From: Ostrea edulis
Lineage: Eukaryota
DNA: 64,000 nt
Assembly: GCF_947568905.1 (NCBI RefSeq)
Contig: NC_079172.1
Span: 35,712,001 to 35,776,000, forward strand
Direction of reading: 5' to 3'
Shown: positions 1 through 64,000 of the stretch, in pieces
How the letters are laid out: each line of letters opens with the position of its first letter
Position numbering within the stretch: the stretch's first letter is position 1
The notes under the pieces: model-generated
Databases searched by the model: none
What the model saw: only the letters and a program-made list of their open reading frames with translations
Told to the model about the DNA's origin: nothing
Program-made: the position numbers and the translations under genes

Positions 1-59
1 TGTTGGATTGAAGATGAAAGGGGAAGATAACGAACAGTGATCAATCTCAAAATAGATGC

Positions 60-480
60 TCTCTCTAAAAGATTTATTGCAAAACATCAATTGAATTGAT
101 GATATTATTAATTCAGTTGAAGAGAGCACTAGTTTAATTATTGCGCGTACCCATTCAATATTGGTGCGCGCAATAATTGAATAATTGCTCTTTTCAATTG
201 AGTAGTAGTGTTCATCAATTCAGTTATTGATGTTATTAATTTACTCGAAGAGACCAACAATTCAATTATTGCGCGCATCAATTCAGCAGAATGATTAATG
301 CTATTGATAATTCAATTAATGCGCGCAATATATTCAGATTTGAAGATATCAATTATTTAAAGAGATCTTTAATTGCATTGTCGCGCACATTAAATGAGTT
401 GATGCTATCTTCAATTTAACAAAAAAAGGTATTGATACTATCTTCAAATTAACACACAAAAAAAAGGGATCTTCAATTAT
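60..480. repeat. AT-rich module of degenerate aattgatgcgcgcatcaatt palindromes; related blocks at ~7440-8160, 12400-13180, 18230-18730, 19320-19420, 20170-20420, 20800-21190
   Basis: Repeated gcgcgc-centred palindromes, e.g. perfect TTGATGCGCGCATCAA at 18275-18290; one block lies 3' of each C1q copy. Confidence 0.75.
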
Positions 481-644
481 TTCAGCTCCGTAGTGGACAT
501 GGTAATTTCAGAATAACCTCCCCTTCTCTCATTGGTAGGAGGAGTACACGATGAGAAAACAGTACATTCAATTTCAACATTGCTTTTTCGCTCATTAATT
601 ACTCTGTGATGTATATACTTTGTACGAACTGTACTGGAAGCATC

Positions 645-909
645 CATAGGCGCTCTGGTCATAGATTATATAAATAAATACTATTTAGAGCTATCGAGGA
701 AATTCGAACTATAATCGTGCCATTTTCCCCACTACATAATGTGGAATTTGGGGGGGGGGGGGTAATTTGTTTTGCTTATTATATACTAATATGCTGTTAA
801 AAAAAATGAATTCCATAAACGTTTGTAAATTGACTTCACCCATAATTCGAATTTCCTCGATAGTTCTATATAGTCTTTATTTTCATTATCCATGACCCGA
901 GTGCCGATG
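645..909. mobile_element. ~260-bp foldback MITE-like element in the 3' flank of copy A
   Basis: Long imperfect inverted arms (ctctggtcatagatta..ctatttagagctatcgaggaaattcgaac vs attcgaatttcctcgatagttctatatag..atccatgacccgag); absent from the paralogous flanks of other copies. Confidence 0.7.
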
Positions 910-990
910 AAATCATCTTATAATTACACTAGAATTGCAATGTTTAACAGTTTTAATGAAAACATACTATAATTACATGAATTACAACAT

Positions 991-1925
991 TCAATCAATT
1001 GTCCACCCAGAGAACGTTGTGTACCCATCAGAGTTGCTATCTATATTCCCACTGTTACCAGAGGGACCTGTCCGGACGTAGACCGCCGCGCCTTCATCCA
1101 CGTACACCACTGATGTACCAGTGCTTGAATCCGAGTAGCTGGCGTCACGTGTGTAAATTGAACCGTAAATAATTCCATTGACCAGTAGCTGCGTGTTAAA
1201 GTATGATCCTCCATGAGTTCGTATAGTCCACGTAAAGACGTAGAGTCCGGAACGCGGGGCCATGAAGACACCCATGTGATGGTTATAACCGCTTCCCTCA
1301 TTGGTGAAAATAGCGTCAAATATCAAGGTTCGTAAATGTCCAGGCGTCAAACTGGTGGACATGAACGCAGAGAAAGCGATGGTTCCATTGGTGGAGCGAA
1401 TTCCTACAAATTTCGTAAACAATTGGTAAAAGACGTATACGGAAATCAATGATGAAGAAGTATTGACTTGCGTTTGTAATTTTATTTGATACCATATATA
1501 TAGTAATATTAACAAAATGTTTATTTACCCTGTCGCCTGTGCCTCTGTACATTCTTTGGAGTATTTCCTTCTCGGAAAATTAAATCATGAGAACTACTTT
1601 TATTTCCCTGCCCTGTCGGATACTTCTTAAATACAGCATATCGTTCCATTGAATCCAGACGTCCTTCACATTCAAGAAGGCGGTGTTCGCTTAGCTTTCT
1701 TTGATGTGTCTCAGATTCCAGTCTGGTGGACAGATCTGCGAGGGCGCCCTTTAAGTCCCCATTGTCCCTCTGTAGTTTCTCTACAATGGATTCTAGTTTT
1801 TCCACGGTTTTAGATAATTTGAGGACCATTCCAGCAATATCTGGTTCCTCCATCCTGTCGCTGTCGCCCTGTACTTTGGTGAAGCATGTTAGGATTAGCA
1901 GATACACTAGGAGTCGTAGCGCCAT
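991..1925 (-). CDS. C1q-domain-containing protein, copy A (signal peptide + coiled coil + gC1q), 269 aa, join(1529..1925,991..1403)
   Basis: ATG at 1925 ([20 protein letters not shown]). Phase-1 GT-AG intron 1404..1528. Exon 2 has gC1q motifs [43 protein letters not shown] and TGA at 991. Confidence 0.92.
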
Positions 1926-2059
1926 CTTGTGAATAATGAGGATCTCTGAAGTAAGATCGGACAATATATTGCATTAATTTTTGCTTATCAGCACAGGAGT
2001 GATTCCTTTGTTCTATAAAAGCAATCAATTCTTGGAAAATTGTCTTATAATATCAAATG

Positions 2060-2072
2060 ACCTATATATCGC
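2060..2072 (-). promoter_or_regulatory. Putative TATA box of C1qDC copy A (TATATAGG), also conserved upstream of copies B (~9464) and E (~22481)
   Basis: gacctatatat is conserved ~140 nt upstream of the ATG in the three intact copies; TSS not known. Confidence 0.45.
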
Positions 2073-2316
2073 AGATTACAGACCATTTAGCAAGGTCGCG
2101 TACCGAAGTTTCCAAATATCAATTCTGAGGACTCCGTGTGAATGAAAGTTTTGCGCCCCCGGATTGTTTCCTGCAGTATTTCTGTATGGAATTGGAAAAA
2201 AGGTAAAATTCAAATTTGGTGCAATTATTTATATATTTGCCGCCAATCAGTACACTGATATTTAGGTATTTTTATGATGTTATATTTTATTGTTTTTTGG
2301 TTTTTTTTCTTTGTTT

Positions 2317-2349
<33 letters not shown>

Positions 2350-2740
2350 TATCTCCTGCATGTGAAGACTCCGTTGACATTTTACACAGTAAAGACTTTT
2401 ACTTCCATTTCCGTAGAAAAGGGGTTTATGTATCTAGTCCAGGGGCTAAGTATGGTGGCTGATTTGTGCCATTTTACATTTGTTGTCATTTCGTCCCGAA
2501 ATCGGTTTTACGAGTAAACATTTAAGTCTGTTTGACGAGTCCAGGTTTTTTTTTTTATCTGATTCCATTATGAATTTCAAATTAGGAAGTGCTCAGAGTG
2601 TATAGAATAGTAAAAAATTCCATTAGTTGACCTCCACATTTGTCCCATTGATAAAACAGTCGTTTAAATGACATTTCCATGTTTTCCTCGGAAAAGTTTC
2701 AAAGTTTTGTCCGAATTTTCTGTCCACAACACAAAACAAT

Positions 2741-3612
2741 TTTTATGCCCCCCTTCAAAGAAGAGGGGCATATTGGTTTGCACCTGTCAGTAGGTCGGTA
2801 GACTACATGTTGTCCGCTCAATATCTTGAGAACCATTCACTTGATGATAATGATATATCATATTTGGGTTAGTTATGAGTAGAAGAGGACCCCTATTGTT
2901 TTTCAGGTCAAAAGGTCAAGGGTCAATCTACTCTGGAGATAGGAATATAATGTCTGCTCAATATCTTGAGAACCCTTTGCTTGAAAGACATCAAATTTGG
3001 CACACTGGTACATCCTAAGGATGATTTTGAGGTCATATGGTCAAAGGTCAAGGGTCAAACTGGACATAGGAATATACTGCCCGTTCAATATTTTGAGAAC
3101 CCTTTGCTTGACAGACATCAAACTTGGTACACTGGTACGTCTTCAGGAGAAGATGACCCCAAATGATTTTGAGGTAACATGGTCAAATGTTAAGGGTTAA
3201 ACTGGATATTAGAATATACTGTCCGCTCAATATCTTGAGAACCCTTTGCTTGACAGACATCAAACTTGGTACACTGGTACATCTTCAGGAGAAGATGACT
3301 CCTATTGATTTTGAGATCACATGGTCAAAGGTCAAGGGTCAAACTTGACATGGGAATATACTGTCTGCTCAGTATCTTGAGAACCCTTTTCTTGAAAGAC
3401 ATCAAACTTGGTACACTGATATGCCTTCAGGAGAAGATGACCTCTATTGATTTTGAGGTCACGTGGTCATAGGTCAATGGTCAAACTGGACATAGGAATA
3501 TACTGTCTGCTCAGTATCTTAAGAACCCTTTTCTTGACAGACATCAAACTTGGTTCTCTGGTACATCTTCAGTAGAAGATGACCCCTATTGATTTTGAGG
3601 TCACATGGTCAT
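2741..3612 (+). mobile_element. Non-autonomous Helentron-like (HINE) element with ~142-bp internal tandem repeats, right end deleted
   Basis: Starts in a T-run with ttttatgccccccttcaaagaagaggggcat; about 6 units of aatatcttgagaaccctttgcttgacagacatcaaacttggtac..ggtcaaaggtcaagg; absent from the paralogous unit at ~10255. Confidence 0.7.
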
Positions 3613-4711
3613 GCAAATATTAACACACACACACACACAAATCTGCATGGAGAACAGGGTGTATTTGATAATAATGAATATGGAAATATGATTACTTGGG
3701 AAAGCAGAAACAAAACTGGGAACAGAAATAATGTTTAGTTTATCTGATTTGATACATTAAGATATCAGTATTATTGATTTAAAGATATCATACATTTAAT
3801 TACTTGTATAATGTCATATCACTGATCATAGTAATAGTTTATTATTATTTCTATACGGGATTTGTGAATTCCATTGAAATAAATACACTGTTCAAAGTTA
3901 CATATACATATATTATCAAAAATACACCGGAAATACCCAAGGTATTGAACATTCAAGCTTTTGAGATCACCACTTGTGAGATACTAATATACATGTATAT
4001 ATGTATTAGTAGGTTATATTAGTATCTCACAAGTGGTAATCTCTAAAGCTTGCAGAAGGTTGAAACTGACTATTCAGAATGACTTACAGGGTTTTATCCA
4101 GCATTTAGATGTTACTACCCATTTTATATTTAAGGGGAATTTTTGAGAAATCCAGTCATGAGCTTCCAGGGGGTGGGGATGAGGGACATCCATGGAATAT
4201 AATATATACAGATTATAACAGCCATATAAATTGATTAATTACTCATTGTATCTATATTGTAAGTCTGACAATTATAGAAAATGACTTAGAATATCAAAAA
4301 AATGATTTTTGTTGAAAATTGTTATACAATTTTGTGAAGTTTCTACAAATGATGGGAATTTTTTATCTGTGGAAGGGGAAATATCCATTTGTTGCCAAAG
4401 GGGAAAGGTACCTTTTACCGGTAGTAAAAACAACCTAGATAAATCTCTGACTTATGAGAATGATCGGTGGGGAAATAACATATTTAGATAAATTATTGGT
4501 TCTGTATAAAAATAATTATGAGTCATTCTAGAAAAAAAAAAGGGGGGGGGGGTATGTTCATAAGATCTATACAAGCTACCCACACTTCATGTGCCTGTGA
4601 CAATTACCTATGCAGTAGACACAATCCTCGCATATCAGGGGCACACCATAGACACTCCCCATTTAATTTTATAAGTGACGAATCAGTCTACCCATCTATT
4701 CTATAAATTCA

Positions 4712-5040
4712 AAAATATAGGGGTAGTCCTATACTGAACTTATACCCCTTACTGTACAAGTATATAGGGGTAGTCCTATACCGAACGTATACCCCTAATG
4801 TACAAGTATATAGGGGTAGTCCTATACCGAACTTATACCCCTTACTGTACAAGTATATAGGGGTAGTCCTATATTGAACTTATACCCCTTACTGTACAAG
4901 TATATAGGGGTAGTCCTAAACCGAACTTATACCCCTTACTGTACAAGTATATAGGGGTAGTCCTATACCGAACTTATGCCCCCTTACTGTGCAAGTATAT
5001 AGGGGTAGTCCTATACCGAACTTATACCCCTTACTGTACA
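4712..5040. repeat. ~47-bp minisatellite, ~7 copies
   Basis: Unit gtatataggggtagtcctataccgaacttataccccttactgtacaa. Confidence 0.9.
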
Positions 5041-5305
5041 GATAAGACACATTATATAACTTATACACCTCCCCCTGTACAAATAAGACACATTGTAGAA
5101 CATATACCCCCTCCTTTCTCTCAGACAGGATACATTATACATGTACAACTTAAACCCTTCTCAACCACTAACAGGTGATATTTCAACTGGGTCCTTCTGG
5201 CTTGACGTCGGTCTGGGCCATGGGGCTTGTAAATACAACTCTACAAAGTATTCACGCCAAAATACTGTGCATTGTTCTGATTTTTGTGTGAATATATATA
5301 TACAT

Positions 5306-5367
<62 letters not shown>

Positions 5368-5689
5368 CAAGGCCTATAGAAAGGGTGTGTTTATGGTAAC
5401 CCTACCGACCCTATATTTTTGTCCCGACCCTAAAAAACGTTATCGGAAAATATATTACCGGTTATTTTCCGGAAATTCCATCTTTTTCCGGGACCAAAAC
5501 GGCTCTTGCACTACTTTTATAACAATGGCAACTTTCGCCATTGGGGGTTCAGTGAAAACGGCGAGTGTTTTGCCTCTCACCTTCATAAAATGTGCCCACC
5601 TGAAAGAGTCAATACGTGTTATATTCCAAAATTCCACGACATTTATAGATATTTTCAATATCATCACTTCAATTTAAAGAACCCGTGGG

Positions 5690-6349
5690 GTTCAGGGCTA
5701 GAATACGTCAGGGCCTCTATACTCCTTGCTTGTCGTAAGAGGTGACTAAATGGGGCAGTCCTTCGGATGAGACCGCAAAAACTGAGGCCCTGTGTCACAG
5801 CAGGTGTGGCACGATACAATTTAATCAAATCTTCTCTAACTGTTACACCGGAGAAGGATCTGACAACATAGCATTTGATGTCATCTTATCGACCCCAATC
5901 TTATGAATAATTCAATAAATATTCGACCAATAAGAAAGAATCAAAGACCAATCAGGAATCGTTTTACTCAAGCGTAATCTATTCAGATTGTAAGTTCATA
6001 CAAAATGGCGTCGATCCATGAATAGTTTAAACGAATTCCAAATATCAGCGTTAAAGGAAGAGCAAACTTTAAGGAAGATCTTAGATAGTTTTCATTCATT
6101 ACCGTTAAAATAAGTTTTCTGTGGCTTTCTAAAAGCGCCCATGGCTACCTCCATTTTCATTCATGTTAGTGAAAGCCGTCATTTCATTGGTCAAATGTGA
6201 AAGGTGAAATAACATGACCTCGAACACAATACTGTCATATCCTTCTCCGGTGTAACGGCCAGATAAGATCTGATCTTAACTGACTGCTAAAAGGCCGTAA
6301 GCACCGAGCATTAGTAGGCCTACGATTTGCAGCCTTTGAACACCTGCAT

Positions 6350-6381
<32 letters not shown>

Positions 6382-6410
6382 AGGTGATACGTTAAATGTA
6401 ACAAACAAAC
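5690..6410 (+). mobile_element. Bivalve SINE body split by a MITE; the 3' half recurs at ~11779-11930
   Basis: cttgtcgtaagaggtgactaaatgggg..gtgtcacagcaggtgtggcacgata, then ctaaaaggccgtaag..gtgacgtctccatatgagtgaaaaattctc..gacgttaaa; same family as 23100-23441. Confidence 0.7.
5817..6275. mobile_element. Mutator-like MITE (~43-bp inverted arms, 9-bp TSD inferred from a paralog)
   Basis: Arms 5823-5865 and 6233-6275. Left junction is ggcacgata|caattt; the paralogous right junction at 11773-11787 is aaattg|ggcacaata. Confidence 0.65.
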
Positions 6411-8389
6411 CAACTAAAGAACAATAAATGTAAAGTTGTGGGGAAATTGCACGATTTAACTCCATCCCATCCTCGGAAACCCACGGCTGATTACGCTTCA
6501 TTCCTCTGTCCATCACCCATAGGTCCATACTACTCGCTCGTTCTCGTGAATAAATATTGTCCAATCAAAGTAATCGTTATAGTTACGGAACTCTTCTGTT
6601 TTTAAAGGTAACATTAACATACCTTTGCTATCACAACAATTGTATACCAATTGTACTGAAAGTGTCCAGTAAACTGATTGGACAAATTCGCTCGGGGTAT
6701 ACTATGAGCGCCTAATCAAATTGTCTCATTAATTATTCTTGAGAACGAGCGAGTAGGAATGAATGGACCCACGGGTGATGGAGAGAGGAACGAAAGCTAA
6801 TCAACCGTGGGTTTCCGACGATAACTCCATCCTAGCAGTTGGTGAAGTTGTTGAAAACTGTTGAGATATGCGCGAAGTTGTTGAAAACTGCTATGCAACA
6901 AGAACACAAATAACAATACACTAAATAGCAAAACAAAAAATCCAACCTACCGACCCTACATTTTATCAATAGGTTACCGTAAACACTCATATATCTCTGG
7001 CCTTAACAGAAAAACCAGCATGTGTCTGTGAACTTTTAGGAGAACCCTCATATTTCAGTGTGGAAGTTCTTTAGTTGGTAAAAATGTTGAATTTCTGTGA
7101 TCTTGTCGTGTTTAGATAACTTTAGGTGAAGGTCATGTTACTAAATACATAATCATTCTTGCAGTCTTTGTTGAAAAGATATGGTGTGGACGGAAACTTT
7201 ACACTAAATCTCGGTGCCCCTGATATTGACCCCACTTGACTTTGAGGCATACGGGTTTAATTGTTACACGAAAATGCCATGAGCAGCCTTTGAATTGACT
7301 CGAGAGGTTCTCTGCAATAAAAATGTGGCGTGGACATGTTAATGCATCTGAGAAAACAAGATCCCACTTTACATGTCATTATCACATATTCCTAGGCAGA
7401 ATGGTGGACAATGGAGTGTCAAATTAATATAAAATCAAATAATTAGATTATTTCGCTCTTTATGCTCTCATCAATTGAATTGATGCGCCCATCTTCTCAA
7501 TTAGTACCCGCAATAATTGATTTGATGTTCGCATAAATTCAATAGATGCGCGCATCAAATCAATTATTGGTCTCATCAATTCAATTGATGCACGCATCAA
7601 TGTGGTAGAATTAATCCTCTAGAATATTAATTTATAGCTAGATATGAATTATTTGATGATGTCTTTAATTCAACTGAAGATATCTTTATTCATTTACAAC
7701 GATATTGTATATAAGTAATTAATGTACGTATTAGGTCTTTCAAACAGAGCGGTAATTCAATTTAAGAGATCAATAATTCAATTGTGGATATGTCGAATTG
7801 AAGATATAGTTGATCTTTCTAAAATAATGTTTGCGTGCAATCCATTTAATGGACAATATGATTAATTAGATTAAAGAGAGAATTAATTGAATTGATGCGC
7901 GCTATAATCCATTAAAAGAGCAATAATTGAATTGTTGTTCTCTTCAATTGAATTGTAGTGCGCATCAATTCACTTCTTGATATCATTAATTTATTTTTAC
8001 CACAGCGGCACAATTCAGTTATTGTGCGTATAATGCGTGCAATAATTCAGAATTGAAGATATAATAGAGATCTTCAATTGAATTGTTCCGCGTATTAAAT
8101 GAATTAATGCTATCTTCAAATGATTAAAGGTATCTTTAATTATTTAAGTTTATTTTAATTGGGCGCTCCACAGACACGGTAATTCCATAGTATCCTACCC
8201 TTCTCTCGTTGGCGGTAGTTATACATGAAGGGGAGATGGGGATACATTCAACCCTAACAAGGATTTTCGCTCATTGATTACTGTGTAATGTAGATTCCTG
8301 GTATAGTGGAAGCATCTTATAATCACGCTACAACAGCGAATCTTCTCAGTTTTAATGAAATCTACTATAATTTACATTAATGATAACAT

Positions 8390-9328
8390 TCAATCAATTG
8401 TCCACCCAGAGAATGTTGTGTACCCATCAGAGCTGCTAACTATACTCCCACTGTTACCAGAGGGACCTGTCCGGATGTAGACCGCCGCGCCTTCAGCCAC
8501 GTACACCACTGATGCACCCGTGCTCGAATCCGAGTAGCTGGGATCGCGTGTGTAAATTGACCCGTAAATAATTCCATTAACCAGTAGCTGCGTGTTCAAG
8601 ACTGCTCCTCCATTACCTCGTATTGTCCACGTGAAGACGTAGAGACCAGAACGCGGGGCCATGAAGACACCCATATGATGGTTATAACCGCTTCCCTCAT
8701 TGGTGAAAATAGCGTCAAATATCAAGGTTCGTAAATGTCCAGGCGTCAAACCGGTGGACATGAACGCAGAGAAAGCTATGGTTCCATGGGTGGAGCGAAT
8801 TCCTAGAAATTTCGTAAACAAATGGTAAAAGACGGATGCGGAAATCTGTAATGAATAAGTGATGACTTGCGTTTGTAATTTTATTTGATACCATAATATA
8901 TATATTATATAGTAATATTAACAAAATGTTTATTTACCCTGTCGTCTGCGCCTCTGTACATTCTTTGGAGTATTTCCTTCTCGGAAAATTAAATCACCAG
9001 TGCGACTTTTATTTCCCTGCCCTGTCGGATACTTCTTAAAAACAGCATGTTGTTTCACTGAATCCAGGCGTCCTTCACATTCAAGAAGGCGGTGTTCGAT
9101 TAGCTTTCTTTGGTGTGTCTCAGCTTCCAGTCTGGTGGACAGATCTGCGAGGGCGCCCTTTAAGTCCACATTGTCACTCTGTAGTTTCTCTACAATGGAT
9201 TCCAGTTTTTCCACGGTTTTAGATAATTCAAGGACCATTCCAGCAATTTCCGGTTCCTCCATCCTGTCCCCCTTTACTTTGGTGAAGCATGTTAAGATTA
9301 GCAGATACACTAGGAGACGTAGCGCCAT
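8390..9328 (-). CDS. C1q-domain-containing protein, copy B, 267 aa, join(8938..9328,8390..8802)
   Basis: Paralog of copy A with the same exon structure; phase-1 GT-AG intron 8803..8937; both exons open. Confidence 0.92.
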
Positions 9329-10831
9329 CTTGTGAATAATGAAGATCTCTGAAGTAAGATCGGACAATATATTGCATTAGTTTTTGCTTATCAGCATAGG
9401 AGTGATTCCTTTGTTCTATAAACGCAATCAATTCTTGGAAAATTGTCTTATAATATCAAATGACCTATATATCGCAGATTACTGACCAATTAGCAAGGTC
9501 GCGTACCAAAATATCAATTCTGAGGATTTCATGTGAATAGAACTTTTGCGCCCCCGGATTGTTTCCTGCAGTGTTTTTGTATGGAATTGGAAAAAGAGTA
9601 AAATTCGAATTTGGTGCAATTATTTATATACTTGACGACGTTGATTCCATCAGTACACTGTTATTTAGGTATTTTTGTGTTATTGTTGTTTTGTGTTGTT
9701 GTTGTTTTTTTCATTGTAATTATTATTATTTTTTTTTTTTTTTTTTTTTTTTTTACATATCTCCTTCATATGAAGACTTCATTGACATTTTCACGGTAAA
9801 GACTTTACTATCGTTTTCGTAGAAGAAGTGTTTATGTACATGTTTCGTTTATTTCATTTGTTGATTGTGGGAGGTTCCTTGTTAATGATAAAATAGGTTC
9901 TGGGCTCTGGGCTGCGGTCAAGATCATAGCGGGTAGTCTAGGGGTTTAGTATGGTGGCTGACTGTGCCATTTTACATTTGTTGTCATTTCGTCCCGAAAA
10001 TTCGCTAAATATAGGTTTTACGAGTACATATAAATATATAAGTCTGTGTGACGAACGTCCAGGATTTCTATCAGATTCCATTATGAATTTCAAATTACTA
10101 AGTGCTCCGAGTGTATATAATAGAGAAAAATTCCATTAACTGATTCCTACATTTGTCCCATATGATAAAACAGTCGTCTAAATGACATTTCCGTGTCTTC
10201 CTCGAAAAAGTTTCAAAGTTTGTTCGAATTTTCCCTGCACAACACAAAACAACTTTTTTCCAATTGTCCTAAATACAAATTACACGCTCGAAAATTAATT
10301 CGTAATCTTCTCACCAAATTACCATGGTAAATTCAGGACACTGAATTAAATATTTTTTTCATAATTGGAAAACGTATGTCATGGCAACAAGATACATGTA
10401 TTATCATGGGCGTATTATCTCCTATACACGGCATATTGCGACTTATATCTCATTTGTGCACAGGAAATACTTTTTGGAAAAGGTTCATTGTAGTCTTTCG
10501 TTGAATCATGACTACTGGTTCAATATCTGGTATTTTCTGTGTCACAATATAGGTTTTATAATATACCCTGTGTTACACAATTATACCAAAGCAAGATTAG
10601 ATTCGATAAAAAGATAAAGAATGGATATTTTCAAAATGTATATACATATTTACCTGTGTACCTTGTGTCCTTGTACAAGAGTACTTAGTCTTCCTCCTTA
10701 TTTTTCTCCCCGAAAACCTGGCTATATAGCTCCACACCACCCCTTGAAAACCTGGTTAAGTAGAATCACCCCCCCCCCCCCCCCCCAACTGGCTAAAATA
10801 TCAAATTGTCTCCCATTTCATATGCAAATAT

Positions 10832-10874
<43 letters not shown>

Positions 10875-13423
10875 TCTTGAAAACAGGGTGTATTTGATAA
10901 TAATGAATATGGAAGATATGATTACTTGGGAAAGCAGAAACAAAACTGGGAACAGAAATAATGTTTAGTTTATCTGATTTGATACATTAAGATATCAGTA
11001 TTATTGATATAAAGATGTCATACATTTAATTACTTGTTTAGTGTATGATGTTATATCACTGCTCATAATAATAGTCTATAATAATTGGTGCTATGACATT
11101 TAACTCATAATAACAGTCTATAATGATCGGTGCTATGACATTTAACGGTTTCTATGCGAGATTTGTGTATTCCATTGAAATGGAAACACTAAAGTTACAC
11201 ATTTTATCAAAAATACACCGGAAATACCCAAAGTATTGAACATTAAAAAATACAGGAGGGGGGCACGGGAAGTCCTGTGCAGCACCTTTTGTTACATACC
11301 GTGGTATTTATGAAGCAATCAGTTACAAATACTACAACACCTGAAGTGTGGATAGCGTGTATAGATCTTCTGTACATACACCCCTTCTAGAATGATTCGA
11401 AATTATTTTTTTTTACAGAACCAATACTTATCCAAGACTTGTTATTTCGCCTACCGATCATCCTCATAAGTCGTTCTGAATAGTCAGTTTCTACCTTCTG
11501 TAAGCTTTTGAGATCACCACTTGTGAGATACTAATAATGTATCAGCGTTAAAGGAAGAGCAAAGGAAAATCTTAGATATTGTACATCCATTACCGTTAAA
11601 ATATGTTTTCTGTGGCTTTTTAAAATCGCCCGTAGCTACTGCCATCTTCTTTCATGTTAGTGAAAGCAATCATTTCATTGGTCTAGTGTGAAAGGTGAAA
11701 TAACATGACCTCAAACACAACCCTGTCATATCGTTCTCCGGTGTAACGGTCAGAGAAGATCTAATTTTACCTAAATTGGGCACAATAAAGATCCCTCCCT
11801 GCTCAAAGGCCGTAAGCACCGAGCATTATGAGGCCTAAGATTTGGAGCCCTTGAATACCGGCAATGGTGACATCTCCATATGAGTGAAAAATTCTCGGGT
11901 GAGACGTTAAACGTAACAAACAAATCAACTAAAGAACAATAAATATAACGTTGTGGGGGAAATTGCACGAGATAACTCCATCCTAGCAGTTGGTGAAGTT
12001 GTGGAAAACTGATATGCAAGAAGAACACAAATGATAATAAATACACTAAATAACAAACAAAAAAAGTGCGTCCTACCAACCCTACATTTTTTCAGTAGCT
12101 TACCGTAAACACACATATATTTTTGGCCTCAACAAAAAAACAGCATGTGTCCATGAAAATTTATGAGAACGTACCTCATATTTCATTATGGAAGTTCTTT
12201 AGCTGCACTCTACGAAATATTAGTTGGTAAAACATTGAATTTCTGTGACCTTGTCCTATTTAGATGACTTTAGGTGAAGGTCATGGTACTAAATTCATAA
12301 TAATTCATGCAGTCCATGTTGAAAAGACATGGCTTGGACAGAAACTTTACACTACGTTTTCTGCGATAAAAATGTGTTGTGGAAAATGGAGCGCCAAATT
12401 AACATAAACTCAAATAATTTAATTATTTCGCACATTATTTAATTGATGCGCGCATTAAATCAATTATTCCGCGCATCATTGTGGTAGAAATAATGCTCTA
12501 GAATATTAATTTATAGTTAGATATGAATTATTTGATGATATCTTTAATCTAACTGAAGATATCGTTAATCATTTACAACGATATTTTATAAGTAATTAAT
12601 GCATGCATCGATTCTTTCAAAGAGAGCAGTAACTCAATTTAAGACAACAATAATTCAATTGTGGATATGCTGAATAAAAGATATCTCTAATTAGATAGTT
12701 TCTCTCTCTAAAAGAATGATTGTGTACATCCATTTATATGACGATATTATCAACTCAATTGAAGAGAACAGTAATTGAATTGATGCGCGTTATAATCCAT
12801 TAAGAGAACAATATCATTCAATTTCTCTGCACATTGATTGAATTGATGCGCGCAATAAATGAATCATTGCTCTCTTCAATCGAATCGTTGCGTACATCAA
12901 TTAAATTGTTGTTCTCTTCAGTTGAATAGTAGCGCGCATCAATTCACTTCTTGATATCATTAATTTATTTGAAGAGCACCACAATTCAATTATTGCGCGC
13001 ATCAATTTAGCAAAATAATTCATGCTATCAATAATTCAATTAATGCGCACAATAATTCAGAATTAACCATTAATCATTCAAAGAGATCTTTAATGGAATT
13101 GTTGACCGCATTAAATGAAATGACACTATATTCAAATAATTAAAGGTATCTTCAATCATTTGAATTTATATTAATTTGACGCTACATAGTGGACACGGTA
13201 CTATCAGAGTAACACCCTTCTCTCATTGGCTGTAGGTATACATGATGGGAGGGGGGGGGGGTTACATTCAATCTCGACATTGATTTTTCGCTCATTAATT
13301 ACTGTATAACGTAGATTTCTGATGTACAACCTGCAGTGGAAACACCTTACAATTACACTACAACTGAGACGTTTCACGGTTTTAATGAAAGCATACTATA
13401 ATTACATTAGTTAATTACAACAT

Positions 13424-14335
13424 TTAATCAATTGTCCACCCCGAGAATGTTGTGTATCCATCATAGCTGCTGATTATACTCCCACTGTTACCAGTGGGAC
13501 CTGTCCGGACGTAGACCGCCGCGCCTTCAGCCACGTACACCACTGCCGTACCTGAGTTCGAATTCGCGTAGTAGTAATCATGTGTGTAGATTGAACCGTG
13601 TATAATTCCATTGACCAGTAGTTGTGTGTTGAAGTATGATCCTCCATTAGCTCGTATTGTCCAGGTGAAGACGAAGAGACCAGAGCGCGGAGCAGTGAAG
13701 ACGCCCATGTGGTGGTTGTAACCGCTTCCCTCATTGGTGAAAATAGCGTCAAATATCAAGGTTCGTAAATGGCCGGGGGACAAATTGGTGGACATGAACG
13801 CGGAGAAAGCGATGGTGCCATTGGTGGAGCGAATTCCTGCAAATTTCGTAAACAAGTGGTGAAATCAGTAACGCATAAGTGATGACTTGCGTTTGTAATT
13901 TTAATTGATACTATATATAGTAATGCTAACAAAATGTTTATTTACCCTGTCGCCTGTGCCTCTGTACATTCTTTGGAGTATTTCCTTCTCGGAAAATTAA
14001 ATCATGAGAACTACTTTTATTTCCCTGTCCTGTCGGATACTTCTTAAAAACAGCATGTCGTTCCACTGAATCCAGACGTCCTTCACATTCAAGAAGGCGG
14101 TGTTCGATTAGCTTTCTTTGATGTGTCTCAGCTTCCAGTCTGGTGGACAGATCTGCGATGGCGCCCTTTAAGTCCCCATTGTCCCTCTGTAGTTTCTCTA
14201 CAATGGATTCCAGTTTTCCCACGGTTTATATAATTCAAGGACCATTCCAGCAATTTCCGGTTCCTCCATCCTGTCCCCCTTTACTTTGGTGAAGCATGTT
14301 AAGATTAGCAGATACACTAGGAGACGTAGCGCCAT
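13424..14335 (-). pseudogene. C1qDC copy C, frameshifted in exon 1 (exons 13946..14335, 13424..13836)
   Basis: Exon 1 is 390 nt versus 391 nt in copies B and E. A 1-nt loss near 14225-14228 gives ...ELYKPWENWNPL*. Exon 2 is intact. A retroelement interrupts the upstream TATA-like motif. Confidence 0.8.
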
Positions 14336-14477
14336 CTTGTGAATAATGAGGATCTCTGAAGTAAGATCGGACAATATATCGCATTAGTTCTCTCTTATCA
14401 GCACAGAAGTTATTCCTGTGCTCTATAAATGCAATCGATTCTTGGGAAATTGTCTTATACTATCAAATAACCTAAAT

Positions 14478-17303
14478 GAAAGGTGAAGATAACAAACGGT
14501 GATCAATCTCATAACTCGTATAATATAAAACTTATACGGTACCAATTTGGATGCACCAGATGCGCATTTCGACAAATAATGTCTCTTCATTGATGCTCAA
14601 CCGAAATGTTTGAAATCCGAAATAACATTGAAGAGCAATAGAAAATAGTAGTTGGACAAACACGGACCCCTGAGCACTCCAAAGGTGGGATCAGGTGCCC
14701 AGGAGGAGTAAGCGTCCCCTGTTGACAGGTCACACTCACCATAAGCCCCACATCCCGATCAGGCAAACGGAGTAATCCGTAGCCAAAATCAGTGCGCCAA
14801 GAACAGTCCAACAATCGGCATGAAACACGCTAGACAGCACCTGACCCGAAGACTATGTCGCTACAACGACCAGAGAACTTGCATAATGTTGACTTTAAAC
14901 GAGACTGTTGAAACCCCTGTACTTTCAACTTGTTTGCATGCCTCGATTTAAAAACTTACCATATGCAGAACAAGTTCTTGCGTGTTGAATGAGTTGAGAG
15001 ATATAAACACCATATGCAGGTGATAATGGAATATTACTACAGTTGACGGTGGAGAAATTAAAATAATCCCGCTTGTCATAAAGTTGAGTTGTTAGTTTGC
15101 CGTTTATAATTATCTACTTTCAATAAAATATCTAAGTATGAAACAGAAGTGGATGACTCTCCAGTGTCAGTGTCTTTTACTTTGAGCGCACAGGGATATA
15201 ACGAATTGACATATAAATGACAGTTATTATTGTTGATAGATAAAACGTCAGCGATATATTTAATTGTTGAATTGAAGGCCACAGCAAGAGATATTTTACT
15301 TCTCACGTAGAAGTTTTTGAATAAATTTTGCTTCATAGAAGTATAAAAACAGGTCAGCTAACAAAGGAGCACAATTCGTTCCCATGGGATTTCCAACAGA
15401 GTGTTGGAAGACCTGATCACCAAAGACCACAGAGATATTGTCAATGAGGAACTCTTATCATGTTTTTTTTAAAATTTCAACTTCAGAGTACTTGTGCATG
15501 GAATCAGAGTGGTGTTTAACAAAGTAATTTTTTGGATGACTGATCACAAGATATGAATATTTCCGTTTCCCCTTTTCTTTAAAAGAAGCAACTGTCTATG
15601 ATATCAAGAAGTCTAGTCTTTAATATATCGTGAGGAATGGTCGTGTAAAGTGTTGAAAAGTCATAGGTTCTGATGTTGTTGATTTGAGAAAAGTTTTGCG
15701 ATTTCAAGTTTACTAAAACTTCTTAAGAAATTTTTAGAATCCACATTTGATTTACACCACTTCTGGAATATATAGTCGCACAGTAAATTTGAAGTTTCTC
15801 CTTCACAGCTGATGATATTTTCGTGAGGAGCAAAGATAGCACTTACTGGATCCTGAAATGTATCTTTCTTTATAAGGGTATTTATGTAGTTTAGGAATCC
15901 AGTATAGGTACGGTAACTCATGTTCATCCGACCCATTGACTGGGATATTAAATGTGTCTAAAACTGAAGCCTGGTTTTGAAGAATTTCATCTTTTGAAAG
16001 GGCAGCTGGAGTATAAGTACGATTACCAAAAGTGGAATCAATGCCAAGTTCGTTTAAAACACAATTGTGATAATGAGCCTTACAAACGAAGACAATGTTG
16101 TTACAAGCTTGGTCAGCTGGAACCAAAACATATTCCTCATGCAACCCATGATCTACATTGTAATTCTTTTATCACTTCTGGTTTACTAAACACAGAAGGA
16201 TAGATGGTACTCACTTTTGTTTTAATATGTATAATGCGGGATTTTGATATTCCTCGTATACTTTTAATCCATTCTGACAATGTATCAAGTTCTTCTTTTT
16301 CATATTTAGTCCATCGTCTGGCATAATCTTCGATAGAATTCATAATAGAGATGAAGTTCTGTCGCCATTGAAAGACCGAGGTTCTCTGTACTTAGGACCT
16401 TTTAAAATAAGTGATTTGAAGTCCTCATTTTCAGCTCTATCAACATCACCAGTAATGACATGTCCAGCTGGACTATAGTTGAAAGAAGATGAAGAACAAT
16501 TAGAACACGTAAGTGGATTAAGTATAAGATGGTCTATATCTAGGCAGTGTAAAGTTTGTTTATATTTTAAAAGTTTGGATGCAACAGTAGAAGTATATTT
16601 GTCGGAAATACTAGGTGTAGACTTTTTTTATGACAAAGAATGTTGCTTATCATATGTTGACGACATCTATTCCTTTGTATGTAAATTTTATCTCAAGCAA
16701 CTGGCTGCATGATTTGGAAGGAATATCATTCATGATCCGTGGTGGTTTAAAGAGCCTGTGATTGGCAACATCCATTATCACGTAAAACTCTCAACAGAAC
16801 AGAGTAAAGTTTTGTGCGAATATGATGTGGACTTCATTGTCTGTTGATGTAATGTTAAAAGTGAATCAAACGTGACATCATTTATACTTGGTCTTTTATA
16901 TGAACGATATCCATGATTGCGTTTCCGTCTTTGAGCATTGGAAAAGAGTCCCAACACATTCACGTTATTTCCTTGTGGACTAGTCAAATTTCCCACATCA
17001 TACACATTATCATTGCATCCATATGGAAATGCAATACCTAGGGTTCTGATCCAGTGATCTTCTCGTTGTTTACGAAAATAGGTACTTAATGTTGGATTGT
17101 TTGTGTGATGGTAATTTTTTTCCAAAATCCTTACCTTCATGGACAAGATGGAGTGGTCCGGTGAATTGAAATGTTTGTAAAGAAGTTGGTTACCACCATT
17201 ATTTATTTGAAATTTGTGCCCCGATGTTCTTTGATTAACTGAATCCTTAGTTTCCCCCACATTAATTACGTCACATAGGTTACACTCAATAGCGTAGACA
17301 ACG
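14478..17303 (-). mobile_element. Degenerate 5'-truncated Penelope-like retroelement with N-terminal GIY-YIG followed by RT (Naiad/Chlamys-type domain order)
   Basis: VVYAIECNLC..VGETK..QR..GH..R..E..WIRTL...PYG.N at ~16950-17300; LVPAD..NNIVFVCK and LPYLYWIPKLHK at ~15860-16140; YDFSTLYTTIPH (~15640); PMGTNCAPLLADLFLY (~15360); KYIADVL (mutated YIDD, ~15250); several stops and frameshifts. Confidence 0.85.
14554..14595 (-). ncRNA. Minimal type-I hammerhead ribozyme fold with the core C3 mutated to A
   Basis: Minus strand CAUCA-AUGAAGA-GACAuuauuUGUC-GAAA-UGCGCA-UC-UGGUG: stem I CAUCA/UGGUG, stem II GACA/UGUC, palindromic stem III UGCGCA, AUC cleavage triplet. Confidence 0.75.
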
Positions 17304-17567
17304 ATCGCAGATTACTGACCATTTAGCAAGGTCGCGTACCGAAATATCAATTCTAGGGACATAGTGTGAATAAAACTTCAGCACCCCCAGGTTGTTTCCG
17401 CAAAGTGTACGTGTGCCGTAACTTTACGGGGCTTAAAGACTTCGTGAATAAAGTCACTGTTGTGTCTCTGTATAAGATTTTTTTAAAAAAGGTCAAATTC
17501 GAATTGGGTGCAATTTTTGATGTACTTGAAGTTGTTTACTTAAGTACCTATACACTGGTATTTAGGG

Positions 17568-17610
<43 letters not shown>

Positions 17611-17985
17611 TATCTCCTGCATGTGACTGATGTAATTCTTACTACATCTCATGCAGGTAATTATATAAAGGAAAACTCACGTCATTGACATTTTCACACT
17701 AAACGGCTATGTTGGTAAACAATGAATTTCTGTGACCTTGTGTTTAGATGACTAGGTGAAGTCATGTTACTAAATTCATAATCACTCTTGGATTCAATGT
17801 TGAAAGATATGGCTGGTAAAGAAACTTTACACTAGCTCTCAGTGTCCCTGATCTTGTCCTGATTGACTTTGAGGCATAAGAGGTTAATTGGTACGCGAAA
17901 ATGCCATGCGCAACGTTTGAATTAAATGTGAGTCTAGAGGTTTTCTGCAATAAACATCCATGGGGTGTGGACATGTTTATACATG

Positions 17986-18148
17986 CGAGGTGAAGATAGC
18001 GAACAGTGATCAATCTCATAACTCCTATAAGCAATACAAATAAATAGTTGGGCAAACACGGACCCCTGGACACACCAGAGGTAGGATCAGGTGCCTAGGA
18101 TGATTAAGCATCCCGTGTTGACCGGTTACACCCGCCGTGAATCCTATA
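17986..18148 (-). mobile_element. Short 5'-truncated copy of the Penelope-like 3' terminus; related termini at 14-50 and 37338-37680
   Basis: Shares gtgaagata(a/g)cgaacagtgatcaatctcataactc..aaacacggacccctg..ggatcaggtgcc with 14478-14760. The empty site atgcatctgagaaaa is visible in the paralogous unit at ~7343. Confidence 0.75.
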
Positions 18149-19184
18149 TCTGAGAAAATAAGGTACCCACTCTACATGTCATTATTACATAATTTAATCT
18201 AGGCAGAATGGTGGACTATAATGCACGAATTTAACATAAACTCAATTAATCTAATAATTGCGCATATAATTCAATTGATGCGCGCATCAAATCAATTATT
18301 GATATCATCAATTGAATGGATGCGCACATCAACTCAATTAATACCCGCAATAACATGATTTGATGCGCGCATCAATGTGGTAGAAATTTTGCCCTAGAAT
18401 ATTAATTTAGAGCTAGGTATGAATCATTTGATGATGTCTTTAATTTAACTGAAGATATCGTTAATCATTTACAACAATATTGTATATGTAATTAATGCGC
18501 GCATGAATTCTTTCAAAGATCGAGAGCAATAATTCAATTGTGGATATGTTGAATTGAAGATATCTCTAATTAGATAGTTGCTCTCTCTAAAAGAATGATT
18601 GTGTGCATCCATTTAATTGACAATATCATTAATTCAATATTGAAGAGAGCAATAATTCAATTATTGTGCGCGTTAATTGAATTGATGCGCTCTATGTACA
18701 ATCCGCTATAAATGCAATAATTGAATTTATTATATAGCTGATAATTAGTCTATTATAAAATCTGTGTAAAATCTAGAGAATGTTAGCGTTCAATATCCGT
18801 ATAATTTATTGAACGCTAACTTTGCAGTGTGTAAATTGTATGCGCCCGAAACATTCCAAGTATGAGCGTTCAATATTGACGTTACCGTAACGACGTAAAC
18901 AAACCAAAGTGGCAAACGACGGTCCTCCGAATCTGACAGATCCGGTATTTGATATATACTTAAGCAAAATGTTTTACTGTACATAAATTATGATGTCCCC
19001 ATTCACAAAATCAGTTTGTTTCATGCATTAATGACGGGTTAAATATTGAACAGTTAAGAAATGCATGCTGATATTGCACACCTTCACCTTAGATGCCAAT
19101 ATTGACGAATACTCGTCTATTTTGGAGTATTTTGAGTGAAAAGGGGTATAATTTAACAACTAAATATTTTGACTATATGATAAA

Positions 19185-19318
19185 AGGGTTATTGAACTTA
19201 TATAGGTGAATATTGGCACTCGTTGGCTGTCAAAATGCACTCGCAAGCTCGTGCATTTTGACAGCCAACTCGTGCCAATATTCACCAATATAAGTTCAAT
19301 AAGTTCAATAATAACCCT
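19185..19318. repeat. Near-perfect ~52-bp-arm palindrome with 10-nt loop
   Basis: ttattgaacttatataggtgaatattggcactcgttggctgtcaaaatgcac / gtgcattttgacagccaactcgtgccaatattcaccaatataagttcaataa. Confidence 0.9.
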
Positions 19319-19779
19319 ATATTATTGCGCGCATTGATTGAATTGATGCGCGCAGTGAATGAATCATTGCTCTCTTTCATTGAATCGTAGCGTGTATCAA
19401 TCTAATTGTTGTTCTCTCCAATACGCAACTTCCGAGATAACAGCTCTTCTGTGATGGAGGTACGTTCAGTGTTCTATTGAAGGCTTCGGTGGGTACAAGA
19501 TGTATACATGTACATGTATTATAGACTAGCTGTGTAAATACGGATAAAAGTAATGAAAGTGTAAATTTCGTTTATATTAGCCATTGGTATACATTAAATT
19601 GACCATATCGAAAATAGTATTTGTTTGAATTGGGCCATTAAATCAAATATTAAATTATTGTTTATTTCCTCTTCTGCAGGGGTGATATATCTTTTTAGGA
19701 AATCTTATAGCCATATTTTGTAATATATTCTTTTTTAAAGTAAAGGCTGGTTTGTCGCATGAACTCGTAATGTTTAAAT

Positions 19780-19915
19780 TGTTTTATTTTATTTGGATGT
19801 TATATTTTATGCTCTGATTAATCTTATCATGTTTTACATTAATTTGTTAAAGCGCTTAGAGTAATTACAAATTATATAATGCGCTATATAAATGCCGCAC
19901 ATTATTATTATTATT
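19780..19915 (+). mobile_element. Possible L2/CR1-type 3' end
   Basis: aaagcgcttagag..atgcgctatataaatgc followed by an (att)n tail, resembling L2-clade 3' termini. Confidence 0.45.
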
Positions 19916-20459
19916 ATATTTAATCAAAGAAAGATAGTGATAATCGATTTTTGTTTGAGCTATTGTATTATTGAATACTAATAAAATGAATACTGTGTGT
20001 CCCTGCAGTTTGGGTGGTAGCATGGTGTCTGATAATCGGCCTTTAAGCAATAAATGAAGGCAGCTATAAGCATTTGTACCCATCGCGTGTGGACGAGAGT
20101 ATGTTTGCGTCGATCTCACTGTGCGTAAGAGTTCCACAAAGGGAAAGAACTACATGTATTGGGCAACTCGGAAATTGCGTATTGAATTGTAGCGAGCATC
20201 AATTCACTTCTTGATATCATTAATTTATATGACGACAATCAGTTATTGCGTGCATCAGGGCAGTTAATGCTTTCAATAATTCAATAAATGCGCGCAATAA
20301 ATCAGAATTCAAGACATCATTAATTATTCGAAGAGATCTTTAATTGAATTGTTGAGCGCATTAAATGACTTAATGTTATTTTCAAATAATTAAAGGTATC
20401 TTCAATTATTTGAATACCAGTTTAACATCCCCTTCTTTCGTTGGCGATAGGTATACATG

Positions 20460-20512
<53 letters not shown>

Positions 20513-20654
20513 CTCTACATTGATTTTTTTCGCTGATTAATTACTGTTTTGTATACTCCCGATGTACCACCCGCGGTGAAAGCATGTTGTTAAGCTTATA
20601 GTCACACTAGAATTGCAATGTTTCACGGTTTTAATGAAGGCATACTACAATTAT

Positions 20655-20797
20655 TTAATCAATTGTCCACCCCGAGAATGTTGTGTATCCATCAGAGCTG
20701 CTAACTATACTCCCACTGTTACCAGAGGGACCTGTCCGGATGTAGACTGCCGCGCCTTCAGCTACGTACACCACTGATGTACCCGAGTTCGAATGCG
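20655..20797 (-). pseudogene. C1qDC copy D remnant (3' end of exon 2 only)
   Basis: Encodes ..[46 protein letters not shown]. Homology ends at ~20794-20800, where the sequence switches to the AT-rich 3' flank seen at 12785 onward. Confidence 0.88.
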
Positions 20798-21432
20798 CGT
20801 TATAATCCATTAAAAGAACAATATTATTCAATTTCTCTGCCCATTGATTGAATTGATGCACGCAATAAATGAATCATTGCTCTCTTCAATCGAATCGTTG
20901 CGTACATCAATTAAATTGTTGTTCTCTTCAGTTGAATAGTAACGCGCATCAATTCACTTCTTGATATCATTAATTTATTTGAAGAGCACCACAATTCAAT
21001 TATTGCCGCATCAATTTAGCAAAATAATTCATGCTATCAATAATTCAATTAATGCGCACAATAATTCAGAATTAACCATTAATCATTCAAAGAGATCTTT
21101 ATTGGAATTGTTGACCGCATTAAATGAAATGACACTATATTCAAATAATTAAAGGTATCTTCAATCATTTGAATTTATATTAATTTGGCGCTACATAGTG
21201 GACACGGTACTATCAGAGTAACCCCCTTCTCTCATTGGCAGTAGGTATACATGATGGGAAGGGGGAGGGGGTACATTCAATCTCAACATTGATTTTTCGC
21301 TCATTAATTACTGTATAACGTAGATTTCTGATGTACAACCTGCAGTGGAAACACCTTACAATTACACTACAACTGAGACGTTTCACGGTTTTAATGAAAG
21401 CATACTATAATTACATTAGTTAATTACAACAT

Positions 21433-22343
21433 TTAATCAATTGTCCACCCCGAGAATGTTGTGTATCCATCATAGCTGCTAACTATACTCCCACTGTTCC
21501 CAGTGGGACCTGTCCGGACGTAGACCGCCGCGCCTTCAGCCACGTACACCACTGATGTACCCGAACTTGATGACGAATAGTGATAGCGTGTGTAAATCGA
21601 GCCGTATATAAGTCCATTCACCACTAGCTGCGTGTTGAAGTACGTTGAACTTGTCGACCCTCGTATTGTCCACGTGAAGACGTAGAGTCCAGAGCGGGGA
21701 GCCGTGAATATGCCCATGTGATGGTTATAACCGCTTCCCTCATTGGTGAAAATAGCATCAAATACCAAGGTTCGTAAATGGCCGGGGGACAAACCGGTGG
21801 ACATGAACGCAGAAAAAGCGATGGTGCCATTGGTGGAGCGAATTCCTACAAATTTCGTATACAAGTGGTGAAATCAGTAACGCATATTTTAACATTTCAA
21901 TTGATACTACATGTATACATGTATATGGTTATACTAACAAAATGTGTATTACCCTGTCGTCTGCGCCTCTGTACATTCTTTGGAGTATTTCTTTTTCGAA
22001 AAATTAAATCATGAGAACTACTTTTATTTCCCTGTCCTGTCGGAAACTTATCAAAAACAGCATGTCGTTCCACTGAATCCAGACGTCCTTCACATTCAAG
22101 AAGGCGGTGTTCGATTAGCTTTCTTTGATGTGTCTCAGCTTCCAGTCTGGTGGACAGATCTGCGAGGGCGCCCTTTAAGTCCCCATTGTCCCTCTGTAGT
22201 TTCTCTACAATGGATTCCAGTTTTTCCACGGTTTTAGATAATTTGAGGACCATTCCAGCAATTTCCGGTTCCTCCATCTTGTCCCCCTTTACTTTGGTGA
22301 AGCATGTTAAGATTAGCAGATACACTAGGAGACGTAGCGCCAT
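21433..22343 (-). CDS. C1q-domain-containing protein, copy E, 267 aa, join(21953..22343,21433..21845)
   Basis: ATG at 22343; phase-1 GT-AG intron 21846..21952; both exons open; gC1q motifs intact. Confidence 0.92.
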
Positions 22344-23099
22344 CTTGTGAATAATGAGGATCTCTGAAGTAAGATCGGACAATCTATTGCATTAGTTTTC
22401 TCTTATCTGCACAGGAGTGTTTCCTTTGTTCTATTATACTGCAATCAGGTCCGAGAAAATTGTCTTAAAATATCAAATGACCTATATATTGCAGTTAACT
22501 GATCAAACAAGAAGGTCGCGTACCGAAATATCAATTCTGAGGAATTCATGGGAATAAAACTTTTGCACCCTCACGGGTTGTTTCCTCAAAGTTTGTGGGT
22601 CCGATAACTGTTCTGGGCCTTAGTGAAGAAATTAAGGTCCCTGTTGTGTCAGTAGAATCGGGAACACGGTAAAATTCGGGTTAGTATTTTTGGTGCAATC
22701 TCTAATGTACTTACACGAGTTCACTAGTATTAAGTTGTTTTTTTTTTTTTTTTTTTTTTAAAAAAGCATCTTCTGCATTTGGTTCTCACCGTATCCGACG
22801 CAGGTAAGTAAGGCGTAAACTAACTCATTTCATTGATAATTTCACGGTAAACACGTGGTACATCTTGATTTATTCCATTTGATGTTACTGGTAAAATAGG
22901 ATCGGGCTCTGGGGCCATAAAACGTTTGATCTAAGTACTCAGAGTGCATGTATGTGTATGTCTTGGTCGACTTTTAAGATAGGAACGTTATTTTCAATTA
23001 TTTGAAAAACTTTCAGATTTCTAGGACTGTGTTGAAATGATTGATGGAGTTATTTTTCACTGTAAGGAGAGCCTATCTATCGTGTGATTGTCTGATTGA

Positions 23100-23441
23100 T
23101 CCGGTTTAGAATCAATCCTCAGTACCCCTTCCTTGTCGTAAGAGGCGACTAAATGGGGCGGTCCTTCGGTAAACTGGTACCCTGTTTGACCTCGCTTCTC
23201 TCGTGTGTAACACCAAACAGCGGGTCCTTCGGACGAGACCGTAGTCTTGATCACTAATGAGACCGCATATAAAACCGAGGTTACGTGTCACAGCAAGTGT
23301 GGCACGATAAAGATCCCTCCCTGCTCAATGGCCGTAATCGCCGAGCATAGGCCTAAATTTGCAGCCCTTCACCGGCAATGGTGACGTCTCGATATGAGTG
23401 AAAAATTCTCGAAAGCGACGTTAATTATACAATCAATCAAT
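23100..23441 (+). mobile_element. Bivalve SINE, 5' head missing, with (caat)n tail
   Basis: cctcagtacccct..gtcgtaagaggcgactaaatgggg..ggcacgataaagatccctccctgctc..atatgagtgaaaaattctcg..gacgttaa..caatcaatcaat. Confidence 0.75.
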
Positions 23442-24739
23442 TTTATTCCGTTTTGCATTAATTCGATACTTAGCAAATCTTTGTATGTGTAATTCTGTGA
23501 GACAAGCGTCCTGACCCTAAGACCATAAACTGAGAATATTTTGATTAGTTACACCTTAAGATTTACAGCATAGATGTTTAAAAAAAATATGCAGGTTTAT
23601 TAAAAAAAAAAAATCAAATACAAACATTAAAAATCTTATTTGTTTATGAAAATTATTTCAATAGTTAGCGGGATTTGAAATTTAGACTTAAGAATATTCT
23701 CAGTTTCTGGATCTTAACATATTTCTATTCGAAACTAGATTAGATAATGAATATGATTAAAGAGGATTAAAGTATCACTTTTATTTTGAAATGCTCACGT
23801 TATGATGTGTATAGGAACTTACATATTAAAAATTATAACTGGTATCATGGGTATAGGCTAAGTATGTATAAACTTCTACAATTATTGTCTACAGAAAATT
23901 TCAATGAATTAAGTAATGCAGGGAAATTCCTACAGAGAGCAGTTCTTAACACTTAAAGACTCATTTTAATTGTTAACTAAGATCTCTTTTGATTTCTTGG
24001 GGAGGGGGGGGGGATATTGGTAAATTAAATTGTTTTTGGTATATATAGGCTACGTCATTTACTTTTATCATCATATGCTATGAACTAACAAAGGGATGCG
24101 GAATTGTGTCCAAATTTTACTATTAGTCCTATTGATTTTTAAGTTTTTTCCCCATTTTTCAATAAACTTTACTACTGGTGTACATGTATCACTAAATGGA
24201 AAGTCTTCAAGTTATAATATGATTACCATTTATGCACTAGGGTATTGTGTGTGCTAAATATTGTTCCTAGAATTGTCAATCTTTACCCAGAGTTGTCGTC
24301 CCTTGCTCTCACTTACACCTATGTTAACGTCTCAAAATAAGCAATGTTATTCCACATGTAAATCCATTTTGTTTTGTTTTTTTACGGCTAAAAAAAAACT
24401 AAGAACTATTTTATAAAATATCGGGAAAATATAGGACAAGCAACTATTAATTTTGTAGATTTTTTCCCATTACTATATATTCTTCATGTACCTATGTATA
24501 GGCCTGGTGCAATAGAACAACCCAATATCCACATGTCAACCCAAATCAATGCTTCTTGTGTCACAAAAAGACTTGATATCTGCTCAATATTTATTTATTT
24601 ACGTATATTTTTGTAACGGAAGTGAAAACCATACATTATTTGAGCATACGTGCCATTTTACAAAAATCTTGTAAAACCCTTGAGACGTTGACAGAGGTGT
24701 AAGTGAGTGTAAGGAACGATAACTCAGAGAGAGAGAGAG

Positions 24740-24778
<39 letters not shown>

Positions 24779-25572
24779 TTGTCGTTAAAATAGCTTTGCC
24801 TAAAATAACTGCATTATATAGTGCCAGTTTATGATGTCCATTCAATGAAATTTAAAATCCTTTTTGAATTTCAAATGTCGAATATCACTTTAATGTTCAT
24901 CATATATATATGCACATGTAGTAGACGGTTTAGGATATTCTTTGTTATCAGTAACATTTACCATATGTATCAGTCGAAAACAACTTTTAAAAATTCGTAG
25001 AATGAATGTAAAGTCAGTCCTTGTACACACGGTTGGCATAAAACACTTTGGAAAATAATTTTGTAAAAAAATTTTATATTGGAAATTTACAAGAAACCCC
25101 GATTTCAATGGAATAATCCAGGAGCTTCCGGGGGCTTCGCCCCCTGAGTTATCATTGATCAGGACTTTGCCTTAAACCCACTGGGGGCCTCAAGGCGGCC
25201 CTCAGACCCCTCGCCATAATTTGCGTACACTTCATTTTCTTTCTGGCTACGCGCCTGCGGAGAATTTACTTTACATGGATACCCACCTCGGTGCATGCCA
25301 ACTCGGGGTTGTACTCATTGTACTCATAATTAACCCGCGGAACAAAATCTCACAGCGCGTGACATTGGCAAGTGAAATGGAAGAGCGGCATAGGCACCGG
25401 AAGTGTGGATAGCTTGTATACTAGTAGATATTATGTACATACCCCCCCCCCCCCACACACTTCTAAAAAGAAATTATTTTTATACAGAACCAATAATTTA
25501 TCTGAAATATATTATTTCCTCATAAGTCGTTCTTATTAACTCTTGAATTTCTATTAGAACACAGCGCGATAT

Positions 25573-25612
<40 letters not shown>

Positions 25613-26599
25613 ATAATCGTATGATAACACATATGAAAATCAATAATATCAATCTGACTTTGGTTTTGGGACATATATTTTCTATAAGATAATTTCTTAT
25701 TGTGGTATTTATTTCCTTACAATATTTTTTTTCATGAATTGATTGTTTTCCTGTTTTGGAAAACTTTGAAGATAAAACAATATTATGTCATCAATTTTAT
25801 GACAAACAAAGTAATGTGTAACTTTTGTTGCGTTTACGACGATAGGTGATATCGTTTTCAGCCATAGCGTTTAAAACAGATCAGATGAAAGATGAAACCA
25901 CATAATTTTTAGGTAAAAAACGTAAAATCTGGCCTACTGGATTTTTAAAATATTCCATGCATTACGCAATATTTAGTGGGCTTGGCATTGCAAAAAATAA
26001 AATGTAAACAAAACATCCCATAATTCAACTCATTTCCTGCCCAGTTTCCATGGTTTTGGTCTCAGTATCTGTCTCAAGTTAGAAAATGCTAAATGAGCTA
26101 AAACTAGCTTTATGGCACACCAAAAGTGAGACGGTCTAAGTTGAGTTTAAAAAGTGAGATTTTTTTTATAATCTCAAAAGTGAGCTAGCTAAGTTTTATG
26201 GCCCCGGAGCTGAATGGTCAGTTTCAACCTCCTGTAAGCTCTAGAGCCACTTGAGAGATGCTAATATATGTAGGTGTGCAACAAATCATGTAAACAGGGG
26301 GCTACCTGCTTCGAGACCGATTCATGGGGTATAAACCAACTTTATCGAAGGAATTTCTGCGAATATAGTTCTATAGATGACAATACATCATACATAAATA
26401 TATTTCTATATCATGTTATTTGATATTTTAAAAACGGCTTACGAGATCAGAATTTCTTTCTCTTCTGAGTTGAGTAGCCAAAATAGATTTTGTTCATTAT
26501 CTAAGCAGAAAAATTTGGATATTTTTTCAATAAATTGAAATATTTCTTTTCTTTCGTTATCATATTTTTCACATGTTATAAAAAAATGCAGTTCTTTTT

Positions 26600-26770
26600 A
26601 AATAGTATTAAATTTGCATTTAGTGCCTATTCGGTCCCTTCTGGGGGTATTGGTAAACCTACCCATTTCGATTTTGAACCCGTGAGAAGAAAGTCTTATT
26701 TTGCACACTGATCTTCTGTGATAATTTCTAACTATTATACCTGCGCGACTCGACTGCCACGTCCCTCTGT
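26600..26770 (-). mobile_element. Non-LTR retrotransposon ORF2 C-terminal relic
   Basis: RRSVCKIRLSSHGFKIEMGRFTNTPRRDR resembles the R..K.RLSSH.L.IE.GR..NIPR..R.C motif downstream of LINE RT domains. Confidence 0.6.
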
Positions 26771-26876
26771 ACAATAAATTCCCTAAAAACGAAAAATATG
26801 ACACGTAATTTATGTATAATTGCAAACCATGAATTCTTTTGTGTCAACATTTTTTTTTTTCTACATTCATATGCAT

Positions 26877-27017
26877 CATTGAAACCTTCCCAACTCAGAT
26901 AGTACTGCAAACTTTGTACTTTTCATTGAAACCTTCCCAACTCAGATAGTACTGCAAACTTTGTACTTTTCATTGAAACCTTCCCAACTCAGATAGTACT
27001 GCAAACTTTGTACTTTT
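26877..27017. repeat. 47-bp tandem triplication
   Basis: cattgaaaccttcccaactcagatagtactgcaaactttgtactttt x3. Confidence 0.9.
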
Positions 27018-27691
27018 TTGTGAACAAGGATATATTTACAATTAATATGTGAGGTGGATTTCTCACACGGTAAATTTTTACAGCAGTTTCAACATGATAA
27101 ACTCGATCTTAACAAAAGTATTTTAAACTGATTTATACGCATGCTACTTTGGAGAGGGTGGAGGCAAACTATTATTATATATATATAAAACACAGTATTA
27201 CACACACAGTTCTCAAAGTAAAAGACTAATTTCACAGGACCAATGTATCCGTAAAATAAGATAAAATATACTATAAAGGTATTAACGTTTTTTATTTTTA
27301 CTTTCTCTAATATGCACTGACCAGCAAATGGTCACAAAGGACGATAACCCAAACAGTGCTGTGAAAACATGTGTAATGGATTATCTCTCCACTCTCTCGA
27401 CACATGTGGGTTATCTTTCTTTAAAGTTAACCGCATGTAGATGTGTATGTATTGAACGTCTGTACACAGTTAAAATTGAAAATCTATATCTAATATACAA
27501 GATGATAAAAATTCGATTAAACAATAATTAGAAAACACATATTAATAATATTTTAAAATCATAATATTTTGAATTTATTGGTAAATAAAAGAAAATTACA
27601 AGACTCATTTCTCTTGAATGAAAATATTCACAAGTTTTAATCAGTTAATAACAAGTATCCTATTTAAACATTAATAGAACAGTTATTAATT

Positions 27692-27913
27692 AAGATCATA
27701 CTCTTAGGGATCATTTCTATAGTATGTATCGCCGGGACACCAGGTAAAACTGTGTGGACCAGAAACCACGACGATGAGTCAGAGTGGCCTCTTCTGAGCG
27801 TGAAGCGGGCGAGGGCTGCTGGGCTTCACCGCCCAGCTCGGCCCTCGTCATTGATGACCGTTCCTCTCTCCCTTAAGTGGTGAGTTGGAGGAAGGGGTCA
27901 CATTCTGAGTGGT
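27692..27913 (+). ncRNA. U3: U3 snoRNA
   Basis: 5' AAGATCATACT (box A'), GGATCATTTCTATAG (box A), ACCACGACGATGA (terminal stem + C'), TGAGCGTGAAG (box B), TTGATGACCG (box C), TCTGAGTGGT (box D + stem); 222 nt; motif order and spacing match metazoan U3. Confidence 0.93.
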
Positions 27914-28708
27914 TTCAAAAAACTCTTAAAAAGAAATAGTAGCACACAATACAATTACTACTACTTTAATAGGGTCACGAAAAAGTGGTGGGAGGATTTA
28001 TTTTTTAATATTTATTTTTTGAGAAAAATATTAAAGACCACCACTTTTTTTTTCAGCAGAAGTGCATCATTTAATGCTAGATGGATACATGTATCAACCT
28101 ATGCTATTTTCACAGACAAATTCTAGTTTAAGCTCACCCAACTTCTTCAAGATTTATGCCTGTAAGAGCACGAGAAATTAAGAAAACCATATAGATTTCT
28201 CTTCATGTGGCTTTTCACGTTGCTATACCGGAAATGTAGTTGGACATGAAAATTTTCCGGAAATCTCAAGTTTCGCAAAATAAAAAAAATTCGGGGGGGG
28301 GGGGGGGGGGGGGGGGGGGAGTTGCATTGGCCTTAACTCGAAATTTATAATCTAAATCATTAAAAACTAAGTACTATTATACAATGCATAATAGTACTTA
28401 GTTTTTAATGATAACCAGAGTTGTTGGCTCCCCCTATTTTGACAATGTGAACTGCCTGCCCCCTCCCTTTTTATACAGTGAATGAGAATGCGACGCGTTG
28501 TGCCCCCCCCCCCCCCCCCCCCCTAAATTGAAGCTTGGGGAAATTATTTTTGGCAGCATTATATAAATTGATGAAGACACTATTATCCATCCTCCCTTCT
28601 CCAAAAATTTAGGTCTCTATTTTTTGCTAGTCTAGAAAATTTCAATCAGACGTTCTCCTCCGGCATCTTCACAAGTCAAGGGTTATTAATCGTTACCTCG
28701 TACTTTTA

Positions 28709-29047
28709 GGAGGTATGCTACACCAGAGAAATTTAATATGGATGAAAAGTGGGGGATATGTACAATATTTTGATATTGGAAATTTCAATATTTACTTTAT
28801 TTAGTCAAAAAACGCAGTTTTAGTCGAAAGCAATTTGGAAAAAAATTCAAAACTCCTACCCGCGATCTACATTTCAGCAGTCGACGTGCTGTTTTTGTTT
28901 TTTCATCTTTTATTTCGACATGCTTACCTACCGAGCTACTCAGCTAGACGATAACCTTTTAAATGAATAGACAAATATTGCTAATATATATATTTTCATT
29001 TATGTTTTAGAAGGAAGTCAGCCATTATGACGACGTAGAGAACATCC
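28709..29047. mobile_element. TTAA-type MITE with GGAGGTA termini and a tRNA-like core; cleaner copy at 44978-45286
   Basis: ggaggtatgctaca..gtagagaacatcc|ttaa; same family in opposite orientation at 44978-45286. Confidence 0.7.
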
Positions 29048-29128
29048 TTAATAGTGCAAGGTTACTAATCAAGATCCCAAAGTATCAGGATTACGGGAAT
29101 GCACATACATCAGTGACGTCTCCATTAA

Positions 29129-29441
29129 GGTGGCTCACTACACCCAGAAATAGATTCTCAAATCAGTAATTACAAAAGATATGATGATATACAGTAAGTA
29201 TATACACTGTATGCCAAAACATTTATAAATCTGGATAAAAGCATGATTTCAAAAAAATTATTTCAACACACTCTGAGGGATTTGAACTCGAGATCTGCGG
29301 TTCACCAGCCCAATGTTTTAACCAACGAGCTACGATGATATACAAAGAAATCAATCCATACAAATAATTTAACAAACCATTTTCACCATCTTGTGACGTG
29401 GTGCCATACAGAGTATAAGCTAAATAGTGCAGTGAGCTACC
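29129..29441. mobile_element. TTAA-flanked MITE with GGT(G/A)GCTCAC TIRs and a tRNA-like core
   Basis: ttaa|ggtggctcac..gtgagctacc|ttaa; minus-strand tagctcgttgg (A box) and gagttcaaatccc (B box) at 29274-29333. Confidence 0.72.
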
Positions 29442-29488
29442 TTAAACAAAGCATTCTCGGATATCCCAGGACGTGCGACAACAAACAA

Positions 29489-30143
29489 AACAAGAGGCCC
29501 AGGGGCCTTATAGGTCACCTGAGTATCATGTAACAACCTTCCAATGTTTGAATTAGGTTTGTGTTTAAATATAAGAATTTTACTTTTGGATGGAAGAAAC
29601 ATTGAATAGCTATGTGGTCATGAAGTACATGTGTCATTTTTATGTTCAATCAATAATCCTTTTTAAAAAACCTAGGTCCGAGACATCATAAAGAAAAGGG
29701 TTATTTACTCCTTAGATAAAACCAATATAAGAAGATTTTCAAAGAATTTCTACATTTTCACTATATGACCAATAGAGCCCCACCCTAACACAAGAACCCC
29801 TGCCCCAGGGGCCATGAATTTCACAATTTTGGTAGAGGGCTCAACGCTCATTATAATTATGCCCACAGTTTGGCTTCTTGATGTCCAGGAGTAAAGAAGA
29901 TTTTTTAAAATTACACTCATTTTTATGGTTTTTGCCCCACCCCTCAGGCCCCAGGGGGGCAGGGACCACGAATTTCACAATTTTTGTTCCCCTCCACCCA
30001 CAGATGCTATATGCCAAAATTGGTTGAAATTGGTTCAGGGGTTTCAGAGAAGAAGCTGAAAATGTTCAAATGTTAACGCAGCACGATGACGGACAAAAAC
30101 AGATAGCAATAGGTCACTTAAATGATTCAGGTGACCTAATAAA
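29489..30143 (+). mobile_element. HINE/pearl-like non-autonomous element
   Basis: aacaagaggccc..ataggtcacctgag start; gacgacggac..ataggtcac..tcaggtgacctaataaa end with sub-terminal inverted repeats. Similar elements at ~42300-42830, 46313-47035, 47400-47800, 49770-50210, 53050-53740, 54300-55450, 55960-56470, 59180-59980. Confidence 0.65.
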
Positions 30144-31304
30144 TATATCCACTGATCTGTGCAGTGGTTGTTAGTATGGTAACCATTAAATACTTGACAT
30201 CGCATTTTCGGGCGCGGGCCTTTCCGGCAAGCGAAAAATGGCAAGCTTGCCAGAGACCCAAGGGGCTGCGAATGTTACCGCAGACTTGTGTTCGTGACTG
30301 ATCATACGAGGTACACATTTTACTTTTATACATCAGTCTACCCCTAAATTGGAACGATCCTATATAGATTTACAAAACTAAATGAGGAGCACCTATTGGG
30401 AATAGAATAAAATTACTAGACGCCGATAAAAAGAAAAACGTCAATAGTTTTTCAAACATTTTATTGTTTTCCAAAAATAATCATTAAATAAAATGAACAA
30501 TAAAACAATTTAAAAAAAATCATGTAAACACAATGTATAACTGTAGAAAAACTATGAATGATGACGTATGTCTAAATGTAGCACAAGGCAAGACTTTTAC
30601 GTTTTCAACTCTTTCATTTTCTGATTGACAAAATGTAACACATCTAATGTTACAGGAATTCTCCACTTTTATTCAGCCAATGAACCAAAAATTAACAAAC
30701 TGGGCTAATAAAATCTTATTCTGTTGTTTTTGTTTCATTCCTTATATTCTTGTGGAATACATTCTTTAAAAACAAGTCATTTCATTATTTTTTCTTATTC
30801 TTCTGCAAATTCATTTTTTAAAACAAATTAAAAATGGCATTCACAACTTGGCTGGGATTCATTTGCCAAGTACTGATCTAATACAGAACAGAAAGTCTAG
30901 ATTTTTACAGATACACTTTGTAATAAAAAACTTTCATAGGTTTTCACGATGAGATTCTTGCACAAAACCAAAGATTTCAGAAACAGTGTCGAAAAGCTTA
31001 TTGAATTCATTTTATTGATAAAACATAGAGAATAAACAGTCCATAGAGAGTTGATATAAAAGTCTTGATTGACTGGACATACTGGTATAAATATGATTAT
31101 CACAGATCCAAGCTGTCGACATTTCACAGGACATGAACACAGAGGGATTCCCAAATTAAAAATCTCTAACATCTTTTCATTCAAACCTCTCATTACACTC
31201 ACATCATACAGCAATTTAATCACCCCCTCCCCCACTTTCGTTTCACTGTCCTTGGAAGAATATGTCACAATTGCTTTAGAGTGTTTCGTGCACTTGACTT
31301 AATA

Positions 31305-31501
31305 TCATCTGGTTTCCATGGTGAGGCTGTTGCGTTTCCTGCCCTCCACTTGTATCATTGAAGTCTGAAACTGTTCCAACATTTGTATTAGCACCTTTTT
31401 CTTGAAGCGTTCAGCTTCGCGTATGACGTCTTTGACAAAAGCACACTTGAGTTGTACATTTCCCTGAATTGAATTCAGCTGGTGGAACAAGGTATCATAA
31501 T
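31305..31501 (-). CDS. INTS6: INTS6 exon 18 (last coding exon)
   Basis: YDTLFHQLNSIQGNVQLK..EAERFKKKVLIQMLEQF..METR*. Confidence 0.92.
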
Positions 31502-34500
31502 CTGAAAGACATTGAAAACATAGCATAAAATTAATTCAGCTGGTGGAAATAAAGTATCGTAATCTAAAAGAAATAAAGGACTTTACATAAAATGCACTAC
31601 AGACAAGAAATTCATTTAAAATAACAAGCAAGAAAAAACTCTAAATTTTGAATCCAACTAACTTTTGAAATGATTTTCACAAATACAATTTTCAGTAAAT
31701 GTTTGTATTTAATTTCTTTATAAACCAGCATTTCTTTTTAAACATCTGCGCTATATAGATCTTAAGGTATAAGTAATCAAAATTTTGACATAAGTTTATT
31801 CTCAGTTTATGGTCTCGAGACCTGGTTTTAATCAAATTGATCTTTTCATGGCGTCCAAAAAGTTGTGGTGAAATGAATGAACAAATGCAAGCACGGACAT
31901 CTTAATACATGCAGGTCTCTTGCAAGTGAAATTTTGCTGCAACGGGACAATACATTTATTGTAAGTTCCAAAATCTATGAAGAAAAGTTTCCGAGGACTT
32001 ACTTCTGCCAGGTTTTTTGAGCTCCTTGAACACCGAATGTTTTAAGCGGGTATTGTGAGTCCATATCAGAGAGTCCTTTTTACTGTTATGAACACCCCTC
32101 TGTCGTGAATTCACAGAATTATACAACAGCTGCTCTTCCATTTGGCTCCCCGGGACATTGTTTTCCTTGATATGATTTTTCCGCGAATCGTCTTGTTCCG
32201 GTTCAGCGATTATCAATGGCTGATCCTCATCCTCCTGCTCCGAGACGTTGTTTTCCTCGACTTCGTTATCTGTAGAGTATGAAAGAACAGTACAGCCAGG
32301 GGAGGACTTGCAGATTTACCGGCAGTTTACGGGTCGCCTCTATGGCTTAGTATTCAAAGCTTACTTCGTTATTCTATCAGTCCCTTGTGTGTGCATCATT
32401 TAATGTAAACAATTTATACTAATGCCACCATGTCTCAGTTTAAGGGTGATTTAGTACAAACACTACTGATGCCCTCGCTACGGTACACGTGTGATTTTAT
32501 TAAAAATGGCACAATTTAGATACCTAGCATTTTCTAACCTTGAGAAACCCTAGGACTTTTATGATTAAAGGACACTGAGACTTCTTCTGATACTAGTACA
32601 GTAAAACATGGTTATAGCAAACCTCCAGAGCCAGCGAAAAACAGGTCATTATAACCAAACTTCATTATACAGTAAAACATAGTTATAGTGAACCTCCAGG
32701 GTCAGTCAAAAATAGTTCATTATAACCAAACTTCATTATACAGTAAAACATGGTTATAACAAACCTCCAGTGCCAGCAAAAAACAGGTCATTATAGCCAA
32801 ACTTAGTTATGCCCAGTAAATGTTTTTGTTATTTTCCTCTCATTGAGGAATAAGTATCACTTTGCAGTATGTGTAAATTTATTATAAGTATGTTCATTAT
32901 AAGTGTAAATTACTGTAAATTGGTCCATAACTATATATTTTGCAACAAAATTCTCATACATGTACATGTATAATTAGAGGTTTCTAGTCATATCAATACT
33001 ACACACAGTCTGTGGGAAATAAGCCTCAATTATATCTATAATACACACTATCAGTGGGACCCACCGAAAATAAGCCTTAGGGCTTTCATGGGTTATCCTG
33101 CTAAAACAATGTCATACTTTTTATTCAAACAGTTTAAAAATATTTATGTTCTCTGATATTTTAAATTGTTATTTTATTGATGGTGTTAATTACATGTACA
33201 GTATAATCTGTCTAAACTGGATATGTGTGGTTCCAAAGAAATTGGCCGGTTTGCACAGAGTCCGGAGTGCAGAATGTTGACAAGAATGAGAGTTGCTTCC
33301 CTTGTATTCACTATCTATGCATACGTGTGTAATGATTGCTAACGTTTTAATATATCACAAAAGAATTCAAAATGTAAAATATAAATATCAGTGTTTTATT
33401 GACGTGTTCATTTGAAAAAGTTTCAATTTTTATTAAACAGTTTAAAATCTGGGAATTATTCGCGCAATTTTCTGTTGGTAAATTGTCGATTTCGTCTACA
33501 TCATCGCCGTTATCAAGTGCTACATTATGTACGTTCGTCAAGTTTGTGTTGTGTTCGTTTAAAATTTGTCTTTCCCAGCTTTCATTGTAAATGTATCGCT
33601 TTCAACTGTCTCAATTTGTGAAACGGAAACTAATACAATGCCGAGTGATCGACCGGACATTGCGAGTTATGCTAACTAACTGCATATCATCACTGTCTGA
33701 CTTGCCGTAGAGCTCCGAGAAGTCCACGAGGGGAAACCCTACTTTTAAAAAACATAACGGAATTGTTGCCGATTTTGCTTCATTCCAAGAATGTATCGAA
33801 TCCATCGATTAATTGAATTTTGTCTTTTAATGTCAGTTCTCGTCTCTGTTGTTAGGGGGAGGGCGCCATTACCTCGAGCGTGGTGCTGTCATAATTGAAA
33901 AGTGCACCCCATAAAAATCGGGTTTTATTTTAAACTGATCGCGACTCATCGCCAGTTGCACTCTTTTACTTACCTGTGGCTTCTCTTGAGACACCTTTTG
34001 TGTACACCGCGTGTGATCGACCGAATACCGACAGGTTGGTCATCGTGGGGTGGCTGGTTTAAATGCGATAATTAGAGCTAATTACGAGCAGTTGGGACCT
34101 TGTGTACACCGAATACAATTGACCACAACCTTTAGGGTGGTGTATCATCGAGGGGCCGGTTTACACAGGATAATTAAAGTTAATTGATAGCAGTTGGGAC
34201 TGTGTGAGCCGGCCGATATACAGAATACGCAGTATCCGGAGTACAGGGAATTATTAATAAAGGATTTGTTAAAGAAATGTTAGGGACTATATTTTATGGC
34301 CGGAATTGACAGAGCGCCGGAGTACTCAGAGGCCGGTTTGGACAAATTATACTGTATATAAAAGTTTGTTTAATGTTATAAACGACTGTAAAAATTGTAT
34401 TATATATTTGACATTGTATACCAAATAAATCTAACTTTGACTTTGTGAGTGGAGGTCTTTATAGTAAACAAACCTGGAGGTTCAGGGTCCACATTAAATT

Positions 34501-37500
34501 CTGCCTCCATCATCTGGTCAGGCACCGGAGACGAGGGCGGGGAGGGTGTGGGGGTCCTACTGAACACATAATCCTTTGGGATGGGTCCTGCATAAAAGGA
34601 ATATACAAATTTATATTGCAAGTTCTACATGACATTTGTACTGTCACATGTTGAAATCATAGAGAAGATATCGTATTTTAGAATAATCCCATAATCTAAA
34701 CATGTTCTATTGAATCCCATAATCTGAACATGTTCTACTGAACCCAATAATAAAACCCGTTCTACCATATCCCATAATCTGAACATGTTCTACCAAATCC
34801 CATAATCTAAACCCTGTCTACTGAATCCCATAATCTGAACATGTTCTACCGAATCCCATAACCAGAACATGTTCCACTGAATCCCATAACCTGAATCTGT
34901 TCTATAATCCCATAACCTGAACCCATTCTATAGAATCCCATAACCTGAGCCTGTTCTATAGAGTCCCACTTGAGCATGTTCTATAGAATTCCATAATCTG
35001 ATTTCGTTCTATTGATACTGACCAACTTTACGCCTTTTGGGACCAGGGGGAGGAGTTTCTAAACTTCGACGTTTGGACGGTTTGTCTATTGTGGGGTCAT
35101 CTGCCTCATCAACCATATTCATCTGAAGAAACAAAATTAACATAGATACATAATGCAAATGATGTGTGATACAAGCAATGTGTGTGTGGATATTACAAGG
35201 TGTGTGTGTATGTGTGTGATGTAACAAAGTGTGAGTGTGTGCTTGTGTGTGATGGTACAAGTGGTGAGGTTACAAGGTGTGTGTGTGTGTGATGGTACAA
35301 GTTACGTAGGGAGGTTACAAGGTGTGTGTGTGTGTGATGGTACAAGTTAAGTGGTGAGGTTACAAGGTGTGTGTGTGTGTGATGGTACAAGTTACGTAGG
35401 GAGGTTACAAGGTGTGTCTGTGTGTGATGGTACAAGTTAAGTGGTGAGGTTACAAGGTGTGTGAGTGTGTGATGGTACAAGTTACGTAGGGAGGTTACAA
35501 GGTGTGTGTGTGATGGTACAAGTTACGTAGGGAGGTTACAAGGTGTGTGTGTGTGTGTGATGGTACAAGTTATGTAGGGAGGTTACAAGGTGTGTGTGTG
35601 TGTGTGATGGTACAAGTTACGTAGGGAGGTTACAAGGTGTGTGTGTGTGTGATGGTACAAGTTATGTAGGGAGGTTACAAGGTGTGTGTGTGTGTGTGAT
35701 TGTACAAGTTACGTAGGGAGGTTACAAGGTGTGTGTGTGTGTGTGATGGTACAAGTTAAGTGGTGAGGTTACAAGGTGTGTGTGTGTGTGTGATGGTACA
35801 AGTTACGTAGGGAGTTTACAAGGTGTGTCTGTGTGTGATGGTACAAGTTACGCAGAGAGGTTACAAGGTGTGTGTGTGTGTGATGGTACAAGTTACGTAG
35901 GGAGGTTACAAGGTGTGTGTGTGATGGTACAAGTTACGTAGGGAGGTTACAAGGTGTGTACAGTGTTACCCTAGACTCTTCCTATTTGTAACTGTTGCAC
36001 TTGCCTTAACTTTGAATGGATTTCCGAAGGTGTGAAGCCTTGTAGGCGAGGTCTCCAGCTCCCGTAGCGGGGCTGGCTGTTTCTTCAGGTAGTCTTGGTA
36101 ATTACCCATCTGTTGAACAGGAATACTGTGTGCCTGATCTATGAACAAAGAAATTCACATCCATTGGTGATTAGAACAAGTTTCTACATCAGGCATTGAT
36201 TCATCCACCAACAAATTTATATCCATTGGTGATGAGCAACTTTACACATAATTTTCTACATCCTGTTCAGCAACTTTACACATAATTTTCTACATCCGGT
36301 ACCAATTTTTTGTTAGAAATTTATGTCTAGTGGTGAATGAAATGTTATATTCGATTCTCTACATCTGGTACCCGACTCACGAAAATCATTTTTTCTTCTT
36401 TCAGCAAGAACAATCCAAGTGTCATCTTATAATCAGATGCATAATTATACCTTCAAATGAGAGCTCACAGAAATATGTAGAGTTTGAAAATGCTTTGACA
36501 GAAACACTGCCATTTCCTACAGTTTTCAAAATACTCCATTATAAACTTTGAATGGTGACAACATTCATACCATCATCCACAAGTTTCGTCCTGTGGTAGG
36601 ATTTTTGCAAAAAATTTGATCTCATCCTGGCTATTTGGTCTATTAGGTTTTTTCGAGGTATATCGTATGGATTCCTACAAATAAAGCATGGAAGTTTTTA
36701 AACACACAGAATCAAGTGATTAGGAACACACAGAACCGGGAAAATGTATGTACAGAATCAAGTGATCTGGAACACACAGAAATGGGAAAATGTATGGCTG
36801 TCATATGAAAATTAAACTGCACATATATTTCAACTGAATAACGAATGATTAGAGGTGACAATATGCATACAGTCTATGCGAAAGATATCGGACCGTCGGA
36901 CCTGACCGATGTGCAGTGCCTCAGGTCCGATGCGGCAATTTTTATACCGGACCGGAATGTCCAATATCTCAGTGTTCGGTTTTGTGCTTTACTATTTTGC
37001 CGCGGAGTCATTTAAATGTTTGGTTTAAGTAAAAAAATATCACACAAATCCAAATACGTAAATGAATGTGATTAAAACCGCATGGACCGTCTAAAGTATC
37101 ATGCAGGAGGGATCCCTGGTATAGTATTACTAGTATAATAAATAAGATTTCCTTGGTTTTGCATTTCCAAGTGTTTCACTTTTTTACATTAGGTTTTTCG
37201 GTCTGACAAAATTTGGTTCGGTCCGGTGTGTTTATTGATTACACAGGACCGAATATCCTGTGTGGTCCAAAACACTTTCGCATAGACTGTGCATAGATGA
37301 TACATGTCTGCCACACTTGCAATTCTTAATATGCTGTAATGAAAGGTGAAGATAACGAACAGTGATCAATCTCGTAACGCCTAGATCAGGAATATAAATC
37401 AAGAGTTGAGTAAACATGGTCCACTGGATATACCAGAGGTGGGATCAGGTGCCTAGGAAGAGTAAACATGGACCACTGGGTATACCAGAGGTGGGATCAG

Positions 37501-38322
37501 GTGCCTAGGAATAGTAAACATAGTCCACTGGATATACCAGAGGTGGGATCAGGTGCCTAGGAAGAGTAAACATGGACCACTGGATGTACCAGAAGTTGGA
37601 ACAGGTGCCTAAGAAGAGTAAACATGGTCCACTGGATATACCAGAAGTGGGATCAGGTGCCTAGGAAGAGTAAACATCCTCTGTAATAATTCCTTTTTAA
37701 ATCAGCGAAGCAAGGTTCTAAAGGTAACACTTATGTAAAAGCAAAAATGACAAAATCAGCTAACGAATACAGACAATCTATTATCTCTATTCATTTGCTG
37801 ATTTTGTCATATAGTACTGTGGTGATGACATACCTATAGTATTGTGGTAATGTCCTACCAATAGTACTGTGGTCTGATGACGTACCTATAGTAATGTGGT
37901 AATGTCCTTCCTATAGTACCGTGGTCTGATGACCTACTGTGGTACTATAGTACTGTGGTAATGACCTACCTATAGTACCGTGGTCTGATGACCTACTGTG
38001 GTACTATAGTACTGTGGTAATGACCTACCTATAGTACTGTGGTCTGATGACCTACCTATAGTACTGTGGTCTGATGACCTACCTATAGTACTGTGGTCTG
38101 ATGTCCTTGTCGGCCACAGCTACAGTAAATGTGTTGAAGTCCGTCAGCTCCTGCTTCAGATTCTGCAGATTCCCACCTGCACTCTGTAACAACTGATTAA
38201 AGTCTCGTCGTTGTAGAATGGAAGTTTTTGTTCTGAAGGATGAATAAATCATACAATTACAGTTTATTCTGAAAAGAATTCCAGTGCAGAGTCGGCAGTC
38301 ACACACTGGGACTCAAACTCAT

Positions 38323-38366
<44 letters not shown>

Positions 38367-41300
38367 CAGTCAAACTTGTGTTAGCGGCCACTTGAAATCA
38401 GCAGTCAAAAAAGCCTAAAAGGTGGCAACATATACACTTTCTTGATTGTTAATCTAAATTAGAAAAAGTTTTTCTACTTTAAACACATAATAGTGCGAGT
38501 ATAGAGCCACCTTAATACACTGGAGTAACCTAATAGGCGTTAATGGTTAAAGGGACTGGTTCACGATTTTTGATAAAAATATTTTTCATTTTTTGATGTT
38601 AAACATTAGAAATATAACTCATTTAATGTTGACAGCCAAAATTTTGACCTTCTGAATGCATGAATGAAAGCAATATTTTAGCCTTAAATATGTGTTATGT
38701 AAACAAAGACTCGAGTCTTTTTATGTAAACAAACAAACAAGTGAAATATTGATTTTGTAATATAATGCATCTTAATTTTGCATAGTCACAAATTTTAACT
38801 TTTAGATGACACATTTCACCCAAAAAATGCTTGAAAAATGAAAGATATAATAATGCTTAGATCGATATCCATTTCTTTTGAAAATTCCGTAAACAATAAC
38901 ATATTGCAATCTTTGTTTACAAAACAAATAATAAACTCTCTAAAATGAGCTTCTGTGATGATGTATAACCTTAATTTTTATGTGAACTCTTTCAAACACA
39001 TTATACAGTAGATTTTGATCATTAAAAGTGAAAAACAAAATTTAAGGTAAAATCGTGAATCAGTCCCTTTAAAAGAACAAAAAATATATATTTGAAAATT
39101 TATTTATGGCGTATTTCAGTTTAGAAAACCTGTGAGAATGTGTTAATGTCCTACCTGATCTACATGTATAAAAGTGTACATAAAACAGAACATACCTGGA
39201 ATCAACTTTAATGCCTTCATGGACGGGGATCTTTTGACCCACAGAGGCGATTAATCGGTCCATTTCTATCTTGGCCTGTGTAAAAAATAACAAGAGGTAC
39301 ATGCATTTTGTTTCCTCTCACATCAGACATGGCTCAGTAATGGAATCACAAAGACTGGTGACTCTCTCACATCAAACACTGCTCAGTAATGGAATCACAA
39401 AGACTGGTGACTCTCTCACATCAGACACGGCTCAGTAATGGAATCACAAAGACTGGTGACTCTCTCACATCAGACACTGCTCAGTAATGGAATCACAAAG
39501 ACTGGTGACTCTCTCACATCAGACACGCCTCAGTAATGGAATCACAAAGACTGGTGACTCTCTCACATCAGACACTGCTCAGTAATGGAATCACAAAGAC
39601 TGGTGACTCTCTCACATCAAACACTGCTCAGTAATGGAATCACAAAGACTGGTGACTCTCTCACATCAGACACGCCTCAGTAATGGAATCACAAAGACTG
39701 GTGACTCTCTCACATCAGACACGCCTCAGTAATGGAATCACAAAGACTGGTGACTCTCTCACATCAGACACGCCTCAGTAATGGAATCACAAAGACTGGT
39801 GACTCTCTCACATCAAACACTGCTCAGTAATGGAATCACAAAGACTGGTGACTCTCTCACATCAGACACGCTCAGTAATGGAATCACAAAGACTGGTGAC
39901 TCTCTCACATCAGACACGCCTCAGTAATGGAATCACAAAGACTGGTGACTCTCTCACATCAGACACGCCTCAGTAATGGAATCACAAAGACTGGTGACTC
40001 TCTCACATCAGACACGCCTCAGTAATGGAATCACAAAGACTGGTGACTCTCTCACATCAAACACTGCTCAGTAATGGAATCACAAAGACTGGTGACTCTC
40101 TCACATCAGACACGCCTCAGTAATGGAATCACAAAGACTGGTGACTCTCTCACATCAAACACTGCTCAGTAATGGAATCACAAAGACTGGTGACTCTCTC
40201 ACATCAGACACGCCTCAGTAATGGAATCACAAAGACTGGTGACTCTCTCACATCAAACACTGCTCAGTAATGGAATCACAAAGACTGGTGACTCTCTCAC
40301 ATCAAACACTGCTCAGTAATGGAATCACAAAGACTGGTGACTCTCTCACATCAGACACGCCTCAGTAATGGAATCACAAAGACTGGTGACTCTCTCACAT
40401 CAGACACGCCTCAGTAATGGAATCACAAAGACTGGTGACTCTCTCACATCAGACACGCCTCAGTAATGGAATCACAAAGACTGGTGACTCTCTCACATCA
40501 AACACTGCTCAGTAATGGAATCACAAAGACTGGTGACTCTCTCACATCAGACACGCCTCAGTAATGGAATCACAAAGACTGGTGACTCTCTCACATCAAA
40601 CACTGCTCAGTAATGGAATCACAAAGACTGGTGACTCTCTCACATCAGACACGCCTCAGTAATGGAATCACAAAGACTGGTGACTCTCTCACATCAAACA
40701 CTGCTCAGTAATGGAATCACAAAGACTGGTGACTCTCTCACATCAGACACGCCTCAGTAATGGAATCACAGAGACTGGTGACTCTCTCACATCAAACACT
40801 GCTCAGTAATGGAATCACAAAGACTGGTGACTCTCTCACATCAGACACGGCTCAGTAATGGAATCACAAAGACAGGTGACTCTCTCACATCAGACACGCC
40901 TCAGTAATGGAATCACAAAGACTGGTGACTCTCTCACATCAGACACGGCTCAGTAATGGAATCACAAAGACTGGTGACTCTCTCACATCAGACACGCCTC
41001 AGTAATGGAATCACAAAGACTGGTGACTCTCTCACATCAGACACGGCTCAGTAATGGAATCACAAAGACTGGTGACTCTCTCACATCTCTAAAGCATATT
41101 ATCTAAAATTTACATGTTCAGGCTTCCATTTCTTAAAAAAACTTAGGTAATCAAAACTTGGGACTGGAGTCTGGCATTTTAACAAAAATTGTGACTGCTC
41201 AAAATAAAAGAAAATTCAAACTTAAATTTTGAGTTTCCTCAACTAAGAAATGACACTGTAACTCGGACTGACCTGATTTCTGAGTTTCTTCAGGTAAGTG

Positions 41301-44300
41301 ACTTAACTTTTAACTTGAACTGACCTGATTTTTGAGTTTCTTCAGGTAAGTAATGACACTGTAACTCAGACTGTTGTCCATGTTCTCAGGCACCAGATTA
41401 GGGGCTCCCATCCGTGCTAGGGCTCTCTTTAGTGGCTGTAAATAAACAAAACTATTTTTAAATCTGGGGTGTTCAGGTACTGTAAGTACTTACAACCTTT
41501 AAACACAAGGTTATTTTCTCTTAGTTCATATTACAAAACTCTTAAAAACGGTTGTCAGAAGACAACATAGCTGCAATAATGTAGCCCTCTCTGATTTTGG
41601 GGGTGGGGGGGGGGGCTACATCTCCTTAGGATCTCCGTAATGGTGCAAATGCTGTAGTGATTGACTCCCGCAACATTTTCAATCATTCTAAACATTTGCT
41701 GACTTTCTTTACGTAAATAAAATGATAATCTATGTTTCTTAGTCAATATATAAATTTACAACCTTCAACTTACGATTTGTGAGGCTCCATTCTACTGTTT
41801 TCAACAATTTCAATATATTCCAATTTCTCGATTCATATTTGTGTGCCATGTTTGATGTACTGAAGTTTCAACTTTTGATTGTCAAGTTATTTGCATATGC
41901 CATTTAAGGTAGTATTTACATCAATGGACAAGTACGGAGGAGAAAGATATTTCATCAGTATTAAAAAAGGTTTAGATTTAATATCAAGTTAAAAAACTAA
42001 CAGCAGAGTTTAAATTCTTTCTGCAACCATATGGTTTTCCTTTCTTTGTCAGAGTGGCTCGAGTAACTACATTTTCGCGCAGATTGTCAAAGTTTAAGTT
42101 TTTCGTAGATCCACCTACGAGATCTCACGATAACAAGCATGGCGAAGCAGACGAAGAATTCTGCATGCTGTACATGCTGTTTAATGAAAAACACCTTTAT
42201 TAGACATGCCCAAGCACAAAGTTGGTACTCCTTTTGGTGTAAACAACATTTGGGACTACCTGTAATATACGGAGCTTATCATTGGTTATTCATAAAATAA
42301 TTTTGCACCATTACGGAGATCCTATGGAATTGTAGCCCTATCCCAAATGTCAGAATTAAAAAAAAAATTGTATAGTGCTACATTATTGCAGCTAAAGACA
42401 ACATAGCTAGCTGGGAAGCATGACTCTACTGAACCTATCACCTTTGATTCAAAAGGTAACTTTTTGAAAAGTAAGTCAAAGGCCAAGGTCAATAGTCTTG
42501 GTACTAAAGGAAATATATCATCCTGAGGCATTTATTTGTGAGATATCAAAACCCTATTCCCCTTTGTTCCAAAAATATACATGTAATCAAGGTTAAAGTT
42601 TTAGAAAAGTAGGCCAAAGTCCAAAGTAAAGGTCATTAGGTCATAAGATTTGGTACCAAATGAAATGCCAGGTCATGACAAATCTACATGTGAAATATCA
42701 AAGCCCTACCCCCCTTAGTTTAAAATATAGATAAGAATAAAGTTTCTTTCTTTGAAGTGTGGCGCTGACGTCACAGTCATGACAATAGCTCTGTGGACAT
42801 TTGTCCGGGTGAGTTAAAAATCCCCTCAAAAGATTTCTGCAAGCACAATCCATTTTAAGAGCAAGTTAAACCCAATATTTACGACTCAGTATATGCATTA
42901 AGAGGGTTTGTCATGTGATAAGAAATTTAAGTATTTACCCTGGCACAGTTTCACATGATAGTAGAGTGGGTTTGTCATGTGATAAGAAATTTAAAGTGTT
43001 TACCCCAGCATAGTAAGATGGCATCGTTTTCAAGTAAGCATCAAACTGGCCACGCCATTTCTGTGTTGGTTTGAACTTGTGAACTTTGAATAATTCATCT
43101 GAAAGGCAAGACCAAAACAATGTACAGAATTGTGAACAATTGTCAAGTGAGAAGGAAATAAAGTGTTGTTATATAACTGCTTATATTGTCAGCAGGCTGG
43201 ACAGAGATCTGAAAATTGAACATATTAAACTATAAACTGTTATCGAACACCTTACATACTCTTTCTGGAGATTTGTATTAACACACATTCTCGTGATTAT
43301 GATAAAACAACATGCACTTGCACAATGAGGCAAATACAGTTACATGTATTATACCTCCACTGTGTAATTTCTTTCTTATAATATCAATTTCGCATTTAAA
43401 TTCACTCATATTTAACCATTTAAGTGGTGTTCATTGTTTACATGGAAATCTAATCAGTTTCTAATGTAACCATGTCTTTTGGAGGGAAAATGCCTCACTT
43501 GTGTGTGGACTGAGGAAGAGGCTGTTGCCATCCACTGTCCAATCAGAAGATGGCTTTAAGGTGCCATGGCAACCAGCTGGAATCCCATCGGACAGAGGGG
43601 AAGCTGCCTCGACAGGCTGAATTAAGAAGACAAAATCTGACATTGATTAGTCTTCAAAATGTGCAAAGCTCATATCACTCTCATGTACAAATCAATAATT
43701 AAACAAGGTGGTTCATGAATGGTGCAAGTTGCCCACATCAATTTTCCAAAAAATTAAGAAGTTACCGGTGATATACAGTTCCTTTACGATGAGAAACAGG
43801 AAGTTGACATGAGTCATATTGGTGATATATAGTTCCTTTATGATAAGAAACAGGAAGTTGACATGAATCATACTGGTGATATATAGTTCCTTTACCTGTA
43901 CTCAAACATGATTCACATCCTACATCTATGAGCTACATGCATCACAAATGACATAATCTGTGTCATCCTTCCAAAATTCTTGAAAATGGATAAAGTGTGT
44001 TAATTCCTAGTCTTTTGATCAATTTTTCAAACATGCCTAAAACTTTGATTCAATTTTTTAAAAAGATTGGTAAAAAGAGCATTAATAGGTAATTAGCAAT
44101 CAATAAAATGTTTTGAATCATTGACTGGGGCGATATAAATACCTGCTGTTAAACATCCACTTATAGGCTTGTTCTTAATAAAATCACAAAGTGTACTAAG
44201 TTGATTGCCTTGTACTACCATATATTAACTAATAGATATAAGTTTGGAATAAATAAAAATAATCAAAAGTCAACTCCTGACAGTTCTGCATAAAATATAA

Positions 44301-47300
44301 TAAAACTTGACCATCATAAAATCGGATATCAACAGTGCCGGATTATACCATTCATGATCCTGCCTCTTTCATTACGTAAACAAGTCATTGTTTTCAGATT
44401 TGACTTAATATGACACAAGAAGAAACTGAAATGAACCACCTAAATGACATATGTCTGCTTGCATTCATTGGGCATGGCCATTCTTTCATATTTCCTACCA
44501 GACCATTTCACTCTGCAAAGTTGCAAGTTCCCGATTGCTATTCATTTTTACCAATAAAAAAATATACACTGTATAATGGTCTAATTGCTTATAAATTTTC
44601 AATGAAACCTTTGACATGAAAGTGAACACTTTTATTTGAAAAAGAAATATGTTTCATTACAAAAAATAAACTGCCTAGTTTTTTTGTAAAATGGGGGATG
44701 TGAAGACCGTGGAGGTATGGGGTATTAATTCATGTGCTACAGACTCTGCCAATTTTACACTACTCCAGGCTTCCATTGCTTCATTTAAGAAATAAATTCC
44801 TATTTTGAAAGTACATGAGGGTATGAACTGCAGTGCTTCACACCAGCATACTTCATCCAGCACAAAGTATGCTGGTGTGAAGTCTTGCAGTTCATACCCT
44901 CATGTTTATGAAAAATGAAATTTTAATTTTCATATGAACATTCTACTTTCATTTCAGTCAGAATTTCTAGCTGTTAAGGAGGTACTCTACATCGTCATAA
45001 TGGCTGACTTCCTTTTAAAACATGGATGAAAATATAAATATCAGCAATATTTGACTATTCTTTTCAAAATTCATCACCTAGCTGAATAGCTCATCACGTC
45101 AACTTCTGAACTAAAGAGAGCAGGTTCGATTCCAGCAAGGGTTTTTAATTTTTTTTCAGATTGCTTTCTACTAAAACTGCATTTTTTGACTAAACAAAGT
45201 AAATTTGAGTTTTCAATTTTAAAATATTGTTGTAAATATCCTCCACTTTTCATCCATATCAAATTTCTCTGGTGTAGCATACCTCCTTAAAATAGATGTA
45301 ATATAATCATCAAGATTTATACGTGCATTGTTCACAACTGCAGTTTATTAATGAGAAAATAGATTTATTACAATTTGTAAAAATATAGAAGACAAAACAT
45401 TGGAAATGTAAGTATATCCCTAAAACACACACAAATAAAATACTAATTTCTTAAATACATACTTAAATATGTTTATACTTTGTTTAATAAGAACAGTGCA
45501 GACAAAAAATATTGTTTCTATATAAATTCATATTTTGAAATTAATTTCATTGTTTACTTTCAACAATGACCGGAATAACAATCCCTCATTCAACACGGAC
45601 TGAAATAGCAAGCCTTCATTCAACACAGACTGAAATAGCAAGCCTTCATTCAACATGGACTGAAATAGCAAGCCTTCATTCAACACGGACTGAAATAGCA
45701 AACTTCACCTTCAATCTGTATATAATTTGTCAGGAATAAGATATGGAGAGCACCTTCGTTCTGTATATAATTTGTCAGGAATATGATATGGAGGGCTAGC
45801 ATCACTGCTTTTCTGGTCTTCAGCCATCATTAATACACACAGTGCACTATTTGACACTTACCTAGCAATGGAAGCAGGACGGGGTAGTTGTAAGGCATGA
45901 GGAAAAGATTGACACAGCTTAATGTGCTGCTAGCCTTCAAGTATCCAAAGGGGTGTCCCACATCACTATATTTAGCACTGCCGTTTATAAACACCTGCCA
46001 ACACGAGTTGGGCTGCCTCCTCTCTAGGATGTACTGAGTAAGGGGGGAGGGCTCCAGCTCGTACTTGTCAAAGGGGAGGTTTCCAATCACCATAGGCTCG
46101 CATGGAGTGCAATAAAACTTGACCACCGGGTGAGCTGAACGAGGAGGCTACAGAGATAAAATAAATTAATACAAATAAACTATAGCTGACTAGTGTAATG
46201 ACTAGAATTCCTTATAACTGATGCCGATAAAATAAATTAATACAAATAAACTATAGCTGACCAGTGACTAAAATTCCTTATATAACCGAAACTGATAAAA
46301 TAAATTATTACAAACAAGCATTCTGAGAGTATTGCATGGCAATACATAGTCCCCTACCAGTTGCAAAAATCACTGTACCACAACAATATTCAAAGTTCAT
46401 TATGTAGGTTATGGTAAAAGGGAAAATTGGGGAACCAGGATACGAATGATTGGAAATCAACTACTATTCGAGTAGAGACTAGACCAAGAAAAAAGACAAA
46501 TTTATAATTAGGTTTAGGTCTTTAACCAAGTCAATAAACTGTGTCATGTAGATAATCATGAATAATTATCTATATTGTAGTATTACTATGCTAGAAGTTT
46601 TAATGAGGGTAGTATTCTTAATTCTTATCTACAGAGATAAACTTGGATGTAAACTAACAATTCATGCTATTTTTCTACGTCCAAGGGCCATAACTTAATG
46701 GAAAATCAACAGACCAAGATGAAATTCAAACTTGATCTGTAACTTGTTATGGCAAAGCAATGTACCACATCAAATGAATATCTGCAAGCACAACCAAAAA
46801 AAGTCTGGAAAACTGATTATTCATGCTATTTTTCTAAATCCAAGGGCCAGAACTAAGTGAAAAATCAATGGACCGAGACAAAATTCGAACTTGATCTGTA
46901 ACTTGTTATGGCAAAGCCACATACCAACTATAAAATAAATATCTGCAAGAACAGAGAAAAAAAGTGTGGAAAACTGGACTGACGGACAGACCGCAAACCT
47001 AAATCCCCTTGACTTCGTCGGTAGGGGACTAATAAACTATAGCTGACTAGTGCAGAAACTAGAATTCCTTATATAACTGATGCCGATAAAATAAATTAAT
47101 ACAAATAAACTATAGCTGACTAGTGACTAGAATTCCTTATATAACTGATACCAATAAACAGCTACATTCCCAATGCCAAACACTGTTGATCCCCCCCCCC
47201 CCCCCCCCCCCCCTCCAATTTTGAGGCTAAAAAACTTCCAATCACAGTATGAGTTAAAGGTATGCTATGTATAACGAAATGAGATTGGACAGTTTTGAAA

Positions 47301-47544
47301 GAAAATGCTTCTTGTCAAATGAAAAGAAAGCAGAAGTAAGCAAGCTCACATACCCCAATCTCCCAACATTGCTTGACAATGTCTCACATCATGAATGATA
47401 ATGCATAAATGGTGATGCTATGCATTACTACAAGAACAGGACAGACTGGCTCGAAATTCTAAGTTCCATAGGGGCAAAACTCCCAGAAATATTATTGAAT
47501 CAGAATTTCCTGGGAACATGCCCATCTACACAGTATGTCTTTAT

Positions 47545-47576
<32 letters not shown>

Positions 47577-47717
47577 AGTCCCAGAGGAATTGCGCTGACA
47601 AGAACAGGACAGATGGGCTTGAAATTCCAAGATTAAAAGGGGGTATAACTCCCAAAAAATTATTGAGTTACTTTTAGAATTTCCTTGGAATATGCACATC
47701 TACAGTGCGTGTTTAAG

Positions 47718-47751
<34 letters not shown>

Positions 47752-50700
47752 CTCAGAGGAGTTGCGCTGACAAAAAAGGGACTGACGGATGGGTAAAACA
47801 CAAAAATTAACACTCTCCGCAAAATATAATAACGATTAAAATCAAATTCACATGACTGGTTGGTAAATGATTAGAAGCTGATCTTTCGCACTTGAGTTTA
47901 TGCTATTTTTCCCAATTAAATTGAATGGGTATACGGTAGGAAAAAAACAACAGCCAAAAACAACCGCTATATATATGTAAATATTTCAGCTTACTAGTGT
48001 GGAGTTGGTGCTGTCTGGCCAGAAAGCCTCAGGGATAGGCCAGTGCCCGACAGAGTATCCTTTCTGAGCTGAGCGTGGGACGTAAATGAGGCGGCGACAG
48101 TTATGCCAGCTGTTGCTGGGGAGGATCTGACCCGTCAGTCCTACCATTGGAGAGTGCGCCTTCTTCTCCTCCTCCACCTCCATCTTGATTGGCATGTTAA
48201 TGTCCTGGTTCTCTACAAAACCATAAAAATTTAAATGACATTTGTTGATATGAAAGAAAATTCCCAATGTTCTATTTTGACACGATTTTTCCATCTGAAT
48301 GGGTATGGGTACCATTTCTATGTAGCAGGGGAAAATAAGCTGCATAAGTAGATGAAGAAGAAATTTAGTCACACAGATTTTATGGATATAACGAATTAGA
48401 GGTAATTTGTTACAAATATGAAATGAATTGAGATTTGCCAGGACTTTTCCTTCAACACATCCAACAACTGAACAATAACACCTCTACCCACCTTTACTAT
48501 TTCCATTGCTGTCTAGTCCGTTCTCAATCTTAATCTCAATGGGGGGTGGATCCGGCCCAATCTTCTCAAAGTTGATCACCACCCCTCCTTGAACTTTCTG
48601 TACTAGACTCTCCAATGCCCCATTCAGCATCTTTTGGGTGTGGACAGCATAGGAACGACCTGTGACATACATACACAGATGCACATTCAAATCGTTGCAT
48701 AATGTGGAAATTTTTTATTTTACAGTGTAGTAAATAAAGCGAGTCAAAAAGACAGCCGATTTTACCTTAGTGTTGTAAATACAGCGAGTCATAAAGACAG
48801 CTGATTTTACTTTACAGTGTTGTAAATACAGCGAGTCATAAAGACTGCCTTTGAGGAGAGCAGAAAGTCCACATTTTATCACCTCATATGGAATAGTTCT
48901 AAAACTTTAATTCAGCTCCATGATAAACGGGTTCCCTGCTGTGCTGTTATTACATCAGTCAACACGAAACCAATTTAGCTCTGTGATACCTGTACTCAAT
49001 ATATTCCCTGATCTTCATTTTGACTCCATCATGATCATTGTGTATATGTGATGTGCTGGCGGTTCTAACCTCTGACAATTTACCGTCATTTCTTACTTTG
49101 TGCTATTTACTTACCTAAGCAGCACAATATCAATCCTCTACATCACGTACCTCCTGTGACATCACACATGGCATCCAGTGGATGATTCTCCGCAGATGGA
49201 ATGTATGTATTGGTTGTCATGTCAACAGGAATGTTTCCTGGCAACCTCAGCACCAGTCCGAATATCCTCTGATCCCATCTGAACGGTTCCTTGGTTAGCT
49301 CTGATCCGGGGACTACTGAGTTCATGGGCAAATTGATCTACAAAACATGGGGACAATCGTCAAAACTTACAACAGTGGACCTAAAAAAAAAAAACAACTT
49401 TGCATTGAAACTTGAACATATTACTGCAATCAAGTCAAAGTTATAGAATAACAAAACGCTTTTGACAGACTCATCTTTGTATGGAAACTTCTTGTTTGAA
49501 TTAGGAATAAGGGGGTTATACAGACTGAAACTGATTTTATAAAAACATTTTTAAAGCTGTTTTAGATAAATTCAAATTTATTTGTATTTCCTTTCCACTG
49601 CTTCTGAAAGCTAAAACAGATGCAAAGTGTTAAAATTGAATATATACGTTGAAATGCAGCAAATTTTCCAAGTTCCACGTGTTGCCTGTCATTAACTTGA
49701 AATTTTACCTAATTATGGAGGCCCCATCTCTCACGCTTATGACAATGTAAAGTGTTACAGATGGACACATGTAAGACACGTGCATCCATACATCACACAT
49801 TGCTTTGCGGGAGACGGAAATTAAGAATGTCTCTGAAGGCTGAAAGAGTTATCAGAAAACAACAGCTATCACATAGTGTCTTAAAATGTGTGACAGCGAT
49901 AGCGCAGGTGTCAGATGAATATGACAAGACTCCCAAATGACATTTGCGTAATTCCAAATCTGATCACATATTTCATGAACTGCATCCTAGCAGTTTTTAG
50001 AAGATTTTCAAAGTTTTTCCCCCTATTTATTCCTATGCAAAACTCTGAACCCATATTGTAACCCCCAGGATCATACATTAAAGCAATACAAGCTGTCACT
50101 GACAGCATTTTTTTCAATTATCCAATTATGAATCAATTAACTCCTATTGGTATAACTGATATAATCCCCAAGATCTGAAGAAAAATTCAACAAAATAAAC
50201 AAGGGATATTGTTTGAGAGCATACCTACAATGAGCGTTTCGTATAAACCGCCATTGTGTCATATATACAGGTACAATGTATACAGGAACGATGATTGCCG
50301 AACATAATCGGGTTGCTGAGACCGACGTCATATACAAAGATGGAAACTGACGTGAGTGACTACACGTTTTGTTTGTTTAAAATATTACATCGTTTCATGA
50401 ATGACAAGAAGTACTATAAGTGTAAGAAAGCAATAATTACGCAAATGTGCAACCGAAATGAAATTTTGACAGTGAATTTTCTATAAAATTGGCATATAAA
50501 ATTGGCATGTAAAATTGTTTAGAAATCCGATACGTGCTCAGTGCCTCTCTTTCGCTTTTTTCCGAACTGGTGACCTCCGAGGTCAATGCACATCGGAGAT
50601 TATGAGCAGGAATTACTGACAGGATGACAATGATTCATGAATCGACATTTTCTGCTGATTTGACGGGTTTATTGCTTCGGATTCACTCTGTTTCTATGAA

Positions 50701-53700
50701 GTTGTATGTATTTAATCAAAAATATTTGCTCTTTTATTTTTCAATTTATTTACCGTCAGTTACAGGTTGTATTGCTTTAAACAATAATGTACCTATGGAA
50801 ATTTTAATGGAAGTTTTATTTCATCATACTTTGAGATTTCTTTTTTTAAAAATGCTACTTTCGGAATTGAACATGTCCCTTGACTCTGTAGTGAGATTGG
50901 TTGAAACTGGTCCTGAAGGAGAAGCTGAAAATATGAAACATTAACAAATCCCAATGACTGACAACAGACAAATCTTGATGAGAAAAGTTCAATGGAGGAT
51001 GGGCTCCCGGGAGTTAAACACAACATGTCATCCATCTCATATCTGTTTGATGTTTCTTCAGGATTAATGTGTTTGACATATTTCTGACTAAAGTATCAGT
51101 GTTTTTCACACCAATTTTAAAAGCTACCTCATGCCTTATTGATTTGGGAATTTTTTGGGGGATAATATGAATTTTTCAATGTTGAATTCTTCCACGTTTG
51201 AAAATTTACATACAAATATACAACTATTGATTTTTGTAACTATAGCTTTTTTTTATTACATATATACAACTATTGATTTTTGTAACTATAGCTTTGTTCT
51301 GCGTAAAATGCTTCAAATTCTGTGACATGGCATACACGTCAGAAAGTTGATACTATAAAATATTCTACAAAGGTTTAATGAAACTATGAAAAATATCCTG
51401 TCAGTATCTACTATTTCCCTTTATATCCAGACACTATTTTCAGAAAGTTTGAAATAAATCTTTAATCACTTTTACTCCTTTGGAATTTTTGGCACTATTT
51501 GGGGAATTTTGACACTTTTTGTGATGAGAAACTGCCTGAATAATGTAGCAATTGTTAAATATATATATATATATAAATCACTGACTATCATTAGTACAGC
51601 TATGTGAAATCACCTATCCAGTACCTCTGGTTGTACGCCATTCATCGTGGTCAACTTCCCTCCATCAGTGATGACAATTATCACAGCTGGCTCAAGGTAA
51701 AATGGACACCGCCCCTAACAAAGATAAATTACAACACTTCTATTTCATCAAAAAATATATGATGTGCTTCTTGTCAACTGATATTTTGAAATTTGAAGAC
51801 CAAAACTAATGTAAAATTGATTGGCAAAGATATTCAAAGTCAATATAAAAACCAAACTTCCGAAAGAAACGGAGTTCAACTGACACATGAGTCTGGGTAC
51901 GACTAGTTTTTCTAATTTATATCCCTCTTCTGTTTTGGATTATTACCTGTCCATAGGTGTCTATGCCAGTCTGCATCCTGTTAATATTCAGAAGATCAAA
52001 AGCGTGCTTCAGGGCGGGGCCCATCAGGGTGAGCCCCTGGGTCTGTAAATTCTTCAGTTCATTCACAAATGTAGCATGACTCTCCTTCCAACCGGCCTGT
52101 GTAGCAAAATTCAAATCTTTACCATACAGTTTATCACTTCTGTGTAGCAAATACCATACAGATTATCACTTCTGTTAAGAGCATCAAGGCACTTAGAAAT
52201 AAAATTGTACCATTACATAGATCTATAATAAAAGTAGGAGAAAAGTTCATGTCAATGACCAGACAATTCTCTCAAGAATGTTCACCTTGAGCTTCTGCAA
52301 GTTCAATTTATTCACTCAAACCATATAATGGTACACGAGGAACATACATATCATTACAATTATACATTAGACTTGTCAGAGGTATATGAGAGATAATATG
52401 TAGGCTCAAATATACAAAGTATGTTATAATGGAAAGAGACATGGAAGGCATGGTGGACAGACTATCCAACTACATCATATATTTTTTTAAATAAACAAAT
52501 AGATTTTTTAATGTTCATATGCAAGGCTTTAATTTTTATTCATCAATTAAAGCATTACATTACAGAGGGGGTCTCAACCATATGTCAATAACAATTTATA
52601 TTGTACTTGTCAGTGTCTCCAATTAGTATCCGAGTCATTATTGAGCAATATGCTTGTCCATCTACTAATTTGTATACATTTGATATAGATCTGTGATCTT
52701 TTTTCTTCTGTATTATACATGTTGCCTCCACTGGGCCCATTTGGGAAATAATGTAATCATGGTAGAGTGCATATTTTTTTTCTGCAAGGAAGTTGTTCAG
52801 GCAGCAAGTTTCGCAGTAATACAGCAAACAAAAACATAGCAAAAAATTAATCCAATACGAGGGGAAATACTTCCTGGTAAAGCTCCCTCTAGATCTTGTG
52901 TGGGTGGGCATCTGGGGGGGGGGGGGGGGGGGGGGAGGTTTAGTGATTTAAATGCACCTGATGTGGATCAGTGGATGCATGCTTCATTTTTATACTCCAC
53001 TTACTGCACACATCTAGGCTGCAGATCGTTTTGTAATGAATTCTGATTCAAAGAAGCTTTGTAGTTTATAGTTTTGTCTCCCCTCTTTCAGGGGAGACAT
53101 TTTCTCAGCCTGTCTCACCAAATCTTGTGTACATTTTCCCTCCTGAATGGCTCATCAAATAGACTTGACTATAGACATATTTGTACAATGCTTCATTGCC
53201 ATTTGTAGATGTGCATATTGGTGGGACAGGAGGATCCAATCATTTTCCTAAAAGTTACAGTGGATCTAATAGGGGTGGAGGATGTAAAATAGCTTAAGAG
53301 CACTTCTCCTCCTGTATTATCTGACTTATATCCGAAAGACAAAAAACTTTGTACAATATTTCATTGCCATTTGCATAATGTCAGAACAGGAGGATCCAAT
53401 TATTATCATTAATAGTTTTAGTTGAACTAAAAGGGGTGGAGGGTGTAAAATAGATTGTGAGCACCTCTCCTTCTATGTAGAATGGCTTAAATCCGATATA
53501 CTTGAAACTTTGTATAATGCTTCAATGCCATTTGCAGATGTGCATTTTGTCAGTATAGGAGGATCCTATTTTTATCCTTAGTTATAGTGGATCTATAAGG
53601 AGTGGAGAATGCAAAATAGCTTGTTAACACTTCTCCCATTTGGCTTATTGACCTTAAAAATTTGTAACTTACTTCAATATCATTTAATGATGTTCACATT

Positions 53701-56700
53701 GTTCTAACCCTGGGATCTAATATTTTCCTACAATTGACAGTGGATCAAAGAGGAGTGTTTTATAGCTTTTTTTTTCATGTACAACAGTATGTTCACTTTC
53801 CTACTGGTCTTCAGCATAACAGTCATTATTTTTGTATCATATACAACAACATTTGTTACATCGATGTTTAATCTTTTTTTCTATCTTTTTCCTTAATGCA
53901 CAAAGTGTAGTTCTAATGTATATGTGTTCCTGTGCATGTTTTCTTCTCCACACCATACAGTACATTAAGGGGAGGTGTGTAATTTGGTACACTTTGAATT
54001 TGGGGAAACATTTCTTTTTAACAATATTTTGTTGTTGAAATTTTCTATTAAAACAGTTCCCGACACTAATTTTATAAGGACCTCATTCTGTCTCGCCAAC
54101 ATTTAATTTTCTCATTATGATGGGGAATTGTGTCTTCAGGTGAAAAAATTGAAAATCCCTTTCCACAATTGGAAATTTTGTGTCAAGTTGAGTTGAAAGC
54201 AGTCCTATAAATTTTTATATGCGACTTCATAAATAAGGCCATCAACAGGAAATTGTGAGATTGTTTAAAAAAATCAACTTCAACCTCAATATTAGGTGAG
54301 GAAACAAGAGGCTCATTGGTCACATTGCTCATCTGAATCAAAGTGGTCCATTGTTCAGCTGTTGTGATTTTTAAAGTTTTTTTTTATCTATCTTTATTCT
54401 CACGTAAATGTTGACCCTATATTGTTGCCCCAAGGGATCACAACAAACTCAAAATGAATTCACATAACACAGAGAATCTGAAATGCATCAATACCAATAT
54501 GACTAACATGACCTTACTGTTCTGGATAAGGCCAAGGTCACAGATCATGGTATGATATGAAAGACCTTGCCATAAGAAATCTAGTATATACAAAATACGA
54601 CTGATTTATCTTAAAGGGACTGGTTCCCGTTTTTTTTTAACAAAATATTTTTCGTTTTTAATGTTAAATATCAAAAATATAACCCATTTAAAGTTTAGAC
54701 CTTCTGAATGCAAGGATAAAAGCAATATTTTAGCCTTCACTCTGTATTATGTAAACAAAGACTCGAGTCTTTTTATGTTAACAAACAACCAGTGATATGT
54801 TAATTTTGCTATTTAAAGCATCTTAATTTTGCAGTTACCAATTGCACTTTCAGACGACACATTTTCCCTAAAGGTGCTTGAAATGTTATAGATACAAACT
54901 TAAATCGATATTCAATTCTTTTGAAATCTTCGTAAACAATAACACACTGCAGTCTTTGTTTACAAAACAAATAATAAACTCTCTAAATTGAGCTTCTGTG
55001 ATAATGTATAACCTTAATGTTTTTGTAAACCCTTTCAAATACATTAGACAGCTAGTAGATTTTGATCATTAAAAATGAAAAAAAAAAAATATATGGCAAA
55101 AAATTGTGAGTCAGTCAAGGTCACAATATCAAACATCAAAGTATATCAAGGTCTTGCCATAAAGAACCTACATTAAATAATATGAAAGCCCTACCATAAA
55201 TAATTAAGGAGATATTGAATGGGTCAGGTTTTTTTTTTTAAAGTGGGTCAAACTCCAAGGCCAAAAGATCAAAGAACATTATGTATGCAAGGTCTTGCTG
55301 TAAAGAATCTATGTACAGAATATGAAAGCCCCTAAATACAATAGCTTTAGAGATGTTTAATAGGTTACGTTTTCTTAAAAGTAGGTAAAACTTTTAAGTT
55401 CAAGGTTAATCAATCCTGGTGTGATGTCATGGGTTTTTGCAAAAATTCTTATATTAAACTTTGCGCATGATAGAAAAATATCTTTCAGAGGAATTTTATT
55501 CACTGCATAAAATAAAGAATTTGGTAAACTATTGATTTTGAATTTTTTTTAGATTTTCCATAGATAATCAATTCTTTGTAATTAAAAAAATGTTGTCAAG
55601 GGCAATATATTTCTTCTACTGCATGTCTATTATACATGATTTCCCTAATATCCACAATCAATTTATACATATTTATGAATTAATTTTCTTTTTAAACTGT
55701 TGACATTTAAAATTTGTCATTTCAACAAGTTTTTATCTATTTTAATTATTCTGTATAACGAAAATGTGTGATTTTCTGATGTTAACATATTAGATGTCGG
55801 ACATAAAAAAAACAGAAGTATATCATATACTTCTGTTTTTTTTTTATGTCCGACATCTTTAAAAATGTGGCAACATGCACATTTTCTTTGGTTTATATTG
55901 ATTAAATTCAACTATCTTTAATGCAGATTTTGCACTTTTAACCATTAATATTGATAAGTCACATGAGGATCGACCCACCTTAAATAGTTAAAGAGATATT
56001 TTTAAAGATATTTCGAATCCTGTTTATCAGCTTACAACAATTTTGATCTCCAATTGAGGCCCCACCCTACATCCGGAGACCAAGAATTGCTCAAATGTGG
56101 ATATACTTTATGGCCAACCCAATTTTTGCATTTTCATGATTATTCCCCCTTTGAAGGGGGCATGGCCCTACATTTACACAAACTTGACTCTCTTCACCCA
56201 AGGATGATTTGTACCAAGTTTGATTGAAATTGACCTTGTGATTCTGGTTATACATACAGTGTATATTATGTTCCTCTCTGGTATTTAAGAAAGTTGCATT
56301 GTTCCATATATGAACCTGTGACGATTTTTCTTGCATGAATTATATTTCTTGTACCTCATGTACCTTTTAACATGGTTTGAGCAAATAAATTGAATTGAGA
56401 AGAAAATGAAAATGTGGAAAGTTTACAGACAGACAAAAGGTGATCAGAATAGCTCACTGTTAGGTGGGTTAAAAAAAACCACAGCACTGTGACAGCAGAA
56501 TATTACTTTGATATATATCATACAAATAATTTTTCTTTGAATGTTTGAATTGATCCAACTCACAGGAGTATATTCTGCACTTTGATTTATTTATAAATGT
56601 ATTTATTCATGTATTTGTTATTGAGTAGATTTTTTTGTTTTAAATTGCGATATATAAAAATTTGAATCCATATTGTGGCCTAAACCTACCTCTGGGGCAC

Positions 56701-59700
56701 TAATTTGACAAAACTTAAGTTTGCACTCCTACAGATGAAACATATTAAATATGGTATATCTAATACTCATCCTGTTGGTCTTGAAAATAAGATGTTTAAA
56801 GATTTGCTCCTTTAATTATATTAAGTAAAACTATGATGAGAAATTTTCTGGAGTTTGGAGACTTCTTACTATATATCTCCATGTAAACCTTTGATCCCCT
56901 ATCATTGGCCCCACCTGCTACAAGTTCCCGGCGAGATACTTTTGACTTGGCGCCGCGAAGGTATATAAGGGACGTTAACCAAGGCTCCAACTTGTTGGGA
57001 GCATGGCCCTACCCTACCACCTGGACCACAAATAGATCAAATGAATCTGTACTTTCTGAGGCCACATTTAAAAATATGTTTGTTTCCCCTCTCCCGACCC
57101 TAAATTTCAGAGGAAGGTCGGTAGGTAGGTAAAAAGTTTGTTTTTTTTTTAGCTAGCAGAATTTTATTTATTATGAAATTCCCATAACCATTAACAATGC
57201 CCGATACCAAACGTCGTGAAGCACATCATCCATGTTTCCTCATCAAACTCGTATAGTCAGTTCTCGCGTAAATTCTGCTTTGATTGCCACGTTTTGCAAT
57301 TAGGGAAGGTGTCGATATTTCGGACAGTACTTCATGTATTTTGGAAATGCTCATTATCTAACCACTAAACTTAGGCATTGGACTACATGTATACATATTG
57401 GTTGATTCGACGAACATTGGGTTTCATCAGAATTTTCTCTGCTATTTATGCCACATACTAACACTTAAATAAAGTTAGGGAGAATGTTGCAACTATGGAC
57501 AATGGTGTTAGTTTTGGACACATGGTGTTATAAAATTGGTAAACTCCGTTGCGGTCTTTTATTTATGGTTCACTGACATTTTATGCTTTTGTTTTTTGCA
57601 CATTATCTTAATTTGTATATGATAGTGATTTTGATTATATTTTTAAATGATATCGGTAGATCTAGTTTACCAGAAAACGTTTTAACGGGACTTGATTTTG
57701 CCGATCAAACAAAATGGATGCTGACATCAACCAATCAGAGCTGAGTTACACATGTGCATATAATTAGGTGTTTTCCAGTTTGTAAATATAGCATTAGTTC
57801 AGAAATAAGTTAAATTGAGAATGCTTCTGATTGACTGTCAAAAATATCGCATCCGTCCGAAATATCAACACTTTCCCCTACTGAAGAACACAACTTGCAC
57901 ACTGGATGTCCCGAATTCTCTTGTTTCCTCGCTCCTCGTATAGACAACATTTCTCCATCTCGATCTTGCAGATCACTAGTCCGAATTGCAAGCCGAATTC
58001 AATGTTAAACTCACTTGTAACTTATCAATAAAACAATCATGATTCTTGTACTTATTAATATCGATTAAAAGAAAATATCAATCCAAAATTCGATATTAAA
58101 CAGAAACCAACAGTTGTAGTCAACCGAATTTTCACTGCCATTTGAGCAAACGAGTCTCGTGACTCAAAACAAAGCTCGACAGTTTGATAAAATGTTTTCA
58201 AGAGACTGTTTATGTGATGAAAGAACCCATAAAATCGATATTAGTAAGTACAAGAAGAATCGTTTTATTGATTAGTTATGAGCTTAAAATTGAATTCGGC
58301 TTGTAAGCATTTGAAATCAGCCAGAGAATGCCGCCTCCAGCTGGAGGCGGCGAAATTTCTAGATTTCGGACCAGAACACCTCCTGTATTCGTATTATTAT
58401 TTTTTAATTTTGGATCGAAACCAAAGAAGATATAGAAAATTTTTGTCATTATAAAATACTGATCTGCACCAGAAATGACCTTGAAATTTTCTTAAAATCA
58501 AAAAAAAAAACTTCACCAGAATGGCGTAATAAAAACTTATGGGTCGGTGTGAATTTTCAGACTCGGTCGGGCGAGGGGAAACAAACAATATTTTTATTTT
58601 GGCCTGAGGAGGCTCACATAATAGGGTGGGTATTTTTACCGCCAGACACGCTCGATCACCTTAAATATTATGTATATATTAAAATAAATACCCAAAATAG
58701 ACCATATGTGAATAATTCAACGTATTTAATTCTCATAATGAACTTATATTATTAATGTGATAGAATACTGTAAAAGTTTTGTACAACCAACGCCAAACAT
58801 CTGTATACTACTGTCGAACACCTAAGATGTGCTTTATAGTATGAAAGGTGGGTATCATGATTCTTGTAACAAATATCATAAATAAACTACGATGTTTTTA
58901 GCATTTTTCAAAACCTAAAAATAGGAAAATGCAACAAATTTCGTGTGTATCTAGGCCTATCTGTGACCCGATAAATCACCGCCTAAGTGGTCTTGCGGAA
59001 AAGTGCTCTGGTAACATTTCATAATTCAGCGCCAAGTAGGCCTACTCACTTTTTGTAGGTGTTTATGCCTCAAGTTAACTGAATAAATATAAAACTTTGG
59101 AATACAAAGTGTATTCTTTCATTATTTTTGGAAATACATCAAGTGTTTGGAGGTTTTGCAGTGTTCGGCTGTGTCTGGCAGTAAAAATACCTACCGCACA
59201 TAATAGGATTAATCATGCATGGTCAGGTCATGTTGCTTAAGGAAAAGATTTAAAAAATATTTTTCCTTATTACTACCATATAAAACTTTTGTTTCTCTAT
59301 TGTGGCCCCATCCTAATGCTCATGCCCACGAGTTTGAACAAACTTGAATTTACAATACCCAGGGATGCCTACATATATGACTAATCATGGCCCTGCTGTT
59401 CTTGACAAGTTTTTTCCTGTATACCTTTACGTCATGACATCAGGGATTTTTTTTACCCCTTGATTCCAGGGGCCAAGGCCTTCAAGTTTGGGAAAAATAA
59501 CGATATTTCATTGAAATTGGGAAATTTGTTTCATACAAATAAATAAGAAAAACAAGGAAAAACTTAACCATTTCATAATCAAGGTGGCTTAAACAAGCTT
59601 TAATTTCTAGTTTTTGACAGAGAGAAAAAAATGTTTTGCAACAGAATGGCACCAAGGTTGGATGGCGCCTCATGGCATATTCTCATGAAAGCATCCATCA

Positions 59701-61137
59701 TTAGGGAATTTTAAGGCATCATTTTAAGAAAAACACCTGCTCTTTAGCATTGGGAATGGGGTCGAATTTCGACCCTCTATAGACCCTTAAAAAAGTCCCT
59801 GGACATGCAAGACTTTCATTCCATATTGCAGTCTTGTCCTACCCCCAGGGATCATGAATAGACAAAATTGAATTTTCCATATTTAAAAAAGCATCCACAT
59901 AAATTTAGTCTTTGTTGACCCAGTGGTTCTCAAGATTTTTAAATGATCCCTACTCAAGATTTGGCTTTTCTTGATCATCTTCATTTGAACTAAGCATATT
60001 CTGACAGATGAAATTTTTAAAGCTGATGATGCCAACTGACAAAGCTCAATTGTTGGAGCATTTGGTTCTGGTGAGCTTAAAAACTGCTCTGCAATCAATA
60101 GCTAAACTTGGCATAATATATGGTTATTTCGCCATAGCTAAACACCTGCACTTTACAGGTTTAATATCTAATACATGTTACTTTTGGCTTTTACCCGTAA
60201 TGACCTAAATCATCCCTCCCCCACCTGTCATCCTGTGATGGAAAACCATTGAACCATGACTCAGACTGCATGCTACGTGCGTCTTCGGACTGTATGCTAA
60301 GTGTATACCTTTCTTCTTGTTCTTATACATAAATTGCTTTCAATTCAAGGCAATATATAGACTAGCTTTTTTTTTATTTATTGACATATCAAAATAGCAA
60401 CAGAAAGTAACAAAAGGGTTGAAAATCTTTGATCCACCACCATTTAATTCCCCGTGTTAAACATTTCCTGTCTTCTCTCTCTCTCTCTCTCTCTTTTTTT
60501 CCTTCATATTTTAGATCTACAGCCTTGTCATCATTTCGATGTAAAATATCTTAAAACAACACTTTATGTCCTAGGTTTTGTGAGTTGTAAGAGAGTTTTT
60601 GTAAAATTACCCCTTGGTAGCCCCAAATACATTATGCAAATTAACGACAATAACCCACAATGCATTTTCCTTCCCTGCCAGAAGCAAATGGCGGAGAAAC
60701 AGTAACAAGCAAGTCAGTTGTTCTCCAGATTTTATTCAACGAAAGCGCGGCGTGATAGCTGTTATCATTATCTTGTTTGGTCTACAGCGACTGTCCTGTT
60801 ATGGAATTTACATTTACGGATGGAATTCCACGCGTCTTGCTCAAATAAACGAAATATTTACCTTGATATTTGCAGGCGGGTCTTCGAAAGTCAGGAGCAT
60901 GTATCGATCCCATCTGCAATTTGGATCCCTTGATCTTATCTAAACATAATAAAATTACACACACTATAAAATCGAAACTTACGACCTAAAGCGACCTTCG
61001 GATCGTCTTAATTCGAGTGTTTTTACCTTCATGAAAGTCTCTACCGAGGCTTTGGCAATATCAATCAGAGAAGTTCCCAAATAAGAACGCTGGTTCATAG
61101 AAGCACTTGTATCAACGAGAAATAAAATGATTGTCAT
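31305..61137 (-). CDS. INTS6: Integrator complex subunit 6, 18 coding exons, 2640 nt, 879 aa
   Basis: join(61027..61137,60862..60939,51947..52096,51625..51714,49151..49337,48492..48659,47995..48212,45862..46147,43004..43098,41325..41435,39196..39275,38083..38232,36571..36674,36005..36138,35023..35122,34474..34587,32003..32269,31305..31501). All intron phases are compatible. VWA N-terminus MTIILFLVDTSASMNQR, KEPFRWDQR, FDKYELEPSPLTQ, HTFGNPFK and C-terminal KELKKPGRNY..EAERFKKK match INTS6 as I recall it. Confidence 0.95.
32003..32269 (-). CDS. INTS6: INTS6 exon 17
   Basis: DNEVEENNVSEQEDED..HNTRLKHSVFKELKKPGR|GTAAGT. Confidence 0.88.
32598..32916. mobile_element. TA-flanked Tc1/mariner-like MITE with a triplicated left end
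   Basis: ta|cagtaaaacatggttata.. repeated three times at ~72-nt spacing; right end ..aaattactg|ta. Confidence 0.55.
33199..34354. mobile_element. Non-autonomous Tc1/mariner-type element with TA TSD
   Basis: ta|cagtataatctgtctaaactgg .. ccggtttggacaaattatactg|ta. Confidence 0.8.
34474..34587 (-). CDS. INTS6: INTS6 exon 16
   Basis: GPIPKDYVFSRTPTPSPPSSPVPDQMMEAEFNVDPEPP; the donor CAG|GTTTGT was chosen on phase compatibility. Confidence 0.7.
34685..35000. repeat. ~29-bp degenerate minisatellite in INTS6 intron 15
   Basis: aatcccataatctgaacatgttctac-like units. Confidence 0.85.
35023..35122 (-). CDS. INTS6: INTS6 exon 15
   Basis: MNMVDEADDPTIDKPSKRRSLETPPPGPKRRKV. Confidence 0.85.
35195..35960. 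repeat. ~40-bp minisatellite with variable (GT)n, filling most of INTS6 intron 14
   Basis: (gt)n-gatggtacaagttacgtagggaggttacaag units. Confidence 0.92.
36005..36138 (-). CDS. INTS6: INTS6 exon 14 (probable GC donor)
   Basis: QAHSIPVQQMGNYQDYLK..HTFGNPFKVK|GCAAGT. Confidence 0.88.
36571..36674 (-). CDS. INTS6: INTS6 exon 13
   Basis: NPYDIPRKNLIDQIARMRSNFLQKSYHRTKLVDD. Confidence 0.92.
36870..37289. mobile_element. 420-bp MITE with 15-bp perfect TIR and 6-bp TSD
   Basis: tgcata|cagtctatgcgaaag..ctttcgcatagactg|tgcata. Confidence 0.82.
37338..37680 (-). repeat. Penelope-like 3' terminus with a 52-bp internal segment amplified ~5x
   Basis: tgaaaggtgaagataacgaacagtgatcaatctc followed by units of agagtaaacatgg(t/a)ccactggatataccagaggtgggatcaggtgcctagga. 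Confidence 0.8.
37810..38105. repeat. ~27-bp tandem array derived from the INTS6 exon 12 3' end and donor
   Basis: Minus-strand unit catcagaccacagtactatag|gtaggt equals the exon end plus donor. Confidence 0.88.
38083..38232 (-). CDS. INTS6: INTS6 exon 12
   Basis: TKTSILQRRDFNQLLQ..DKDIRPQYY. Confidence 0.88.
38551..39068. mobile_element. TTAA-flanked MITE (Kolobok/piggyBac-like); second copy at ~54635-55120
   Basis: ttaa|agggactggttcacgatttt..aaaatcgtgaatcagtccct|ttaa. Confidence 0.8.
39196..39275 (-). CDS. INTS6: INTS6 exon 11
   Basis: AKIEMDRLIASVGQKIPVHEGIKVDS. Confidence 0.92.
39318..41087. repeat. 49-bp minisatellite, ~36 highly homogeneous copies, INTS6 intron 10
   Basis: tctcacatcagacacgcctcagtaatggaatcacaaagactggtgactc with acacgcc/aacactgc/acacggc variants. 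Confidence 0.97.
41325..41435 (-). CDS. INTS6: INTS6 exon 10
   Basis: PLKRALARMGAPNLVPENMDNSLSYSVITYLKKLKNQ. Confidence 0.93.
43004..43098 (-). CDS. INTS6: INTS6 exon 9
   Basis: DELFKVHKFKPTQKWRGQFDAYLKTMPSYYAG. Confidence 0.95.
44978..45286. mobile_element. TTAA-flanked MITE with GGAGGTA TIRs and a tRNA-like core
   Basis: ttaa|ggaggtactctaca..tgtagcatacctcc|ttaa; internal tagctgaatagctc..ggttcgattcc. Confidence 0.82.
45588..45702. repeat. 30-bp tandem x4
   Basis: cattcaacacggactgaaatagcaagcctt. Confidence 0.9.
45862..46147 (-). CDS. INTS6: INTS6 exon 8
   Basis: PPRSAHPVVKF..FDKYELEPSPLTQYILER..PYNYPVLLPLL. Confidence 0.95.
47995..48212 (-). CDS. INTS6: INTS6 exon 7
   Basis: ENQDIN..WHNCRRLIYVPRS..GHWPIPEAFWPDSTNSTL. 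Confidence 0.92.
48492..48659 (-). CDS. INTS6: INTS6 exon 6
   Basis: RSYAVHTQKMLNGALESLVQKVQGGVVINFEK. Confidence 0.93.
49151..49337 (-). CDS. INTS6: INTS6 exon 5
   Basis: INLPMNSVVPGSELTKEPFRWDQR..MCDVTGG. Confidence 0.95.
51625..51714 (-). CDS. INTS6: INTS6 exon 4
   Basis: GRCPFYLEPAVIIVITDGGKLTTMNGVQPE. Confidence 0.95.
51947..52096 (-). CDS. INTS6: INTS6 exon 3
   Basis: AGWKESHATFVNELKNLQ..GIDTYGQ. Confidence 0.95.
57060..58604. mobile_element. Non-autonomous TIR element with GGCC termini and 3-bp TGA TSD (PIF/Harbinger-like), containing a nested MITE at 57986-58306
   Basis: tga|ggcca..atgtttgtttcccctctcccgacc vs ggtcgggcgaggggaaacaaacaata..tggcc|tga. The nested element has ~80-bp inverted arms starting caagccgaattcaat. 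Confidence 0.72.
60862..60939 (-). CDS. INTS6: INTS6 exon 2
   Basis: AG|IRSRDPNCRWDRYMLLTFEDPPANIK|GT. Confidence 0.95.
61027..61137 (-). CDS. INTS6: INTS6 exon 1
   Basis: MTIILFLVDTSASMNQRSYLGTSLIDIAKASVETFMK|GT. Confidence 0.95.
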
Positions 61138-61650
61138 GATTAGAATTCATCTGAAGGACCTGATATGTCTTAGATGAGGAGATTAAAGCTGTCATTCAGA
61201 GCTTGACATACCCCGTCCGCTACGTACCGCGGCGCACTACAAAGTGCTGCCTTACAAAGCCGTTTGCACGCCACGATAATATGTCACGTGATCTCTTCGC
61301 CATTACGCATTTTCATTGGATTAGACGGGGAGTTGCAGTAATTTGTTCTTTCATTTTCTATAGGTAGTTTATGATTTACTGAATTTTGAAATAGAATTGT
61401 GTATAATTGAAATATTTAGTGTTTTCAATGCGTTAATCTTCATTTAACCCTTGTCATGTGTATTTCTAATCCTTGAAATCACTCTGGCAGGACCTCCGAG
61501 ATACAATTAGTACTCCCTTCCAGTAGTGCTGATCAATCGACACATTCGAGTCATATTTGTTAATTAACGTTCGTCATGTTACACAAGTCTTTGATTCGTG
61601 ATGTGTTTGATTATTTTTACAATATTTTTTTTAATTCATTGACAGGATTT
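61138..61650. promoter_or_regulatory. Probable bidirectional promoter between INTS6 and the LRR-FN3 gene
   Basis: Divergent ATGs ~610 bp apart; CpG-rich patch 61210-61330; GTCACGTGAT E-box at 61283-61292. Confidence 0.6.
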
Positions 61651-61746
61651 CCTTGATACGATCGAAATGTAATTGAAAATACCCCGGATGTAAACATCTA
61701 AATATATATTCCACGTGGTATTGTTTACAACTACGAGCACGTGTTT

Positions 61747-63198
61747 ATGGAATCGCTGTTACTGTCTTTCCTTGGGATAATGGTGGGCATGACACACGCA
61801 TGTCCAGAGGTATGCAGGTGCTCAGGAAAAACACTGGACTGTAGCCTCAGAGAGCTGACTGACTGTCCTGTTGTAGTTGAGGATGATTTTCAGATTTGGA
61901 ATTTTAGTGGAAATGAAATACCTAGCTTAACATCCAGAAGTGTTATAAATAGTGTCACCAACGTTGCAAATGTTCTTGATATTAGCAACAATAAAATCAC
62001 AATCGCTGAAGAAAACTTTTTTTTGAACTTCAAAAACTTGGGGGAGTTGCGGATTTCAAACAACAATGTGAATAATTTTGGATTCATCCTTCCTCCAGCA
62101 CTTGAAATACTAATAGCTAGTAATAATTCAATTCAAAGATGGCCAGATATTAATTTACTGCAGCTGCAGCATTTAAAGAAAGTTTATTTTGATCATAATT
62201 TTCTCAAGAGTGTGAGCTGTTCCTCAGATACTAACTTAATATTTAATAGACTTGAAAAATTAGACCTATCCTCAAATAAAATTGATCACATAGATATTTG
62301 TGTATTGCAAAGCATGCCTATTTTACATGAATTAGATATATCATTTAATAAATTGGAGACATTAACAGATGGATTATTCAACTCTAATGCACAATTAGAG
62401 AGGCTAGATTTTTCTGATAATTTGCTAAGAAGCATTCCAAAAGGAATTTTTGAAAAACTACCAAATCTTGCCATCTTGTTATTGTCAGGAAATAGACTTG
62501 TGACTTTTCCCGTACAACTGCCTATACTTGAAGTTCTGGATCTTTCATTTAATCAGATCTCCAATATCAGGGAGCATAACAAAGAGAATGTCTACCCCCA
62601 CGAGTTTCTGTTCCTGGGGGGAAACCCATTTCATTGTGACTGTGGAGTTCAGTGGCTAAAAGAATTCCTGGACACAAGAGAATATCAGTTGCATTACTTG
62701 AACATTCCAGAGGAAAAGTTCATTCCTGTGTGTCAGAGTCCATCTGATTTGATGAACGAATCCTGGAATTACCTAAGTAGTGATTTGTTTGTATGCGATT
62801 TCCAAAACCCTCGAAAGGAAACGGAGTTTGACGATTTAGAAATTCAAAAGAAACTGGAATTAGAAGTGGTTGACATTGGAGATACGTCGGTCAAGTTACG
62901 ATGGAATAGTTTTCGGGACATGACTGTAGCCGAGTCGACTTACCAGTTAAAATACCATCAATTTGGCCACAAAGATAAACAGACCACACACACCTTTAGA
63001 TCCCCCTCTTTGTCATATATTCTCCAGAATCTCACAGCTGGTACAGCCTATGTTATTTGCCTAAGAGAGCTTGTCACATATTCAGAGAACTTAGAATTTG
63101 ACTGTGTAGAGATTATAATGAAAGAGGACAATGTCCTATTTGCATATATGATTTTTGCATGCATATTGTCAATGTTGTTTTATGTCTTCAAGGTGTGA
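61747..63198 (+). CDS. LRR + FN3 + transmembrane protein (FLRT/LRFN-like architecture)
   Basis: Signal peptide MESLLLSFLGIMVGMTHA; LRRNT CPEVCRCSGKTLDCS; repeated LxxLxLSxNxL; LRRCT GGNPFHCDCGVQWL..C; FN3 (SVKLRW..YQLKY..LTAGTAYVICL); hydrophobic VLFAYMIFACILSMLFYVF. ATG at 61747. The 3' end may be spliced at 63194. Confidence 0.85.
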   Translation: MESLLLSFLGIMVGMTHACPEVCRCSGKTLDCSLRELTDCPVVVEDDFQIWNFSGNEIPSLTSRSVINSVTNVANVLDISNNKITIAEENFFLNFKNLGELRISNNNVNNFGFILPPALEILIASNNSIQRWPDINLLQLQHLKKVYFDHNFLKSVSCSSDTNLIFNRLEKLDLSSNKIDHIDICVLQSMPILHELDISFNKLETLTDGLFNSNAQLERLDFSDNLLRSIPKGIFEKLPNLAILLLSGNRLVTFPVQLPILEVLDLSFNQISNIREHNKENVYPHEFLFLGGNPFHCDCGVQWLKEFLDTREYQLHYLNIPEEKFIPVCQSPSDLMNESWNYLSSDLFVCDFQNPRKETEFDDLEIQKKLELEVVDIGDTSVKLRWNSFRDMTVAESTYQLKYHQFGHKDKQTTHTFRSPSLSYILQNLTAGTAYVICLRELVTYSENLEFDCVEIIMKEDNVLFAYMIFACILSMLFYVFKV

Positions 63199-63224
63199 GT
63201 AATAAAACTTTAAATGTCTGCATT

Positions 63225-63652
63225 TTGCTGTCCTTAAATCCTCAATGAGGAGGGGACCTTGGTTTGTTGTCCTGAAATCCTCAATGAGGTGGTGACCTTG
63301 GTTTTTTGTCCTGAAATCCTCAATGAGGTGGTGACCTTGGTTTTTTGTCCGGAAGTCCTCAATGAGGAGAGTGACTTTGGTTTGTTGTCCTGAAATCCCT
63401 AATGAGGTGGTGACCTTGGTTTGTTGTCCTGAAATCCTCAATGAGGTGGTGACCTTGGTTTTGTCCTGAAATCCTCAATGAGGTGGTGACCTTGGTTTTT
63501 TGTCTGGAAGTCCTCAATGAGGAGAGTGACTTTGGTTTGTTGTCCTGAAATCCTCAATGAGGTGGTGGCCTTGGCTTTTTGTCCTGAAATCCTCAATGAG
63601 GTGGTGACCTTGGCTTTTTTTCCTGAAATCCTCAATGAGGTGGTGACTTTGA
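63225..63652. repeat. ~37-bp minisatellite, ~12 copies, directly 3' of the LRR CDS
   Basis: gtcctgaaatcctcaatgaggtggtgaccttggttttt units. Confidence 0.92.
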
Positions 63653-64000
63653 TCAATGAATAGATCGACCTTGTTTTTTTTTTATGGATGATTATCTATG
63701 CATTTGTTGTAAAACATATTGGGAGTTTTAACTTTGTTACTTTTAAAAACTGCATTTACACATGAATGATGCATGATATTAATGTTGGAATCTTATGAGA
63801 TACACAATATATAAATAAAATTAGACATTCGATTTCATCAACAATTTACACTACAGTAAACTCAACTACTCCTCTCCACTTCAGATTCATTAGGTATGTC
63901 ACCACATTGTAAATTTTAAATCTAAAGCATTGGATACAGATTGGTTTTGTTTCTTTGATGTTCCTTTGAGAGTATTTCACTCATATCAGATGTTTAACCA

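What the first reader, a model, noticed from the sequence alone, without database searches (positions are those of the whole stretch)
991..22343. C1qDC tandem array with divergence focused in two Tyr/Ser/Gly-rich segments (paratope-like repertoire)
Seen: exon 1 and most of the gC1q scaffold are nearly the same in all copies, but two segments differ. Segment 1: RTHGGSYF / RGNGGAVL / RANGGSYF / RGSTSSTYF. Segment 2: [11 protein letters not shown] / [11 protein letters not shown] / [11 protein letters not shown] / [10 protein letters not shown]. Copy E has +1 aa in segment 1 and -1 aa in segment 2, so exon 2 is 413 nt in all four copies. Established: bivalves have large C1qDC expansions acting as pattern-recognition proteins, and Tyr/Ser enrichment is typical of antibody binding sites. 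Inference: these are exposed ligand-binding loops of a locally diversifying recognition family.
Basis: partly seen in the sequence, partly recalled or inferred. Interest (0 to 1): 0.7.

Follow-up and report, generated by a model that had tools for sequence, protein, structure and literature searches.

The report
Oyster C1q gene array, variable apex loops
Four neighbouring flat-oyster genes for secreted C1q-type recognition proteins differ mainly in two loops at the tip of the protein head, a pattern already published for another oyster, and here there is no clear proof of adaptive diversification.

Summary
Confirmed. This Ostrea edulis window carries four minus-strand, two-exon genes for secreted coiled-coil + gC1q proteins. 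Three are intact. The fourth has a 1-nt frameshift and a 2.8-kb insertion 142 bp upstream. There is also a 3' fragment. Exon 2 is 413 nt in all four.

Of 137 head positions, 35 vary, and they cluster (8 of 8 in segment 1, permutation p=0.0007). They lie in the C-D and E-F loops, which by topology and homology sit at the trimer apex. Both segments are Tyr/Ser/Gly-rich (50-72% against about 30%).

Against the interpretation:
- dN/dS in the segments is 0.4-0.64 (scaffold 0.16-0.20), not above 1.
- Their replacement rate equals the scaffold's silent rate, and their silent divergence is raised too.
- The B and C loops are identical in contigs from three other oysters each.
- Exon 1's sameness is concerted evolution: dS is 0.04-0.12, yet exon 1 is only 31-43% identical to that of other oysters.
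- Copies C and E are about 98% identical except in a 200-nt block holding both loops, a gene-conversion mosaic.

The same picture was published for Crassostrea virginica (Gerdol 2019). This is an ordinary member of a known kind, and 'paratope-like repertoire' overstates it.

The parts
991..1925 (-). Gene A (RefSeq LOC125657621, 269 aa): exon 1 1529-1925, intron 1404-1528, exon 2 991-1403. Intact.
1198..1221 (-). A segment 1 (RTHGGSYF; end of strand C, C-D loop, start of strand D)
1117..1149 (-). A segment 2 ([11 protein letters not shown]; end of strand E, E-F loop, start of strand F)
8390..9328 (-). Gene B (LOC125668289, 267 aa): exon 1 8938-9328, exon 2 8390-8802. Intact. Segment 1 at 8597-8620, segment 2 at 8516-8548.
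13424..14335 (-). Copy C (RefSeq 'caprin-2-like, partial'): exon 1 13946-14335 is 390 nt, with a 1-nt deletion in an A-run near 14228 that shifts the frame. Exon 2 13424-13836 is open. Segment 1 at 13631-13654, segment 2 at 13550-13582. Probable pseudogene.
14478..17303 (.). 2.8-kb insertion 142 bp upstream of C's ATG. Homology to the upstream flank of A resumes at 17304.
20182..20800 (-). Fragment D: 3' flank plus the last ~45 codons and stop of a fifth copy (coding remnant 20655-20792).
21433..22343 (-). Gene E (LOC125657620, 267 aa): exon 1 21953-22343, exon 2 21433-21845. Intact. Segment 1 at 21637-21663 (9 codons), segment 2 at 21559-21588 (10 codons).
13534..13730 (-). Block of C that stays about 24% diverged from E (47 mismatches in 200 columns), while the rest of the 1.7-kb C/E unit is about 98% identical apart from the far 5' flank and the 5' half of the intron. 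The block holds both segments and the 16 codons between them.

Best explanation
This is a lineage-specific tandem array of secreted 'sC1q-like type II' genes of the flat oyster. Each gene has a signal peptide and coiled-coil stalk in exon 1 and the whole gC1q head in exon 2. The array grew by unequal crossing-over of a 5-8 kb unit and has since been partly homogenised by gene conversion. Exon 1 and the 3' end of exon 2 with its flank are kept alike. The central part of exon 2, which encodes the C-D and E-F apex loops, has kept or gained divergence. The beta-strand scaffold is under purifying selection (omega about 0.2). The two loops evolve on average at about the neutral rate (omega 0.4-0.64). 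Some paralogue pairs show bursts of replacement changes, and other pairs conserve the loops. The likely consequence, which is inferred and not shown, is that the three intact heads present different Tyr/Ser-rich apex surfaces, and different acidic residues at the position of the apex Ca2+ site of C1q and C1QL. They would then differ in what microbial or other ligands they bind, as proposed for oyster C1qDC proteins generally. Copy C is probably dead.
For: Shown: gene models, the C1q Pfam match and the species name. The head folds as a C1q jelly roll: pLDDT 93, Foldseek TM 0.85-0.88 to Caprin-2, CTRP5 and C1q heads. A long helix spans residues 27-96 before the head. Only these four copies and the fragment are more than 45% identical in the 895-Mb genome, and the whole spacer is duplicated. 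Variable sites are clustered. Omega: segments 0.64 against scaffold 0.20 in the four copies; 0.40 against 0.16 in 15 family members. Replacement excess in some pairs: B-C 14 N to 2 S, and a C. virginica pair 13 to 1. Exon 1: dS is 0.035-0.12, with 1 AB|CE site against 15 in the exon 2 scaffold. Yet exon 1 is only 31-43% identical to other oysters' exon 1, while exon 2 is 72-79% identical. The C-E mosaic is shown. The same loops are the entropy hot spots in other arrays of this genome. Published precedent: Gerdol et al. 2019, PMC6835236.
Against: No RNA run holds the locus, so expression is unshown. No ligand data exist. Only a monomer was modelled, so the exposure of the loops in a trimer is inferred from topology and homology. 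Positive selection is not significant for this array. The alignment inside Ser/Tyr-rich loops with indels (copy E) is uncertain and inflates both dN and dS. A single tree was assumed although the locus is a mosaic.
Confidence: 0.6

Rival explanations
1. Relaxed constraint only. The C-D and E-F loops are tolerant surface loops made of slippage-prone Ser/Tyr/Asn codons. They drift and take indels at the neutral rate, and the differences between copies have no functional meaning.
For: pN in the segments (0.183) equals pS of the scaffold (0.164, p=0.45), and pooled pN/pS is 0.57. Omega is not different from 1. The same loops vary in every C1q family, as stated for human C1q in PMC3342031 and seen. 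Indels occur there across the family.
Against: The loops are not free. Between close pairs (L032-L034, L038-L040) there are no replacements in the segments. A and B keep segment 2 with one replacement despite 4 silent changes. The Tyr/Ser/Gly-rich composition is conserved across oysters. Some pairs show N to S of 13:1 and 14:2.
Confidence: 0.3
2. One reading: a paratope-like repertoire under pervasive diversifying selection, with the loops acting as hypervariable binding sites.
For: Apex position of both segments. Tyr/Ser/Gly enrichment. Clustering of replacements. Episodic positive selection reported for C. virginica clusters.
Against: Mean omega is below 1. Only three intact genes are present. 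The B and C loops are identical in contigs of three other individuals from different studies. Segment 2 is conserved between A and B.
Confidence: 0.15
3. Patch import. C and E (and perhaps A and B) are very recent duplicates. The diverged 200-nt block was written into one of them by gene conversion from a paralogue that is absent from this assembly, for example a presence/absence haplotype.
For: C and E are about 98% identical outside the block and 24% diverged inside it, including silent sites between the loops (6 of 12 silent sites).
Against: No other place in the 895-Mb assembly matches E's block better than copies A to C do. Inside the block C and E are each about as far from A and B as from each other, which fits retained old divergence equally well.
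Confidence: 0.15
4. The proteins are not immune lectins but have another C1q-family role, such as shell matrix, cell adhesion or a cerebellin-like function.
For: The best solved-structure matches by sequence are cerebellin-1 and C1QL, and RefSeq calls one copy 'caprin-2-like'. A C1qDC protein with a role in shell formation is reported in a pearl oyster (title of PMC7806589).
Against: These matches are at family level (23-29% identity). The architecture is the commonest oyster C1qDC type, for which pattern-recognition roles are the ones documented.
Confidence: 0.1

Closest known systems
Tandem sC1q-like type II C1qDC clusters of Crassostrea virginica (Gerdol, Greco and Pallavicini 2019, PMC6835236)
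   Same: Secreted coiled-coil + gC1q proteins. Two exons with conserved splice sites and near-constant exon sizes. Tandem copies. Most head sites are under purifying selection, and a few hypervariable, gap-rich sites lie in the C-terminal half of the domain.
   Different: A different species, and a small array of 3 intact genes. Positive selection is not significant here. This analysis also shows that exon 1 is homogenised by gene conversion and that silent divergence is raised around the loops. The passages of that paper that I read do not describe either point.
Human C1q globular head (PDB 1PK6) and C1QL1-3 heads
   Same: 10-strand jelly roll, TM 0.85-0.90. Segment 2 aligns with the loop that carries the apex Ca2+ ligands. 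Strands are conserved and loops variable.
   Different: The stalk is a coiled coil, not collagen. Identity is 20-28%. Copy E lacks the acidic residues of that loop. No heterotrimer or Ca2+ binding is shown.
Cerebellin-1 and Caprin-2 C1q domains
   Same: Best sequence match (5KCA, E 8e-27 over three domains) and best fold match (4OUM, TM 0.85).
   Different: These are vertebrate synaptic or intracellular proteins with other partners. The similarity is at family level only.

Membership tests
C1q domain (Pfam PF00386; C1q/TNF superfamily) | Sequence match to the family profile above the curated threshold | tested here: met
   All four exon 2 products score 63.7-67.8 bits against a cut-off of 23.7.
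C1q domain (Pfam PF00386; C1q/TNF superfamily) | Ten-strand jelly-roll beta sandwich | tested here: met
   AlphaFold model with pLDDT 93.4. Foldseek probability 1.00 and TM 0.80-0.88 to solved C1q-family heads.
C1q domain (Pfam PF00386; C1q/TNF superfamily) | Assembly into trimers through the head | not testable with these tools
   Only monomers could be modelled.
Bivalve sC1q-like type II (classification used in PMC6835236) | N-terminal signal peptide | tested here: inconclusive
   A hydrophobic N-terminus ([15 protein letters not shown]..) is seen by eye and modelled as helix 2-20. No signal-peptide predictor was available.
Bivalve sC1q-like type II (classification used in PMC6835236) | Coiled-coil region, not collagen, before a single C-terminal gC1q | tested here: met
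   One long helix at residues 27-96, with pLDDT up to 90. No Gly-X-Y repeats in the translation. A weak tropomyosin-like match. A single C1q domain. No dedicated coiled-coil predictor was run.
Positively selected C1qDC paralogue cluster (as reported for C. virginica) | Tandem paralogues of one architecture | tested here: met
Positively selected C1qDC paralogue cluster (as reported for C. virginica) | Statistical evidence of omega above 1 at some sites or branches | tested here: inconclusive
   Segment omega is 0.64 (lnL -218.08, against -218.84 with omega fixed at 1) and 0.40 family-wide. Pooled pN/pS is 0.57. Single pairs show 14:2 and 13:1. No site or branch-site model was available.
Antibody-like hypervariable binding site (the 'paratope' analogy) | Tyr/Ser/Gly-rich exposed loops | tested here: met
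   50-72% against 27-31%. The loop position comes from the model. Exposure in the trimer is inferred.
Antibody-like hypervariable binding site (the 'paratope' analogy) | High variability between individuals or a large repertoire | tested here: not met
   Contigs of three other individuals each cover B 8485-8705 and C 13516-13748 with no difference. Only three intact genes are present. Contigs can hide rare variants.

The most novel reading that the evidence does not exclude
Gene conversion keeps the coiled-coil stalk (exon 1) and the subunit scaffold of the paralogues interchangeable, while the block that encodes the apex loops is kept different. The products of neighbouring genes could then co-assemble into mixed trimers, as human C1q A, B and C do. 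Three genes would give up to ten different apex surfaces. A conserved basic motif (R-x-R-R-Q, or K-R in other oysters) just before the head could also let a convertase release the heads.
Probability: 0.12. Interest if true: 0.6.

Novelty: new member of a known kind. Interest (0 to 1): 0.3.

Why it matters
Bivalves have hundreds of C1q-domain genes and no antibodies. How these genes gain different specificities is an open question in invertebrate immunity, and it matters for disease resistance in the declining European flat oyster. This array adds a clean small example. Its useful point is a caution: raised amino-acid divergence in the apex loops comes together with raised silent divergence and clear gene-conversion tracts. 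Selection tests on such arrays therefore need recombination-aware methods before anyone claims diversifying selection.

Tried and rejected
- Full-length AlphaFold model from 22 sequences: mean pLDDT 55 and the head poorly folded. It was replaced by a head-only model from 40 sequences.
- Ancestral-state reconstruction to polarise changes: the machine does not offer it, so no ancestral sequences were made. Only pairwise and partitioned codon-model estimates were used.
- Search for a donor of E's divergent block in the whole genome: only the four copies match.
- RNA evidence: no RNA run holds the locus. No paper mentions the three LOC identifiers.
- A structural variant suggested by a contig joint 8527->12783: rejected as cross-mapping of the fragment D / copy E junction at 20786-20793.
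- Pfam on the ORFs of the 2.8-kb insertion: no hits. Rfam at gathering threshold on 1-24000: no hits.
- One homologue (P0010) had no contig on record.
- The spliced coding sequences were not joined. Exons were analysed separately by reference. The only full-length proteins used were the database's own entries, P0001 to P0004.
Full report
**What is there**

The window is G000:C9:35712001-35776000 of an 895-Mb assembly. Database names identify the species as Ostrea edulis. Four genes lie head to tail on the minus strand. Each has two exons joined by a GT..AG intron of 107-135 nt in phase 1.

| Copy | Exon 1 | Exon 2 |
|---|---|---|
| A | 1529-1925 | 991-1403 |
| B | 8938-9328 | 8390-8802 |
| C | 13946-14335 | 13424-13836 |
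| E | 21953-22343 | 21433-21845 |

- Exon 2 is 413 nt in all four copies.
- Exon 2 alone encodes a complete C1q domain (PF00386, E 1e-17 to 1e-18).
- Exon 1 encodes a hydrophobic N-terminus and a long helix, residues 27-96 of the RefSeq protein, with pLDDT up to 90.
- There are no collagen repeats.
- This architecture is the 'sC1q-like type II' class of Gerdol et al. 2019 (PMC6835236).
- RefSeq lists A, B and E as uncharacterised proteins of 269, 267 and 267 aa, and C as 'caprin-2-like, partial'.

Copy C is probably a pseudogene.
- It has a 1-nt deletion in an A-run near 14228 that breaks the frame.
- It has a 2.8-kb insertion (14478-17303) 142 bp upstream of its ATG.
- I could not confirm the deletion independently. 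Contigs of other oysters show no indel there, but their coverage of that exact place is uncertain.

A fifth, partial copy (fragment D, 20182-20800) keeps the 3' flank and the last ~45 codons.

The duplicated unit includes the spacers. The genome holds at least 148 C1q matches, but only these copies are more than 45% identical to one another.

- Of 137 aligned head positions, 35 vary.
- All 8 columns of segment 1 vary (permutation p=0.0007).
- 19 of the variable sites lie in one 35-column window that covers both segments (p=0.0005).
- A weaker third patch lies in the G-H loop.
- Tyr+Ser+Gly make up 50-72% of the segments against 27-31% of the rest.
- That bias is conserved in homologues from other oysters at 47-59%, with one C. 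virginica copy at 28%.

**Where the segments sit**

A head-only AlphaFold model built from 40 sequences has pLDDT 93.4. It matches solved C1q-family heads with TM 0.80-0.88.

Its strands are 52-62, 67-74, 77-85, 91-101, 106-111 and 129-135.
- Segment 1 (residues 61-68) is the C-D hairpin.
- Segment 2 (residues 85-95) is the E-F loop with its strand ends.

In gC1q heads both termini emerge at the base, and a Ca2+ ion sits at the top (PMC3342031). Counting antiparallel strands back from the C-terminus puts the G-H, E-F and C-D loops at the apex.

In the HMMER alignments, segment 2 pairs with the loop of the C1q A chain and of C1QL2 that I recall as carrying the apex or axis Ca2+ ligands (the residue identities are from memory). 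The apex position is therefore well supported. Exposure in a trimer and contact with a ligand are inferred. Different C1q-family proteins use different surfaces (PMC12048575).

**Selection**

Nei-Gojobori counts between the four copies:

| Region | dN/dS | dS |
|---|---|---|
| Scaffold | 0.15-0.27 | 0.11-0.36 |
| Segments | 0.24-0.73 (B-C 2.5; C-E not computable, pS saturated) | 0.18 to above 2 |

For a wider test I added eleven homologues with DNA from other oysters. I then fitted Goldman-Yang models on a fixed tree.

| Data set | Omega, segments | Omega, scaffold |
|---|---|---|
| 15 family members | 0.40 | 0.16 |
| Four O. edulis copies | 0.64 | 0.20 |

For the four copies, omega in the segments is not distinguishable from 1 (lnL -218.08 against -218.84). 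Tree length is 3.27 substitutions per codon in the segments against 0.56 in the scaffold.

Pooled over seven phylogenetically independent pairs:
- Segments: pN 0.183 and pS 0.320. The ratio is 0.57, below 1 at p=0.019.
- Scaffold: pN 0.044 and pS 0.164.
- The replacement rate in the segments equals the scaffold's silent rate (p=0.45).
- The silent rate in the segments is twice the scaffold's (p=0.0009).

The picture differs between pairs.
- B-C (14 N to 2 S) and a C. virginica pair (13 to 1) show replacement excess.
- Two close pairs show no replacements in the segments.
- A and B keep segment 2 with one replacement beside four silent changes.
- In segment 1, A-B differ by 7 replacements and no silent change. 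This is suggestive, but the segment was chosen after looking at the data.

Episodic adaptive change is possible but not shown.

**Mosaic history**

Exon 1 is alike because it has been homogenised, not because it is constrained.
- Its dS is 0.035-0.12 with omega 0.4-1.1.
- It has only one site that supports the AB|CE split, against 15 such sites in the exon 2 scaffold.
- It is only 31-43% identical in protein to exon 1 of the nearest homologues in other oysters, whose exon 2 is 72-79% identical.

Copies C and E are about 98% identical over 1.7 kb, including 195 identical bases across the stop codon and 3' flank. The exceptions are the far 5' flank, the 5' half of the intron, and a 200-nt block (13534-13730). 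That block holds both segments and the 16 codons between them. It has 47 mismatches, and between the segments 6 of 12 silent sites differ.

Raised silent divergence in and around the loops is what gene conversion around an older, unconverted patch would give. Import of a patch from an unsampled donor would give it too. Replacement-driven selection alone would not. No donor exists in this assembly. Alignment uncertainty in E's Ser-rich loops adds to the effect.

**Population level**

No RNA run holds the locus. Twenty DNA runs from eight studies do. Contigs from three other individuals each cover B 8485-8705 and C 13516-13748 without a single difference. The paralogue-specific loops of B and C are therefore fixed rather than hypervariable between individuals, within the limits of contig data.

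**Comparison with what is known**

Gerdol et al. 2019 described the same picture in Crassostrea virginica:
- 476 C1qDC genes, 55% of them type II.
- Tandem duplication, and two-exon genes with near-constant exon sizes.
- Purifying selection on most head sites.
- Episodic positive selection on 4-11 sites per cluster, more frequent in the gap-rich C-terminal part.

The flat-oyster genome papers note that the family is over-represented in this species. In this genome the same loops are the entropy hot spots in other arrays and across 24 paralogues.

This array is therefore a new member of a known kind. What this analysis adds is the homogenised exon 1, the raised silent divergence around the loops, and the finding that only three of the five copies are intact.

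**Limits**

- The spliced models were not joined. Exons were analysed by reference, and the full-length proteins used were database entries.
- No ancestral sequences were made, because the machine does not offer them.
- A single tree was assumed for a locus that is a mosaic.

Noticed in passing
window 14478-17303 (ORFs on the minus strand at 15661-17260): A 2.8-kb insertion specific to the C-E spacer, 142 bp upstream of copy C. Its ORFs have no Pfam match.
   Followed up: partly
window 1529-1545, 8938-8954, 21953-21969 (last codons of exon 1): A basic motif directly before the head: VQRHRRQ or VQRRRRQ here, and K-R in C. virginica and C. gigas homologues. It may be a proprotein-convertase site that releases the globular head. 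The abstract of PMC12913486 reports furin cleavage of CTRP12. Untested.
   Followed up: no
window 3022-3611 and 4715-5040: Two tandem repeats in the A-B spacer: a 142-bp unit x 4.2 copies (88% matches) and a 47-bp unit x 6.9 copies (93%).
   Followed up: no
window 10977-13165: Parts of the B-C spacer are very high-copy repeats. Summed contig depths there are 10^3 to 10^6 times those of the genes in all four runs.
   Followed up: no
window 61741-63198 (+): A single open frame of 485 aa with leucine-rich repeats, a fibronectin type III domain and a hydrophobic C-terminus. It looks like an LRR-FN3 membrane protein gene.
   Followed up: partly
L035 and L039 (C. virginica, about 44 kb apart on one chromosome): The two C. 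virginica homologues differ in the same two segments by 13 replacements and 1 silent change, against 10 and 13 in the scaffold. This is the strongest selection-like signal in the family set.
   Followed up: partly
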